From positions 80,005 to 144,004 of the forward strand of contig CAXEND010000001.1 of NCBI GenBank assembly GCA_963997635.1: 64,000 nt of DNA, in the 5' to 3' direction. Positions 1 through 64,000 of the stretch are shown here, piece after piece. The notes beneath the pieces were generated by a model. The model worked only from the letters and a program-made list of their open reading frames with translations, was not told the origin of the DNA and did no database searches. The stretch's first letter is position 1. Every line of letters begins with the position of its first letter. Both the position numbers and the translations under genes were made by a program. The DNA is from an uncultured Rhodospirillaceae bacterium (GTDB taxonomy: Bacteria; Pseudomonadota; Alphaproteobacteria; UBA828).

Positions 1-631
1 AGCTCGAGTTATATATGGATTTAGGATCTCTGTTGTATTTGGATTAACTTTAACATTGATTAGTTCTATAATTGGTATTGCTGCTGGAGCTATACAAGGA
101 TTCTTTGGCGGGTGGATTGACCTAAGTTTTCAGAGGTTTATTGAAATATGGTCTGGATTACCACAATTATTTCTCTTCATTATTTTAGCGGCAATAATTG
201 AACCCAGTTTTTGGTTGATTCTTGGATTAATGCTTTTATTCCAATGGATGTCACTTGTGGGAGTTGTTAGAGCTGAGTTTCTTAGAGTACGTAATTTTGA
301 TTATATTCGAGCTGCAAGAGCTTTGGGCGTTAGAGATTCTGTAATTATAGTTCGTCATGCATTACCTAACGCAATGGTTTCTGCATTAACTTTTTTACCA
401 TTTATACTCAATGGCTCGATTACAACTCTTACAGCACTTGATTTTCTGGGTTTTGGATTACCTGTAGGATCACCATCCTTAGGAGAGTTATTGCAGCAGG
501 GAAAGTCAAATCTTCAAGCACCTTGGCTAGGTTTTACTGCGTTTTTAGTAGTAGGCATAATGTTAAGTTTACTGATTTTTATGGGTGAGGCCATTCGAGA
601 TGCGTTTGATCCCCGCAAACTTATTAATTAG
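1..631 (+). CDS. ABC transporter permease, C-terminal part of a DppC/OppC/YejE-type membrane subunit (5' end outside window)
   Basis: Reading frame of ORF 56..631 stays open back to position 2, so the gene is cut by the window edge. The sequence is hydrophobic and multi-TM with a conserved permease C-terminus (EAIRDAFDPR). A dual-domain ABC ATPase follows 6 nt downstream. Confidence 0.7.
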   Translation, partial: ARVIYGFRISVVFGLTLTLISSIIGIAAGAIQGFFGGWIDLSFQRFIEIWSGLPQLFLFIILAAIIEPSFWLILGLMLLFQWMSLVGVVRAEFLRVRNFDYIRAARALGVRDSVIIVRHALPNAMVSALTFLPFILNGSITTLTALDFLGFGLPVGSPSLGELLQQGKSNLQAPWLGFTAFLVVGIMLSLLIFMGEAIRDAFDPRKLIN

Positions 632-637
632 GTTAAA

Positions 638-2254
638 ATGACACTTTCCTCAAAAAAATTACTCAGAGTTCGTGATCTTAGGATAGGTTTCAAGGTGAGC
701 GGGGAGGTCAAAGAAGTTGTTAGTGGCATTTCGTTCGATGTAAATCAAGGCGAAACGGTAGCAATTGTTGGTGAGAGTGGTTCTGGAAAGACTATATCTG
801 CACTTTCTACAATGCAGCTTTTACCTTATCCAGTTGCTTTTCATAAAACTGGAAGTATTAAATTTAATGATACAGAAATAATCGGAGCAAATAAAAAAAC
901 TATACGATCAATCCGTGGTGATAAGATTGCTATGATATTTCAGGAGCCAATGACTTCTCTAAACCCTTTGCACACTATAGGTAGGCAAGTTACAGAGTCA
1001 CTCTTAGTCCATAAAAAATTACGTAAGGAAGAAGCAAGACGACAAACTCAATCCCTCCTTGAGATGGTTTCATTAAATGAAGCTGCGGATAGGATGAATG
1101 CTTATCCTCATGAGCTTTCTGGAGGGCAACGTCAACGTGTTATGATAGCAATGGCACTTGCTTGCGAGCCTGACCTGCTTATAGCTGATGAACCTACAAC
1201 TGCTTTGGATGTCACTGTTCAAGCAGAAATACTATCTTTACTAAAAAAATTAAAATCACAAATGGGTATGTCTATCCTACTAATTACCCATGATCTAAAT
1301 ATTGTTCGTTACATGTCTGATCGAATGTATGTAATGAAGGATGGATTAATTTTAGAACAAGGAAATACAGAAAAAATTTTCTTATCTCCCGATAATAAAT
1401 ATACCCAGCTTCTTATTGATTCAGAATTAAGGGAAGGTCCTCCTGTTTCGAATAAGGAAGAAAAAATATTGTTAAAAGCGGAAATGATAAATGTTTCATT
1501 CCCAATTAAAGCAGGAATACTTGGACGAACAGTGTCAAAAATCAATGCAGTAAATAATGTTTCGATATTAATTCGTGAGGGTCAAACTCTGGGCTTAGTA
1601 GGTGAGAGTGGTTCGGGGAAAACAACATTGGCTCTTGCCTTATTAAGGCTTCAAAATAGTAAGGGGTCAATTTTATTTGATGGAAGTTCTATTGATAAAT
1701 TCGGCTTTAAGTCAATGAGACCATTACGAAGAAAGATGCAAATTGTATTTCAAGATCCTTTCAGTTCAATGAGCCCCAGAATGTCAGTCTCACAAATTAT
1801 TTTAGAAGGTATGGCAGTACATAAAATTGGCGAGAATATTCATGAACGTGAGAAATTAATTATTGAATCGCTTGAAGAAGTTGGAATTGATCCGGATATA
1901 CGTGATCGCTACCCCCACGAGTTTTCTGGTGGACAACGTCAGAGAATAGCAATTGCGAGAGCTTTAGTTTTAAAACCTCAATTCTTAGTACTTGATGAAC
2001 CAACATCTGCATTGGATATGTCAGTTCAGGCACAGATAATTGATCTATTAAGAGAGTTGCAATATCGCAGAAGATTGACGTATTTATTTATCAGTCACGA
2101 TTTAAGAGTTATACGATCCATTTGCCATGATGTAATAGTCTTGAAGGGGGGAGAAGTGGTAGAACATGGTTCTTCAAGGGAAATATTTAAAAACCCAAAA
2201 ACAATTTATACTAAAGACCTACTAAGTGCTGCTTTTAAGATGAAAACAATATAA
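638..2254 (+). CDS. ABC transporter ATP-binding protein with two fused ATPase domains (YejF/DppDF-like)
   Basis: Two Walker A motifs (GESGSGKT twice) and two ABC signature motifs (LSGGQRQR, FSGGQRQR) in one 538-aa protein. Confidence 0.85.
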   Translation: MTLSSKKLLRVRDLRIGFKVSGEVKEVVSGISFDVNQGETVAIVGESGSGKTISALSTMQLLPYPVAFHKTGSIKFNDTEIIGANKKTIRSIRGDKIAMIFQEPMTSLNPLHTIGRQVTESLLVHKKLRKEEARRQTQSLLEMVSLNEAADRMNAYPHELSGGQRQRVMIAMALACEPDLLIADEPTTALDVTVQAEILSLLKKLKSQMGMSILLITHDLNIVRYMSDRMYVMKDGLILEQGNTEKIFLSPDNKYTQLLIDSELREGPPVSNKEEKILLKAEMINVSFPIKAGILGRTVSKINAVNNVSILIREGQTLGLVGESGSGKTTLALALLRLQNSKGSILFDGSSIDKFGFKSMRPLRRKMQIVFQDPFSSMSPRMSVSQIILEGMAVHKIGENIHEREKLIIESLEEVGIDPDIRDRYPHEFSGGQRQRIAIARALVLKPQFLVLDEPTSALDMSVQAQIIDLLRELQYRRRLTYLFISHDLRVIRSICHDVIVLKGGEVVEHGSSREIFKNPKTIYTKDLLSAAFKMKTI

Positions 2255-2268
2255 CTCTGGAGAATATT

Positions 2269-2308
2269 ATGAATAAGAAAATGGAAAAATTTATATTTTC
2301 TTATTCAT
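2269..2308. terminator. Perfect 14-bp inverted repeat (atgaataagaaaat / attttcttattcat) with 12-nt loop between convergent genes; candidate bidirectional terminator
   Basis: Read directly from the sequence. It lies between the yejF-like stop (2254) and the dapE stop (2301-2303) and overlaps the dapE stop codon. Confidence 0.4.
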
Positions 2309-3458
2309 TGAAATATGACTCTAGGGTTTTGGAATAAATCTGAGTCAATAATTCCAAGTCATCTAAAGAAACGCATTCATCAATTTTGTGCATTGTTTTT
2401 CCCGAGAGTCCAAATTCTACTACGGGACATATATCTTTTATGAATCTAGCGTCTGATGTTCCCCCATTAGTAGATAATTTAGGGGTACGACCAGTGATTG
2501 TTTTGATTGAATCGGTTAATATTGAGCTAAGTCTTCCAGGTTCAGTTAGAAAAGCATCTCCTGAGGAATTAGTATCTAGAACAAAATTATTTGTTATTTT
2601 AGAAAAACCTTTATTCAACAAATCTACAAGTGTTTCGGATGTATGTTGATCATTATATCTTATATTAAATTTTGCTATTGCTTTTTCGGGTATTACGTTA
2701 GTCGCAAGGTTACCTACATCTATGCTTGTAATTTCTATGTTTGATGGTTGAAAAAACTTGGTTCCTGAATCAAGAACACTTGCATTAAGCCAATCTAACA
2801 TTGAAACTAAATATGGTATTGGGTTATCGGCTAATTCTGGATAGGCTGCATGTCCTTGTGTTCCATTAACTATTAAAGTGGCATTGAGGCTACCTCTGCG
2901 GCCTATTTTTATCATATCACCAAGCTTTAGAGGGTTTGTAGGTTCCCCAACAAGGCATGCATCTGGTCTCTGAGAATTTTTTTCCATCCATTTAAGAACT
3001 TTACGAGTTCCATTAATTGATGGGCCTTCTTCATCACCTGTAATTAGTAAACTTATAGATCCATTTCTTGATTCGTTTGCTCTTTTTTCAATATAACGGG
3101 CTACAGCTGCTACAAAAGCAGCAATCGCTCCTTTCATATCAACAGCCCCTCTACCAAATAATCTTTGACCGTATATATCTGCCTGAAATGGGGGATGTGA
3201 CCACCTAGTGGCTTCACCTTCAGGGACTACATCCACGTGTCCTGCAAAACAAAAATGAGGTGATTCTGTTCCAAGTCTAGCGAATAAGTTGTCTACATCT
3301 TCAGTACCTTCTTCTGAAAATGGTAGTCTCCAGCATTCGAAGCCAAGCAAATCAAGTGCTGTCACAAGAGTGTCCAGAGCACCACCATCATTTGGTGTTA
3401 CGCTCTGACATTTGATCAAAGCTCTAGCAAGAGTTAATGGGTCTTTATAATCACTCAA
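2301..3458 (-). CDS. dapE: Succinyl-diaminopimelate desuccinylase (M20 peptidase family)
   Basis: 385 aa; M20 metal-binding motifs (FAGHVDVVP, GRGAVDMKG); N-terminus typical of DapE; adjacent to dapD. Confidence 0.85.
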   Translation of the reverse strand: MSDYKDPLTLARALIKCQSVTPNDGGALDTLVTALDLLGFECWRLPFSEEGTEDVDNLFARLGTESPHFCFAGHVDVVPEGEATRWSHPPFQADIYGQRLFGRGAVDMKGAIAAFVAAVARYIEKRANESRNGSISLLITGDEEGPSINGTRKVLKWMEKNSQRPDACLVGEPTNPLKLGDMIKIGRRGSLNATLIVNGTQGHAAYPELADNPIPYLVSMLDWLNASVLDSGTKFFQPSNIEITSIDVGNLATNVIPEKAIAKFNIRYNDQHTSETLVDLLNKGFSKITNNFVLDTNSSGDAFLTEPGRLSSILTDSIKTITGRTPKLSTNGGTSDARFIKDICPVVEFGLSGKTMHKIDECVSLDDLELLTQIYSKTLESYFNE

Positions 3459-3463
3459 GGCAT

Positions 3464-4306
3464 TTAACTTCGTAATAGTTCGTTTATTGATGTCTTTGAT
3501 CTGGTTCGAGCATCAACTTGCTTGACAATAACAGCGCAATATAGGCTTGGTCCAGATGCACCATTTCCTAAGCTGCCAGGGAGTGAGCCGGGGACAACGA
3601 CAGAATATGGAGGAACTCTGCCATAAAAAATTTCTCCGTTTTCTCTATTCACAATTCGAGTGGAAGCTCCGATATATACTCCCATTGATAGTACTGCTCC
3701 TTTTTCAATAATTACTCCCTCGGCTACTTCGCTACGGGCTCCAATGAAGCAGTCATCCTCAATTATCACGGGGTTAGCTTGTAGTGGTTCCAGCACACCT
3801 CCAATACCAGCACCGCCAGAAATATGACAATTTTTACCTATTTGTGCACAACTCCCAACAGTTGCCCAAGTATCAATCATAGTCCCTTCGTCAACATATG
3901 CACCTAGATTAACAAATGAAGGCATTAGTACAACACCAGGTGCAATATAGGCAGAGTGTCGAACTGTCGTGTTTGGTACTGCTCGAAACCCAGCTGTCTG
4001 GAATTGCTCATTAGTCCAGCTTGAAAATTTTGATTGTACTTTATCAAACCATGAAGTATTTTCACCGGGCCCCCCTGGAATCAAGGCCATGTCATTAAGT
4101 CTAAATGATAGGAGTACAGCCTTTTTTAACCACTCATTAACATGCCAATCATCGTTAATTTTTTCAGCAACCCTATAATTTCCACAATCTAATCCAGCTA
4201 AGGCTGCATTAATTGCGTCTCGAGCTTTGCCGCCAGTTTTTGGTGATAAATTATCTCTATCATTCCAAGCATGTTCTATCTTTTGCTTTAACTTCTCAGT
4301 TTCCAA
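3464..4306 (-). CDS. dapD: 2,3,4,5-tetrahydropyridine-2,6-dicarboxylate N-succinyltransferase
   Basis: 280 aa; hexapeptide-repeat acyltransferase C-terminal half; N-terminal region typical of DapD; dapD-dapE adjacency. Confidence 0.85.
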
Positions 4307-4415
4307 AGTTATCTCCTTAATAATATTAATATTTGGAATATTAATAAAAATTTCATTCTAATCTCTGGCATATTACTAATCAACAGTGTGATTCATAGTT
4401 ACATCTAATTTAGAG

Positions 4416-5102
4416 TTAAGATGTACTAATTGAGTTAAGCCATACCCCAAGATTTTTTGTCTGGTAATGAGCCTCTACACCATCACTACCCGGAAGTGCC
4501 CAAGTATCGTTATTTTTTATCCATACAGTGGTCATTCCCATTTCTTTTGCTGGTCCTAAGTTTCGGAGTATGTCTTCAAAAAATATTGCTGTATTAGGAT
4601 CGAAGTCATGTTTTTTTATAAATATTTTGTAGGCTTCTGGATTTGGTTTAGGGATATAGTCGGCTGCTACAATGTCAAAAATTTCTGAGAAATGGTTTTC
4701 AAGGCCAAGCTGAATTAATACTTTGCTTGCGTAAGATGAATCTGCATTGGTAAAAACAATTTTACGTCCATCAATATTATTTAAAGCATTATCTAGATCG
4801 TTTGCCAGACTCAGAGTTGAGAAGTCAATATCATGAACATATGCTAAAAATTCATCAGGGTTTATTTTGTGCTCGAGCATAAGTCCACGAAGTGTTGTCC
4901 CATATTTATGGAAAAAATCTTTTTGGACAATTCTTGCTTCAGTAATAGGTATATTTAAATTTTTTGAAATATAGAGACCTATTCGTTTACTGACTTGGTC
5001 AAAAAGTTTTGAATTTGATGGATAAAGTGTATTATCCAAATCAAAAACCCATGTTTCAATTTCGTCTAATAATTTATATTTTGGATGGTTTTTTATACTC
5101 AT
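4416..5102 (-). CDS. HAD-superfamily hydrolase, probable pyrimidine 5'-nucleotidase type
   Basis: HAD motif I (WVFDLDNTLY) near the N-terminus; size 228 aa. Confidence 0.6.
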   Translation of the reverse strand: MSIKNHPKYKLLDEIETWVFDLDNTLYPSNSKLFDQVSKRIGLYISKNLNIPITEARIVQKDFFHKYGTTLRGLMLEHKINPDEFLAYVHDIDFSTLSLANDLDNALNNIDGRKIVFTNADSSYASKVLIQLGLENHFSEIFDIVAADYIPKPNPEAYKIFIKKHDFDPNTAIFFEDILRNLGPAKEMGMTTVWIKNNDTWALPGSDGVEAHYQTKNLGVWLNSISTS

Positions 5103-5240
5103 TTTTTAAATTTAATTGCAAAAATTTTTAGTTTTTAAGGCAGATAATATTCATCTTATTATTTGAATTATAAAATAAATAATATTTATCAAGGATAAAC
5201 CAAGGCTATTTGGTTGGAGACAAGGAATATGTCTAGAAGA

Positions 5241-6167
5241 TTAATTTTTAGCATCATTTTTTAACATAGTACCTGTGCCATGCTCAGTAAATATTTCTAG
5301 TAATAGAACATGAGTTACCCGTCCATCTAAAATATGTGCAGCGCCAACATTTTGCTCAATGGCGTTAATACAAGTTTCTACTTTTGGTATCATTCCATCA
5401 CTAACGACTGCGTTGTCCAAAAGTTTTTTTGCTTCTAATGTATTCATATGATTAATTAGATTATGGTTAGAGTCTAAAACACCTGGCACATCTGTCATCA
5501 TAATTAATTTTGCAGCGGACATTGCAGATGCTATGGCACCTGCACAAGTATCAGCATTGATATTGTACGTTTTCCCATCTATCCCGATGCCTATAGGTGC
5601 AACGACTGGAATAAAATCAGATTTTGCTAATGTTTTTAGAACATTAACCTCAATATCTTTCGGCTCTCCAACAAAACCCAGATTAGCATTTGTTTCAGTA
5701 TTGGATGATGAGTCATATACTTTTCTTTTAAGTTTCCTGCAGGTGATAAGATTTCCATCCTTACCAGATAAACCTATTGCTTTACCCCCAACTGCAGATA
5801 TTTTACTTACGATTTCTTTGTTAATATTCCCAGACAATACCATTTCAGCAATTTTCATAGTTTCAGAGTCTGTCACCCTATGACCGTCTATGAATTTTGA
5901 TTCTATTCCTAGACGTTCTAACATATCGCCTATTTGAGGGCCTCCTCCATGAACTACTATTGGGTTAATGCCTACATGTTTTAGTAAAACCACATCGCGG
6001 GCAAAATTATTAGCAAGACTATCGTCACCCATCGCATGCCCACCATACTTAATGACAAAAGTATGACCGGAGAAATTTTTAAGGTAAGGTAGGGCCTCAG
6101 AAATTGTACTTGCAGTTCTTAGCCATCGCTTTTTGTTTGCTATATTTTGATTGTTATTATCAGTCAT
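5241..6167 (-). CDS. argB: Acetylglutamate kinase
   Basis: Amino-acid kinase family, N-terminal FVIKYGGHAM motif, 308 aa. Confidence 0.9.
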   Translation of the reverse strand: MTDNNNQNIANKKRWLRTASTISEALPYLKNFSGHTFVIKYGGHAMGDDSLANNFARDVVLLKHVGINPIVVHGGGPQIGDMLERLGIESKFIDGHRVTDSETMKIAEMVLSGNINKEIVSKISAVGGKAIGLSGKDGNLITCRKLKRKVYDSSSNTETNANLGFVGEPKDIEVNVLKTLAKSDFIPVVAPIGIGIDGKTYNINADTCAGAIASAMSAAKLIMMTDVPGVLDSNHNLINHMNTLEAKKLLDNAVVSDGMIPKVETCINAIEQNVGAAHILDGRVTHVLLLEIFTEHGTGTMLKNDAKN

Positions 6168-6177
6168 AGAATTCAGT

Positions 6178-6741
6178 TTAATATGTTGCAGCTAAATCTG
6201 CTAGGTCTGTTAGGTGGTTTTGTAGATTAAGAATCCCATGACCAGTTTTTGAACTGGTTGCCACAACGGATGGGTATGCCGCAGGTCTTTTTCGAAGAAT
6301 ATTCTCAATCATATCAATTGTTTTTGATAATACATTAGGTTTTAACTTATCTGACTTAGTAAGGATAATTAAATATGATACAGCCGCTTCATCAAGTCCA
6401 TCCATGATTGCAAGGTCGCTTTTCATTGCTCCACGTCTTGAATCGATTAGCAGGCAAGTTCTTCTTAGATTCGGACGACCTTTCAAATAAGAATCAATTA
6501 GTCTTGTCCATTGTTTAACTAAAGTTTTTGGTGCTTTTGCATATCCAAAACCAGGAAGATCAGCAAGAATAAGTCCATTGTTTAATTTAAAAAAATTAAT
6601 CTCCCTAGTTCTACCGGGGGTACGTGATGTTCGAGCCAAGTTTGTTCTGTTTGTTAAAGAGTTAATCAAACTAGATTTTCCCACGTTTGACCTTCCTGCA
6701 AAAGCAACTTCTGGTAAAGTTGTTTCTGGTAGCCCTTCCAT
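6178..6741 (-). CDS. engB: Ribosome biogenesis GTP-binding protein EngB/YihA
   Basis: P-loop GRSNVGKSSLINSL; size 187 aa; conserved position downstream of yidC. Confidence 0.9.
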   Translation of the reverse strand: MEGLPETTLPEVAFAGRSNVGKSSLINSLTNRTNLARTSRTPGRTREINFFKLNNGLILADLPGFGYAKAPKTLVKQWTRLIDSYLKGRPNLRRTCLLIDSRRGAMKSDLAIMDGLDEAAVSYLIILTKSDKLKPNVLSKTIDMIENILRKRPAAYPSVVATSSKTGHGILNLQNHLTDLADLAATY

Positions 6742-6797
6742 ATCTACAGCTCCAGTTATGAACTGGCAGTCTCCAGAAAAAAAACGACGGCCCCGAT

Positions 6798-9065
6798 TTA
6801 TTTTTTCTTTCGAGATCTTTTGTTTGATTTTTGGCCCCGATTCTTCATTTGTTTTTCTTTATCTGCTGATGCATGGGACTTAACGTCTCTATCTTTTGTC
6901 TGATCATCTAATTTTTTATCAAGACTAGCTTTTACTGCTTCTTTGGCTGCACGTGCAGCCCTTTCTGCACGTCGTTCTTTACGACTAACCTTTGGTTCAT
7001 TCTGAACCTCAGGTAATTTCTCTGATTTGGCTGGCCGACGTTTTGTTACTTTTTTCCCTCGTTTTTTTGCATTTGCTCTTCGTTGAAATTCTCTTTTTCT
7101 TTCAGCTAGTTTTTCATCTTGTTTCTTTCTTCTTTCGGTCGCCTTTTCTTTAGCTTCTTCCCCTGTTTGTAAAATCCTATCGATTAGTGTTTTTTTGCCG
7201 CCTCTTGCTTTTTCGCTAGCTTTTTTATCTCTAGCAAGTTTTGCATCTAGTGCTGCAATAGCTTCTTCGCGTTCTTTTCCTGTGCCTTCCTTTAGTAATT
7301 TTAGATGTTCTGCCTCCTTCCTTAATGAATCTCTTGTTATGCCCATACGATTCATAATTAGCCATTGTTGGGCAATAGAAAGGACATTATTCCACGTCCA
7401 ATAAACTACTAAACCTGCAGGGAATTGACCAAACAAGAATAAAAAAACGAAGGGCAATGCCATCATGACTTTTTGTTGTATTGGGTCTATTGGTTGAGGA
7501 TTCAGTTTCAGCTGGAGAAACATCGTAATTCCAAACAATATTGGCCAAATTCCGATCAATAAGAAACTTGGTGCTCCCCAATCTAAATAACCAAATGCGG
7601 TAATTAATGCAGATGGGTCAGGCGCGGCTAAATCATTGATCCACCAGAAAAATGGTGCATGTCTCATTTCTATTGTTACAAATAAAACGCTATAAAGTGC
7701 AAAGAATATTGGAATTTGGACAAGTATAGGTAAACAGCCAGCTAAGGGGTTGGCCCTTTCACGTCTGTAAAGTTGCATCATTTCTTGATTCAGACGTTGC
7801 TTGTCTTCTCCAAATCGAAACCTGAGAAGTTGCATCTGAGGTTGAAGCTTCCGCATGCGGCTCATAGAACCGTATGCTTTATTTGCAAGTGGAAATAAGA
7901 TTACTCGCACACATATTGTTAATAAAAGAATCGCAACACCAAAGTTCCCAGTTAAACCAAAGAAAAAATCTAAAGCATAAAAAAGAGGTTTTGATAAAAA
8001 CCATACAAATCCAAAGTCAACAGCTAGATCAAAGCTTTCAACTCCAAATTTTTCTTCATACATATCCAAAATCGAAACTTTTTTTGCTCCGGCAAATAAG
8101 TGAGTTGTTATGTTTTTAGAAGTTTCTTTTGGTTGTAACTCGATCAATTTTTGCTCTGTAAGGTAGACATCATAACGGTTTTTATGCCCTGTCTTGGGTT
8201 GATCGTGTTCTGAATGTACCGAAATCTTGCGATTTTGCTCAGGAATTAATGAAGACAAGAAGTATTTTGATGTAATACCTATCCAACCTCCAACACCTTT
8301 TTGATTGAAACCTTGACCATCTTCCATGTCTCCATAATCAGACTCAAGTTGTAGCTCACCGACACGCCCAAGTGCACCATCTTGGAATATTCCCCAGGGT
8401 TTGTAATAGACGGAATCATCAAATGGGTCATAACGGCGGAGTAGGCCAGTTGGCTTGAATTTAAAGGGGGTCGAACGATAGTTTTCTACGGTTTGAATTA
8501 TTGTGAATGCAAACTCATCATCTACACTAATTTCCTGCTTAAAAATTTGTCCATTGTTATTATCCCAACTCAGTATAATGGGATTATTTAGAGTTAGTTT
8601 TGTGCTATTTGTCTCCCAAATTGTATCTTTGTCAGGAAAAATTTCATTAGCTTTCCCTGTCCAGCTAATACTTGCGTAATATCCTGATTTAGTATTTTTA
8701 GGCGAAAAAATTGTAATTTCTGGGCTATTTTCATCAATTGTTTCGTTATAGTTTTTTAATCTTATATCATCAAATAAGGCACCTTTTAGTGAGATTGACC
8801 CATGCAATCGGGGCGATTCAATTATAACGCGATCAGATCCTTTAATGGCCACATCACGAGGTAAAATTTCGAATAGTTGATCGGATTCGCTTTTGGCGGT
8901 TGTATCAATTTTTTCATTTTTCTCATCTAAAGAGCTTTGGCCTTCTATATCCGTATTTTCAGGAACATATTGAGGTGTTGGAACAAGAAACTGCCATCCA
9001 ATTAAAATTATTGCTACTAGACCAATAGCAATAATAATATTTCTTTTATCTCCACCAAAAAACAT
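6798..9065 (-). CDS. yidC: Membrane protein insertase YidC with an unusually long (~180 aa) Lys/Arg/Glu-rich C-terminal tail
   Basis: N-terminal TM, large periplasmic domain and conserved 5-TM core. The 755-aa length is due to a highly basic low-complexity C-terminal extension ending ...KRSRKKK. Confidence 0.9.
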   Translation of the reverse strand: MFFGGDKRNIIIAIGLVAIILIGWQFLVPTPQYVPENTDIEGQSSLDEKNEKIDTTAKSESDQLFEILPRDVAIKGSDRVIIESPRLHGSISLKGALFDDIRLKNYNETIDENSPEITIFSPKNTKSGYYASISWTGKANEIFPDKDTIWETNSTKLTLNNPIILSWDNNNGQIFKQEISVDDEFAFTIIQTVENYRSTPFKFKPTGLLRRYDPFDDSVYYKPWGIFQDGALGRVGELQLESDYGDMEDGQGFNQKGVGGWIGITSKYFLSSLIPEQNRKISVHSEHDQPKTGHKNRYDVYLTEQKLIELQPKETSKNITTHLFAGAKKVSILDMYEEKFGVESFDLAVDFGFVWFLSKPLFYALDFFFGLTGNFGVAILLLTICVRVILFPLANKAYGSMSRMRKLQPQMQLLRFRFGEDKQRLNQEMMQLYRRERANPLAGCLPILVQIPIFFALYSVLFVTIEMRHAPFFWWINDLAAPDPSALITAFGYLDWGAPSFLLIGIWPILFGITMFLQLKLNPQPIDPIQQKVMMALPFVFLFLFGQFPAGLVVYWTWNNVLSIAQQWLIMNRMGITRDSLRKEAEHLKLLKEGTGKEREEAIAALDAKLARDKKASEKARGGKKTLIDRILQTGEEAKEKATERRKKQDEKLAERKREFQRRANAKKRGKKVTKRRPAKSEKLPEVQNEPKVSRKERRAERAARAAKEAVKASLDKKLDDQTKDRDVKSHASADKEKQMKNRGQKSNKRSRKKK

Positions 9066-9083
9066 ATCTGTAGATGGCTCCCT

Positions 9084-9368
9084 TTACGGTCTTTGCTTCG
9101 TATTTGATTGATAAATAGATACTATAATTTTAGTAAATGGTTTTTCGGGGACAGGGTCAAAACCAGAGCCACCCCATGGTTGACATCTGATAATTCTGTA
9201 AAATGTATATATAATACCAACAAAAAACCCATGCTGTTTTAATGCATCAATAGAATATTGTGAACAAGATGGGTGAAACCTACATGACGGTGGTAGCCAT
9301 GGTGAAATAGATAATTGATAGAGCCTTATTAGCAAAGTCAGTAGTAAAACAGAGGCTTTCATAATCAT
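9084..9368 (-). CDS. yidD: Membrane protein insertion efficiency factor YidD
   Basis: Conserved YidD core (LIRLYQLSISPWLPPSCRFHPSCSQY...CQPWGGSGFDPVP). The ORF track extends to 9419, but YidD proteins are ~70-90 aa, so an internal Met start (MIMKAS...) is preferred. Confidence 0.8.
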   Translation of the reverse strand: MIMKASVLLLTLLIRLYQLSISPWLPPSCRFHPSCSQYSIDALKQHGFFVGIIYTFYRIIRCQPWGGSGFDPVPEKPFTKIIVSIYQSNTKQRP

Positions 9369-9435
9369 TTTTGGTTCCTTGGCAAGAATCTTTGTCGCAA
9401 AAAATATCATTTTAGGCAATTATTGCATAAAAAAA

Positions 9436-9807
9436 TTATTTTTTTGTCTGCATTATTTTTGCAGCCTCAGTTTTTTCAAGTGCTTTTTTTAGATCTGCCT
9501 GAAGGTCTTCAAACCTTCGGGTTAAAGTAGCTTTACGTGCAATAACAACATAATCATTACCATTTTTAGCAGAAAAAGGCATAACATGAGCGACAGCCGC
9601 ACGCAATCTTCGCTTTGCACGATTTCTCTTTACCGCTCCTCCAATTTTTTTAGAAGCTGTATAACCAACCCTTAGTGGTGTTCCTTCTAAAAGATCTTCT
9701 TTAAGTGTTTGGTCAACTTGTAGAATTAATCCTAGCGATACCCATTTACGTTTTTTTGCCGCAATACGAACAAAGTCGGATCTGCGGCGAATATGCCCGA
9801 TCCTCAT
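9436..9807 (-). CDS. rnpA: Ribonuclease P protein component
   Basis: 123-aa basic protein sitting between rpmH and yidD in the canonical order. Confidence 0.85.
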   Translation of the reverse strand: MRIGHIRRRSDFVRIAAKKRKWVSLGLILQVDQTLKEDLLEGTPLRVGYTASKKIGGAVKRNRAKRRLRAAVAHVMPFSAKNGNDYVVIARKATLTRRFEDLQADLKKALEKTEAAKIMQTKK

Positions 9808-9818
9808 GCTATATTACC

Positions 9819-9953
9819 TTATACAGAGAGGCGTTTTCGGCCTCTGCTACGTCTACGAGACAAAACTCTTCGTCCACCCACGGTTTTCATGCGTGATCGA
9901 AACCCATGACGTCTTGATCTCACGGTTATGCTTGGCTGAAAAGTACGTTTCAC
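9819..9953 (-). CDS. rpmH: 50S ribosomal protein L34 (absent from the supplied ORF track; GTG start)
   Basis: Manual translation of the minus strand gives [44 protein letters not shown] (44 aa), a textbook L34 sequence. Stop codon at 9819-9821, GTG start at 9951-9953. Confidence 0.9.
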
Positions 9954-10139
9954 AACGGCAACTCCCACTTAGCACTTGCTTTGATTAAAAATGTATTTTT
10001 ATTTTTTTAAATATACAAGGCAGCGCTGTATAAGCTGAGGTGATGTTTAAGTCAATGATTTTCTTAAACCTTTACTACTGCGATTTTTCAATGTTGAAGA
10101 AGTAGAAGTTTACATGAAGTAATTAAAATATTCACTGGT

Positions 10140-11315
10140 CTAACGGGCGTAAATTCTAACTTCATTTGTTTGAACACTTGAGCTCGTGGTTGAAGCAAGA
10201 GATATTCGATCACTTGGTAGCCCCATTTCAGCAAGAGCTCTCATTACAGTTTGAGCATGACCCTTAGCAGTATTACTCGCCAAAGCTACTTCAGCAGGTG
10301 TTCCTTGGTTGGGTGCTATTGCAACTAAGTCGAATGCACTTTGTGGTCTTCTTTCAAGAACAGCTGAGAGAGTACTATACAAAGCCTGCTTAAATTCTAC
10401 ATTTTGTCTATCGAATCTAATTACAATTATAGGCCGACGCTCATCTATAGTTTCATCTAGCTCAGTCGAGTGTGGTATGGCATTAGACTTTAATGGTGGT
10501 ATATAACCAGTTTGATTAGACAGGCTAGGACCTAAGTATTCTCCGTTTTTTATAGCTAGTGCCAAAGTAGTTAAATTTCGCCTTTCACTATTTACATAAT
10601 TAGTATACCTATCTGTCGTTTCTCTTAATCCACCTAGTAGTCTATTTATTAAAACTACTGTTCTATTAGTTTCATCTTCTATCAGAGCAAGTTGTCTATG
10701 ATCCTCGTCTACTGCACCTTGAAGCCCATATGTTGCTCTCACAGACTCTAGGAGATAAGCTGCCATTGCAGAGTCTGCGGCTACTTGGTTGCCAAGACTA
10801 TTCAGTGCAGCAATATCAGTCAGTAATCTATCTAATTCACTTTGAGCAGCATTCCACTGGCTGGAGAGAATAGGATTGCCTGGTGTTGACCCTACTTGGA
10901 GTCTGGCAGTTATTGCAGCGGCTGTGGCATAATAGCTTTGTGCGTTTTGTCTTGCTGTATTTCTAACAACAACATACTGCGCTCTACGTGTACCTATAGA
11001 GCTTTGAAGGGTTTCTAATTCAACTCTCTGTTGTTGGACTTTACTGCCAACATATGTTCCTGTTCTAGAAACAGAATTTATTAACCCATCTGCTTCTTGA
11101 ATGGTTTGAGCTCTCACAGGTTCAGAGCGAGGGGGGTTGTTTTCTGGCTCATCAAATATTACATCAGCAGCTTCATCTATTTCAGAAGCCGCTATTACTA
11201 TTTGCTGGCCTGATGGCTCATCACCTGTGAGGGATGGCCATATATCGCCCATTGAGCATCCGGTTAGCAAAAGTGCTGCTGCAGATACGTATGTTATTGA
11301 TCGGAAGGAAGCCAT
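10140..11315 (-). CDS. Hypothetical lipoprotein
   Basis: Signal peptide with lipobox (LLLTGCS); no recognisable catalytic motifs; Ala/Gln/Thr-rich. Confidence 0.5.
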   Translation of the reverse strand: MASFRSITYVSAAALLLTGCSMGDIWPSLTGDEPSGQQIVIAASEIDEAADVIFDEPENNPPRSEPVRAQTIQEADGLINSVSRTGTYVGSKVQQQRVELETLQSSIGTRRAQYVVVRNTARQNAQSYYATAAAITARLQVGSTPGNPILSSQWNAAQSELDRLLTDIAALNSLGNQVAADSAMAAYLLESVRATYGLQGAVDEDHRQLALIEDETNRTVVLINRLLGGLRETTDRYTNYVNSERRNLTTLALAIKNGEYLGPSLSNQTGYIPPLKSNAIPHSTELDETIDERRPIIVIRFDRQNVEFKQALYSTLSAVLERRPQSAFDLVAIAPNQGTPAEVALASNTAKGHAQTVMRALAEMGLPSDRISLASTTSSSVQTNEVRIYAR

Positions 11316-11604
11316 TAATCTTCAACCGTCTGTAATTGAGTTTACACTATTTGGAGCTATATAATAGAACAACATTCAGCTCCTTCAAGTCTAAAAATGA
11401 TAGTAACTCTATAGTCAATACCTAACAATACCCTTTTAAGGTTAAATTATATTATAAATATAAGTTATTTCATAACTTATAACTAATAAAGACAATTTGT
11501 ATAGGGTATAAGTTAAAGAAGATTGTCACACTTGCAGCGTTCTATTGATTTAGTTAGTGTCATTTTTCTTAAAAGTAAGTCAAAAAAGCATTTTTATACT
11601 ACAT

Positions 11605-11681
11605 GCGCCCGTAGCTCAGCTGGATAGAGCACCAGACTACGAATCTGGGGGTCGGGAGTTCGAATCTTCCCGGGCGCGCCA
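11605..11681 (+). tRNA. tRNA-Arg (anticodon ACG)
   Basis: 77-nt cloverleaf folded by hand: acceptor gcgcccg/cgggcgc, D-arm gctcagctggatagagc, anticodon loop cuACGaa, T-arm ggGAGTTCGAATCttcc, encoded CCA. Confidence 0.9.
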
Positions 11682-11741
11682 TTTTGTAAGGAAATGTGTT
11701 TAGGTTTTAGTTATTAGTTATGGTGATGACTAACTTAGTAT

Positions 11742-11818
11742 GCGCCCGTAGCTCAGCTGGATAGAGCACCAGACTTCGAATCTGGGGGTCGGGAGTTCGA
11801 ATCTTCCCGGGCGCGCCA
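11742..11818 (+). tRNA. tRNA-Arg (anticodon TCG)
   Basis: Identical to the preceding tRNA except one base in the anticodon (cuTCGaa). Confidence 0.85.
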
Positions 11819-11878
11819 ACTATCCAGATTTTAAGACTATTCTCTATCCAAAAAGCATACGTTTATTAAAATAAGAAA

Positions 11879-12169
11879 TTAGCCACTAGCTAATACTTCA
11901 CCTGCTTGAACTGAAACTAATGACATGGAGAATTCGGCTGCTGCTTCACTACGTATTTCAGATATTTTTTCCGCTGCGATTTTAGCGGTTTCACCGTCTG
12001 GATAATGAGTGACTACCATCATGGACAGATCACCTGTTCGAACCATGCTTACAGTTGTTGCTCCTAAAGCCTGAATCATAGGTACAAATTTATCTTGTGC
12101 TATACCAAGCATAGAATCATCCCAACTTTCCAAATTCCAGTTAGATACTGTAACGTATGACATGATCAA
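11879..12169 (-). CDS. Small hypothetical protein (96 aa)
   Basis: ORF with plausible coding composition; no firm family assignment. Confidence 0.4.
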   Translation of the reverse strand: MIMSYVTVSNWNLESWDDSMLGIAQDKFVPMIQALGATTVSMVRTGDLSMMVVTHYPDGETAKIAAEKISEIRSEAAAEFSMSLVSVQAGEVLASG

Positions 12170-12262
12170 ACCTCCTTATCTGAACTCTTGAGTCCTTAAT
12201 TAATAATTAAATTATAAAAATTGAACCTTAAATGCATAAATTTAAATTAATAGAAAATTTTT

Positions 12263-13384
12263 CTATTTATTAAATCGATTTGGACTTAGTGCTGTAATAA
12301 GTTCGGAATCTTCAGTTGTTTGGCTATAAGTGTTTCCAAGTATTAGGTCTGAAGAAAGTTTGCCCAAATAGGGAGCAGTCTGAATTCCGTATCCGCCTTG
12401 GCCAGCTAACCAAAAAAAATTTTTATGTTTTTTATCAAATCCTACTACAGGATCTCTATCGGGGGTAAATGTTCTTAACCCAGCCCAACTTGATTGTATT
12501 GATTTTACTTTAAAATCAAGAGCAGCTGTAATTCGGTCCATGCCTATTGCAATATCAATTTCTTCTGCATAAACATCCCTCGGGATATCTTCTGTTTCAT
12601 CAGCAGGTGATCCAATAATAGACCCCGTTTCTGGCTTTATATAAAACTCTTCCTCACAATCAATAACAACAGGCCAATCTTTATAATCCCAATTATCTGG
12701 TTCAAATGAAAAAGCAGTTCTTCTTAAAGGTTTTAAGCCCAGCTTTTTGCATCCTGCTAATTGCCCGATTTCATCGGCCCAAGCACCTGCTGCATTGACA
12801 ATTTTATTACAGAATATTCTGACAGTGTCACAAACAACTTCATAATGTGTCCCTATCTGTTCTATTTTTTTTACACGTTGTGAGAGAAGTATTTTTCCTC
12901 CACATGCACGAAGTTGGTTAATATAATAATGATGAAGAGTCGATACATCTATGTCTTTCGCATCGGGGTCGAATAAAGCTTCAGATACATATTGAGACTT
13001 TATTGCTGGAACTAATTTTTGTGCTTCTTCTATATTCATGTGGGTTAAATTAGAGAGTTTAGAGAGTTCTTTACGAAGATTATTCATGGCTTGATGTTGA
13101 TGTTTTTTTGCTATAAATAAAAAACCCCTTTGACTTAAAATAGCTTGAGAAAGCTCGTCTTCTGCCTTTTTAAACAGAGGTGAGCTCATAGCTGTTATAT
13201 CTCTGATAACCTTGGAACCGTACATTGGGGCATAAACGGCAACCGACCTTCCAGTTGAATGGAATCCTGGGTGTTCTTCAGCTTCAACCACAACTACTTT
13301 TGTTTTGCTTGTTAAATTTGCAGCAACCGAAGCTCCAGCTATACCCCCTCCAATTACTAAGACATCAACAGAAAGTTTATCCAT
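12263..13384 (-). CDS. FAD-dependent oxidoreductase (D-amino-acid/glycine oxidase-like DAO family)
   Basis: N-terminal Rossmann dinucleotide-binding motif VLVIGGGIAGASVA; 373 aa. Confidence 0.75.
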   Translation of the reverse strand: MDKLSVDVLVIGGGIAGASVAANLTSKTKVVVVEAEEHPGFHSTGRSVAVYAPMYGSKVIRDITAMSSPLFKKAEDELSQAILSQRGFLFIAKKHQHQAMNNLRKELSKLSNLTHMNIEEAQKLVPAIKSQYVSEALFDPDAKDIDVSTLHHYYINQLRACGGKILLSQRVKKIEQIGTHYEVVCDTVRIFCNKIVNAAGAWADEIGQLAGCKKLGLKPLRRTAFSFEPDNWDYKDWPVVIDCEEEFYIKPETGSIIGSPADETEDIPRDVYAEEIDIAIGMDRITAALDFKVKSIQSSWAGLRTFTPDRDPVVGFDKKHKNFFWLAGQGGYGIQTAPYLGKLSSDLILGNTYSQTTEDSELITALSPNRFNK

Positions 13385-13393
13385 AGTTTGTAA

Positions 13394-14071
13394 TTAATCC
13401 GCAATTAAAATAGCCCTAACCGGAGATGCATCTGCCCCGTTTAGTTTTAAAGGTAAGCACATTAAGGTATAATAACCCTCAGGTACTTTGGAGAGATTGA
13501 CCGCTTCAAGAACAATTACATCTTTTCCAAGAACTTCTAAATGGCTATGAAAATGTTCAACTCCATATTTTTCAATTGAAATATAATCTATACCAACTAA
13601 CGATGCACCACATTCATTAACTCTTTTCGCGGCTCCAGGGCTTAGATAAACAAAATCGGCAACAAATTCCCCTGAATTTACTAGCCCTTCAGTTGAATTT
13701 CGTGTTTTAAATAACACTCCTTCACCTGGTCTAATTTTCGACCAGTCGACATCAGTTTCAGAAACTTCAATAGGGTTTGTTACTTCTATAACTTGTACAC
13801 GTTTGATAAAATCTGTTACTGCAAACTCATCGAGTTTTTTACCTTCAGAGTAAAAATGATATGGAACATCAAGATGCGTTCCACTATGACAGCTCATTTC
13901 TAGACGTGACAAGTTGCAAAAAGAATCTCCTGCATTCATTATTAGATTTCTGCTGTAAGGAGTGTCTCCAGGATAGTCGATTGACTCCGTTCCCAACTCA
14001 ACGCTTATATCATAAATTTTTTTCTCAAGAATTTGATTCATTTTATTTTTCCCCTTTGATAGACTTATCAA
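13394..14071 (-). CDS. Cyclase-family protein (kynurenine formamidase-like)
   Basis: Signature HSGTHLDVPYHF motif of the putative cyclase / arylformamidase family. Confidence 0.75.
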   Translation of the reverse strand: MISLSKGKNKMNQILEKKIYDISVELGTESIDYPGDTPYSRNLIMNAGDSFCNLSRLEMSCHSGTHLDVPYHFYSEGKKLDEFAVTDFIKRVQVIEVTNPIEVSETDVDWSKIRPGEGVLFKTRNSTEGLVNSGEFVADFVYLSPGAAKRVNECGASLVGIDYISIEKYGVEHFHSHLEVLGKDVIVLEAVNLSKVPEGYYTLMCLPLKLNGADASPVRAILIAD

Positions 14072-14474
14072 ACCTATTGTCTATTTCACATCCCATAGCT
14101 GTTGCAAGAGCATTAGTTTTGTTAGCTAAAAGAATTACTTCCATGAGCTCTGAATAAATCTCTTCTGTCATGCCAGCTTTTCGAGCTGCAAAAGTGTGAG
14201 TATGAATACAATAATTACAGTTATTCATAATAGAAACTGCTACATATATCATTTCTTTATATAGGTATGGAATTTTGCCTTCTGACATAATTTCTTTAAC
14301 TTGTGACCATGTTTCATCCAACTGTTTTTCATTATGCGACAGGTCTTCCCAAAAGTTATTTATGTAGTCAGTTTTTCTTGTCTCTCTTATGTCACTAAAA
14401 ACCCGCTCAACTTTTTCATTACTTTTTCTGTCTATCGTAGTCATGTCATTCTCCTCTTGTATAGTTTTGGGCAC
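14043..14474 (-). CDS. Carboxymuconolactone decarboxylase / AhpD-like family protein
   Basis: 143 aa with a CxxC-H motif (CNYCIHTH) characteristic of AhpD-like proteins; 3' end overlaps the next gene by 29 nt. Confidence 0.65.
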   Translation of the reverse strand: MPKTIQEENDMTTIDRKSNEKVERVFSDIRETRKTDYINNFWEDLSHNEKQLDETWSQVKEIMSEGKIPYLYKEMIYVAVSIMNNCNYCIHTHTFAARKAGMTEEIYSELMEVILLANKTNALATAMGCEIDNRFDKSIKGEK

Positions 14475-14604
14475 TAATTCAAGAAATTGTATTGCAGAAG
14501 TTGAAAATTATATTCTTCTTGGTGTAGATGTTTTTTTGTGAGTAAATGTATAGAAATCTTTAGATATTATGCTTTATAAAGTTATGTATATATTTAAGAG
14601 TATG

Positions 14605-15636
14605 TTATACATCTAGAATCATTCTCCCAAAAAAATCCCTGCTTTCCATAACCCTATGAGCCTCTGAGGCTGCTTCTAAAGGAAATATTTTATGAATAAC
14701 TGGTTTTAATTGCCCATTAGCCATCAAGCTAAGAACCTTATTAACTTGAGCCTTTGTTGAACGTCCTGCACCATGAATTGTAATATGTTTTCTAAAAAAC
14801 TCCACAAAGTCTATTTCAACACGTTCTCCACCGTGAGCTCCTATAGTCGCCATACGACCACCGTCTATAATTGAGTCAATTGTTTGAGACAAAATTTTAC
14901 CTCCGACCATCTCCAAAGCACAATCTACGCCCTTACCTTCTGTTATTGATTTACAGAATTCGCCTATATCCTGATGGGTATAATTTATAATTTCATCTGC
15001 TCCAAGTTCTTTGGCTTTTTCCAGTTTTTCATCATTACCGGCAGCTGCAATAACCTTTGCCCCTGCTAATTTAGCTATCTGTATTGCGGCGGTTCCTACT
15101 CCACCTCCTGCAGCAGTTATTAGAACTGTTTCCCCAACTGATAAATGTGCTACTTCAATAAGAGCTTCCCAAGCTGTAGCAAATGGTATTTGTCCTGCAA
15201 CAGCATTTGTAAAAGATAATGAATCAGGAATTCTAATTAAATGATGGGGTTTGCATCTTACATATTCTGCATATCCTCCCCATACTGTAACGCCAAGTAT
15301 ATCAGCTGTGTCACAAATATTCTCTTTTCCATCTTGGCAATTTCTACAGCTCCCACAGGACAACATAAAATGTGGAGAAACTTTATCACCTGTCGAAAAG
15401 CCACTTACACCTTTTCCTATATCTGCGATTTCTCCACATGCATCAACACCCATTACCCAAGGAAAGGATTGGCTGATACCAAACAAACCCTTACGTAAAT
15501 CTGTATCGCAATGGTTTATAGCACTAGCCCTTATTCTGATTGTAACTTCACCAGGCCGTGGCTCAGGGGTGGGAACATTCTTATATTTCAGCACTGTAAC
15601 ATCTTGCGAATATTCATTAATTATAGCTGCTTTCAT
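14605..15636 (-). CDS. Zinc-binding alcohol dehydrogenase family oxidoreductase (MDR)
   Basis: GroES-like N-terminus with Cys-rich zinc sites (CGSCRNCQDGKENIC) and a Rossmann motif (AAGGGVGTAAIQ). Confidence 0.8.
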   Translation of the reverse strand: MKAAIINEYSQDVTVLKYKNVPTPEPRPGEVTIRIRASAINHCDTDLRKGLFGISQSFPWVMGVDACGEIADIGKGVSGFSTGDKVSPHFMLSCGSCRNCQDGKENICDTADILGVTVWGGYAEYVRCKPHHLIRIPDSLSFTNAVAGQIPFATAWEALIEVAHLSVGETVLITAAGGGVGTAAIQIAKLAGAKVIAAAGNDEKLEKAKELGADEIINYTHQDIGEFCKSITEGKGVDCALEMVGGKILSQTIDSIIDGGRMATIGAHGGERVEIDFVEFFRKHITIHGAGRSTKAQVNKVLSLMANGQLKPVIHKIFPLEAASEAHRVMESRDFFGRMILDV

Positions 15637-15678
15637 AATTGAAACTCCAAGGTATTTTAATAGATTGTCTGGTATTAA

Positions 15679-16632
15679 TTATGGAAAGTCTTTCTTTGGT
15701 TGTTTGCCATTGACCAGTAATTGTGTGGCTCGAAGAACAGATGTGTGTTTATAGGCTAACTCATGAAGATTGTCTGCATAGCCCCCACCAATAACACAGG
15801 CTACAGGAATTTTAGATTTCCAACATAATTCCAGAGTAATATAGTCACGTATGATTAGACCGCTATTACTAAGTTGTAATTTGCCCAGCTTATCATCCAA
15901 GTGAGGGTCTACACCGGCATTAAAAAATACTATATCTGGATTTGATTTTTGTATTGCCACGGGCAAATTGGTTTTTAGACATGAAATATATTTATTATCG
16001 CCAGTTCCTTCTGGTAAACCAAAGTCCATGTTACTAAATTGTTTTTTATCAGGATAATTTTGTTCACAATGAATTGAAAATGTAAAAACAGATGGATCAT
16101 GAGAAAAAAAACAAGCAGTACCATCCCCTTGATGAACATCTAAATCGATTATCAAAGCTTTACGTATTATAGATTCTTTCTGTAATACTTTTACTGCAAC
16201 AGCGACATCATTAAATAGGCAGAAACCAGCTGCATGTCCAGGGTGCCCATGATGACTTCCGCCAGCTAGATTAAATGCAATACGGTTTTCTATTGCGAGG
16301 CGACCAGTAAGGATTGTGCCACCAACAGCAGCTAGTGCTCTTCTCACTATTTCATCACTACACTGAAATCCCAGTTTACGCTCAGCTGATTTGTCTAATT
16401 GTTTTTTTAGAACGTTGTCTATGTAGTCACTGTCATGGGCAAGACATAATTCTTTCCTAGATGCAGCATTTGGAGTAAATATTCTTGTTTCGTCTAATAA
16501 TCCATTATTAAGAAGAATTTTCATAATTAATTCATTTTTTCCCATTGGAAACCGATGCCCTCCAGGTGGATCAATAGTATAATCTTTATGAAACACTACT
16601 GGAAAAATAACTTGCTTCAAATCATTACTCAT
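15679..16632 (-). CDS. Histone deacetylase-family amidohydrolase (acetoin utilisation/acetylpolyamine amidohydrolase-like)
   Basis: Conserved HDAC motifs (GGSHHGHPGHAAGFCLFNDVAV, IDLDVHQGDG). Confidence 0.8.
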   Translation of the reverse strand: MSNDLKQVIFPVVFHKDYTIDPPGGHRFPMGKNELIMKILLNNGLLDETRIFTPNAASRKELCLAHDSDYIDNVLKKQLDKSAERKLGFQCSDEIVRRALAAVGGTILTGRLAIENRIAFNLAGGSHHGHPGHAAGFCLFNDVAVAVKVLQKESIIRKALIIDLDVHQGDGTACFFSHDPSVFTFSIHCEQNYPDKKQFSNMDFGLPEGTGDNKYISCLKTNLPVAIQKSNPDIVFFNAGVDPHLDDKLGKLQLSNSGLIIRDYITLELCWKSKIPVACVIGGGYADNLHELAYKHTSVLRATQLLVNGKQPKKDFP

Positions 16633-16659
16633 AAAGGTTTTATTTTCTATAATTTTTAA

Positions 16660-17007
16660 TTAAATTATTGACAACACATTTTCAGGAGGGCGTCCAATAA
16701 CAGCCTTATTGTTAATGACTACAATTGGTCTTTCTAAAACAGATGGATGTGCGGCCAAAGCTTCAATTAATTTTTTGCGTGAGAGTTTCTGATTATCTAG
16801 GCCAGCCTTCTTATAATCAGGTTCCTTTTTACGCATTATATCGCGAGGCTCCATACCTAACATATCGAGTAGGTTTTCAATAGTTTTAACATCAAGAGGG
16901 GTTTTTAGATATTCAATTATTTCAGGGGACAATTTATTTTCATTAAGTAATTTAAGTGTTTCACGAGATTTTGAGCAGCGTGCATTATGATAAATTATAA
17001 CTGACAT
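16660..17007 (-). CDS. ArsC/Spx-family protein (arsenate reductase-like thioredoxin fold)
   Basis: 115 aa; N-terminal YHNARCSKSR motif typical of the ArsC family. Confidence 0.75.
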   Translation of the reverse strand: MSVIIYHNARCSKSRETLKLLNENKLSPEIIEYLKTPLDVKTIENLLDMLGMEPRDIMRKKEPDYKKAGLDNQKLSRKKLIEALAAHPSVLERPIVVINNKAVIGRPPENVLSII

Positions 17008-17269
17008 TTTTAATCCTTTATTTTTTATTTATTTAGAATTTAGTATTGTATATATGAATTATTATATTTTACTCGTTTAGGCTTATCAGGCGTTTTTTGT
17101 TTTTAATGGTATCCAAGTAAGTTACCAATTATTAAACATTATGTTGGCTCCCACAAAAATATTAATTCATTTCACTGGTAGTGATAGTTGCGATGTACAT
17201 ATGAGTAAATTATTATGAAAGTATGCTTTATGCGTATTTTTTCATATAAAAATACTGTGTTGTTAAAGA

Positions 17270-18073
17270 TTGGAGAGATTCTTTATGGAAACTAGTCGAG
17301 TAATTGGTATGTTCAACTGGTATGGCCTAAGGACTCTTTACTTTAAAGAATGCAGACGTTTTTTAAAGGTTGCACTTCAAACTATTTTTGCCCCAACAGT
17401 CACCGCTATGCTTTTTCTAGCAATCTTTTCTCTTGCTTTAGGAAAGGCTGTTACTGAAATTAATGGTGTGGCATTTCTAACATTTATGGCACCAGGCCTA
17501 ATAATGATGACTATAATGCAAAATAGTTTTGCCAATACTTCATCGTCTTTAATGCTTGCAAAAGTTCAAGGAAGCATATCCGATATTTTGATGCCTCCAT
17601 TTAAGCCCTTAGAACTTTTAGTTGGTATATCTGGGGCTGGTATAACACGTGGTTTAGTTTGTGGGCTAGTTTTATCTCTTGTACTTTTGCCTTTTGTAAG
17701 GTTAGATGTATGCCAAATATTTGCATTAATTTATTTTGCATTCATGGGTGCTTTATTTCTATCCCTAGTAGGCATCATTACAGCAATCTGGGCCGAGAAA
17801 TTTGATCAGCTTGCAGCGGTAACCAATTTCTTGATTACTCCGCTCGCTTTTTTATCAGGTACGTTTTATTCTATTCATAGGTTGCCAGAACCTTTTTTTA
17901 CTGCCAGTCAACTTAATCCATTTTTTTATTTAATCGATGGATTTCGGTATGGACTCATCGGGACAGCCGATGGATCATTAATTGCAGGAATAATTGTCGT
18001 TTTTATCATCAACCTTGTTCTTGGGGTTGTAGTCCACCATGTTCTGAGAAAGGGTTGGCGTTTGAAAACATAA
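17270..18073 (+). CDS. ABC-2 type transporter permease
   Basis: Six-TM hydrophobic protein of ~260 aa with ABC-2 family features; no ATPase partner in the immediate neighbourhood. Confidence 0.6.
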   Translation: MERFFMETSRVIGMFNWYGLRTLYFKECRRFLKVALQTIFAPTVTAMLFLAIFSLALGKAVTEINGVAFLTFMAPGLIMMTIMQNSFANTSSSLMLAKVQGSISDILMPPFKPLELLVGISGAGITRGLVCGLVLSLVLLPFVRLDVCQIFALIYFAFMGALFLSLVGIITAIWAEKFDQLAAVTNFLITPLAFLSGTFYSIHRLPEPFFTASQLNPFFYLIDGFRYGLIGTADGSLIAGIIVVFIINLVLGVVVHHVLRKGWRLKT

Positions 18074-18143
18074 TGTTTTCTGGGCTTAACCTTGTGTAGG
18101 TATAGATTTATAATTATTTGCCCATTCTTGACGGAGAATTGAA

Positions 18144-19313
18144 ATGTCTTCTAATGTAATGACCAATTATGGTCGAATTGATATTAGTTTTGATAAGGGT
18201 ATTGGGTCTTATCTTTACACTAAAGACGGCTCCCGATATTTAGACTTTGCAAGTGGTATAGCTGTAACTTGTTTGGGTCACTCGCATCCATCATTACTAG
18301 CTGCTATCAAAACACAATCAGAGAAGCTTTGGCATGTGTCGAATTTATATAATATTGATTCTCAATCACGTTTAGCAGAAAGGCTTTGCAAAAATTCCTT
18401 CGCGGAGCGGGTTTTCTTCTGTAATTCTGGCGCTGAAGCAGTTGAGGCAGCACTTAAATTATCTCGTATATATCATGACAATTCAGGGAATCCAGATCGC
18501 TGGAGGGTGATTTCTTTTAATAACGCATTTCATGGAAGAACTTTCGCTACAATCGCAGCAGCGGGACAACCTAAGCATTTAAAGGGTTTTGAACCAAAAG
18601 TTAGGGGTTTTGATCATGTAGAATTTGGTAACATTGATGCTGTTAAATCCGCTATAACTAATGAAACCGCTGCAGTTCTTGTTGAGCCTGTGCAAGGTGA
18701 GGGTGGAATACATGTTGCTAGCAAATCTTTTCTGCAAGATTTACGAGAAATTTGTAATAAACATGGACTACTATTAATTTTTGATGAAGTTCAGTGTGGT
18801 ATGGGCAGAACTGGTCGTATGTGGGCCTATGAATGGTCAGAAATAAACCCTGACATTATAACTGTTGCAAAGGCATTGGGTGGTGGTTTTCCCATAGGTG
18901 CTTGTATGGCAACTGAGGAAGTTGGAAGTGCATTTATACCAGGAACCCATGGGTCGACATTTGGTGGAAATCCAATGGCTACTACAATTGCAAATGCTGT
19001 TTTGGATGAAATACAAAGTGTTGGTTTTTTAGAAAATGTTGTTGCAAAGGGTGAATACCTTACTGAGAAATTAGAACTAATTTGTAAAAATAGCTCTGTG
19101 ATTGAAGAAGTTAGGGGTAAGGGCCTTATGATAGGGTTACAGTTCTCGGTGCCATCACTAGATGTAATGGCAGCACTAAGAAACAAAAAACTTTTAACTG
19201 TTATAGCTGAAGGTAATACTCTAAGGCTTTTACCACCATTAACCGTGGACAGGGCTGAGATTGACGAGGCTTGTGAAGCAATTGAGGTTACAACAAAGGA
19301 GTTTGATACTTGA
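18144..19313 (+). CDS. argD: Acetylornithine aminotransferase (class-III PLP aminotransferase)
   Basis: Class III aminotransferase motifs (LIFDEVQCGMGRTG, Lys in TVAKALGGG); followed by argF with a 4-nt overlap. Confidence 0.9.
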   Translation: MSSNVMTNYGRIDISFDKGIGSYLYTKDGSRYLDFASGIAVTCLGHSHPSLLAAIKTQSEKLWHVSNLYNIDSQSRLAERLCKNSFAERVFFCNSGAEAVEAALKLSRIYHDNSGNPDRWRVISFNNAFHGRTFATIAAAGQPKHLKGFEPKVRGFDHVEFGNIDAVKSAITNETAAVLVEPVQGEGGIHVASKSFLQDLREICNKHGLLLIFDEVQCGMGRTGRMWAYEWSEINPDIITVAKALGGGFPIGACMATEEVGSAFIPGTHGSTFGGNPMATTIANAVLDEIQSVGFLENVVAKGEYLTEKLELICKNSSVIEEVRGKGLMIGLQFSVPSLDVMAALRNKKLLTVIAEGNTLRLLPPLTVDRAEIDEACEAIEVTTKEFDT

Positions 19314-20227
19314 CAACAAAACGTAATTTTTTAGACCTTGATGCTTTTGAAGCCCAAGAGTTGCGCAGAATAATTGAATGTGCTCAAGCACTAAAGGAAA
19401 ATCCTAAATGTTGCGACACACCTCTATTTGGGAAGACTTTAGCTATGATATTTGAAAAACCTTCTACTCGTACTAGAATTTCATTTGATTTAGCGATGTC
19501 TCAACTTGGGGGGAAGGTAGTTTCTTTATCAACAAAGGAATTACAGCTCGGGCGAGGTGAAACGTTAGGTGATACAGCTCGTGTTCTATCACGTTATGTA
19601 AATGCCATTTTGCTACGAACTGATAGTCATGAGTCTCTTGATGAATTTGCGTCAGCATCCAGTGTGCCTGTAGTAAACGGTTTAACAGATAAATCACATC
19701 CCTGTCAGTTATTAGCTGATGTAATGACTTTTGAGGAACATTTAGGTTCGATTGAGGGGAAGGTTGTTGCTTGGTTGGGAGATGGTAACAATGTTGCTGC
19801 GACATGGATCCAAGCTGCAACACAATTTAATTTTGAGATCCGTATTGCTTGCCCACAGACTTTACAACCAAATCCAGAGGTCCTTCTATGGGCTGAGAAA
19901 AGAGGTGCAAAAGTGTCTGTAACTGAAGATCCGTTATCAGCCTTAGAGGGAGCAAACTGTGTAGTGACCGATACTTGGGTTTCGCTATCTGATGACCAAG
20001 ATAAATCAGTGGATATTCTTAAGCCATTTCAGGTAAATAGTAGTAAAATGTCGTTGGCTAATTCAGATGCCATATTTATGCATTGTTTGCCTGCTAAACG
20101 TGGTCAGGAAGTTACCGAAGATGTTCTAGATGGACCAGCTTCTGTAGTTTTTGATGAAGCCGAGAATCGTATGCATGTACAGAAAGCTATTTTACTTTGG
20201 TGCTTAGCTCCAGAAAAACTGGGTTAA
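19310..20227 (+). CDS. argF: Ornithine carbamoyltransferase
   Basis: STRTRISF carbamoyl-phosphate binding motif and HCLP motif; 305 aa. Confidence 0.9.
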   Translation: MTTKRNFLDLDAFEAQELRRIIECAQALKENPKCCDTPLFGKTLAMIFEKPSTRTRISFDLAMSQLGGKVVSLSTKELQLGRGETLGDTARVLSRYVNAILLRTDSHESLDEFASASSVPVVNGLTDKSHPCQLLADVMTFEEHLGSIEGKVVAWLGDGNNVAATWIQAATQFNFEIRIACPQTLQPNPEVLLWAEKRGAKVSVTEDPLSALEGANCVVTDTWVSLSDDQDKSVDILKPFQVNSSKMSLANSDAIFMHCLPAKRGQEVTEDVLDGPASVVFDEAENRMHVQKAILLWCLAPEKLG

Positions 20228-20230
20228 AAA

Positions 20231-21196
20231 ATGGTGTCAATTGGCAGAAGTGAAGATGGAGTATTACCTTTTAGCTTGTCTTCTTCTCAAATACGTGGAC
20301 GTTTAGTCAAACTAGGCACTTCTTTAAATCAGGCATTAAAGAATCATTCATATCCTCCGCTTATCCAACAGTTAATGGGAGAATTAATGGCACTAGGTGT
20401 TATGTTAGCATCAACCATAAAGTATGAAGGCAAACTGACTCTACAAACAAATTCAGATGGTCTAGTCAAAGTGATGTTAGTTGATATTACTAGTGCTGGA
20501 TTAATTCGTGGATATGCCTCTTTTGATAAGAGATCAGAAAAAGATTTCATTTTTGATCAGGACTCGCAACATATATCTATTGTTGAGATTATGGGAAATG
20601 GTCATATTGCTTTCACGGTAGACCAGGGAGCAGAGATGGAGAGATTTCAAGGAATTGTATCATTGGAGGGAGATACTCTTTCCTCTTGTGCTAGACATTA
20701 TTTTATGCAGTCTGAACAAATTGAAACAGATATTTTTCTAACAGCAGGTTATTACAAAGGCATAATCCGTTCTGGTGGCTTGATGCTACAACGTATGCCA
20801 GATTCTCAAAACAAAGACGGTGTTATGAAACCAAGCCAACCGATAGGAGGCAGTGTCAGACAAAAAGAGGGTTTATCAAATTTTGAAGAAGATTGGAATC
20901 GAGCTACCATATTAATGAATAGTGTAAAAAACAGGGAACTTTTAGATCCAAAAATTGATGCCCAGTCAATTGTATACAGACTATTTCATTTGGATGGAGT
21001 TCGTGGTTATCCTGAGAGAGAGATTAGGTTTGGATGCCATTGTTCTCGTGAAAGAGTTATTGCAACTTTAAGTAATTTTTCTCAAGTTGAGATTTCCAAT
21101 ATGTTTGTCGATGGTAAAATCACGGTGAAATGTCAATTCTGCAATTCAGAAGAAAGCTTTACACAGCAGTCAATTGATGCCTCAATTTTAAATTGA
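20231..21196 (+). CDS. hslO: Redox-regulated chaperone Hsp33
   Basis: C-terminal zinc centre CHCSRERV...CQFCNSE; argD-argF-hslO synteny. Confidence 0.9.
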   Translation: MVSIGRSEDGVLPFSLSSSQIRGRLVKLGTSLNQALKNHSYPPLIQQLMGELMALGVMLASTIKYEGKLTLQTNSDGLVKVMLVDITSAGLIRGYASFDKRSEKDFIFDQDSQHISIVEIMGNGHIAFTVDQGAEMERFQGIVSLEGDTLSSCARHYFMQSEQIETDIFLTAGYYKGIIRSGGLMLQRMPDSQNKDGVMKPSQPIGGSVRQKEGLSNFEEDWNRATILMNSVKNRELLDPKIDAQSIVYRLFHLDGVRGYPEREIRFGCHCSRERVIATLSNFSQVEISNMFVDGKITVKCQFCNSEESFTQQSIDASILN

Positions 21197-21253
21197 TTGA
21201 AGTTGATACAGGATTATTTATCGACCTATAATTAACTATAGGAGACCACTTCT

Positions 21254-21853
21254 ATGCACTTACAATCAAAGCCCTTATTAATTAGTTTTTTGTGCGGTTT
21301 TTTTATTTTTTTAGCATCCTGTACTACCACAATTGAAAAGCCAAAATTTAGGGATATTTCCTTTAAACACCTTCCCCCAATAGTTTTTAATGTATCTCAA
21401 ATTGAGATTGTCAGAGATTTTCAATCTACTCTTTTGGAACCTAATGTAGAACATTTTTTCCCATTAACCCCTAAAGTCGCAATTAAGCAATGGCTAGAAG
21501 ATAGAGTGAAAGCAAATGGTTCGCAAAGTTCTATTCAAGTAAGTATTTTAGATGCCAGTGCTGAGATAAAAAAATTGGAAACAAATAGAGATTTGGAGGG
21601 GCTATTCACAACTGAACAGGCGGAAAGAATTGACGCACGAATTGAAGTTAGATTTGATTTAGTAGATGATAAAGGAAAATTAGGTCCATACACTATCGCT
21701 GAGGCAAAAAGATCACGGACAATTGCAGAGGGTGCATCATTGTATGAAAGAGATCGGATATACTTTGATTTAACATTGGCTTTAATGAATGACTTTAACG
21801 CAAGCATGGAACAGGCATTAAGAAAATATTTAGGAAAATATATTTGGCAGTAA
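21254..21853 (+). CDS. Hypothetical lipoprotein
   Basis: Signal peptide with lipobox (LASCTT); 199 aa; no family assignment. Confidence 0.5.
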   Translation: MHLQSKPLLISFLCGFFIFLASCTTTIEKPKFRDISFKHLPPIVFNVSQIEIVRDFQSTLLEPNVEHFFPLTPKVAIKQWLEDRVKANGSQSSIQVSILDASAEIKKLETNRDLEGLFTTEQAERIDARIEVRFDLVDDKGKLGPYTIAEAKRSRTIAEGASLYERDRIYFDLTLALMNDFNASMEQALRKYLGKYIWQ

Positions 21854-21860
21854 GATTGTT

Positions 21861-23048
21861 TTAGTTATCGTCATACATTTTATCATAACAGCAAAATTCT
21901 GACAATTTCCTTAGAAAACCCTCACATTCTGATACCTGTTTAAGTTCTATAAATTCGTTTGGTTTATGTGCTTGTTCGATACTTCCTGGGCCACAAATAA
22001 TTGTAGGAACTCCAGCACTTTGGAATTGTCCAGCTTCTGTTCCAAATGACACAACACCCGTAGAGTTATCTTTTGCGATGTTAAGTGCTAATTCTTCTGC
22101 AAATGAATTCTTTTCTGCACGTAATCCGGGAACTATTGTGCGTTGGATTGTATCTACGCTTGCATTAGCAAAGTTCTTTCTCATAGATGGTAAAATATCT
22201 GTATCTACAAACATTTTAAATTTATTATATATTTCTTCTGGGTCCTCCTCTGGCATTAATCTGTATTCCCAACTAAAGGTACACTCCTTGGGTATAATAT
22301 TTTGTGCAGTGCCACCTTGGATAGTACCAACATGGATTGTTGTGTAAGGTGGTTCAAATTCACTTTGTGAATCAGACATAGTATTACTTATTTCATTTGA
22401 GAGGTCTGAAAGATAGGTTATCAGTCGCGAAGCGTATTGCACTGCATTAACCCCTTTATGTGTAGCACTTGAATGTTGCTCAAGGCCATAAACAGTGGTT
22501 CTAAACCCATGAACCCCTTTGTGTGCATTTACTACCTTCATATTTGTTGGTTCCCCGACAAAACAAGCTAAAGGCATTACTTGTGCCTTACCAAATTGTG
22601 CTATCATACGTGGAGCACCAAGGCAGCCAATTTCTTCATCATATGAGAAAGCAAGATGAATAGGAATTTTTAAACTTTGAGCTAAAAAATACGGGACTAA
22701 ACTTAATGTAATTGCAATGAAGCTTTTCATGTCAGAAGTGCCACGTCCATATAGGCGACCGTTTTTTTCTGTTACATCAAAGGGTTTGGTTTCCCAGCTT
22801 TGTCCATCAACTGGAACCACGTCAGTATGTCCAGAGAGGACGACACCAGGGGTTTCTTCAGGCCCAATAGTTGCAAATAAATTAGATTTATTTGCTGTTG
22901 GATCTGGAATAAGTGTTGATTCGACTCCATGTAAAGATAGATAACGTTGAATAAAGTCAATAAGGTGCATATTTGTTTTAGAGCTTGTTGTGTCAAAAGC
23001 AACTAATTGTTGAATCATCTCAACAGAGGAATAAAATTTCTTTACCAT
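21861..23048 (-). CDS. M20-family metallopeptidase, probable acetylornithine deacetylase (ArgE-like)
   Basis: M20 motifs (SGHTDVVPV, GRGTSDMK, DEEIGCLGA); 395 aa; ArgE versus another M20 enzyme cannot be resolved by eye. Confidence 0.65.
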   Translation of the reverse strand: MVKKFYSSVEMIQQLVAFDTTSSKTNMHLIDFIQRYLSLHGVESTLIPDPTANKSNLFATIGPEETPGVVLSGHTDVVPVDGQSWETKPFDVTEKNGRLYGRGTSDMKSFIAITLSLVPYFLAQSLKIPIHLAFSYDEEIGCLGAPRMIAQFGKAQVMPLACFVGEPTNMKVVNAHKGVHGFRTTVYGLEQHSSATHKGVNAVQYASRLITYLSDLSNEISNTMSDSQSEFEPPYTTIHVGTIQGGTAQNIIPKECTFSWEYRLMPEEDPEEIYNKFKMFVDTDILPSMRKNFANASVDTIQRTIVPGLRAEKNSFAEELALNIAKDNSTGVVSFGTEAGQFQSAGVPTIICGPGSIEQAHKPNEFIELKQVSECEGFLRKLSEFCCYDKMYDDN

Positions 23049-23176
23049 CTTATTTCCTTTATTTGTACTGACTAGGTTTGCTTCATTTAATGAGATTAAT
23101 TTATCACATACAAGCTAAAGCGATATATTGACATCTATATACCACTAGCTAGGTTAGCCGATTAAGAAAAACGGAA

Positions 23177-24439
23177 GTGTCTAGAATGAAAACTCAAAAA
23201 AAGTGGTTGTTATTGGTCTCTCCAATTGTTGTTTTGATTATAGGATTACTAATAGCAGGATATCTTCAAGCTACAAAACCAAAACTTGAGCCTTTGGAGG
23301 TAGTTGAGAGAGAATGGTTAGTAGATATAGAAATTGTTTCACGCGGTGATCAGGTATCTCTTGTTAAAGCCTATGGTGAGATTTTACCTCAGCGAGATGC
23401 TGAAATGAGAGCATTAGTTTCTGGACAAGTAATCGAGATAAATCCAAATTTTAAAGATGGGGGGAATATCTCTGCTGGTGAGATGTTAATTCAAATTGAA
23501 AAATTTGATTACGAATCAAAAATGCGTGAGTCAAAAGCTCAACTTAATGCTTCCAAGGCGTTATTAGAGGAATACATTGCTCAATTAAGAGCTGAAGAAA
23601 AAGCTAAGATAGAAAATAGAGTCCAATTAGATTTGGCGGTTCGTGAATTGGAAAGAAGAGAAAAACTGTTTTCTCAAAAGGTCGTATCGCAAAAACATTT
23701 AGAAGATGCTGCTAAAATTGTCAGTGATCGAACTCGTCTTGAAGCATTATCAACTGAGAACGTGGAAGTGATTAAAGCCAGATTGAAAAGACAAAAATCA
23801 ATAATTTCCAGTAATGAAATAAGCCTTCAACGCTCAGTTCGTGACTACCAAAATACAACATTAATTGCACCTTTTGATGGTTACTTAACTTCAACATCAG
23901 TCGCTGTAGGCAAGCGATTATCAATAAACGATCGAGTTGCTAGGCTTTTGGATTTAAAAAACATGGAGGTTATGTTTCATCTTCCAGACGGTGAGTATGG
24001 TAAACTTCTTTATGCTCAGGAAGATGGATTGACAGGTCGTTTGTTAGAGGTTGTTTGGAGGTTTGGGGAGAAAACCAAGAAGTATACAGCAATTATTGAG
24101 AGAATTTCCAGTGAAATAGAGGCAGAAACAGGTGCAGTTCGTATTTATGCCCAACTAATTAATTCTGACGATAAAATTATAATTCGTCCGGGTGCTTTCG
24201 TGGAAGTCATAATAGAAGGCCCTGTATTCCCTGAGTCAGTTAAGCTTCCAGAAAATGCGGTGCATGAAAATGATGTTGTTTACGTTTTAGTAGGCGAGCG
24301 TTTAGAGAAACGTAATGTAAATATTCTTTCAAGGACGGGGAGGGAAATTATAGTAGCCGGTGAATTAAATGAGGGAGATAAAGTTGTTATTACCCGTTTT
24401 GCCGAGATAGGACCTGGATTAAAGGTTCGTTCAGAATGA
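23177..24439 (+). CDS. RND efflux periplasmic adaptor (membrane fusion protein, HlyD family)
   Basis: N-terminal TM anchor and long coiled-coil region; immediately upstream of an RND permease. Confidence 0.8.
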   Translation: MSRMKTQKKWLLLVSPIVVLIIGLLIAGYLQATKPKLEPLEVVEREWLVDIEIVSRGDQVSLVKAYGEILPQRDAEMRALVSGQVIEINPNFKDGGNISAGEMLIQIEKFDYESKMRESKAQLNASKALLEEYIAQLRAEEKAKIENRVQLDLAVRELERREKLFSQKVVSQKHLEDAAKIVSDRTRLEALSTENVEVIKARLKRQKSIISSNEISLQRSVRDYQNTTLIAPFDGYLTSTSVAVGKRLSINDRVARLLDLKNMEVMFHLPDGEYGKLLYAQEDGLTGRLLEVVWRFGEKTKKYTAIIERISSEIEAETGAVRIYAQLINSDDKIIIRPGAFVEVIIEGPVFPESVKLPENAVHENDVVYVLVGERLEKRNVNILSRTGREIIVAGELNEGDKVVITRFAEIGPGLKVRSE

Positions 24440-24476
24440 AATTCCAAAAAAAATATAGGGCTTTTGGGGGGCTGCT

Positions 24477-27400
24477 GTGAATCTTGGTTATTCTGGTCTT
24501 ATAGGTTTGTTTACTAAACACCGCACAGCTGCCAATCTATTAATGTTATTTTTTATAATGATTGGTGTAGTGGCTTTTGGGAAACTCAATACCCAATTCT
24601 TTCCATCTTTTAGTATAAATTGGGTTACCATCTCTATTGCTTGGCCAGGGGCAGCAGCAGAGGATATTGACTCAAATATTATTGGACTTATTGAGCCAGA
24701 AGTTAGGTTTATTGATAGTGTAAAAAGGGTAGTTTCAACATCGTCTCAAGGTTCAGGTTGGCTTGCCATAGAATTTGAATCTTCAGCGGATATGCAGACG
24801 GCCTTGGCTGACGTTGAAACATCGATAGCACAAGTAACAAATTTACCTAAGGATTCAGATAAACCTATTGTACAGAGAATTTATAATTATGAAACAATTT
24901 CAAGAATTGTTGTCTCTGGTCCCTTTGAGGAATCATCTCTAAAGGCACTCGCAAAAGATTTACGGGAAGGGATGCTTAATTCTGGGATCGATAAAGTTGA
25001 TTTATTCGGTGCAAGAGAGGAAGAAATTTGGGTAGAGGTTCCCTCAGAGATTATGCAACAAATGGGTTTAACTCCCTCTATTATTGCACAGCGAATTGCA
25101 GATTCTTCAATTGATGTCCCATCGGGAGTAACCCCTGGATCTAACCAAAAGCAGATTAGAAGTCTTGGAATAGCTAAAGATGTGGACTCCATAAATACTA
25201 TTAATGTTAAGACATCATCCAATGGTCAACGAATAACATTGGGTGATATTGCAAAGGTTACAAACTCGTTTGAAGAAAATTCTATTGAGACTCTTAGAAA
25301 GGGTAATTCAGCAATAGAACTTCATGTTAGAAGAGCACTAACATCAGATGCTCTTGAGCAGTCATCAAAACTTGATTCATTCCTTGCTAATACTTTGCCT
25401 ACGTTACCCGATACTCTTAAGGTTGAAAGATATAGCGATACAGCCGAAATGATCGAGGATCGTATCAATCTTTTGCTAAGAAATGGTGCGGGTGGTTTGG
25501 CATTAGTTGTGGTGATACTTTTTGTTTTTTTATCTGGTCGTGTTGCATTCTGGGTGGCAGTAGGTATTCCAGTATCTTTAATGGCAACTTTAGGTGTGAT
25601 GCTTCTGTTTGGGCAGAGCATTAACATGGTAAGTTTGTTTGCAATAATTATGGCTTTGGGCATCATTGTGGATGATGCAATAGTTGTTGGTGAACATGCT
25701 GTAACTAGACGAAGTAAGGGTGATGATCCAGCCACTGCTGCAGAAATAGGTGCAAAAAAAATGTTTTGGCCTGTAATAGCTGCATCTTTAACAACTATTG
25801 CTGCTTTTATCCCATTATTACTTATTTCTGACATAATCGGACAAATTATTTACGCCATACCTATGGTAATAATTGCTGTTATAATAGCAAGTTTAATAGA
25901 GAGTTTTTTGATTCTACCTGGTCATCTAAGGTTCGCTCTAAAAAAAGACCCTGCTCAAGAAAATCTTTTTGCACGTTGGTTTAACCCGAAATTTAATGCT
26001 TTTCGTGATGGGTTTTTCAATCAAACTATAAGAGCATGTTTAAAATGGAGATATCTAACAGTTGCGAGTGCCTTGAGTCTTGGAATATTGGTTTTAGGAT
26101 TGATTGCTGGTGGTCGATTAGACTTTGTATTTTTTCCATCACCAGAATCAGATACAGTTTATGCTAATGTTGTTTTTGCAGAAGGTACAAATCGCAACCA
26201 AACTAGGGAAATGATTAGTGAACTTGAAAGATCTCTTTCAGTAGTAGAGCAAAGATTTGGTATGAGTTCAGGTGAGTTGGTAGTAATGAGCTTAGGCCAA
26301 ATTGGTCAATCAGTAGGTCGAGCTGATGATCCTGTTATGACTAATGGAGATCATATAGCTGCTATGCGAGTTGAACTTGTTCCTTCTGACACTAGAAATA
26401 TTCGCACGCACGATTTTGTTAAAACATGGCGTAAAGAAGTAAAAATGAGACCAGGGATAAATTCTTTTTCAATAGTCGAAGAACAGGCTGGCCCTCCAGG
26501 ACGTGAAATAGATATTCGTATAATAGGTGATGACCTTTTGTTATTGAAACAAGCAGCAAATGAAATCAAAGAACTTTTAAATAGATTCCCAGGAGTAAGT
26601 GATCTTAAAGATGATTTGCCGCGTGGAAAAACAGAGATGATTATGGAGCTTAAAAATAGAGGTAAGCTTTTAGGTTTCTCCACTGAGGAAGTTGGTCGCC
26701 AAGTCAGAAATTATTTTGAAGGATCAATAGCTGCGAGAATACCTAGCGATGACAAGGAAATAATTGTACGCGTAAGGTTACCATCGAGCCAACGAGGTGA
26801 AAATGATTTAAGACAATTATTTCTTTTGGCTCCAAATGGAAAGAGAGTTTCTATTTCGGAGATTGTAAAATTTCATGAAACTCAGGGATTTGCTTCAGTC
26901 AAGAGAGAGGATGGGTCACGGACTGTATCTGTTTCAGGAGAAATTGACGAAAACATTAGTAATATGGATGAAGTTCTAGAAAGTCTTCGTAAGGAAGGGC
27001 TTGCTGATATCTCTGCTAAATATAATGTAAAGATCAACTTTAAGGGTAAGGCTGAGGAACAAGCGACCACTATGGCTGACATGAAAGTTGGAGGAATAGT
27101 TGGTTTAGTTGCCATTTATCTAATTCTTGCTGCATTATTTTCTAGTTATTCGATGCCAATTTTTGTTATGTCAGTGATACCTTTTGGTGTGGTTGGAGCT
27201 ATATTGGGTCATCTATTTCTGGGTCATGATATAACTATACTGTCCATGGTTGGTTTATTAGGGCTTTCTGGAATCGTTGTTAATGACTCCATTATCCTTG
27301 TCAGGTCTGTTCAAGATCGCCTTAAGGAAGGAGAACCTCTTTATGAGTCTTTGGTTAATGGTGCACGTGATCGATTAAGGGCTGTAATTTTGACTTCGGT

Positions 27401-27602
27401 AACAACAATTTTTGGTTTATTACCCTTATTATTTGAGACTAGTCTCCAAGCTCAATTCTTAAAGCCAATGGCGGTAACTATAGTTTTTGGTTTGATAGGC
27501 TCAACATTTATTGTTTTAATTCTTGTGCCTTCTTTATTAGCTATACGCTCAGATATAGCTCAGTTAGTTAATCGCGCCAAAAATGTGGAACAAGCAGGAT
27601 AA
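24477..27602 (+). CDS. RND-family efflux permease (AcrB/AcrD/AcrF-like)
   Basis: 1041-aa protein with 12 TM segments and two large periplasmic loops, typical of AcrB-type transporters. Confidence 0.9.
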   Translation: MNLGYSGLIGLFTKHRTAANLLMLFFIMIGVVAFGKLNTQFFPSFSINWVTISIAWPGAAAEDIDSNIIGLIEPEVRFIDSVKRVVSTSSQGSGWLAIEFESSADMQTALADVETSIAQVTNLPKDSDKPIVQRIYNYETISRIVVSGPFEESSLKALAKDLREGMLNSGIDKVDLFGAREEEIWVEVPSEIMQQMGLTPSIIAQRIADSSIDVPSGVTPGSNQKQIRSLGIAKDVDSINTINVKTSSNGQRITLGDIAKVTNSFEENSIETLRKGNSAIELHVRRALTSDALEQSSKLDSFLANTLPTLPDTLKVERYSDTAEMIEDRINLLLRNGAGGLALVVVILFVFLSGRVAFWVAVGIPVSLMATLGVMLLFGQSINMVSLFAIIMALGIIVDDAIVVGEHAVTRRSKGDDPATAAEIGAKKMFWPVIAASLTTIAAFIPLLLISDIIGQIIYAIPMVIIAVIIASLIESFLILPGHLRFALKKDPAQENLFARWFNPKFNAFRDGFFNQTIRACLKWRYLTVASALSLGILVLGLIAGGRLDFVFFPSPESDTVYANVVFAEGTNRNQTREMISELERSLSVVEQRFGMSSGELVVMSLGQIGQSVGRADDPVMTNGDHIAAMRVELVPSDTRNIRTHDFVKTWRKEVKMRPGINSFSIVEEQAGPPGREIDIRIIGDDLLLLKQAANEIKELLNRFPGVSDLKDDLPRGKTEMIMELKNRGKLLGFSTEEVGRQVRNYFEGSIAARIPSDDKEIIVRVRLPSSQRGENDLRQLFLLAPNGKRVSISEIVKFHETQGFASVKREDGSRTVSVSGEIDENISNMDEVLESLRKEGLADISAKYNVKINFKGKAEEQATTMADMKVGGIVGLVAIYLILAALFSSYSMPIFVMSVIPFGVVGAILGHLFLGHDITILSMVGLLGLSGIVVNDSIILVRSVQDRLKEGEPLYESLVNGARDRLRAVILTSVTTIFGLLPLLFETSLQAQFLKPMAVTIVFGLIGSTFIVLILVPSLLAIRSDIAQLVNRAKNVEQAG

Positions 27603-29028
27603 GAGCAGTAAATAACTCTAACCTTCCTATCAACATGGCAAATGATAGTAACCATTTAGCTGCATCAGGTAATGGCTGAAAGTTTCCTGAAGGACCAATT
27701 ATATCGCCAAGACCAGGTCCAACGTTGGCGATTGCTGTTGCAGCACCAGATAGACTCGTCACATAGTCTAATCCCATAAGGGATAATGCTAAAGCGACAG
27801 TGCCAAAGCTGACAATAAATAAAAAGAAAAAACCCATGACTGCTCCTGGAACTTCATCAGGGACAGGGCGACCGTTAAACTTCATGGTAAAAATCCCATG
27901 AGGTTGAATTAACTTCAGCATTTGAACACGGGCAGTTGTATATAAGACGTGAATACGAAAAACTTTTATTCCTCCGGTAGTTGCACCAGTACAGCCACCA
28001 ACAAGCATAATAAGAGTGAATAAAGGCAGAACAAATGCACCCCATAGATTAAAGTCTGTTGAGGAATATCCTGTTCCTGTCATTACGGATATGGCATTAA
28101 AGCTTGCAAGTCTCAAGGCGTGTTCAAAATCTTCACCTCCTTGTGTTGACAACCAACCTGTTAGTGCAAGTATGGTAGCTATTGCAATTCCTAAAAACCA
28201 CCTTACTTGGGTATCTTTAATTAATGCTCTAAATCCTCCTCTAACTGCTTGAAGGTATAGAACAAAAGGTAGAGAGCCTAAAATCATGAAGACAGTTGAT
28301 ATTCCTTCAATAGCAGGACTATCAAAATGCCCAATAGATTCATCTAATGTGGAAAAACCTCCCGTTGCAATAGTAGTCATAGAGTGGCAAATAGACTGGA
28401 AAAGGGTCATTCCTGCTCCCCAGTATGCAATACAGTTAATTACGGTTAGGCCGAAATAAACCATAAAAATTGCACCAGCTAATGCAGCTGCTCTTGGTAA
28501 AACCTTGTCGGATTGATCAGAACTTTCTGTACGAAATAATTGCATTCCTCCTACTTGGAGGACTGGTAGAATTGCTATAGCGGTAACAATTATTCCTATT
28601 CCCCCTAACCATTGTAATAATGCTCTCCATAATAATATACCTGGTGGAGCTTTATCTAAATCAGAAATAACTGTTGAACCAGTAGTTGTTAAGCCACTCA
28701 TCGCTTCAAAGTAGGCATCTGCATAACTTAACCCTAAGTCACTAAAAACAAATGGTAGAGCAGCAAAGGCAGGAATGATTATCCAACTAAAGGTAGTAAG
28801 TACAAATGCCTGACGCACTGAGATTGCAGTTTTACTTGTTCTGCTGACTAATGTAAGACACCCGCCTAGGAAAAGGGTAAATAGGGCAGCTGCCAAAAAA
28901 ACTTGCCAGTCTGGATTATCAGCTATTCTGTCGGCGATTGCTGGAACCATCATAGCAAGCGCGAGTGTTACCAGCAAAATGCCGATCACTAGAAAAACAG
29001 GACGAAAATCACGCACAGAGCCCATCAT
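27568..29028 (-). CDS. trkH: TrkH-family potassium uptake protein
   Basis: 486-aa polytopic membrane protein with repeated selectivity-filter-like glycine motifs (TTTGST, TGTGYS, TGGFS); 3' end overlaps the RND gene by 35 nt on the opposite strand. Confidence 0.85.
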   Translation of the reverse strand: MMGSVRDFRPVFLVIGILLVTLALAMMVPAIADRIADNPDWQVFLAAALFTLFLGGCLTLVSRTSKTAISVRQAFVLTTFSWIIIPAFAALPFVFSDLGLSYADAYFEAMSGLTTTGSTVISDLDKAPPGILLWRALLQWLGGIGIIVTAIAILPVLQVGGMQLFRTESSDQSDKVLPRAAALAGAIFMVYFGLTVINCIAYWGAGMTLFQSICHSMTTIATGGFSTLDESIGHFDSPAIEGISTVFMILGSLPFVLYLQAVRGGFRALIKDTQVRWFLGIAIATILALTGWLSTQGGEDFEHALRLASFNAISVMTGTGYSSTDFNLWGAFVLPLFTLIMLVGGCTGATTGGIKVFRIHVLYTTARVQMLKLIQPHGIFTMKFNGRPVPDEVPGAVMGFFFLFIVSFGTVALALSLMGLDYVTSLSGAATAIANVGPGLGDIIGPSGNFQPLPDAAKWLLSFAMLIGRLELFTALILLVPHFWRD

Positions 29029-29089
29029 GGGGCTCCTATTTCCTATATGAGTTTATGCTTTGCCGTTATACGGCATGCATTTGCTTGTT

Positions 29090-29740
29090 TTAGCCTACGC
29101 ATTTGGATTTTCCAATCATATTGAGAAATTCTTGTCGAGTAGATTGATCATCACTGAAACTTCCTAACATTCTACTGGTTACCATACTGACCCCTGGTTT
29201 TCGTATGCCTCGAGTGGTCATACATTGATGTGCAGCTTCAATTACTACAGCTACTCCTCTTGGCTTTAGCACATCATTTATAGTGTCAGCAACTTGAGCA
29301 GTAAGAGCTTCTTGAATTTGCATTCGCTTGGCAAACACTTCAACTAGACGTGCGAGCTTAGAAATACCAACAACACGTTTGTTTGGAAGATAACCAATAT
29401 GTACAACTCCAATTATCGGAACTATATGATGTTCACAGTGTGATTCAAGACGAATGTCCTTCAAAATTACCATGTTATTATAGTTAGATATATCCTCATA
29501 GGTAGCCCCTAAGATGGTAACAGGATCTTCATTATACCCAGCAAAGAACTCTTCATAAGCTCTTACCACGCGTGAAGGAGTACCAATCAAACCTTCTCTA
29601 TTTGGGTTGTCTCCAGCCCATTTGATAAGAGTTTTTACTGCTTCTTCAGCCTCTTCGCGGTTCGGTCTTATTAGTGTCGAAGTTAATTTCTCTTCATTTT
29701 CAATGTTATCTTTAGTCAAACTAGGTCTCCTGTTTATCAA
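29090..29740 (-). CDS. folE: GTP cyclohydrolase I
   Basis: Conserved [10 protein letters not shown] zinc-binding motif; 216 aa. Confidence 0.9.
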
Positions 29741-29830
29741 ACTACAATGTATTTAAAAAACCATTACCTATATTAACTGCCTATCTAACTCCCAATATCA
29801 GTGAAAGCAAGTTATAAAAAATATAGTTGC

Positions 29831-30223
29831 TCAATTTATATGGGTACGAACATTCGGACTGTCGAGGGAAAAAGCAGGAATTTTTACATTAAAACGGTCA
29901 CCATTGGTAGTCTCCATCTCATATGTACCAGCCATTATTCCTGTTGGTGTAGTTAAGGGGCAACCACTTGTATATTCAAACATTTCACCAGGTTCTAATA
30001 CAGGTTGTTCTCCTACAACTCCTGGACCACGAACTTCTTGAATGCGGCCGAAACCATCCGTAATTTTCCAGAATCTATTGATGAGCTGAACTGTTCGAAC
30101 ACTTTGATTTTGAATTCTTACATGATAAGCAAACACAAAGCGTCCTTCATCAGGATCTGATTGTTCCTCAAGATAAAAGGGTTCTACAGAAACTTCTATT
30201 TCTTGTGTTGTTTCGTAATACAT
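29831..30223 (-). CDS. apaG: ApaG (DUF525) protein
   Basis: 130 aa; conserved ApaG core (FAYHVRIQNQS...FWKITDG). Confidence 0.85.
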   Translation of the reverse strand: MYYETTQEIEVSVEPFYLEEQSDPDEGRFVFAYHVRIQNQSVRTVQLINRFWKITDGFGRIQEVRGPGVVGEQPVLEPGEMFEYTSGCPLTTPTGIMAGTYEMETTNGDRFNVKIPAFSLDSPNVRTHIN

Positions 30224-30298
30224 TTGCCTAAAAAATTACCTTCTTGAATACTGCTGCTAATGAACCCGACTCTTCTTATTTGGCTAATAATTTCTAAT

Positions 30299-31498
30299 TT
30301 ACAAGCTATTAATTGCTTGTCTTAGATCAACAATTAAGTCGTCTGTGTCTTCTAATCCAACCGAAAGTCTAACTAATGAGTCACTAATTCCTAATTGAAT
30401 TCTGTTATCTTCACTTAGACGCTGGTGAGTTGTAGTTGCAGGATGTGTAATTAAACTTTTTGAGTCACCTAAATTATTTGAAATATCAATTATTTTTAGT
30501 TCATTAAGAACTTTAAATGCTTCTTTTCTTCCGCCTTCAATTTCAAAAGATACAACAGTTCCACTATTACTCATTTGTTTTTTTGCAAGATTATATTGTG
30601 GATGAGTTTCTAAGCCTGGATATATTACACTCTGTACATTCGTAGAATTACTTAGAAAGTAGGCTATTTTTTGAGCACTTTCACACATGTATTTAACTCT
30701 TAGATGCAGTGTTTCTAAACCTTTTGTCATAACCCAGGCATTGAAAGGGCTCATAGTAGGTCCTGTATTCCTGTAAAAGGGGACTAGTTGATCTGAAATC
30801 CACTTCTCACTTGATAGTATTGCACCACCTAAACAGCGACCTTGCCCATCAATATGTTTTGTAGTTGAATAAACGACTATATCGGCACCTAATTCAAGTG
30901 GCTGTTGTAGTGCTGGGGAAGAAAAAACATTATCAATTATAACTTTTGCACCAATGGAATGAGCAATATCAGATAAAGTGCAAATATCTACGATTTCAAG
31001 TGTTGGGTTAGAAGGGCTCTCAAAGAATATACACTTTGTATTTTTCTTAAGTGCTGATTGCCATTCATCTAATGAACGTCCATCTACCAAAGTAACCTCA
31101 ATTCCATATTTTGGTAATAATTCAGTAATTATGTAATGACAGCTACCAAATAATGACCTTGAGGAGACAACATGGTCACCTGATTTAAGCTGACACATAA
31201 GTGATGCAAACACGGCTGACATGCCAGAAGCAGTTGCCCTACAATCTTCAGCACCTTCAATAGAAGCCAGTCGATTTTCAAAAACACGTACTGTGGGGTT
31301 CCCAAATCGAGAATATACAAAGCCTTCGCTTTCTCCAGAAAATCTTGCTTCAGCCAGCTCGGCAGTCTCATAAACAAATCCAGAAGTAGCGTAAATAGCT
31401 TCGGCGGTTTCACCAAATTTTGAACGATCAAGGCCGCTACGTACGGCTCTTGTTGCTAACCCCCAATTATTTTTACAATTACTTTTATCGTCTCCCAT
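30299..31498 (-). CDS. metZ: O-succinylhomoserine sulfhydrylase / trans-sulfuration PLP enzyme
   Basis: Cys/Met-metabolism PLP-dependent family (PLP lysine region STTKHIDGQG); 399 aa; an upstream candidate SAM riboswitch supports a methionine-biosynthesis role. Confidence 0.7.
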   Translation of the reverse strand: MGDDKSNCKNNWGLATRAVRSGLDRSKFGETAEAIYATSGFVYETAELAEARFSGESEGFVYSRFGNPTVRVFENRLASIEGAEDCRATASGMSAVFASLMCQLKSGDHVVSSRSLFGSCHYIITELLPKYGIEVTLVDGRSLDEWQSALKKNTKCIFFESPSNPTLEIVDICTLSDIAHSIGAKVIIDNVFSSPALQQPLELGADIVVYSTTKHIDGQGRCLGGAILSSEKWISDQLVPFYRNTGPTMSPFNAWVMTKGLETLHLRVKYMCESAQKIAYFLSNSTNVQSVIYPGLETHPQYNLAKKQMSNSGTVVSFEIEGGRKEAFKVLNELKIIDISNNLGDSKSLITHPATTTHQRLSEDNRIQLGISDSLVRLSVGLEDTDDLIVDLRQAINSL

Positions 31499-31525
31499 AG
31501 TATATTACCCCGTTATCAACACAGC

Positions 31526-31625
31526 AAAAAAAAACTCTGACCAAAAGTCAGAGCTTTAAAAAGCATGAGACCTTTTAGCCGTTTATTTTACGTGGCCGCA
31601 AGCCGGTCGACTCAAATCGCCACAA
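31526..31625 (-). promoter_or_regulatory. Candidate SAM-II-type riboswitch with intrinsic-terminator expression platform in the metZ 5' leader
   Basis: Minus-strand leader reads GCGAUUUGAGUCGACCGGCUUGCGGCCACGUAAAAUAAACGGCUAAAAGG, carrying the GAUUU...GGCUUG...GCUAAAA elements of SAM-II-like aptamers. It is followed by hairpin GCUCUGAC-UUUUG-GUCAGAG plus a U9 run, 28 nt before the metZ start. Confidence 0.4.
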
Positions 31626-31697
31626 GTATCATCAAACATTTAAAATGTTGTTGCGTCAAGAGGGTCTTAGCCATTTAAAAATTTATTGATTAATATA

Positions 31698-32687
31698 TTA
31701 ATTGCATGACCCCCCACCTAAAATGCAGAAACTGGAACAGTTTGGGTGATTAAGGGTTATATCTTTATTAGCTTTAGTAAGCGTTGATCCTAGTTCGAAA
31801 TTTTTTTCGTAGGGTATAAGTGTACATGGCATAACGACAGTTTCTTGTGATTCGCGTTTCTTTACTATCATACGTGAACGGGCACACATGATTTTGTCAA
31901 TTGAAATATCGAGAATATCAAGGCAGTTCTTAGTAATTTTTTGTGTTGTTCCCTCAATAGGCATTTCTGGGAATATGACTAGATGTTCATTATTATATGG
32001 ATCTAACCTGAGTTTTAAAGAATTAAAAAAGTCTTGAAATCCATCTCTTATTTTTTCTTCAGGTTCATTCCAAAGTTTTCTAGCTGCTATAGTAAAGTTA
32101 AATCCATGATCGTTAAGCCAATTCAAACCTAAACACATTGAATTCCATGAATTTTTACCTCTTTCCTCAGCAAAATATTTCTCCTTATAATGGTCGATGG
32201 ATATGCGTAGCTTAATTAAATCACCATAAGTATCCTGTAGTAATAACAAGTCCTTATATTTTTTCATCATAGGTCGCATTGCATTAGTAAGTATTAAGGA
32301 TGAAAACCCCCTATTGAGTGTTTCCTCAATTAACTGCATAATATTTGGGTTCATAAATGGCTCTCCACCTGTAAAACCAATTTCTTTCGTAGGCATATTA
32401 TATTTACTAATTTCTTCAAAATAGGGGATAATATCTTCTAATGTTGGGTAAAGTAGCCGGTTATTTGTAGGACTAGACTCAATATAGCAGTGAGGGCATG
32501 ATAAATTACACAGGGTGCCAGTATTAATCCAAAGTGTTTCAAGGCTATTCAAGTTAACTATTGGAGGTGTATCTGAATCTGAATAATCTTCACTAGGTTT
32601 TTCAGATAAAGTACTTTTATAATCATCGGAAGCTGGTTTATTGTTTAATGTCATTGAGATATCTTCTTTTTTATTTATGTATAGCAA
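31698..32687 (-). CDS. Radical SAM protein with C-terminal Cys-rich domain (possibly ArsS/DUF3641-like)
   Basis: CxxxCxxC motif (CNLSCPHC) about 60 aa from the N-terminus; C-terminal CSSFCILGGGSC; family assignment tentative. Confidence 0.55.
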   Translation of the reverse strand: MLYINKKEDISMTLNNKPASDDYKSTLSEKPSEDYSDSDTPPIVNLNSLETLWINTGTLCNLSCPHCYIESSPTNNRLLYPTLEDIIPYFEEISKYNMPTKEIGFTGGEPFMNPNIMQLIEETLNRGFSSLILTNAMRPMMKKYKDLLLLQDTYGDLIKLRISIDHYKEKYFAEERGKNSWNSMCLGLNWLNDHGFNFTIAARKLWNEPEEKIRDGFQDFFNSLKLRLDPYNNEHLVIFPEMPIEGTTQKITKNCLDILDISIDKIMCARSRMIVKKRESQETVVMPCTLIPYEKNFELGSTLTKANKDITLNHPNCSSFCILGGGSCN

Positions 32688-32780
32688 AAATGAATTAGAT
32701 TTTTACCAAAAAATATTTTCTCTATAATCTTGCTTGTTGGTTCACGAAAGTTAGAAAATGTTATTAGTATAGCTTTGTAA

Positions 32781-32854
32781 GCGGATGTATCTCAATGGTA
32801 GAGTAGAAGTTTCCCAAGCTTAAGACGAGGGTTCGATTCCCTTCATCTGCTCCA
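32781..32854 (+). tRNA. tRNA-Gly (anticodon CCC)
   Basis: 74-nt cloverleaf: acceptor gcggatg/catctgc, anticodon loop uuCCCaa, T-arm gagggTTCGATTccctt, encoded CCA. Confidence 0.8.
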
Positions 32855-32905
32855 ATGCGGCAGTTTTTTAATTTTGATTAGATCTAAAATGTATGGGATA
32901 GAGTT

Positions 32906-34108
32906 GTGAATCTTGATCGTCAGAGATTGTTATTTTTAAATATAGGGCATACTTTTGATCACCTATTAATGCTTCTTTTCCCAACCATTGTTTTAGGGCT
33001 AGAGGATGAGTTTAATCGTCCGTATGGAGAGCTTATATCTTTATCAATACCTGGGTTTATCGCATTTGCTGCAGGAACACCTTTGGCAGGTTGGCTAGGA
33101 GATCGGTGGAGCCGTAATGGCATGATGGCGATTTTTTTTATAGGGATTGGTATAGCCACAATTATTACTGGATTTGCCCAGAACACTTGGCAAATTGCAG
33201 CTGGTTTAGGTTTAATTGGAGTCTTTGCGTCAATATATCATCCAGTCGGTTATTCTATTTTAGTGGAGGGGAGAGACAAAGTAGGTCGTTTGCTGGGGGT
33301 AAATGGGGTCTTTGGAAATTTTGGTGTTGCAGGTGCTGCTCTTGTAGCCGCAGTCTTAATGGATTTAGTTAGTTGGCGTGTCGCGTTTGTTGTTCCTGGT
33401 GCTGCTGCTATGTTGGTTGGGTTCATTTTTATATGGCATTGCTGGAAATACCCGTCACCACCTCGTAAAAAGTTTGAAGATAAGGTAATTGAGAATCAGT
33501 CTCTCGAGATCCGGCGCAGATTAATAATACGGATACTTTTATTAATGACTTTTTGTGTTGTCTTATCAGGTGTTATTTATCAGGGAATATTAATTGCATT
33601 ACCAAAAATTTTTGATGTGGGTCTAGGTAAACTTACAACAACTGATATGGATACAGGAATTCTTGTATCTGGAGTAATTGCCCTTGCAGCATTTGCACAA
33701 ATTGGTATCGGGTGGCTGGTTGATAGATACTCACCAAAGCTAATTTGGGTATTACTTGTAATCGCTCAATTACCATTCATGGCTTTGATGAGTTTTGTAA
33801 GTGAAGCTGGAATGCTTGTAGTCTCTTTAGCTATGATGGTACTTATTATAGGAGAAGTACCTGTTCAAGATGTTTTGATTACCAGATATACAGTGGACTC
33901 TTGGAGATCTAGAATTTTTGGAATTAAATTTCTTCTTGCGTTAGCGCCAGCATCTCTTGCACCAATACTTGTTGCCTTTCTTCATGGGTCTGACGGAAGC
34001 TTTACTTGGTTGTATGTAGTCCTAGGAGTAAGTGCATTGGTAATAGCCTTATTTGTTTTCCTTTTACCGGATCCAAAAATCTTGTCGGGTCAGATTAATA
34101 AAAGTTAG
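32906..34108 (+). CDS. MFS transporter
   Basis: 400-aa protein with 12 predicted TM helices and an MFS-like motif (GWLGDRWSRNG) in loop 2-3. Confidence 0.8.
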   Translation: MNLDRQRLLFLNIGHTFDHLLMLLFPTIVLGLEDEFNRPYGELISLSIPGFIAFAAGTPLAGWLGDRWSRNGMMAIFFIGIGIATIITGFAQNTWQIAAGLGLIGVFASIYHPVGYSILVEGRDKVGRLLGVNGVFGNFGVAGAALVAAVLMDLVSWRVAFVVPGAAAMLVGFIFIWHCWKYPSPPRKKFEDKVIENQSLEIRRRLIIRILLLMTFCVVLSGVIYQGILIALPKIFDVGLGKLTTTDMDTGILVSGVIALAAFAQIGIGWLVDRYSPKLIWVLLVIAQLPFMALMSFVSEAGMLVVSLAMMVLIIGEVPVQDVLITRYTVDSWRSRIFGIKFLLALAPASLAPILVAFLHGSDGSFTWLYVVLGVSALVIALFVFLLPDPKILSGQINKS

Positions 34109-34200
34109 GATGTTTAATTTAATATTACAAAGATTGTAATTTTAGGGAATCAAAGGGCTTAGATTGATGTGTAAGTATTTTATATATGTGGGGATAAAGT

Positions 34201-34905
34201 TTGGAACAGTTTAGTGATTCATTTGTGGCGGCACTTAGCATGATCTTTGGTGCTGATCCTGGGTTAGGAGAAGTAGTATTACTGTCACTGAAGGTGAGTG
34301 GTAGTGCCGTTGCTCTGGCGATTTTTTTTGGTCTACCTCTTGGTGCATTCTTAGCCTTATATCGTTTTCCAGGGAGAGGCCTTACAATCATCTGTGTAAA
34401 TGCCTTAATGGGCCTACCACCAGTTGTTATTGGTTTGCTTGTATACATCATTTTTTCTCGTGCTGGCCCTCTCGGGGTTTTTGGATTGCTTTATTCACCA
34501 TCAGTAATGATTATAGCTCAGTTGCTTTTGGTACTTCCAATTATTGCTGCCCTATCAAGGCAGCATTTTGTTGACTTGTGGCATGAATATGGAGATCAAC
34601 TAATGTCTCTGGGCTCAAATCGTTGGCGAGCGGTCCCAACATTGCTGTGGGAAGGGCGAGTTAACTTAGTAACAGTAGGGCTAGCGGGATTTGGAAGAGC
34701 AATTGCTGAGGTTGGAGCCGTGATGATCGTTGGTGGCAATATTGACCATTATACCCGTGTAATGACAACTGCAATAACATTAGAAACTAGTAAAGGTAAT
34801 TTATCACTAGCATTGGGATTGGGAATAATTTTATTATTATTATCAGTATTTGTTAATTTGGGAGTCTCACTTGCTAGAGCTGTAACTATTAGGCAGGGAG
34901 TTTAA
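34201..34905 (+). CDS. tupB: Tungstate ABC transporter permease
   Basis: ABC permease with EAA-like loop; first gene of a permease-ATPase-TupA-like binding protein cluster. Confidence 0.7.
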   Translation: MEQFSDSFVAALSMIFGADPGLGEVVLLSLKVSGSAVALAIFFGLPLGAFLALYRFPGRGLTIICVNALMGLPPVVIGLLVYIIFSRAGPLGVFGLLYSPSVMIIAQLLLVLPIIAALSRQHFVDLWHEYGDQLMSLGSNRWRAVPTLLWEGRVNLVTVGLAGFGRAIAEVGAVMIVGGNIDHYTRVMTTAITLETSKGNLSLALGLGIILLLLSVFVNLGVSLARAVTIRQGV

Positions 34906-34911
34906 TACTAG

Positions 34912-35676
34912 ATGAATTTTTCAGGTGTCCTACCACTTTCCTTCAATGACGTTTCTTTATCTCTTGAAGGAAGAGTAGTTCTTGACAATGTCAGCTTAGA
35001 TATTTTGCCTCATGAACGTACTATTATTCTTGGGCCAAACGGTGCTGGAAAGACTACACTGCTACGTTTATGTCATGGTTTAATTAGTGCCGATAGTGGA
35101 GAAGTTTGTTGGCAAGGACCTCAGGCAGGTATGCGTTCACGGCGTCAGGCAATGGTTTTTCAAAGGCCAATAATGCTGAGACGTTCTGTACGCGCAAATA
35201 TTGCATATGGTTTAAAATTTACTGGTCTTTCATATAGACAAAAAAAAGAGCGTGTTGCTGAGGTTATAGAAGTAACTGGATTAAATGATTTAGCTAATAG
35301 GTCAGCACGATTACTATCTACTGGAGAACAGCAAAGAGTTGCAATAGCTAGAGCGTGGGCTTTAGGCCCGGAGATACTATTTCTTGATGAACCTACAGCG
35401 AGTTTGGATCCTGGTGGGACCAGAGCAATTGAACGTCTTGTGGAATTTGTTAGTGGAGCTGGTACAACGGTAGTTCTTACAACTCAGGATTTATCGCAAG
35501 CACGAAGACTTGCTGAGAGGATTATATTTTTCCATAATGGAAAGGCCATTGAAATTGCTGACGCTAAATCCTTTTTTATGCGACCAAAAAGCAGAGAGGC
35601 CAAAGCTTTCTTAGAGGGTGAAATATTATGGCAGAATAAAACAGATTATAAGGGTTTGCAGCTGTGTGTCGGATAG
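34912..35676 (+). CDS. tupC: Tungstate ABC transporter ATP-binding protein
   Basis: Walker A GPNGAGKT, signature LSTGEQQR, Walker B ILFLDEP; 254 aa. Confidence 0.75.
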   Translation: MNFSGVLPLSFNDVSLSLEGRVVLDNVSLDILPHERTIILGPNGAGKTTLLRLCHGLISADSGEVCWQGPQAGMRSRRQAMVFQRPIMLRRSVRANIAYGLKFTGLSYRQKKERVAEVIEVTGLNDLANRSARLLSTGEQQRVAIARAWALGPEILFLDEPTASLDPGGTRAIERLVEFVSGAGTTVVLTTQDLSQARRLAERIIFFHNGKAIEIADAKSFFMRPKSREAKAFLEGEILWQNKTDYKGLQLCVG

Positions 35677-36503
35677 TTTTTTTTTATTTTTTTTCAATTT
35701 TTATTTTATTCTACACACTCGGAATTAGCGAAGTTCTTGCAGGCAGGAATATTAAGCTTGCAACAACAACCTCTACAGAAAACTCAGGACTGCTAAAAAG
35801 ACTGTTGCCTGTTTTTGAAAATCGTAAGGATATTAAGGTATTAGTCATTGCTGTTGGTACAGGTCAAGCTCTAAAAATAGGAAAAGATGGGGATGCTGAT
35901 GTTCTGCTTGTGCACGACTCTGTTGCAGAGAAAGAATTCATGCAGAAGGGCTTTGGAATTTCTCGTAGAGAGGTTATGTCTAATGACTTCATTATTGTTG
36001 GTCCCCAAGGTGATCCTGCAAGGATAAAGGGAGGGCGTGACGCAGTAAAAGCATTTAAGAAAATTTATTCTAATTCTATTAAGTTTGTCTCACGTGGTGA
36101 TGATAGTGGTACACACAAAGCAGAGAAAAGACTATGGGAAACTGCAAGCAATATTTTACCATGGAATGTAACTTCAACAAGTTGGTATAATGAAGTAGGT
36201 GCTGGTATGGGCCAGACGTTAAATATAGCAATAGGAATGGGAGCTTATACTATTGTTGACAGAGGTACTTGGCTTGCTTTTAAAAATAAGAGGGAACATA
36301 TAATTATGGTTGAAGATAAAGAAACTCTTCACAACCCATACAGCGTGATTTTAATAAATCCAAATATACACCCACACACTAAATCCGAAGATGCAAAACA
36401 GTTTTATGATTGGGTGATTGGTGAAGAAGCACAGGAAATTATTTCTGAATACCGGATTGACGGAGAAAGGCTATTCTTGCCAAATATTGATATTTATAAA
36501 TGA
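35664..36503 (+). CDS. tupA: Tungstate-binding periplasmic protein
   Basis: Strong match to the TupA signature block (LATTTSTENSGLL...VIAVGTGQALKIGKDGDADVLLVHD...FIIVGPQGDPARIKG) after a signal peptide. Confidence 0.75.
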   Translation: MCRIVFFYFFSIFILFYTLGISEVLAGRNIKLATTTSTENSGLLKRLLPVFENRKDIKVLVIAVGTGQALKIGKDGDADVLLVHDSVAEKEFMQKGFGISRREVMSNDFIIVGPQGDPARIKGGRDAVKAFKKIYSNSIKFVSRGDDSGTHKAEKRLWETASNILPWNVTSTSWYNEVGAGMGQTLNIAIGMGAYTIVDRGTWLAFKNKREHIIMVEDKETLHNPYSVILINPNIHPHTKSEDAKQFYDWVIGEEAQEIISEYRIDGERLFLPNIDIYK

Positions 36504-37849
36504 TAATTTTTTATGCAAAAAAATCTCATTACTTTTTTTCTAACCTTGGTTTAGGAATTAATATTTTCCTTCCTAGTAAGATTATTTGGTTAATTAATTT
36601 TATATTAATTTTTATATTCATATTAATGGTCGAGCAGACCAATCCTAGGGCCCAGAAAAATGATGGGCTGGGTAAAAATCTTTTTAATCTTGTTTGGACT
36701 GATTCAATTGACGAATCATTAGATGGAAATGGGCTTGGTCCTCTTTATAACGCTTCGAGCTGTGTTTCTTGTCATCCAAAAAATAGTCGTGTTGGCCCTC
36801 CTAGATTAATAGGTGAAAAAGCGCTAGGAATGTTAGTTCGTATTTCAGTAAAAAATAACTTAAATCAAGAAGTCCCTCATCCAAAATATGGGACGCAAAT
36901 AAATACTTTCTCAGTAAAAGATTTTCCTGCTGAGGGGGTAATATATGTTACATGGGAATATAAGAATGGGACATATGGAGATGGTGAGAGCTGGCAATTA
37001 CGTCGTCCAGTACTGCTTTTTTCAGAACTTGCTTATGGGCCTATAGATAGCTCTGTATTACGTTCTGCAAGAGTACCACCTAGTCTTAATACTTCAGGGA
37101 AAATTGAAAAAGTTAATGATTCTTCAATAATTACTGGTGCGGATCCTGACGATTTAGATGGAGATAATATATCTGGACGTCCAAATTTTGTTCGGTCAAA
37201 AATAACTGGTTCTAACCAAATTGGTCGATTTGGATGGAAAGCTGGGAAATATAACCTTAAAGAACAAGTGGCAACAGCTTTAATTGAGGATATGGGTATT
37301 ACAAACTCTATATACCCAAAGCAAATATGTCCCCCGATTGATATCAATTGTAAAACTAAAAACAATAACAGAACTAGTTTAGAATTGAATGATAAAGGCC
37401 TGTTATCTCTAGTTAAGTATATTTCTAATATTGATAAAGAAAACTCAAATATAATAAATAACCAAGCATCAAGTATAGAAAAGCTAGGTAAATCATTATT
37501 TATAAGAAGTAGTTGCGACAGTTGTCACGTTCCACATCTTAAAGGAAAAAATGGAGAAAATGTCGTGTTATATTCGGATTTACTACTTCATGATATGGGT
37601 GAGGGCTTAGCGGATCAAAGGCGTGAATTTGAGGCCACAGGAAGAGAGTGGAGAACTGCACCTCTAGTGGGTCTTAGTAACCTTTTTTCTCCAAATAATA
37701 AGATATCACTCTTACATGATGGTAGAGCGCGTGGATTTTCAGAAGCTATTTTATGGCATGGTGGAGAAGCGATGGACTCAAGAGAAAACTTTAGATTAAT
37801 GGAAAAAAAGGAGAGAGAAGCACTTCTAAGTTATTTAGAATCTTTATGA
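36500..37849 (+). CDS. Di-heme cytochrome c, DUF1111-like putative peroxidase/thiol oxidoreductase
   Basis: Two CxxCH motifs (CVSCH, CDSCH) about 250 aa apart; N-terminal hydrophobic anchor; ATGA start/stop overlap with tupA at 36500-36503. Confidence 0.55.
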   Translation: MIIFYAKKSHYFFSNLGLGINIFLPSKIIWLINFILIFIFILMVEQTNPRAQKNDGLGKNLFNLVWTDSIDESLDGNGLGPLYNASSCVSCHPKNSRVGPPRLIGEKALGMLVRISVKNNLNQEVPHPKYGTQINTFSVKDFPAEGVIYVTWEYKNGTYGDGESWQLRRPVLLFSELAYGPIDSSVLRSARVPPSLNTSGKIEKVNDSSIITGADPDDLDGDNISGRPNFVRSKITGSNQIGRFGWKAGKYNLKEQVATALIEDMGITNSIYPKQICPPIDINCKTKNNNRTSLELNDKGLLSLVKYISNIDKENSNIINNQASSIEKLGKSLFIRSSCDSCHVPHLKGKNGENVVLYSDLLLHDMGEGLADQRREFEATGREWRTAPLVGLSNLFSPNNKISLLHDGRARGFSEAILWHGGEAMDSRENFRLMEKKEREALLSYLESL

Positions 37850-37854
37850 AATAT

Positions 37855-39684
37855 TTATGTTGGCTTAGTTTTTTTCTCTCTTAAAGCTCGTTTCCTATCA
37901 TTAGGATCTAATAAATGTTTTCTGAGACGTATTGATCTAGGCGTTACTTCTACTAACTCATCATCAGCAATATAAGCAATGGCAGATTCTAAGGAAAATT
38001 TCTTAGGTGGACTAAGTTTGATTGCCTCGTCTTTTCCCGCCGCACGAATATTTGTTAGTTGTTTTGTGCGCATTGGATTTACCTCCAGATCATTTCTCCT
38101 AGAATGTTCACCCAAAATCATTCCGTTGTATACTTTGTCTCCCGGAGAGATAAATAGAATTCCTCTTTCTTCGAGGTTAGAAAGAGCGAAAGGGATGGCG
38201 GAACCATTAGAGATAGATACAAGCACCCCAGATAGACGCATATGTATTTCTCCAAAATATGGCTCATAACCACAAAAAATACGATGTATTACACCAGTTC
38301 CACGTGTAGCTGTCATAAACTCACCATGATAGCCAATAAGTCCACGTGAAGGTGCCCGAAATATTAAACGTGTCTTTTCATTTCCTGAGGGTGTCATATT
38401 TATTAATTGACTTTTTCGTTTGCTAAGACCTTCAACAACTATACCAACGAAATCATTATCTAAATCAATGAGTATTTCTTCTACAGGTTCTTCTCTCTTC
38501 CCATTTAAAGAGTTAACTCTTTCAATAATCTCAGGCCTACTCACTGAGAATTCATATCCTTCTCTTCTCATTGTTTCAAAAAGGACACCAAGTTGAAGTT
38601 CGCCGCGTCCAGAAACATTATAACTTCCTGGTTTTTCAGAATCAGTTACAGAGATAGCAACATTATGTTCAGACTCACGAATTAGCCGATCCCCTATAAC
38701 ACGAGACGTTACGTAAGTTCCTTCAATACCAGAGATAGGGGAGTCGTTGATAGAGACAATAACCGACATAGTAGGTGGATCAATAGGTTGAGATTTTAGA
38801 GGTTTTATTGAATCGGGTGCAGCGAGAGTATGAGATACAGAGGCTTTAGTAAAACCAGCAATAGCAATGATGTCACCTGCACTTGCCTTCGGGATAGGGA
38901 TTCTTTTTAGGCCACTGTATGAAAAAAGTTTATTTATTCTACCATTTTCAATAATTTTCCCGTCACGATTGAGTGCAGTAATATTATCGCCTTCCATAAC
39001 AGAACCGTTGTAAATACGACCTGTTAGAATTCTTCCTAAGTAAGGGTCTACCTCCTGGATAGATACTAATAACTCAAACGGGTGAATAGAGTTTCCCTGA
39101 GGCCTAGGAACATGTTTAATTATTAGTTGGAATAGTGGTTTAAGGTCGTGATTAGGTTTGTCAATATCTTTTGTAGCCCATCCATCTCGCCCTGAGGCAA
39201 AGAGAACTGGGAAATCTAATTGTTCGTCATCCGCCCCTAAAGAGTCAAATAAATCAAAAACTTCATCTAACACTTCGGAACTTCGTGAGTCAGATCGATC
39301 AATCTTATTTAAAACAACTATAGGTCTTAATCCCAGTCTAAGTGCTTTATCAAGTACAAATTTTGTCTGAGGCATTGGACCTTCAGCGGCATCTACTAAA
39401 ATTATAACTCCATCAACCATATCAAGAATACGTTCTACTTCACCTCCAAAATCTGCATGTCCAGGAGTATCAACGATATTGATACGAGTGTTTCCAGAGA
39501 TAATGGATGTGCATTTTGATAAAATTGTGATGCCTCTTTCTTTCTCTATATCCCCTGAGTCCAATGCTCTCTCTGAAATCCGTTCATTTTTTCTAAGTGT
39601 ACCACTTTCATATAACATGCTATCAACAAGAGTTGTTTTCCCATGATCAACATGTGCTATTATGGCTATATTTCGTAATTCCAT
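37855..39684 (-). CDS. typA: Translational GTPase TypA/BipA
   Basis: G-domain motifs (AHVDHGKTTL, DTPGHADF, NKID); 609 aa; EF-G-like domain order. Confidence 0.9.
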   Translation of the reverse strand: MELRNIAIIAHVDHGKTTLVDSMLYESGTLRKNERISERALDSGDIEKERGITILSKCTSIISGNTRINIVDTPGHADFGGEVERILDMVDGVIILVDAAEGPMPQTKFVLDKALRLGLRPIVVLNKIDRSDSRSSEVLDEVFDLFDSLGADDEQLDFPVLFASGRDGWATKDIDKPNHDLKPLFQLIIKHVPRPQGNSIHPFELLVSIQEVDPYLGRILTGRIYNGSVMEGDNITALNRDGKIIENGRINKLFSYSGLKRIPIPKASAGDIIAIAGFTKASVSHTLAAPDSIKPLKSQPIDPPTMSVIVSINDSPISGIEGTYVTSRVIGDRLIRESEHNVAISVTDSEKPGSYNVSGRGELQLGVLFETMRREGYEFSVSRPEIIERVNSLNGKREEPVEEILIDLDNDFVGIVVEGLSKRKSQLINMTPSGNEKTRLIFRAPSRGLIGYHGEFMTATRGTGVIHRIFCGYEPYFGEIHMRLSGVLVSISNGSAIPFALSNLEERGILFISPGDKVYNGMILGEHSRRNDLEVNPMRTKQLTNIRAAGKDEAIKLSPPKKFSLESAIAYIADDELVEVTPRSIRLRKHLLDPNDRKRALREKKTKPT

Positions 39685-39954
39685 TTTTTGGTTGTCATAT
39701 AGCTAGTTAAGAATGCAAAGATGTTATTTTCGTCTATTGCAGTAAATTACTTCTATAACTATTATTGCTACCCTCTTTAGAGTGTTAAATCGAATATTTT
39801 ATAAATTAAGCCGATGGGCTTGAAAGTTGTTACTTAGATTTATGCATGTTTATACGGGATGCGGGGCGCTCTCCCAAAGAATGGCATGATTGGTCATTTA
39901 TACAGAAGTTTCTATGGAATAAAAACCTGAAGAAATATTTAGGAGGCCCCTTTT

Positions 39955-40875
39955 GTGCAATTAAGAATATGTCAAGAGAATGCTAATTATTTATGGCAGC
40001 GCTGGCTGATATTTTTTATTGTGTTAGTGATATTATTTATAGTTCTCATACCTACCTCTGACAACCTACATGCAGAAAATAAAGGACATGAAAATAAGGG
40101 AAATTTAGTCGTCTTTGCTGCCATAAGTATGATTAATGCATTAGAAAATTTAGCAGAACAGTTTTCGCGTAGCGAAGGAATTAAAGTTGTAACAGTATTT
40201 GCATCTTCTTCACGATTAGCAAAACAGATTCAATTTGGGGCACCAGCTCATGTGTTTATTTCTGCTAACGTGAAGTGGATGGATTCTTTGTTGGATAAAG
40301 GTTTAATAGAAAAAAATAGCCTTGTTAAAGTTGTTAGTAACAAGTTGGTTCTAATAAAGCCATTTCATGAATTGGATTATGCAGAAAATCATGAAAACAA
40401 TATAATTGAGTTTTTACCAGATAAGAAAATAATTTACCTTGATTCAGAAACTAATATTTTTGAAATGCTAGGTGAAAAAAGACTAGCTATAGGCAACCCA
40501 GACTATGTTCCAGCTGGAATGTATGCTTTAGAGGCATTAAAAAAACTAGGTCTTTGGCATGAAGTAGCCAACAAAATTGCTCCTATGCCAAATGTGCGTT
40601 CGGTATTATCAGTTGTAGAGCGTGGTGAGGCCCCTATAGGTATAGTCTATAATAGTGACGCCAAGACAAGTAATAAAATTAAGGTTATAGGTGAAATTTC
40701 ACATAATGATCATCAAAATATTATATATCCTGGTGCTGTAACATCTGATGCTCCGCCTATAGCCCACAAGTTTCTGAAATATCTTTTAGGATATGAAGCA
40801 CAAGCAATATTTTCCAAGAATGGTTTTATTATTTGCTCAAATAATAGCTCAGAGGTATTAGAACTAAAATGTTAA
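39955..40875 (+). CDS. modA: Molybdate ABC transporter substrate-binding protein
   Basis: ModA-like core (VVFAAISMINAL...); GTG start at 39955 preceded by AGGAGG 8 nt upstream; followed by modB and modC. Confidence 0.85.
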   Translation: MQLRICQENANYLWQRWLIFFIVLVILFIVLIPTSDNLHAENKGHENKGNLVVFAAISMINALENLAEQFSRSEGIKVVTVFASSSRLAKQIQFGAPAHVFISANVKWMDSLLDKGLIEKNSLVKVVSNKLVLIKPFHELDYAENHENNIIEFLPDKKIIYLDSETNIFEMLGEKRLAIGNPDYVPAGMYALEALKKLGLWHEVANKIAPMPNVRSVLSVVERGEAPIGIVYNSDAKTSNKIKVIGEISHNDHQNIIYPGAVTSDAPPIAHKFLKYLLGYEAQAIFSKNGFIICSNNSSEVLELKC

Positions 40876-41558
40876 CTGCTTTAGAATGGGAAGCAATACA
40901 ACTTAGTCTGAGAATATCCTTCTGGGCTGTATTTATAAGTTTACCATTTGGCGTTGGGATTGCTTGGGTCTTAGGACGTTATAATTTCCCTGGCAAGTCG
41001 TTCTTGGATGCATTTGTAAATGCTCCATTGGTTATCCCTCCTGTTGCATTAGGATACATTTTGCTTGTTTTATTTGGTCGAACGGGATTATTTGGTAGGG
41101 TTTTAGAGGATTGGTTAGGTGTTAGCCTTGTGTTTACATGGGAAGGAGCTTCTCTTGCTTCAGCAATAGTATCTTTCCCTTTACTAGTGCGATCCATCAG
41201 AATATCAGTCGAGAATTTAGATCAAGGGCTTGAAAAAGCAGCTAGAACTCTTGGTGCCAACCCAATCAGGACTTTTTTTACTATTAGTTTGCCTTTGATA
41301 TGGCCCGGCATGCTAGCAGGAATTACATTAGCCTTTGCAAGGTGTGTAGGAGAATTTGGTGCGACTATAACTTTTGCATCTAATATTCCTGGAGAAACTC
41401 GTACATTACCTTTGGCTCTATACACAGTTATTGAGATGCCTGGAGGCGAATCAGCAGCTCTAAGGCTTATGATATTTTCGGTTGTATTAGCATTTATAGC
41501 TCTCTTCTTATCAGAATTTCTTGCTCGCAGATCGAGAAAAAAATTTAGGAGTAATTAA
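40869..41558 (+). CDS. modB: Molybdate ABC transporter permease
   Basis: 229-aa permease with EAA loop (LEKAARTLGANPIRTFFTISLPL). Confidence 0.85.
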   Translation: MLTALEWEAIQLSLRISFWAVFISLPFGVGIAWVLGRYNFPGKSFLDAFVNAPLVIPPVALGYILLVLFGRTGLFGRVLEDWLGVSLVFTWEGASLASAIVSFPLLVRSIRISVENLDQGLEKAARTLGANPIRTFFTISLPLIWPGMLAGITLAFARCVGEFGATITFASNIPGETRTLPLALYTVIEMPGGESAALRLMIFSVVLAFIALFLSEFLARRSRKKFRSN

Positions 41559-41560
41559 GG

Positions 41561-42649
41561 TTGATAAATCTTGAAGTTGAAGCAAGGACTCGCCTGGGTA
41601 GTTTTAACCTTGATGCAGAATTTCATGCACTAGGGGGTGAAGTGACAATTCTGTTTGGTCGTTCAGGTGCTGGAAAAACAACTGTTATGGAGTCTATAGC
41701 GGGTCTAAGAAATTTATCAGATGGAAAAATAAGTTTAGGGGATAGGGTCCTGTTTGATAGTTGTGCTGGGGTTAATCTTAAACCAGAGAGAAGAGGAATC
41801 GGATATGTCTTCCAAGATGCAAGACTCTTTCCTCATTTAACAGTTCGTGAAAATCTTCTTTATGGGCGACGTCGTTTGACGCTCCAACCTTATAAAGGTG
41901 ATTTTAATAAGATTATTGATTTGTTAGACATTGCAAGTATCCTTTCTAGATTCCCTTCGACCCTCTCAGGTGGAGAAATGCAACGAGTTGCAATTGGGCG
42001 TGCATTTCTCTCAAATCCTGATGTTCTTCTTATGGATGAACCATTAGTTTCATTAGATGACTTGCGTAAAGATGAAATTCTTAAATATATATCACAATTA
42101 AAAGACATAGTTTCCATCCCTATAATTTATGTTACCCATTCAGTTGATGAAGTTTTAAAACTAGCAGATAAAGTAATTTTAATGTCTGATGGAAACGTTC
42201 AAGCATCTGGTACCCCTAACCAAGTTATGGGTAGACCTGATCTTGAACCATTTGTTATAGATGGTGCTGGAGGCACAGTAGTTGATACAGTTGTAGATTT
42301 TCAAGATAAGTCTCATTCTCTTACGAATTTAGCTTTCCCGGGTGGTAATCTTTTAGTGCCTAGAATTGATGCAAGTCGAGGTACTCATATAAGAGTGCGT
42401 ATTCGTTCACGTGATGTGGCGTTAGCTACTGTCAGACCAGAATCAATCTCTGTGCTGAATATGCTTGGTGTTAAGATTGTTTCTATCAGCCCCCCTCGAG
42501 GGGCGGTAGTTGATGTTGTGCTTGATGCAAAAGTACCTCTAAGGGCTCAAATAACCCAGAAATCAGCTTTAGAACTTAATTTGAATGAAGGTATGGAAGT
42601 TTTTGCACTAATAAAGACAGTGGCAGTAGAGGGCCAAGAACATGTATAA
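41561..42649 (+). CDS. modC: Molybdate ABC transporter ATP-binding protein with C-terminal TOBE domain
   Basis: Walker A GRSGAGKT, signature LSGGEMQR, plus a ~120-aa C-terminal Mo-binding TOBE-like extension. Confidence 0.85.
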   Translation: MINLEVEARTRLGSFNLDAEFHALGGEVTILFGRSGAGKTTVMESIAGLRNLSDGKISLGDRVLFDSCAGVNLKPERRGIGYVFQDARLFPHLTVRENLLYGRRRLTLQPYKGDFNKIIDLLDIASILSRFPSTLSGGEMQRVAIGRAFLSNPDVLLMDEPLVSLDDLRKDEILKYISQLKDIVSIPIIYVTHSVDEVLKLADKVILMSDGNVQASGTPNQVMGRPDLEPFVIDGAGGTVVDTVVDFQDKSHSLTNLAFPGGNLLVPRIDASRGTHIRVRIRSRDVALATVRPESISVLNMLGVKIVSISPPRGAVVDVVLDAKVPLRAQITQKSALELNLNEGMEVFALIKTVAVEGQEHV

Positions 42650-42732
42650 TATAATTTGTATGTGTAAAATAGACTTTGAGTTATGTTAAAATTCTATGAG
42701 ATTAATTCATATAATAGATAGGCAGGTATATC

Positions 42733-43014
42733 ATGGCATCAGCAACACCCACGCAACTGATAGATAATGACCGAGTAAGAGTTACTGAATGGAGATTTGG
42801 GCCTGGGGAGTCTACTGGTTATCACCGACATGAATTTGATTATGTTGTCGTACCAACAACTACAGGGGATCTACTTTTAAAAGAAGCGGATGGGGATCGT
42901 ACTGTTAGAATTGAGACTGGAGTCCCATACTTTAGAAATGAGGGAGTAGAGCATGATGTTATAAACCCAAGTCAAGAAAACGAAATTGTATTTGTAGAAG
43001 TTGAAATCAAATAA
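42733..43014 (+). CDS. Small cupin-domain protein
   Basis: 93 aa with a two-His cupin-like motif (GYHRHEFDYVVV ... GVEHDVIN). Confidence 0.5.
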   Translation: MASATPTQLIDNDRVRVTEWRFGPGESTGYHRHEFDYVVVPTTTGDLLLKEADGDRTVRIETGVPYFRNEGVEHDVINPSQENEIVFVEVEIK

Positions 43015-43069
43015 TTCAGGTTTTGTTAAGAAATACTAAAACTTTAATTATCAGGAGTCAGTTCAAGAG

Positions 43070-45286
43070 GTGAGTTTTTTACGTCGTGTTTTCCGTAGGT
43101 TTGGTTGGGTGCATCTCATTGCACTTGGCTTATTAGCTGCACTCATTGTTCTTAGAGTAGCAGACCCAGCACCTCTACAACTTCTTAGATCAAAAATATT
43201 TGACTTTTATCAACAGGTTGAACCAAGAGAGCGAAGTAGACAGCCCGTAGCAATAGTAGATATTGATGAGGAAAGTTTAAGGGACGTTGGTCAGTGGCCT
43301 TGGCCAAGGACAACTGTTGCACGGCTTCTTAATAATCTACGCAAATATGGGGCTGCAGGAGTGGCTTTTGACGTAGTGTTTGCTGAGCCAGATCGTACAT
43401 CTCCAAATCTAGTAGCAAAAAATATACGAGGCCTTGGAAAAAAAGCACGCCAAGAGCTGGAACGACTTCCTAGCAATGATGAAACATTTGCGAGGATTAT
43501 CAAGCGGAGTCCAGCAGTACTTGGTCAGGCCACAATAAATAGAAAAATTGTAAAAACAGAGAGAAAATCTTTAAAAGCGACATTTGGCTATAAGCAACCA
43601 AAAGGGGTTCAAGCAAAGAATTTTATGCTTTCGTATCCTGGCATTACTAGAAATTTAGAAATACTTGAGAATGCTACTCCTGGTATTGGAGTATTTACTT
43701 TTAAGCCTGCAGTTGATGGAATTGTTAGGCAAGTACCACTAGTTGTAAGAGTTGATAATCGGGTATATCCGACACTTTCTTTAGAACTCCTAAGAGTAGC
43801 CACAAAACAAAAAACTTTTGTTGTCAAGGCTAATCAGGCAGGGCTTCAATCTGTTGTTGTTGCAGGTCTAGAAATTCCTACTGACCAGAATGGACAAGTA
43901 TGGATGAAATTCGCCAAGCACGATAGAAATTTATATATTCCAGCAAAAGATGTATTAAACAAGACTATTTCAAAGGAACGTATTGCGGGGCATCTTTTAT
44001 TTATTGGAACTTCTGCTGCTGGCCTTCTTGATATTAAAGCAACTCCAGTTGACCCAGCAATTCCTGGTGTAGAGGTTCATGCTCAGCTTCTTCAGAATAT
44101 AATGGATAAAATATATTTGATTCGACCAGGTTGGGCTATTGGTGCTGAGGTTATAGCTTTAGGATTATCCGGATTACTCTTAATTGGCCTTATACCATTT
44201 TTAGGCTCGCTATGGACTTTAATTATTGGATTGACATCTATAATTGGATTAGTAGCGATAACTTGGTGGGCATACCAATCTTCAGGAATGCTCCTAGATT
44301 TAATTTATTCAGCGTTTTCGGTTTTCTTAATATATGTAGTTTTGACATTTTTAAATTACATGAGAGAAGAAAGAGAAAGACGGCAGGTCAAAGGTCAATT
44401 TAGTCATTATTTATCTCCAGATTTAGTAAAGCAGTTAGCTGATGATCCAACTCGATTAACTCTTGGCGGAGAGATGAAAGAAATGACTCTATTATTTGCT
44501 GATATTAGAGGCTTTACAACCATTAGTGAGCAATTTGATGCTGAAGGCTTAACACGCTTTATAAATCGATATTTGACACCTATGACTGAGGTGATATTAC
44601 AACGAAGAGGGACTATAGATAAATATATGGGTGATTGTATAATGGCATTTTGGAACGCCCCCATAGATGATCCTGATCATGCAAAAAATGGGGTTAGATC
44701 AGCACTCGCTATGTTCGAAGAGAGTGATAAGATGAATGAAGTATTGAAAGCTGAAGCAAAAGACGAAGGGAGAAAATATATACCTCTACGCATTGGTGCA
44801 GGACTCAATACGGGTGTCTGCTGTGTAGGTAATATGGGATCTGATATGCGTTTTGATTATTCTGTTTTAGGTGATGACGTTAACCTAGCAGCAAGATTAG
44901 AGGGACAATCAAAGACTTACGGCGTTAATATAGTCATAGGTGAAAAGACCTATAATGCTGTTCAAGATTTTGCTTGTCTTGAGCTTGATCGTATCCAGGT
45001 GAAAGGGAAAACTGTACCTGTCGATATATTTTGTGTCTTAGGAGATGAAAAGAGAGCACAAAGTCCAGAATTTAGAGCTATCAAATCACTTAATGAAAAT
45101 ATGATAACTGCTTATCGAAAACAGCAGTGGAAATTAGCTAATCAAAGAATTGAAGAATTAAAGGAAATTGACAAAAATAAAGAGCTAGAAGTTTTATGTG
45201 AACTTTATGAGCAAAGAATATCTTACTACAAAGAAAATCCGCCCGGCGATAAATGGGACGGATCCTTTATTGCTACTACAAAGTAA
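43070..45286 (+). CDS. CHASE2 sensor-domain adenylate/guanylate cyclase (class III)
   Basis: N-terminal TM, ~300-aa periplasmic domain, three closely spaced TMs, then a class III cyclase domain (LLFADIRGFT ... GDCIMAFW ... GLNTGVCCVGNMGS). Confidence 0.8.
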   Translation: MSFLRRVFRRFGWVHLIALGLLAALIVLRVADPAPLQLLRSKIFDFYQQVEPRERSRQPVAIVDIDEESLRDVGQWPWPRTTVARLLNNLRKYGAAGVAFDVVFAEPDRTSPNLVAKNIRGLGKKARQELERLPSNDETFARIIKRSPAVLGQATINRKIVKTERKSLKATFGYKQPKGVQAKNFMLSYPGITRNLEILENATPGIGVFTFKPAVDGIVRQVPLVVRVDNRVYPTLSLELLRVATKQKTFVVKANQAGLQSVVVAGLEIPTDQNGQVWMKFAKHDRNLYIPAKDVLNKTISKERIAGHLLFIGTSAAGLLDIKATPVDPAIPGVEVHAQLLQNIMDKIYLIRPGWAIGAEVIALGLSGLLLIGLIPFLGSLWTLIIGLTSIIGLVAITWWAYQSSGMLLDLIYSAFSVFLIYVVLTFLNYMREERERRQVKGQFSHYLSPDLVKQLADDPTRLTLGGEMKEMTLLFADIRGFTTISEQFDAEGLTRFINRYLTPMTEVILQRRGTIDKYMGDCIMAFWNAPIDDPDHAKNGVRSALAMFEESDKMNEVLKAEAKDEGRKYIPLRIGAGLNTGVCCVGNMGSDMRFDYSVLGDDVNLAARLEGQSKTYGVNIVIGEKTYNAVQDFACLELDRIQVKGKTVPVDIFCVLGDEKRAQSPEFRAIKSLNENMITAYRKQQWKLANQRIEELKEIDKNKELEVLCELYEQRISYYKENPPGDKWDGSFIATTK

Positions 45287-45354
45287 ATTTTTCAGGAAAA
45301 GATTATAACTCCTCAGCTGTGAATGTCTGGGTTGTGAGAAATTAGTAAATAAAA

Positions 45355-47082
45355 TCACTCGTAGGGCCAAAGTCGAGCAAAGTTTTCATCTTCATTAACA
45401 GAGATTATTTTCTGATTCTGTGTAGATCCAAGAACATTAGAATTATTCTTTTTAGACTTCGCAACAATAGGTTTTATAACCTTGGTTAATCCGCTTTCAT
45501 TTTTTGTAGAGAATAATTGTGATTCTTCAGTCAATATCTGAGTTTTTTGAGAGATGTTAATTTCTTTTATTTTCTTACCTGTATTTTGATGTTTAGCTAA
45601 AGGTAGAGTAACCTTTTGTTTAACAGTAAGTTTTTCATTAGTTGTAGTTTCTTTTATATTAATAGAAGTTTTTGTTTTTGTAGGCTTATCTAAAAGAGAA
45701 ATTTTATTTTTTTTTGGCAAAGATGCTAAATTTGTAGAATTTTCAAGCGTTAAGCGTCCCATCGTAACCATTAGTCGATATACTGCGATGCGTGCATCGT
45801 GTTGAGCAGATACTAAGTTAATTCTGGCGTTAAATAACTCACTTTCTGCACCTAAAACATTTATGACGGTCTCTTTTCCTGCATCGCGTAATTTTTTTCT
45901 AGCTTCAAACACTTCAGCTGCAATGTTTACTGCATTCTGTAATAATGAGACTCTTTCTCTTGCTGTTTTTAGTCCTGACCAGGCTAGACGTGACTCTTCG
46001 GTGATTTTTCTTTTTACAAAATTACCAGAGTCAATTGTTGCCTTATGATTAAATGCAGCTTGTGCAGCTCCTGCACGTGTGGCAAACCCATTAAATATGG
46101 TCCATGAGGCGTTTACTTTTGCTTTATAGTCTCGTCTAGTACCTCGAGTTCCACTCAGGTCATCTTCATAATTCCATTCGCCTGTGACGTCGATAGTTGG
46201 GAAATAGTCTGCCTTTGCTATACGTTTTGCAGCGTTAGCGATTGATGTTTGTGAGCTAGCGCTGAGAATTGCTGGGTTTTCAGATAATGCTATTTCTATT
46301 ACTTCCTCCACTGTTTCAGGTACAAGGCCAAGAGGTGGGGTGGGCATGACTAGATTCTGGGGATATGGTGCGTGACCAAAAACTTGTTCGTAACGGCTTA
46401 TAGAATCTTCAAGTTGCCCTTCAAAAGAAACTCTACGTTCTTTAGCTACTTGAAGTGTAGATTTTGATTGTAATACATCAACTGCAATCCCAGCTCCTCT
46501 TCTTACTCGTTCATCTTCTAATTCTAGCTGAAGTCGAATAGTTTCTTCATTATTGCTAGATAATCTGAATAATTTAAAGTTACGCATTACTTCTAAATAG
46601 ATAGAAATTGCCTCAAAAAGAATTCCTTGTTTACTTGTTTCTGCCGAATGTTGTGCAGCAATCATTCCCGCTTCTGCCGTTTCGTTATTTGCATCATTTC
46701 TGAATCCATTAAAAATTACTTGCGTAACGGTAATTTTTGCATTTCGTGCTTGCCCAGTTGTAAAGGGACTAGTGTTAGGGTCTGTGGCTGATCGTCTTCC
46801 AGGGCTATCTATACGTTCATAGCCAAAGTTTCCTGTTGCTTGGATTGTGGGTAAATATTCTGCCAAGGCAGATTTAATACCTTCTTTTGCAGAAAAAACA
46901 CCTGCTTCTGCAGCTTTAATTTGTGGATGATTCTCGAGGATTCCTGATAACTCCTCCTTAAGTGTTTCGCTGGAAGATGAAGATACTGACACTAAAGTTG
47001 CACTTGCAGTTAGTATGCTGATCCATAAACTTTTATGAATTAAGTTCCTCATTAAGCTTGCTCCAATAGAACTACTCGACAA
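45355..47082 (-). CDS. TolC-family outer-membrane channel protein with ~130-aa low-complexity C-terminal extension
   Basis: Signal peptide; TolC-type duplicated helical/beta repeat architecture (ENHPQIKAAEAGV...YLPTIQATGNFGY); C-terminal K/T/N-rich tail; last gene of the cytochrome operon. Confidence 0.75.
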   Translation of the reverse strand: MSSSSIGASLMRNLIHKSLWISILTASATLVSVSSSSSETLKEELSGILENHPQIKAAEAGVFSAKEGIKSALAEYLPTIQATGNFGYERIDSPGRRSATDPNTSPFTTGQARNAKITVTQVIFNGFRNDANNETAEAGMIAAQHSAETSKQGILFEAISIYLEVMRNFKLFRLSSNNEETIRLQLELEDERVRRGAGIAVDVLQSKSTLQVAKERRVSFEGQLEDSISRYEQVFGHAPYPQNLVMPTPPLGLVPETVEEVIEIALSENPAILSASSQTSIANAAKRIAKADYFPTIDVTGEWNYEDDLSGTRGTRRDYKAKVNASWTIFNGFATRAGAAQAAFNHKATIDSGNFVKRKITEESRLAWSGLKTARERVSLLQNAVNIAAEVFEARKKLRDAGKETVINVLGAESELFNARINLVSAQHDARIAVYRLMVTMGRLTLENSTNLASLPKKNKISLLDKPTKTKTSINIKETTTNEKLTVKQKVTLPLAKHQNTGKKIKEINISQKTQILTEESQLFSTKNESGLTKVIKPIVAKSKKNNSNVLGSTQNQKIISVNEDENFARLWPYE

Positions 47083-47214
47083 CAGTTGCTGATTTTATAC
47101 CTTACGAATCTATTAATAAATGAAATTTAGCAGAAGAACTTTATTTCACAAGTCACTAGGGTTTACGGCGTAATTTTATAGACCTTTTAAACTTCTATAT
47201 TCGGTTAGATATTT

Positions 47215-48495
47215 TTATGCGTCTAGAGTTAAATTACCTTTTGGTATTGCAATACAAGCAAGGCATGAACCCTCCTCTGGTTCAGCTCCCGGTGCATTTA
47301 GATATTCAACTTCACCATCCTTGATTGCTGTTATACAAGTCCCACAATTTCCTGCTCTACAGCCAAAATCTATATCTACATCATTATCTTCAGCAAAATC
47401 AAGTATTGCTCCGGAATCTGGATCCCAATCTAAAGTTTTACCAGATTTGGCAAATGTAAGTTTTAACCCTGCACTAGATATTGAGGCTTCTGTCGCCTCT
47501 TTGTTGGCTTCTGTTTTTGTTTTTTTAACTGTAGCAGGACCAAAAGCTTCAAAGTGAATATGTTTATTCGGCACACCCCACGCTTCTAGGTCAGGCACAA
47601 CGGTATTCATCATCGGTGGTGGGCCACACATATAGAAGTCATAATTACTTGAGGGTAAGACTTTCTTAAAAAGTTCTACAGAAACTCTTTCTGCATAAGC
47701 ATAGTCTTCGCCTTCGGTATCTTCCTCACCTGGTTTGGAGAAGCATATACACATATGAATATTTTCATGCTCTTTTCCAATTTGTTTTAGATGGTTAGCC
47801 ATCACAGCTTCTTTGCTGTTTCTTACTCCATAAAAAAACCAAGTTTCACGTTTTGATCCAGATTCAACAATATCATTTAACATCGAGAGTACTGGTGTTA
47901 ATCCGATACCTCCACCAATGAGAACAACGGGGGTTTGTTTTGTTCTATCAAGAAAAAAATGACCGCCTGGAGCCTTTATATCAAGGATATCACCCTCATT
48001 AATTTTATCATGGAAAAAATTTGATGAAAGGCCTGGTGGAGCATCTGGTTCGTCACGTGGCGGGGGGACACGTTTGATTGAACAGCGGTAGTAGTCTGGG
48101 TGGTTTGGACTGTCTGAAAGCGAGTAACATCTAATAACTTGTTTTTTTTGTTCAGGTATATCAAGTCCAAATGTGAGATATTGACCAGGGTTAAATGGTG
48201 GTAATGGCTTTCCATCATGAGGTGAAAAATAAAATGAGCAAATATCACCACCTTCAGGGATTTTTTTCTTGACCTGGAATTTACGAAATCCGTTCCAAGA
48301 GAGTTCCTCAGACTCTTTCTCGAACTTACGGCGATCCATAATTCTTTCAATTTCTTCACGAAATATTTTATCTTGTAGTGCAGAGCTTTTTGCCAGTAAA
48401 GCTTCACGTCTAAAATTGCCAACACCTGTAAAGAAAAGTGTTGCGGCAAGAATAGCTAGAAAGACTAGAGCGACAATATGAATAGCAGTTTCCAT
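47215..48495 (-). CDS. Membrane-anchored oxidoreductase: FNR-like flavin/NAD(P)-binding domains plus C-terminal plant-type 2Fe-2S ferredoxin domain
   Basis: N-terminal TM helix; flavin motif RCYSLSD; NAD(P) motif GGGIGLTPVLSML; C-terminal CRAGNCGTC...C cluster motif. Confidence 0.75.
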   Translation of the reverse strand: METAIHIVALVFLAILAATLFFTGVGNFRREALLAKSSALQDKIFREEIERIMDRRKFEKESEELSWNGFRKFQVKKKIPEGGDICSFYFSPHDGKPLPPFNPGQYLTFGLDIPEQKKQVIRCYSLSDSPNHPDYYRCSIKRVPPPRDEPDAPPGLSSNFFHDKINEGDILDIKAPGGHFFLDRTKQTPVVLIGGGIGLTPVLSMLNDIVESGSKRETWFFYGVRNSKEAVMANHLKQIGKEHENIHMCICFSKPGEEDTEGEDYAYAERVSVELFKKVLPSSNYDFYMCGPPPMMNTVVPDLEAWGVPNKHIHFEAFGPATVKKTKTEANKEATEASISSAGLKLTFAKSGKTLDWDPDSGAILDFAEDNDVDIDFGCRAGNCGTCITAIKDGEVEYLNAPGAEPEEGSCLACIAIPKGNLTLDA

Positions 48496-48566
48496 ATTCC
48501 GCGGCCCTCCCTAGAGCCGATAATCTGTTATAAGTCTAAATTAATTAAAAATTTGAATTATTAGCG

Positions 48567-50108
48567 TTAAAATTTGCGGCGTATTTCAAAGCGTGCTCCG
48601 GAAATGTTTTGCTCCTCTGTTCTCCATCCGTGCATTGCATCAGCTCTAAATAACCAAGCTTCATTGATATTTTGCTGGTAGCGTAAACCCAAGGCATATT
48701 CATCTCCGCGAAGGCTCCTACCTACCTCATTTTCTCCTTCAATGACTTGGTTTGTAGCTGCTTCAATGACGATTTGACGATCTAAATTGAAGAGATAACT
48801 AACTCCTATAGCTCCACCAAATGCATTCTGTCCGGTATCATTGAGTTTAGGAAATCCTGTTAACCCATCTGTTTCAAAGTTAATACCAGTATTCTTTAAT
48901 AATCCATCTGCTCTAGCTGCTGATTGAGGCCTGTCAATGCCTACAAAAAAGTTACCATAAGGGACCAGTGTTGAGGGTAGACTTGTAATCAGGGAGTTCT
49001 CAACTAATAAAATTAAACCATCAGCCGTATCTTGCAAGTTATTGTCTCTATCTTGTCCAAAAGACCATATTGCTCTTATGCTATTAGAAAGCAATGCTCC
49101 GTATCTTTTTGTATATGCAATTGTAGCACTATTATATGACTCGTCGTCGAATCCACCTTCTCCATCTAATCTAGCAAAACCAGCTTCCCAGTATGCTTCC
49201 ATAGCTTCTACAAATGTAGCTACTCCAAAGATATTGACGTTATGATCAGCATTTGCATTTTGATCATCTTTGAAAGCTTGATTTGTAACTTTGTCAAAGC
49301 CATAGAAAAAAGATATATCCATATTGGTTATGTCCAATAATGGACTGTTGAGTGAGGGAATAGCAGTTGCTACACCTGTGAAAGCATCCTCAATCCATAT
49401 CCCATTTTGGAATAAGAGTGGCATAAGGCCTAATGAAAAGGGAACGTCAAGACTGGAGTATTCACCGCTAAAGCCAGCGTAAAGTGCACCTGCATCTCCT
49501 TCAAAAAATAGTGCATCTAAATTTCCATCGATTTGTGCATCACATTTCTTATTGGGGTCATTATTTGGTGCATCGTCACCAAAAAACTCGCAACGGCTAA
49601 ACTCACCTTGTCCATCAAGTGGCCTTAAAATAGCATGGATTCTCTCAGTTCCAGTGAATTTATAATCAATATCTAAATTAAGCCTAGTAGCAACCTGTCC
49701 TACCTCAACATTTCCATTGTCATTAAAAGCCAGTGCACTACGCCAATCTCCATAAACATATAGCTCTGTGAAAGTAGGGTTCAACTCTCCAAGAGCATCA
49801 CCTCCTTCAACTAATGGTCCACCAGAATAAAGAGGATTTCCAATCTCTAATAGAGGTCTTGTGACAGGATAGGCTGATTTGCCACCATAAATTTGAAGTT
49901 GGGCTTCAATATCATACTCTTCTTCTGGGTAACTTGGATCAGCTCTAAATACACCTGCGTCATGTTCGACAATTTTTGAGCGTGTATCTTTTTTGATCTC
50001 GGCACCATTGGCAAGATTTTGTTCTGCAGCAAATGAAAATGTTAAACTTGCGGCAATACAAAATGGCAATAAATGGTATCCAGGAAAGTTTTGAATGATT
50101 TTTTTCAC
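48567..50108 (-). CDS. Putative outer-membrane beta-barrel protein (porin-like)
   Basis: Signal peptide; C-terminal Phe (…ARFEIRRKF); alternating hydrophobic beta-strand pattern. Sits between multiheme cytochrome genes and an oxidoreductase, 7 nt downstream of the pentaheme gene. Confidence 0.5.
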   Translation of the reverse strand: MKKIIQNFPGYHLLPFCIAASLTFSFAAEQNLANGAEIKKDTRSKIVEHDAGVFRADPSYPEEEYDIEAQLQIYGGKSAYPVTRPLLEIGNPLYSGGPLVEGGDALGELNPTFTELYVYGDWRSALAFNDNGNVEVGQVATRLNLDIDYKFTGTERIHAILRPLDGQGEFSRCEFFGDDAPNNDPNKKCDAQIDGNLDALFFEGDAGALYAGFSGEYSSLDVPFSLGLMPLLFQNGIWIEDAFTGVATAIPSLNSPLLDITNMDISFFYGFDKVTNQAFKDDQNANADHNVNIFGVATFVEAMEAYWEAGFARLDGEGGFDDESYNSATIAYTKRYGALLSNSIRAIWSFGQDRDNNLQDTADGLILLVENSLITSLPSTLVPYGNFFVGIDRPQSAARADGLLKNTGINFETDGLTGFPKLNDTGQNAFGGAIGVSYLFNLDRQIVIEAATNQVIEGENEVGRSLRGDEYALGLRYQQNINEAWLFRADAMHGWRTEEQNISGARFEIRRKF

Positions 50109-50115
50109 GGCTCTT

Positions 50116-51957
50116 CTATCCTTTTACTTCAAATTCAACCGTGTAGGCGTCAATGTCTAGCATCCATTCGTTCATTGCACGCTCCATTTCTTTTGTGGCG
50201 CCAACAAACCTCATGAAATAGATTGGCTCAGCTCTACTTCTCATCCTGATAGCCAATTTATATGTGCCTGGTTGTTTTATGAGCTTTCCTGGAACTGAGT
50301 AATCAGCATCACGGCTAGATAATGGGGGAAGACTTCGCCCCTCCATTCGAACAAAGGGTGGGTGATTTATAACGGTTGTAGGCTGTGATGCTGGCCGTAG
50401 GAATGGAAGCTGGTCTACATCAAAGTTTACCGGCAAATACATCTCACGATCTGTCCCTTTTACGTTTGTAGTTAAGAATTTAGTCTGTAAATTAACTAAT
50501 TGGTCATCATATGGGACCTTTCCAGATAAAACGTCTGCACTATGAAGGTCTGCCATATCTCCTGCAGAGTCGGTATATCCAGATTCCCAAATATTTGTTC
50601 CATCAGGTCCTATCAGTGCAACATTAACCCAGAGTTCTGGCTGAGCACCAAGAGAGCCTGAAGGTAGATTATGTCCCGAATTAGTGTTTGAAATTGTGTA
50701 AGTGAAGTCGAGATCATGGCCAATTTGAGGGTTGTCATCAAAGAATGGCCCATCGATGTGGGAACCATTTTCCATGACTTGTCTCCTCAATTCGCGTTTT
50801 TCTTCTATAAGCCCAATGTTATAGTTTATAATTTCCCTAGCTTCTTCCCTGTCAAAACGATCTTCCCAGACTTCTGGAAATTCTATTTCTTCTATTTCTC
50901 CAGAATCAACTAATTCTTCATAATTATCTTCCCAATCTTCTTCTCCCCATGGAGCTCGATAGTTAAACTGAAGCCATTCTTCCATGGTCCAGTTTTCAGC
51001 GTCTGGGTTATGAGGGAAAATACCAGGGTGTGCAATAGGGTATCCTGGACCTGCAAAGGCATGACTATGTCTAATCCTGTCAGGATTTACAGCACGCCCA
51101 TCTACAACCGCAGCTGGACCAGTTTTGAAATGACCTGCAACCCCAGGTTTGTAACTCATATGGCAGTCTTGACATGACACACCTTGAGCATGGGCAGGCG
51201 AATCACGATACTGATCCCAAACTACTTCAAGCTTAATTCCTAAATTAACAGCAACCTGATGACATGAAACGCAAAATTCTGATTGATTGAGCTGTGTAAA
51301 AATTTTGCCTTCATTATGAATTTGATTTCCGCGCTCATCAGAATTAGTGGCAACTTTCCAAGTGCTAGCATTCTCGACCACTTCTTTAATCCCATCGCCT
51401 CCTAAGACGCCGTATACAGGTTCAAATATTTCCCCCATCACAATATTTCTGGAACCATTTGCTTTTCCATATGCTGTATTTACGCGGTGGCAGGTAATAC
51501 AAGTAATACCTTCCCGGCTAACTTGTTTACGTTCCCACATAGGGAGTTCCCTAGCTTCGCCCATTTGTGTGCTTACTGTTGCATGGCAGCGAACACAGAA
51601 TGTATTTATTGTGGGAGCAAGTGAGTTAATTGCATTTTCAAATTTATGAAACATTGGAGAAAGTGAGGCGTAGGCATGGTTTGATGAAGCCCATTCTCTG
51701 TAGATATCCTCATGGCATGATTTACATTTTGATGCACTGGGAAATAAATCTTCATTCAAAATATCTGTGTGCATTTTATCGGCATCAATTGTTTCATTGT
51801 CACTTGCTTCTAAATCTCCAGAAACTGATGAGAATGCAAATAGTCCAATGAGACATAAAAAGACTGAAATTTTAGTTAAGGTTTTTTTCATCATAATTGT
51901 AGTTTTCTCATGATCAGAGAAAATACTGTTTTTAAATAATATACTTAACTTAGTCAT
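50116..51957 (-). CDS. Secreted pentaheme cytochrome c with large heme-free acidic C-terminal domain
   Basis: Five CxxCH motifs (CKSCH, CVRCH, CITCH, CVSCH, CQDCH) within the first ~265 residues, then ~350 residues with none. Alternative start at 51894 (MMKKTL..., classic signal peptide) would remove the 8-nt overlap with the decaheme gene. Confidence 0.8.
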   Translation of the reverse strand: MTKLSILFKNSIFSDHEKTTIMMKKTLTKISVFLCLIGLFAFSSVSGDLEASDNETIDADKMHTDILNEDLFPSASKCKSCHEDIYREWASSNHAYASLSPMFHKFENAINSLAPTINTFCVRCHATVSTQMGEARELPMWERKQVSREGITCITCHRVNTAYGKANGSRNIVMGEIFEPVYGVLGGDGIKEVVENASTWKVATNSDERGNQIHNEGKIFTQLNQSEFCVSCHQVAVNLGIKLEVVWDQYRDSPAHAQGVSCQDCHMSYKPGVAGHFKTGPAAVVDGRAVNPDRIRHSHAFAGPGYPIAHPGIFPHNPDAENWTMEEWLQFNYRAPWGEEDWEDNYEELVDSGEIEEIEFPEVWEDRFDREEAREIINYNIGLIEEKRELRRQVMENGSHIDGPFFDDNPQIGHDLDFTYTISNTNSGHNLPSGSLGAQPELWVNVALIGPDGTNIWESGYTDSAGDMADLHSADVLSGKVPYDDQLVNLQTKFLTTNVKGTDREMYLPVNFDVDQLPFLRPASQPTTVINHPPFVRMEGRSLPPLSSRDADYSVPGKLIKQPGTYKLAIRMRSRAEPIYFMRFVGATKEMERAMNEWMLDIDAYTVEFEVKG

Positions 51958-53923
51958 TATTAGTTACTCTCAGATTAAATCCTGTTTCATTATGATAGAG
52001 GTGGCATAACTGACAATCTTGCCTTACTTGTCCTTCATTATGACACTGAGTGCATGTTTCTTTATCTATCGAATCAAAGTTACTCTCAAATATATGCGGG
52101 TTGTTATCACTAAATGAAGCACCATAGTTAGCTTGGACATTTAATTTGTGGCAAGTTTGGCAGCCCGCTTCTGGATCAGCCAAATTTATACCACTTGGAT
52201 TGAGTATGTTTAAATGGGCTCCATGTGAATAAAACGTATGTGGTCTACTCTTTGAATTATTAAAGTTCCACTGTACATGTAAAGGGTTTGTTTCAGTTTC
52301 TGAAACAGAATGACACTTCGTACAGGCTCCAAAACCTTCCTTAGGATTAAGTAATTCGTCCCTCATAAACTCCCCAGACTCTTCAACATCCTCATCATCA
52401 TCAAGCACACTTAGAGCACCAAAGTTAATCCAAGCACGGACTACCGGATCTCCATGTCCAATAGGTTTATATTTTAACTCAACACCTTCTGCGTACCAAC
52501 CCCCATAATTTGGGTCAGAAGGTGACTCATATTCTTCATTAGATGCCCAAGCACATGCCACCTCTCTAGTAAGTGTTGGGCTCAGACCAGAGAGCATCTT
52601 TTTTGCGCCTTCGGCTCCAACTACTTCGGCAATTGTTTCCTCAAGAACTTCAGAGCCGTCTTCTAATAGACCTACAATCAAAGTCTGCAGTGGCTCTGTG
52701 TATTCAGAAGAGTCATCAATTGGTGTTCTAAGCAGATATGAACTGATAGCTGCTGGTTCGTCAAAAGAAACTGGTTCATATTCTTCTTCATCACCTATTA
52801 AAATTTCTTCATCAAGCATGTCTAATTCTTCTGCTTCAATTGCTTCACGCACTGTTGCTATATTATCTTGTATTTCTTCCCAAGCTTCAAGTGTGGGGCC
52901 ACAAGTTTCAGATACAAAATCTAAGTCAATAAAATTATCATCAAATTCAGGAAGCCTAAGTAATACTAGTTCACGACGAGGAATTGCATCATTATGGCAA
53001 CTTGCACATGCAGTTTGATATCCGACCGGCTTTACAGATTGCACGGCATCACTTACTTCATGACATGAAGTGCAGTTTGTTGGGGCAATATCTTCTAGTC
53101 TTTGATCTTTAAAATGTTGAGTTATATGGCTTGAATGATCAAAGCGTATTGCCGTACGTTGATCATGTGGAAAATCATCCGCAAAGTTTGGATGATTATT
53201 TGCAAAAGAAGAAATTTCTCTTTCATGGCAAGTATTACATTTTGCATCAGAAATAGCAGTTATATCAAAATCTTCTCCTTTGTGTTCAGAATGGCATGCA
53301 ATACAACTAAAATTATTGCTATGGGTGTTGGTCTTATTTGCATTGGAAGAAATATTGTGGGCCAGAAATGGTTCACCTACAAATGTGTGGCAATTTAAAC
53401 AATTTTTTGAAATATTGTTCTCTTCGAATGCAGCAAGAAACCATTCTCCAGCATCCTTTGCATGGGGTTCGTGGCAGGCAACACAACCGCTAGAGGAGGT
53501 AAAATTTGCGTGGCCGTCTGTTAATGGGCCAGCAGATGAAATTACATTATGTCCAGATCCATCACTTCCAAGGGTTAACATCAGGGCAATAACAGATATT
53601 ACAATTGCAAATGCACTTATAGCCATTAAACCTCTTAGGCTTCTAATACTTCTGCGTGGGCGACACGGTGGCTGATGTTGAGAGCATTTACCATCTGATC
53701 CAGGGCCATTGTCACATGGGCCTCCAAATAGTGTAGATCGCCTACATTCAAAGCGATCACCAACTTGTGCTGGTTGGCATTCATAGATACCACCACATTT
53801 GCCACTATTATCAGGGCCAAATTCACAAGGCTTCCCCCATTCAGCTGCTCTCCCACAACGAAATTTACGATTGGGTCGTTCGTAGCGGCTGATGTCATGC
53901 CTGAATTTATTTGGATCCATCAT
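51950..53923 (-). CDS. Membrane-anchored decaheme cytochrome c with cytoplasmic duplicated 4-Cys N-terminal module
   Basis: Ten CxxCH motifs (CVACH, CLNCH, CIACH, CNTCH, CTSCH, CASCH, CTKCH, CQTCH, CTQCH, CQLCH). Single TM helix preceded by an Arg-rich stretch. Start taken as ATG 53923, forming an ATGA overlap with the upstream stop, rather than the ORF-track start at 54007. Confidence 0.8.
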   Translation of the reverse strand: MMDPNKFRHDISRYERPNRKFRCGRAAEWGKPCEFGPDNSGKCGGIYECQPAQVGDRFECRRSTLFGGPCDNGPGSDGKCSQHQPPCRPRRSIRSLRGLMAISAFAIVISVIALMLTLGSDGSGHNVISSAGPLTDGHANFTSSSGCVACHEPHAKDAGEWFLAAFEENNISKNCLNCHTFVGEPFLAHNISSNANKTNTHSNNFSCIACHSEHKGEDFDITAISDAKCNTCHEREISSFANNHPNFADDFPHDQRTAIRFDHSSHITQHFKDQRLEDIAPTNCTSCHEVSDAVQSVKPVGYQTACASCHNDAIPRRELVLLRLPEFDDNFIDLDFVSETCGPTLEAWEEIQDNIATVREAIEAEELDMLDEEILIGDEEEYEPVSFDEPAAISSYLLRTPIDDSSEYTEPLQTLIVGLLEDGSEVLEETIAEVVGAEGAKKMLSGLSPTLTREVACAWASNEEYESPSDPNYGGWYAEGVELKYKPIGHGDPVVRAWINFGALSVLDDDEDVEESGEFMRDELLNPKEGFGACTKCHSVSETETNPLHVQWNFNNSKSRPHTFYSHGAHLNILNPSGINLADPEAGCQTCHKLNVQANYGASFSDNNPHIFESNFDSIDKETCTQCHNEGQVRQDCQLCHLYHNETGFNLRVTNND

Positions 53924-54735
53924 AATGCATACACATTTACGACTATTACGTGCCAAAAAATCAGTGCTAATACTGCAGCTGCTAATGGCACATGAGCTAG
54001 AAGCCAATATTTCATCATCGATTGACAGGCAAAATGAAAATCAATTTTCGATTTATATTTAGCAAGGTCGTTGAGATTATTTAGATATTCACGCTCAGCT
54101 TCGCTTAAATAACGTGACACTGTCTGGTAACTTTGGTTTATCCAATGTTCTGCTGCTGCACCGCCAAGAGTATGGCTAAGGAAAAACCTTGGACGCTGAA
54201 AATACCAGCGTAGTGATTCCATATAATGCCGAGCAAGAGTGTCACTACCTGTATTTTCTGTACAGGCAATTGTTATAGATTCTGATTTTTCTCTTAACTC
54301 TGAAAGTTCTGCTGGTATACGTTCATAAATAATTTCTAATTCAGTCTGAACAAGGCGTTTAGGGTATATTTTTTGTATAATGTATCCAAAAATTCCACTG
54401 ATGGTAACTAGATAAAATACTATCGCAAGTGCTTGTTCATATGCACCAGTTGGCCATACATTTCCTGTGTGAATGAAAAACAGACCCAGAGCTGCTATAC
54501 CGCCAACCACGTGAACTGCAAGCCAATAAGCAGATCTTCCAAAGGGAACCATAGATAGTTTTTTTCGTGCATTAAAAGTAGCTAGCCCTAGCATTAAACC
54601 AAAAAGCACATATCCTGTTATAAATTCTGGCTGACCAAGATTAATATTTGAAATTGAAGAGTATGTAGCAAAGGCAGCAATAAAAGCTGCACTAAATACC
54701 CACAGAATAATATAACGTGTGGTTACAGCATTCAT
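53920..54735 (-). CDS. Integral membrane protein, putative di-heme cytochrome b (NarI/DsrM-like)
   Basis: About 5 TM helices. Two TM segments each carry a His pair 13-14 residues apart (HVVGGIAALGLFFIH; HVPLAAAVLALIFWH), as in bis-heme b proteins. Start and stop are translationally coupled to both flanking genes. Confidence 0.5.
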   Translation of the reverse strand: MNAVTTRYIILWVFSAAFIAAFATYSSISNINLGQPEFITGYVLFGLMLGLATFNARKKLSMVPFGRSAYWLAVHVVGGIAALGLFFIHTGNVWPTGAYEQALAIVFYLVTISGIFGYIIQKIYPKRLVQTELEIIYERIPAELSELREKSESITIACTENTGSDTLARHYMESLRWYFQRPRFFLSHTLGGAAAEHWINQSYQTVSRYLSEAEREYLNNLNDLAKYKSKIDFHFACQSMMKYWLLAHVPLAAAVLALIFWHVIVVNVYAL

Positions 54736-56405
54736 ACCTTAACCCCTGTAAAGGTCTCCTCACCCTGAAAGTTAACACGCCTAAGTGCATCATGCGGGCA
54801 TGCTCTTACACATGCTGGTCCACCTGGGTTGTTTGAACACAGGTCACATTTTGTAGCCTTGCTGATAGGCTTTTGTGTGCCTGGATCCCTGAGTGGTTGA
54901 CCCTTTAAATCTCGAATTTCAACTAATCTTATATTATTGTATGGACAAGAATTTGCGCATGTCCCACAGCCTATACATGTATCATCATTAATTACTACTG
55001 CCCCAGAATCTAGAGAACGATGGATTGCCCCTGTCGGGCATCCAATCATGCAAACTGGATCTTCGCAATGCATGCATGCGTTTGTAACCATCCAATTATC
55101 AAATGTTCTACCATGCCTTATAAACCTTGGATTTCCACCATGTGTAGAGGCACAGGCTCTAACACAATCGTCGCAGCGAACACAACGCTCAAGGTCAATA
55201 AGCATTGCCATAGTACCATTAATAAAGCGTTGATCCAGTGCCCATTCCATTGGGGCATCTGCTTCCATTGATTTTGATAAAGATGGTGTTAACAGTGGTT
55301 TAGGGTTATCCTTAATTTTTGGGAAAACATATTTTTCTATAATAGGTGCGGGAACTCTGAGTATATCTACGTAACCAAGAGCAGAAAGAGAAGTTTGAAG
55401 TGATTGTTCCCCAGTAGTTTTATTGGCCCATAATTCATCAAAGCCAAAATAATCTCCTGCTCCTAGATACGTTAGTGTGCGTTGTCCCGTCCCCATTTTT
55501 ATTGATACTCTTGCAAAACCAGCTCGAACCATTAGTAGACCATCCGGATAATTACCTTGTTTAGCTATAATTGGTTCTTCAGCAGATTTTCCTTGTTCAC
55601 GCATACGTTTATATGAAACGTTCCAATCAAAACTACCAAAAGTTTCAAAAAGTGTTGAGTTAGCTACTTCCTCCAATTCTTCTGGTTCTAGATCAGAAAA
55701 TAAAGGTGTTTCCTTCAAGTGAACTTTTAATGCATTTTCTCTGTAGCGTTCATCAATTTTACGGCGCCATTCAGTGTCATATTTTCTGATCTCTCTCAGA
55801 CCTTGCCACCTAATCTCTAGAAGTTCAGCGTCATTTTCAGCAAAAATACTGGCAGTTCTTGGCACACGTCCTAGAGCTGCTAATTCTCCAAAAAGTGCAC
55901 CAGATTCAAGTTCTGCTGTTTGATGGCTATTTAGAACAGCGGGAATATCTTGAATAAAAACATGCGATGATGTCAGATCCCCAGAGTCTGGATCACGGAG
56001 TGCTTGTGATCCATAACGTGAAGTATCTCGTAATTCTGGTTCTGATGAATTTGTCCAGAGCTGGCTTAGTGCCTCAATAAAATTACGTTTTTTAGTAGAC
56101 TCTCTGCCTATCATTGAGCGAGGTAGACTTGGGTTTATAACCACCCTCACTTTCCCGCTAATTACAAGGAACGCTGAGTTCCCATAGTCTCCTTCTCGAA
56201 CTACTATATCTCCTGATTTGTATTTCATAATTCTGGTATCGTTTTCTAAGATACCAGAAAGTGGGGTATGCTTTGGAAAACTTTCAGAGTCTATCGCTCT
56301 AAATTCTGGTAAATTTAGAAGTTTTTCAACTTCTGTTTCAGTCATTTCGGGGCCAAAAGGTGCTTCCCATCGCTGCGGGCGTGCCATCATTGCAACTGTA
56401 GACAA
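54732..56405 (-). CDS. Cytoplasmic protein with two cyclic-nucleotide-binding domains fused to a four-cluster [4Fe-4S] ferredoxin module (DmsB/NrfC-like)
   Basis: Two cNMP-binding-like segments (…GDIVVREGDYGNSAFLVISGKVRV…; …GLLMVRAGFARVS…GAGDYFGFDEL…). Four cluster motifs (CVRCDDCVRAC; CMHCEDPVCMIGCP; CIGCGTCANSCP; CDLCSNNPGGPACVRACP). No signal or TAT peptide. Confidence 0.8.
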   Translation of the reverse strand: MSTVAMMARPQRWEAPFGPEMTETEVEKLLNLPEFRAIDSESFPKHTPLSGILENDTRIMKYKSGDIVVREGDYGNSAFLVISGKVRVVINPSLPRSMIGRESTKKRNFIEALSQLWTNSSEPELRDTSRYGSQALRDPDSGDLTSSHVFIQDIPAVLNSHQTAELESGALFGELAALGRVPRTASIFAENDAELLEIRWQGLREIRKYDTEWRRKIDERYRENALKVHLKETPLFSDLEPEELEEVANSTLFETFGSFDWNVSYKRMREQGKSAEEPIIAKQGNYPDGLLMVRAGFARVSIKMGTGQRTLTYLGAGDYFGFDELWANKTTGEQSLQTSLSALGYVDILRVPAPIIEKYVFPKIKDNPKPLLTPSLSKSMEADAPMEWALDQRFINGTMAMLIDLERCVRCDDCVRACASTHGGNPRFIRHGRTFDNWMVTNACMHCEDPVCMIGCPTGAIHRSLDSGAVVINDDTCIGCGTCANSCPYNNIRLVEIRDLKGQPLRDPGTQKPISKATKCDLCSNNPGGPACVRACPHDALRRVNFQGEETFTGVKV

Positions 56406-56582
56406 CTTATTTCCCCCTTGACTAAAACTTCATAAAGCCAAATTCATTTAACTGGTATTAACCACTAATAAAACACAAATCTTCTAGCCTGAATAAATAG
56501 AGTAAAAACTAATGAATATCTTTTCCTAGCATTAGGTCCAATAAACCTTAGACTTTAGCTATTTAGTCCATTAAGCATTTAA

Positions 56583-57518
56583 TTATTTAAACTCGGTAGG
56601 AAGTAAGCCTCCGACAGTTCCAGATAGATCCTGATCTTTTATAGCTGCAGTTAATGCTACTGCATTTTCTCTGTTTGGGTTTTCTATTAATGTTTTCGCT
56701 GCATCAACTCCAGAAAGAGCTGCTCGAGCGGCTTCGGCACGGGCTTGTTGGAATTCAATAAATTTAGGAGAACCAGACCTACTTATTGCTATTGTAGCCG
56801 ATACAAGCTTAGCAGCTTGTCCTACTACAAATGCACGGCTCATTTCGGCAGGTGTCATTTCGGCATTTTTTGTCATATCTGGCGGATAAAAACGATGTCT
56901 TATACTACCTTGGCTATATTTGACGTATTCCCAGTCAGGTTTAGCGGGATGACCATTTTCTAGCATTATAGCTAATTTTTCTGGATCTATGTTTGCATTT
57001 GCAAGTCCATGACACTCATTACAGTTTTCTGCTATTCCATAGCGGTCAAAAGACCATCGCATTCCAGCAGCCGTTGCTGCAACAATTCTTTCATCCTTCG
57101 GCTCTGCTCTATTATTATGAATTGTAAACCAATCAGACGATGCCCCGTGACAGCTTTCGCAGGACGGGCCAGCTTTTGGTTTTGCTTTTGCGGCGGATGC
57201 TGCGTCTTTGGCTACCAAGGTATAGTGGCATTGAACACATGTTTCATTCTTTTTCATGCTTTTATTACCAGTAGCCTTTGCGAGTGCTTTTGCTAACTTA
57301 CTTTTATGGACTTTTTTAAAGGATTTTGCGTGTTTGGTTTCTTCCCAAATCTGAAACTCAGCTTTGTGGCATTCAGCACACTTTTTGGGTCCTTGGTTAA
57401 ATGGCTCTGCCATAGATTGTCCAGATAAAATTACAGCTCCACCAAGTATTAAAAACATACCAGCTATTGCTGCGACTATTATTTTATTTTGCAATGAGAA
57501 CATCTTTGCCTTCCCCAA
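56583..57518 (-). CDS. Membrane-anchored tetraheme cytochrome c
   Basis: N-terminal signal-anchor; four CxxCH motifs (CAECH, CVQCH, CESCH, CNECH); Ala/Lys-rich C-terminal region; first gene of the operon. Confidence 0.75.
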   Translation of the reverse strand: MGKAKMFSLQNKIIVAAIAGMFLILGGAVILSGQSMAEPFNQGPKKCAECHKAEFQIWEETKHAKSFKKVHKSKLAKALAKATGNKSMKKNETCVQCHYTLVAKDAASAAKAKPKAGPSCESCHGASSDWFTIHNNRAEPKDERIVAATAAGMRWSFDRYGIAENCNECHGLANANIDPEKLAIMLENGHPAKPDWEYVKYSQGSIRHRFYPPDMTKNAEMTPAEMSRAFVVGQAAKLVSATIAISRSGSPKFIEFQQARAEAARAALSGVDAAKTLIENPNRENAVALTAAIKDQDLSGTVGGLLPTEFK

Positions 57519-57749
57519 CTAACGATTCCCCATAATTGTTGCTTATGATGCGTGATTCTTGGCTGTCCATCAACCCCAATAAATGTTTAAAAATCAAGTT
57601 TATTCAATATTTCTACATATTAAATCCTATTAAATCTATTTATTTTAACTTAAAAAACCTAAATTATAGGTTCAAAATTAACATAATTCCTTATTTTCAA
57701 TCTAAAACTAGGATATTTTGCTTATTTCAGTGGCCAAATCAAAAGTTTA

Positions 57750-59417
57750 CTAAATTGGGAATTCGATTTTACCTAATCTAGCTGAAAGTTTCATATTTTC
57801 TCTATAATCAATTGGTATTGCAATAACAGCTGGGCCATCTTGCTTATATGCAGTTTTTAGAGCTGGTAAAAGTTCATCAGAACTTTTAAGGGTTTTTCCC
57901 CACGCACCGAAAGATTTGGCCCACAACTCAATATTTGGATTCGTGAACTTTAGATCACTATGTCGCCCGTTGAAAGAATTCTGTTGCTTCCATTTGATTA
58001 ACCCATATTCGCCATCCATCCAAACTAAGGCAACAACATTTAATTTATATCTTACCGCAGTTTCAATATCCTGAGCATTCATATGAAACCCTGCATCTCC
58101 ATTTATAGATAAAACTTTTTTATCGGGGCAAGCAATTTTAGCACCTATAGATCCTGGGAATGCAAAACCCATCGTACAGAAACCATTTGAAATTAGACAA
58201 GTATTAGGTTTGTCGCACTGGTAGTAGCGGGAAATCCACATTTTATGTGCTCCAACATCTGACAATAAGATATCATCAGGACCCAAAAATTCCCGAACAT
58301 CATATAAAACCTTTTGTGGCTTCATAGGAAAGGCCTTAGAACGTTTTTCTTTTTGAAGGTCAGAACTTATTGTTTTTCTTAAGGCGGCCCTTTTCTTAAT
58401 ATCAAATAGCGGCAGAGGAATATTTCTTTTCTCTGTTCGTTTAGTTAATTCTTCATTCATTTGCCAAAGGGCGTCTGCAATATCTCCTGCAACATCAACA
58501 GCTGGTTGGTAATGATCATCAACTTCTGCAGGCCAAAAATCTATATGGATAATTTTCTTTTTTGATCCAGCATTCCAGAAAGCTGGAGCGTATTCCACCA
58601 AATCATAACCAGCAGATATAATTACATCTGCTTCACGCATAGCTGCAATTATATGGTCTTTGCCTTGAAGTCCAACTGTGAAAAGAGAATGTTGATCAGA
58701 GCGTGGAATTGCACCTTTCCCCATAAATGTATTTACGACCCCTATACCCGTAAGTTCGGCAAAACGACGAAGTTGTTCAGAAGCTCTTTTTCTTACTGCT
58801 CCATTGCCAGCCAAAATCAAAGGATTTTTTGCTCTCATTATTATGTCTACAGCCTTTGCCACAGCTTTGTGATCTGCACCGGGTCTGCGGGTTACATAGG
58901 GCTTAATTGGTTTTTCAATGGTCTTGTGCTCAGCGATATCTTCCGGTAGTTCAATTAGAACAGCACCAGGTTTTTCTGTTTCTGCTACCTTAAAGGCTTT
59001 TCGAACTATTTCTGGAATATTGTCAGGGTGATAGACTGATTGTGCCCATTTAGTGATTGGCTTAAACATGGCTATAGAGTCCATATTTTGATGGCTTTCT
59101 TTGTGTAAACGTTCAGTATCCGCTTGGCCAATCAAACAGACAAGAGGTGCTCTATCCATATTTGCATCAGCAACACCAGTTACCAGATTTGTGGCTCCTG
59201 GTCCTAAGGTTCCTAAACAAACTCCAGCCTTTCCAGTAAGACGTCCATACACATCCGCCATGAATGCGGCAGCCTGTTCGTGTCTGCAGAGAACAAACTT
59301 AATTTTTGAATTCATCAAAGAGATCATTACGTCTGCATTCTCTTCTCCGGGAATACCAAAGATATGGGTCACCCCTTCATTTTCTAGACATTTGACAAAA
59401 AGGTCTGAAGCTTTCAT
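57750..59417 (-). CDS. Thiamine-pyrophosphate enzyme, acetolactate synthase-like (catabolic AlsS-type)
   Basis: TPP-enzyme N-terminal block (VTHIFGIPGEE…LGPGATNLVTGVADA) and C-terminal TPP-binding region. Start placed at ATG 59417, preceded by GGGAGA, rather than the ORF-track start 59483. Confidence 0.75.
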   Translation of the reverse strand: MKASDLFVKCLENEGVTHIFGIPGEENADVMISLMNSKIKFVLCRHEQAAAFMADVYGRLTGKAGVCLGTLGPGATNLVTGVADANMDRAPLVCLIGQADTERLHKESHQNMDSIAMFKPITKWAQSVYHPDNIPEIVRKAFKVAETEKPGAVLIELPEDIAEHKTIEKPIKPYVTRRPGADHKAVAKAVDIIMRAKNPLILAGNGAVRKRASEQLRRFAELTGIGVVNTFMGKGAIPRSDQHSLFTVGLQGKDHIIAAMREADVIISAGYDLVEYAPAFWNAGSKKKIIHIDFWPAEVDDHYQPAVDVAGDIADALWQMNEELTKRTEKRNIPLPLFDIKKRAALRKTISSDLQKEKRSKAFPMKPQKVLYDVREFLGPDDILLSDVGAHKMWISRYYQCDKPNTCLISNGFCTMGFAFPGSIGAKIACPDKKVLSINGDAGFHMNAQDIETAVRYKLNVVALVWMDGEYGLIKWKQQNSFNGRHSDLKFTNPNIELWAKSFGAWGKTLKSSDELLPALKTAYKQDGPAVIAIPIDYRENMKLSARLGKIEFPI

Positions 59418-59637
59418 TGCATATCTCCCTAATAAAAATGTTATATTAGAGTATCGCTGACATTTTTCGATCGTCAACAGCAAGTATTAAAAAGTATCAA
59501 CATTTAGGGTAGTAATTAAATTTATTTTGATGTTTTCTTATGTAAATACGGATTTATTTTGTATAAATTTGTATTTTATCTCTTCATTAGTTTATTGTTC
59601 AATCTTGATGATTAAACTCACTTATTAGGTTGTAATT

Positions 59638-60639
59638 ATGAATTCAGGTAAAATGTATAAAGCCTTTGTTGTCGATTCTAGTGATTCTGGTACAGCTGGA
59701 GCAGTTAAAGAACTTAATCACTCTGATTTGCCTGAAGGTAATGTTACAGTTCGTATTTTATGGTCTAGCCTTAACTATAAAGATGGTTTGGCTATCACTG
59801 GTTTTGCACCAATCATTCGTAATCTTCCCATGACAGCTGGTATTGATTTTGCTGGTATAGTTGAGTCTTCAGATACCTCAGATTTCTTCGTTGGGGAACA
59901 CGTTATATTGACAGGATGGGGGCTTGGTGAGCGACATCCGGGTGGCTTTTCCCAACAAGCAAGAGTAAATAGCGGATGGTTAGAAAGAATTCCTGATGGC
60001 CTTGACGCAAAAACGGCAATGGCATTAGGGACTGCTGGATTTACATCGATGCTATGTGTTCTTGCACTTGAAAGTGCAGGAATAAAACCTGAAAAAGGGC
60101 CAGTTCTCGTTACGGGAGCTGCAGGCGGTGTTGGAAGTATTGCTGTCGCAATTCTTAGTAATCTTGGTTATGAGGTTACTGCAGTTACTGGAAGGCATTC
60201 GGCTTACACTTTTCTTAAAAGTTTAGGTGCTAGTAATATAATTTCCAGAGAAGAGTTATGCTCCAATAATAGAAAACCATTGATGTCTGAGAGGTGGGCA
60301 GGAGCGATTGATCCTGTAGGTGGTGACATCCTAAGCCATATTTTGAGTGAGTTGAAGTATGGGTCAGCTGTTGCCGCATGCGGATTAGCAGGTGGATCTA
60401 AAATTAATACTACAGTCTTACCGTTTATTTTGAGAGGAGTAAGTCTTTTAGGGGTTGATTCCGTAATGTGCCCAAGCTCATTAAGGAGGAATGCATGGGC
60501 AAGACTTGCAACTGACATGCCTAAAAATAAGCTAGAATCAATTACTGTTGTAGAGCCAATGAAAGCATTACCTGACCTTGCTCAAAAAATTTTGAATGGG
60601 CAGATTCAGGGTCGGGTGGTCATCGATGTTAATTCATGA
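59638..60639 (+). CDS. MDR-family NAD(P)H-dependent oxidoreductase, YhdH/AcuI (acrylyl-CoA reductase)-like
   Basis: YhdH-type N-terminus (KAFVV…VTVRILWSSLNYKDGLAITG) and Rossmann motif GAAGGVGS; 333 aa. Confidence 0.7.
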   Translation: MNSGKMYKAFVVDSSDSGTAGAVKELNHSDLPEGNVTVRILWSSLNYKDGLAITGFAPIIRNLPMTAGIDFAGIVESSDTSDFFVGEHVILTGWGLGERHPGGFSQQARVNSGWLERIPDGLDAKTAMALGTAGFTSMLCVLALESAGIKPEKGPVLVTGAAGGVGSIAVAILSNLGYEVTAVTGRHSAYTFLKSLGASNIISREELCSNNRKPLMSERWAGAIDPVGGDILSHILSELKYGSAVAACGLAGGSKINTTVLPFILRGVSLLGVDSVMCPSSLRRNAWARLATDMPKNKLESITVVEPMKALPDLAQKILNGQIQGRVVIDVNS

Positions 60640-60667
60640 TGTGATTATTTTTCAACCAATGAAAATT

Positions 60668-62128
60668 TTATAACGACTTAGAATTTATCACCATCATTTT
60701 TTCTATCTGCATTTCCTGCATTGTATGGTGTATGCCCCCAATCCCTTGTCCTGATTGTTTTAGGCCTGCAAAGGGCATCCAGTCAACTCTAAATGCGGTA
60801 TGATCATTAATCATCACAGCTGAAGCATCAAGTTGTTTATAACAGTAAGTGGCAGTGTCTATATTACCTGTAAATACTGCCGCCTGAAATGCAAACTCTA
60901 GAGAGTTTGAACGTTTAATAGCTTGGTCAATACTTCTGTATGGATAAATGCAAATTACTGGACCAAAAATTTCTTGAGAACTAACTTTTGCCTTAGAAGG
61001 AGGGTTAAATAGCACCGTGGGTGCATAGCACGTTTTAGACAAACGATAGCCTCCAGTTAAAACTTTTGCACCACCATTTACAGCATCTTTGACCCATTCA
61101 TCCACTCTATCAACTTCACGAGGTCTAATTAATGGGCCTATATCAGTTGAAGCTTTCGTGGGATCGCCAACTTTCATAGACTTCGCTTCTTTTGATAGTC
61201 CCTTGGCAAGCTTATCAGCAATTGAATAATGGACAAAAATTCTTTGTACCGATACGCAAACCTGCCCAGCATGATAAAATCCACCTTTTGTAAGTAAGGG
61301 TATAGCCATAGACAAATCTGCATCCTTAGTTACAATTACAGGTGCAACACCTCCATGCTCTAGAGCACACCTTGTCCCTGATGACAATTTTGAGCGTAGA
61401 TACCATCCTACCGGTGCACTGCCAATAAAACTAAAAAAGTCGACTCTTTTGTCTGTTACCAAAGCTGTTGATACATCCCGACCAGCAGTAACTACGGGTT
61501 GACACCATTCGTCAGGAAGACCCGCAGACCTTAAAATTTTTACGAATCTTAGGCATGATAATGGAGTATCTTCACTTGGTTTAACTATTACGGGGCAACC
61601 TGCGGCTATTGCTGGTCCCACTTGGTGAACAATTAGATTAAGTGGGTGGTTAAATGCACTTACTGCCACTACTACTCCAATCGGTTCATGGCTGGTAAAA
61701 GCCATTCGGTTAGTAGAGGAACGAGAAATTCCCATAGGGATTTCTGTTCCGGCTTGTGTGCGGAGTGTTTCAATGCAGAGTTTAACACCATCGATTGCAC
61801 GTGAAACCTCATGGTGAGAATCAACTAATGGTTTGCCTCCTTCTCGGGCACTTTCTCTAGCAAGGTAATCAAATTTTTTTTCCATAATTTTGACAACTCG
61901 TTCCAGGATATCAATTCTTTTCCATGCTGGAATCCATTTTTCTTTATTTTTATATAGACCTTGAGCATTATCTAATGCATGCATAACTGTTTGCATGTCA
62001 GCTCTAGCTGCAGTTCCGATTTTTCTTCTGTTAAAGGGGGAAACTACTTCAACAGATTGAGCATTAGACTTTACTCCTGGCACCATTAAAGGATAATTTT
62101 CAGTCATATTTTTTCTCCCCTGCATCAA
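60668..62128 (-). CDS. Aldehyde dehydrogenase family protein
   Basis: ALDH family size and motifs (catalytic-region FQAAVFTGNID… and NAD-binding glycine motifs); 486 aa. Confidence 0.8.
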   Translation of the reverse strand: MMQGRKNMTENYPLMVPGVKSNAQSVEVVSPFNRRKIGTAARADMQTVMHALDNAQGLYKNKEKWIPAWKRIDILERVVKIMEKKFDYLARESAREGGKPLVDSHHEVSRAIDGVKLCIETLRTQAGTEIPMGISRSSTNRMAFTSHEPIGVVVAVSAFNHPLNLIVHQVGPAIAAGCPVIVKPSEDTPLSCLRFVKILRSAGLPDEWCQPVVTAGRDVSTALVTDKRVDFFSFIGSAPVGWYLRSKLSSGTRCALEHGGVAPVIVTKDADLSMAIPLLTKGGFYHAGQVCVSVQRIFVHYSIADKLAKGLSKEAKSMKVGDPTKASTDIGPLIRPREVDRVDEWVKDAVNGGAKVLTGGYRLSKTCYAPTVLFNPPSKAKVSSQEIFGPVICIYPYRSIDQAIKRSNSLEFAFQAAVFTGNIDTATYCYKQLDASAVMINDHTAFRVDWMPFAGLKQSGQGIGGIHHTMQEMQIEKMMVINSKSL

Positions 62129-62195
62129 GATTTATTTGGTGCTTTAATATTTGTAAGTGTTTTGGATTTAGTAGGTGCAGAGTTACTTAAGCTAA

Positions 62196-62666
62196 TTACC
62201 CAAATTTAATTTTCAAAATTTCGTAACCATGTATACCATTCGGGGTAGTTATCTCTACTGCGTCACCAACTTCTTTGCCAATAAGTGATCGTGCAAGTGG
62301 TGATGCTATGGACAGACGACCTTCATTTACTTCGGCCTCATCTGCACCAACTATCTGGTAGATGCTCTGTTTATCAGTTTCTTCATCTAACAGCGTCACC
62401 GTTGCACCAAACTGAACTCTTTCTCCCTTAAGATTTGATATATCTATCACTTCGGCAAGTGCAATTTTAGTTTCTAATTCACTTACCCTAGCTTCTATCA
62501 TACCCTGTCGTTCTTTTGCTGCATGATATTCTGCATTTTCTGATATATCTCCATGCTCTCGAGCTTCTGCTATTTCTTGAATTACACGAGGACGCTCCTC
62601 TTTTAATCGCAAAAGCTCTTCTTTTAGCCTAGCGTGTCCTTCTGGTGTCATTGGTAGTCGTTGCAT
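62196..62666 (-). CDS. greA: Transcription elongation factor GreA
   Basis: 156 aa; coiled-coil N-terminus with the conserved acidic tip (…DISENAEYHAAKE…); FKBP-like C-terminal domain; greA-carB synteny. Confidence 0.9.
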   Translation of the reverse strand: MQRLPMTPEGHARLKEELLRLKEERPRVIQEIAEAREHGDISENAEYHAAKERQGMIEARVSELETKIALAEVIDISNLKGERVQFGATVTLLDEETDKQSIYQIVGADEAEVNEGRLSIASPLARSLIGKEVGDAVEITTPNGIHGYEILKIKFG

Positions 62667-62842
62667 ATTAATCTTCCAACAGTTTTAATTTAGGTTTCTC
62701 TAATTTGATAGCTTATTTAAGTAATGCCAACTTATTAAAAACAATATCACAGCACTCTGCTATAGCAATGTTACGAGAGAATTTTAATATTTACTTTTTA
62801 TTCTGCTAGAATAGTGATGCTTTAATAAGGTTTCAACGTGTT

Positions 62843-64000
62843 TCAGTAAAGTTGTAAAGGTCTAACACTTAACTCATGACGGTTTAATGCTGTCAGAGCT
62901 TCAGCCATTGCCCGTGAAGCAGCGACTGTTGTAAAATAAGGAAGTTTATATTCTAAAGTTGCACGACGCAGTGTATAGCTGTCGGAAATTGCCTGAGATC
63001 CTTCAACTGTGTTAACTACAATTTGTATATCACCATTTTTTATAGCATCTACACAATGTGGCCGTCCTTCATATACTTTGTTAACAGTCTCGACTCTAAG
63101 ACCTGCAGACTTTAGAGCCTCTGCAGTCCCTTTTGTGGCGAGTAAATTAAAACCAAGGGAATTGAGCTGTTTTGTAACTTTGATAATATCCTTTTTATCC
63201 CTATCACGAACAGAAATAAAAGCTGTTCCACTTACAGGAAGATCCATACCTGCACCTAACTGAGCTTTTGCATAAGCTAAACCAAAATCGCTATCAATTC
63301 CCATTACTTCCCCAGTTGATTTCATTTCTGGCCCTAGGAGTGAATCAACACCGGGAAATCTGGCAAATGGAAACACAGCCTCCTTTACAGCTATATGTTT
63401 AGTTGGTTGTGGAACTAAATCAAATTCTCCAAGTTTTTTTCCTGCCATGACTAAAGAAGCGACTCTTGCAACAGGCATACCTGTTGCCTTTGCAACAAAT
63501 GGAACAGTTCGGCTTGCCCTGGGGTTTACTTCAATAATGAATACTTCTTCATCTTTTACTGCAAATTGAACATTCATTAATCCTTTTACATTCAGAGCTT
63601 TTGCAAGTGCTTCAGTCTGATTGCAAATTTCCCTTATTGTACTCTTATTTAGTGAATATGGTGGAAGTGAGCATGCACTATCCCCGGAATGTATTCCAGC
63701 TTCCTCTATATGCTCCATGATACCAGCAACGTATACAGATTCACCATCAGAGATAGCGTCAACATCTACTTCAATAGCCTCTTGGAGGAAACTATCAATT
63801 AATACTGGACTATCGCCAGAAACTTTTACAGCCTCAGACATATAACGTGAGAGATTCTCTTCGTCAGAGATAATCTCCATAGCTCTGCCGCCAAGTACAT
63901 AAGAAGGCCTTACAACTATAGGATATCCGATCTTTTTAGCTATATCTTTTGCTTCATTTGTGGAGAGGCAGGTGGCATTAGCTGGTTGTTTTAGATTCAA
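62843..64000 (-). CDS. carB: Carbamoyl-phosphate synthase large subunit, C-terminal portion (N-terminal part beyond window end)
   Basis: Second ATP-grasp domain end and MGS-like allosteric domain; C-terminus …[10 protein letters not shown]. The ORF runs to the window edge with no start. Confidence 0.85.

Follow-up and report, generated by a model that had tools for sequence, protein, structure and literature searches.

PtdE of a marine porin-cytochrome operon: a tandem cyclic-nucleotide-binding module joined to a predicted four-cluster ferredoxin domain, with a proposed role in trans-envelope electron transfer

To our knowledge, all well-studied electron conduits begin at the quinone pool, and little is known about the on/off switching, at the protein level, of bacterial extracellular or periplasmic electron export. 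The described system closest to the locus analysed here is the porin-cytochrome operon ptdABCDEFG (Elbon, Stewart and Glass, 2024 preprint, bioRxiv 10.1101/2023.11.21.568154), where the present architecture is named PtdE, is credited with 'two 4Fe-4S clusters' and has a function that "remains completely unknown". The same preprint terms PtdB a porin, gives saline habitats only for ptd, and reports ptd genes in nitrite oxidisers as well as Alphaproteobacterial MAGs transcribing sulfur-oxidation genes. A literature search for later ptd work returned nothing beyond this preprint, and in the text of its supplement no detail on PtdE was found.

The window, a 64,000-nucleotide stretch of DNA analysed as a whole, contains the entire ptd operon in the order D-E-F-G-A-B-C (Table 1) and, like the published operon, derives from a marine Alphaproteobacterial MAG labelled Rhodospirillaceae. 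The domain architecture of the window protein is identical in kind to that of published PtdE, and its neighbours match the tetraheme PtdD, ferric-reductase-like PtdF, decaheme PtdG, pentaheme PtdA, porin PtdB and FAD/NAD(P) oxidoreductase PtdC. Because the heme counts (4, 10 and 5) and the neighbouring genes agree with the published operon, the window protein is almost certainly PtdE, a member of the Ptd system. The original prediction had placed this architecture outside the characterised families; it does remain uncharacterised, but the claim was overstated because the name PtdE was already published. In contrast to the preprint, which counts two clusters and leaves the cNMP sites and function aside, the window sequence carries four complete cluster motifs, correcting the count in the literature, and the cNMP sites are analysed here. 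Further new elements are the canonical, conserved first cNMP site as against the degenerate second one, natural PtdE-PtdF fusions, the E-F-G core and its reduced E-F-G-C form, the type of PtdC, FHA-bearing distant relatives, a CHASE2 cyclase near the operon in close relatives, and the occurrence of ptd in soil Xanthobacteraceae MAGs.

Table 1. Features of the ptd operon and of PtdE in the window (positions are those of the window; aa, residues of the product).
Feature	Position	Strand	Description
CHASE2-sensor class III adenylate cyclase	43070..45286	+	Assigned by Pfam; CyaB 3r5g, E 4.5e-40
ptdC	47215..48495	-	TM anchor at the N-terminus, followed by FAD- and NAD(P)H-binding domains and a plant-type 2Fe-2S ferredoxin domain
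ptdB, putative outer-membrane porin	48567..50108	-	Signal peptide, C-terminal Phe, no Pfam match
ptdA, pentaheme cytochrome c	50116..51957	-	5 CxxCH
ptdG, membrane-anchored decaheme cytochrome c	51950..53923	-	10 CxxCH; conserved cytoplasmic 8-Cys N-terminal domain
ptdF, putative diheme cytochrome b	53920..54735	-	271 aa; five predicted TM helices, ~115-aa cytoplasmic helical domain
ptdE ORF	54732..56405	-	557 aa; tandem cNMP-binding module and four-[4Fe-4S] ferredoxin domain, predicted cytoplasmic
HycB/HydN-like ferredoxin domain of PtdE	54771..55208	-	aa 400-545; 16 Cys, four predicted [4Fe-4S] clusters
CNB2, second cNMP-binding fold	55326..55685	-	aa ~241-360; best Pfam stretch 279-356
CNB1, first cNMP-binding domain with B/C helices	55710..56339	-	aa ~23-232; Pfam, AF2 secondary structure, Foldseek
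CNB1 phosphate-binding cassette FGELAALGRVPRTASIFA	55839..55892	-	aa 172-189; canonical, with Glu174 and Arg183
Lineage-specific insertion in CNB1	55926..56132	-	aa 92-160, ~70 aa; splits the domain
ptdD, periplasmic tetraheme cytochrome c, c554 type	56583..57518	-	Signal peptide

Domain anatomy of PtdE

The reading frame proposed for ptdE is real, and its TTG start is preceded at 6 nt by the Shine-Dalgarno sequence GGGGGA. An alternative start, the ATG at 56390, lies five codons downstream and is the one used by deposited orthologs, while the database entry MBR71539.1 ('hypothetical protein CMM30_01180, Rhodospirillaceae bacterium') is 100% identical to window PtdE. The family comprises 671 clusters at 50% identity (E<=1e-30) and is represented both in soil bacteria and in abundant, uncultured marine Alphaproteobacteria from oxygen-deficient zones. 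A scan of the PtdE sequence detected neither hydrophobic segments nor Tat or Sec signals, which bears out the predicted cytoplasmic location and lack of a signal peptide. The proposed translational coupling to a putative cytochrome b gene was likewise recovered, the ptdE stop and ptdF start overlapping in ATGA and the ptdF product being b-type-cytochrome-like. No family for the PtdE architecture was found in NCBIfam, where the best matches reach 60-70 bits against cut-offs of 200-1000. Some automatic names attached to the family mislead, among them 'Hydrogenase-4 component A' and 'phenylglyoxylate dehydrogenase subunit beta'.

The N-terminal half of PtdE matches Pfam PF00027 (cNMP_binding, E 2.6e-23) in three stretches, one for the second domain and one for each half of the first, which is split. 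The AF2 model of PtdE is of moderate confidence (pLDDT 74), and Foldseek aligns its N-terminal half to the tandem CNB-A/B of PKG I-beta (4z07, E 8e-17) within a range of matches to PKG and PKA regulatory subunits (E 1e-14 to 8e-17) that includes the nucleoside-binding trypanosome PKA regulatory subunits. The two cNMP-binding folds of the original prediction are thereby upheld. Matches to PKG and PKA regulatory subunits are also seen in the CNB1 sequence, at residues 51-93 and 163-238. The insertion that interrupts CNB1 is modelled with pLDDT below 50, and its conservation across the wide family is only 0.16. Some distant relatives have an FHA domain between the CNB1 halves, and FHA domains are joined to the same PtdE core in 9 of the 20 long variants scanned.

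The first site retains the full cassette FGELAALGRVPRTAS, whose residues F172-G-E174-L-A-A-L-G-R-V-P-R183-T-A are invariant in 93 close relatives. In characterised CNB domains the Glu/Arg pair touches the ribose and the cyclic phosphate, and CNB folds that no longer bind cNMP have usually lost these residues. A wide MAFFT alignment of the window protein with 98 representatives at 31-53% identity (n=99) retains G173 in 96/99, E174 in 80/99, R180 in 92/99 and R183 in 83/99 sequences; Glu174 and Arg183 are kept together in 68/99 and one or the other is absent from 31/99. Conservation across this alignment is 0.64 for the CNB1 cassette, 0.66 for the Fe-S domain and 0.44 for the CNB core, so that the cassette is the best-conserved part of the N-terminal half. 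The threonine that follows Arg183 does not discriminate between cAMP and cGMP. The cassette of CNB2, FGFDELW...SLQTSLSA, carries no Arg, has a Glu that is not fixed in close relatives and includes a longer loop; in the window clade this second site is degenerate and non-canonical, judging from these residues. The cassette residues are therefore intact at CNB1 (Gly-Glu...Arg) and not at CNB2, which lacks the Glu/Arg pair.

The C-terminal domain is matched by Pfam Fer4_11 and Fer4_7 over residues 439-541. All 16 cysteines of PtdE fall within four motifs: CxxCxxCxxxC at 408-418, CxxCx4CxxxCP at 444-456, CxxCxxCxxxCP at 477-487 and CxxCx8CxxxCP at 520-536. Each of them is retained in at least 96 of the 99 aligned sequences. 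The best PDB matches of the domain are 7qv7_A (E 6.8e-21) and 7z0s_B (1e-14), and its nearest relatives by sequence are found in the cytoplasmic HycB3/HycB/HydN/AegA group. Similarity to DmsB, NrfC, HybA, DsrO and ActB is weaker, NCBIfam gives weak HmcB and DsrO matches, and no score above the curated cut-off of any named HycB/HydN/DmsB-type member was found there. PtdE would thus stand outside the Tat-exported DmsB/NrfC/HybA subgroup because a Tat signal, a hydrophobic N-terminal segment and Tat- or NrfD-type partners are all lacking. The original prediction of four DmsB/NrfC/HybA-type motifs holds for their number but not for their type. With the ferredoxin domain at the C-terminus and no HTH, kinase or GGDEF output domain among the Pfam matches, a CRP/FNR transcription factor was rejected as a reading of PtdE because the HTH domain is absent.

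Partner proteins and gene order

The proteins encoded beside PtdE define the setting in which it would operate. PtdF displays two HX13H pairs on two TM helices, His75/His89 and His248/His262, which are invariant in 30 sequences of 47-79% identity to window PtdF, and a Lys/Arg-rich loop at 55-67 that places that side of the protein in the cytoplasm. The structures of PtdE and PtdF were predicted separately. No Pfam match was obtained for PtdF, Ferric_reduct included, or for PtdB, the gene of which directly follows ptdA across loci. The ptdG reading frame extends to 54007, although its likely start is the ATG at 53923, in an ATGA overlap with the ptdF stop. By homology, PtdC is an NAD(P)H reductase of the flavohemoglobin type that also carries a 2Fe-2S domain: the PDB match of its reductase module is to flavohemoglobin (E 7e-57), its overall arrangement resembles phthalate dioxygenase reductase, and NqrF and methane monooxygenase reductase are also among its relatives. 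Neither a molybdopterin enzyme nor a hydrogenase is co-encoded in the operon or its flanks. A promoter and terminator scan across the operon gave nothing usable, promoter-like sites being fewer than in shuffles.

The D-E-F-G-A-B-C order recurs in 9 loci that extend from marine Alpha- and Gammaproteobacteria to soil Xanthobacteraceae, and E, F and G are adjacent in all loci long enough to show it. An E-F-G-C arrangement without A, B and D is found in Omnitrophota and in a PtdE-PtdF fusion locus. The invariant core is E-F-G, usually with C (one locus, L016, has no PtdC within 10 kb), and A, B and D are accessory. Natural PtdE-PtdF fusion proteins fall into three or more distinct clusters (P0089, P0251/P0412 and P0258), and in these PtdE precedes TM1 of PtdF. 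This order, together with the position of the Lys/Arg-rich PtdF loop, places PtdE in the cytoplasm. A Ser/Thr kinase, a PP2C phosphatase and an FHA protein are encoded beside the fusion locus. The CHASE2 adenylate cyclase lies two genes past ptdC in the window and in two further loci (L001 and L015), a linkage confined to close relatives (3 of ~13 long loci), and might supply the PtdE ligand locally. Its adenylate type is a circumstantial hint for cAMP over cGMP.

Proposed electron route and alternative readings

The reading favoured here, with a probability of roughly 0.55, takes PtdE as the cytoplasmic Fe-S subunit of a Ptd trans-envelope electron conduit under cNMP gating. Electrons would pass from NAD(P)H to PtdC (FAD, 2Fe-2S) and on to the four [4Fe-4S] clusters of the HycB-like domain, which would form a wire docked at the cytoplasmic face of PtdF. 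PtdF would act as a membrane four-helix bundle with two b hemes held by its two invariant His pairs, conducting electrons across the membrane to the membrane-anchored PtdG and, in the full operon, onwards to PtdD and to the PtdA/PtdB pentaheme-porin pair at the outer membrane. Such a route would involve no quinones and would move negative charge outward; it would therefore drain both reducing power and membrane potential, and a switch should be needed. The switch would be the N-terminal tandem CNB module, laid out like a PKA/PKG regulatory subunit, in which cAMP or cGMP bound at CNB1 would alter the contact of PtdE with its donor or with PtdF and CNB2 would serve as a degenerate structural partner.

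The components of this proposal differ in strength. A role for PtdE as an electron wire docked on PtdF is probable, an outward flow driven by NAD(P)H is modestly favoured, and gating of PtdE by a cyclic nucleotide is put forward tentatively, at slightly under even odds. In its most specific form, which is possible but somewhat doubtful, cAMP from the envelope-sensing CHASE2 cyclase would bind CNB1 and open or close a quinone-independent valve of PtdC-E-F-G, with or without D-A-B, and sister lineages would instead receive a phospho-threonine (FHA) input at the corresponding place.

Gating cannot be universal, since nearly a third of the aligned proteins are without Glu174 or Arg183. These losses, the degeneracy of CNB2, a fold common to nucleoside-binding PKA regulatory subunits and a cyclase neighbour that is not widely conserved would all fit a wire whose CNB module is a scaffold, a docking module or a binder of some other ligand, for example a nucleoside or nucleotide. 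We consider this unlikely, because the Glu/Arg pair persists in the majority of sequences at such low identity and the cassette is better conserved than the remainder of the N-terminal half, whereas binding-dead folds usually lose such residues.

The outward direction is proposed because of PtdC homology and thermodynamics. Porin-cytochrome systems run both ways, and the presence of ptd in nitrite oxidisers and of sulfur-oxidation transcripts in MAGs (bioRxiv 10.1101/2023.11.21.568154) would suit an inward conduit, in which a donor outside the cell or in the periplasm, for instance Fe(II), reduced sulfur or nitrite, would feed electrons via the cytochromes, PtdF and PtdE to an acceptor in the cytoplasm, and PtdC would reduce NAD(P)+. 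This direction is improbable: the relatives of PtdC all oxidise NAD(P)H, electron transfer from c-type heme to NAD(P)+ is strongly uphill, and transfer through a two-heme bundle would be opposed by the membrane potential, the operon apparently encoding no energy-coupling subunit.

A wire role for PtdE also competes with one in which the protein is mainly a sensor, its clusters reporting redox state and the CNB module adding a second-messenger input for the control of PtdF/PtdG or other targets. The attached signalling domains (CNB in PtdE, FHA in relatives) and the kinase and phosphatase that adjoin one locus are compatible with sensing, but the likelihood of this reading is slight. In every solved complex the HycB-type four-cluster domain serves as an electron wire, all 16 cysteines are conserved, PtdE is either fused or tightly coupled to a membrane protein of diheme type, an NAD(P)H reductase is encoded alongside it, and it has no output domain. 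Despite the weak similarity to DmsB, NrfC, HybA, DsrO and ActB, a periplasmic DmsB/NrfC/HybA-type subunit of a quinol-oxidising module (cf. NrfCD, alternative complex III) was rejected, as PtdE has no signal peptide, Tat signal or hydrophobic segment, the operon supplies no Tat-bearing partner or NrfD/PsrC-type membrane subunit, all NCBIfam scores are far under cut-off, the fusion topology (PtdE before PtdF TM1, loop 55-67 cytoplasmic) indicates the cytoplasmic side, and PtdC needs cytoplasmic NAD(P)H.

If the route from NAD(P)H through PtdC, PtdE and PtdF to the cytochromes is correct, Ptd would constitute a bacterial counterpart of NADPH oxidase extended by an Fe-S wire and a porin-cytochrome exit. 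With gating, it would be a cNMP-controlled valve widespread in marine and soil bacteria, and the first example in which a cyclic nucleotide exerts allosteric control over an Fe-S electron-transfer subunit and does not work via transcription or a kinase. Glu174 and Arg183 would offer a mutable handle on such direct second-messenger control of electron flow.

Comparison with known systems

PtdE shares with PKA/PKG regulatory subunits the tandem CNB folds, a canonical Gly-Glu...Arg-Thr-Ala cassette at the first site and a conserved linear motif N-terminal to CNB-A. In contrast, its controlled partner would be a redox wire and not a kinase, its second site is degenerate, its CNB-A contains the 70-aa insertion and identity is ~15%. 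Similarly, the four Cys motifs and their spacing equal those of HycB, HycB3 and HydN of formate hydrogenlyase and hydrogen-dependent CO2 reductase, which are also cytoplasmic and wire a soluble redox module to a partner, as PtdE is proposed to do. Those proteins have no CNB module, however, and the partner of PtdE would be a small diheme-type membrane protein in place of a hydrogenase or formate dehydrogenase; PtdE also scores far under the NCBIfam equivalog cut-offs.

The two His pairs of PtdF, 13 residues apart on two TM helices, are a feature in common with the NADPH oxidase/ferric reductase family. Unlike NOX5 and related systems, Ptd is split over three proteins, would interpose five Fe-S clusters between flavin and heme, relies on a PtdF with 5 TM helices in place of 6 and no Ferric_reduct match, and would deliver electrons to a multiheme cytochrome and not directly to O2 or Fe(III). 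A periplasmic multiheme cytochrome c, a membrane cytochrome b and a cytoplasmic Fe-S protein form the three-layer design of the Tmc, Hmc and DsrMKJOP complexes of sulfate reducers, which Ptd resembles. Those complexes, in contrast, use a NarI-type cytochrome b and HdrD-like CCG proteins, direct electrons inward to sulfite reduction and lack both a CNB module and an NAD(P)H reductase. Finally, Ptd resembles MtrCAB/CymA and other porin-cytochrome conduits in combining a porin with multiheme cytochromes across the periplasm and outer membrane. Whereas those conduits are fed by the quinol pool via CymA, ImcH or CbcL, Ptd has no recognisable quinol dehydrogenase and appears to possess its own NAD(P)H-linked cytoplasmic input.

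Domain anatomy of PtdE and the ptd operon

The ptdE ORF is genuine and encodes a 557-residue protein in which the cyclic-nucleotide-binding family PF00027 matches three stretches (E 2.6e-23) and 4Fe-4S dicluster families cover residues 439-541. The first cNMP-binding domain (CNB1) is split in two halves, residues 51-93 and 163-238 of which match PKG and PKA, and the third PF00027 stretch, at residues 279-356, forms the second domain (CNB2). All 16 cysteines of PtdE fall within four motifs (408-418, 444-456, 477-487 and 520-536), thus predicting four [4Fe-4S] sites. No hydrophobic N-terminal segment was found in the protein. The ptdE stop overlaps the ptdF start in an ATGA, and the ptdF/ptdG junction displays the same overlap. 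The anatomy put forward in the original prediction, a fusion of two cNMP-binding domains to a four-cluster ferredoxin, lacking a signal peptide and translationally coupled to the adjoining membrane-protein gene, is confirmed. In contrast, assignment of the Fe-S domain to the DmsB/NrfC/HybA type did not hold: the ferredoxin domain is nearest to the cytoplasmic HycB3/HycB/HydN/AegA group (7qv7_A, E 6.8e-21), and all NCBIfam scores are far under the curated cut-offs, so PtdE is no ortholog of DmsB, NrfC or HybA. An identical protein (MBR71539.1, 100%) from a Tara Oceans Rhodospirillaceae MAG is recorded as "hypothetical protein". Orthologs in the clusters of P0023 and P0101 carry the automatic names "Hydrogenase-4 component A" and "NADH-dependent phenylglyoxylate dehydrogenase subunit beta", both misnomers derived from the ferredoxin domain alone.

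The window contains the complete ptd operon (Table). Directly upstream of ptdD lies an acetolactate-synthase-type thiamine-pyrophosphate enzyme gene, which also neighbours ptdD in loci L001-L004 and L015, a synteny conserved among marine relatives. PtdG begins with a cytoplasmic domain of about 100 residues and 8 Cys (YERP..RCGR..PC..CGG..C.P..CRR..GGPC..DG.C..PPC.PRR), preceding a single TM helix and kept in 10 other loci; such a pattern is suggestive of a metal or cluster site facing the cytoplasm in a periplasmic cytochrome.

Table. Features of the ptd region (window positions)
Feature	Position	Strand	Content
Thiamine-pyrophosphate enzyme	57750-59483	-	acetolactate-synthase type
ptdD	56583-57518	-	4 CxxCH
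ptdE	54732-56405	-	cNMP module and four-cluster ferredoxin
PtdE residues 9-16	56358-56381	-	RPQRW(D/E)xPF
ptdF	53920-54735	-	membrane partner of PtdE
ptdG	likely start 53923	-	10 CxxCH
PtdG N-terminal domain	53560-53923	-	8 Cys
ptdA	50116-51957	-	5 CxxCH
ptdB	48567-50108	-	porin-like protein, final residue Phe
ptdC	47215-48495	-	TM anchor, FAD_binding_6, NAD_binding_1, 2Fe-2S Fer2 domain
TolC-like gene	45355-47082
Class III adenylate cyclase	43070-45286	+	CHASE2 sensor

The architecture had been thought unfamiliar, but PtdE is a member of a named, uncharacterised family and, being already in the literature, its architecture is no new discovery. The ptdABCDEFG operon was named in marine Alphaproteobacteria of the order UBA11136, where it was described as restricted to saline habitats and its function "remains completely unknown" (bioRxiv 10.1101/2023.11.21.568154). 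A full-text literature search retrieved this single paper with the PtdE architecture and no other mention of ptd. New in the present analysis are the correct cluster count, one intact and one degenerate cNMP site, PtdE-PtdF fusions, an E-F-G(-C) gene core, a model of NAD(P)H input, FHA-bearing relatives and occurrence in soil bacteria.

The cNMP-binding module

In a Foldseek comparison the AF2 model of PtdE (pLDDT 74, pTM 0.65) matches the tandem CNB-A/B domains of PKG I-beta and of the regulatory subunits of PKA, with E from 8e-17 to 1e-14. The phosphate-binding cassette of CNB1, F172-G-E-L-A-A-L-G-R-(V/I)-P-R183, is invariant in 93 close relatives (55-89% identity), in which the following T184-A185 is nearly so. 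In a wide alignment of 99 sequences, comprising the window protein and 98 cluster representatives 31-53% identical to it (median 42%), Gly173 is present in 96, Glu174 in 80, Arg180 in 92 and Arg183 in 83, and Glu174 and Arg183 are retained together in 68. Mean conservation of the cassette (0.64) is on a par with that of the Fe-S domain (0.66) and far exceeds that of the remainder of CNB1 (0.44) and of CNB2 (0.41). In characterised CNB domains this Glu and Arg contact the ribose 2'-OH and the cyclic phosphate, and their retention argues for real ligand binding at CNB1. In contrast, CNB2 has a longer loop and its Glu position varies among close relatives, although 73/99 sequences of the wide family keep Glu324; the Arg is absent from the clade of the window protein, which itself has Ser where 60/99 have Arg. 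Judged by these residues, the CNB2 site is non-canonical and degenerate. A 70-residue insertion in CNB1 (92-160) is locally conserved and modelled with low confidence. The N-terminal segment RPQRW(D/E)xPF shows no variation among close relatives and occurs in ~65% of distant ones. It is modelled as disordered, also with low confidence, and may serve for docking or autoinhibition, much as PKA regulatory subunits carry an inhibitor sequence.

Conserved core and proposed electron path

The order D-E-F-G-A-B-C recurs in L001, L003, L007-L010, L015 and L017, which belong to MAGs of marine Gamma- and Alphaproteobacteria and of soil Xanthobacteraceae (PtdE identity 54-88%). The complete operons of the soil MAGs (L007, L008 and L009) contrast with the published saline-only description. 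An Omnitrophota MAG (L013/L014) and L012 have E-F-G-C alone, L016 displays a reduced D...E-F-G form, and L018 combines D-E-F-G-C with cytochrome and porin-like genes that are divergent. Since F directly follows E, and G follows F, in all loci of sufficient length, E-F-G is the invariant core, usually accompanied by C; the genes of the porin-cytochrome pair, A/B, and of the tetraheme D are accessory. A Pfam search with PtdF gave no match even at E<=10. Four of its residues, His75, His89, His248 and His262, are invariant in 30 homologs that share 47-79% identity with the window protein, and make up two HX13H pairs, located on the predicted helices TM3 and TM5. At least three separate clusters contain natural PtdE-PtdF fusions, P0089 (54% identity to PtdF), P0251/P0412 (31%) and P0258 (31%), in which the C-terminus of PtdE is joined to TM1 of PtdF. 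This junction and the Lys/Arg-rich loop 55-67 would place PtdE and the PtdF 125-240 helical domain on the cytoplasmic side, thus leaving one His pair near each membrane face.

PtdC has a reductase module matching the one in flavohemoglobin (E 7e-57), and as a whole it is laid out like phthalate dioxygenase reductase. In all of these relatives electrons pass from NAD(P)H through flavin to the acceptor. From this homology and direction we infer an outward path, in which NAD(P)H would reduce the FAD and [2Fe-2S] of PtdC, and electrons would proceed through the four [4Fe-4S] clusters of PtdE and two b hemes of PtdF to decaheme PtdG, PtdD and finally PtdA/PtdB. Flow in the inward direction, to NAD(P)+, would presumably run uphill in redox potential and against the membrane potential, and the operon encodes no coupling subunit. 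Outward flow would bypass the quinones, conserve no energy and depolarise the membrane, as in NADPH oxidases, and this would justify an allosteric switch on PtdE, the wire subunit. The original interpretation, with PtdE as a candidate cNMP-gated electron-transfer subunit, is partly supported.

Possible signalling inputs and known systems

A CHASE2-sensor adenylate cyclase gene is found two genes away from ptdC, past a TolC-like gene; the best PDB match of its catalytic domain is CyaB (3r5g, E 4.5e-40), and the top matches are all adenylate cyclases. The cyclase occupies the equivalent place in the window, L001 and L015 and is missing from more distant ptd loci, a linkage that is circumstantial and confined to close relatives. 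Directly upstream of ptdD, L015 carries a metallo-beta-lactamase-fold gene (7857-8681), absent from the window, whose product weakly matches the Pfam family Anti-Pycsar Apyc1, a cyclic-nucleotide phosphodiesterase family. An FHA domain is fused to the CNB/Fe-S core in 9 of the 20 long family members scanned (P0244, P0247, P0264, P0276, P0293, P0334, P0350, P0360 and P0363), in some, such as P0244, between the two CNB1 halves. In the fusion locus L012 E-F-G-C is flanked (2089-4931, 16191-17135) by genes for a Ser/Thr kinase, a PP2C phosphatase and an unfused FHA protein. Together these suggest that phospho-threonine signalling provides another input to the same redox module. With PtdE, direct control of an electron-transfer chain by a second messenger becomes accessible to experiment.

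PtdE is no CRP/FNR regulator, as it has no HTH, nor a Tat-exported NrfC/DmsB-type subunit, having neither signal nor NrfD-type partner. Its N-terminal module resembles the PKA regulatory subunit and its wire part is HycB-like. The Ptd system would share the three-layer plan of the Tmc/Hmc/Dsr complexes with the direction reversed, and in working principle would be like an NADPH oxidase, but split and with an inserted Fe-S wire.
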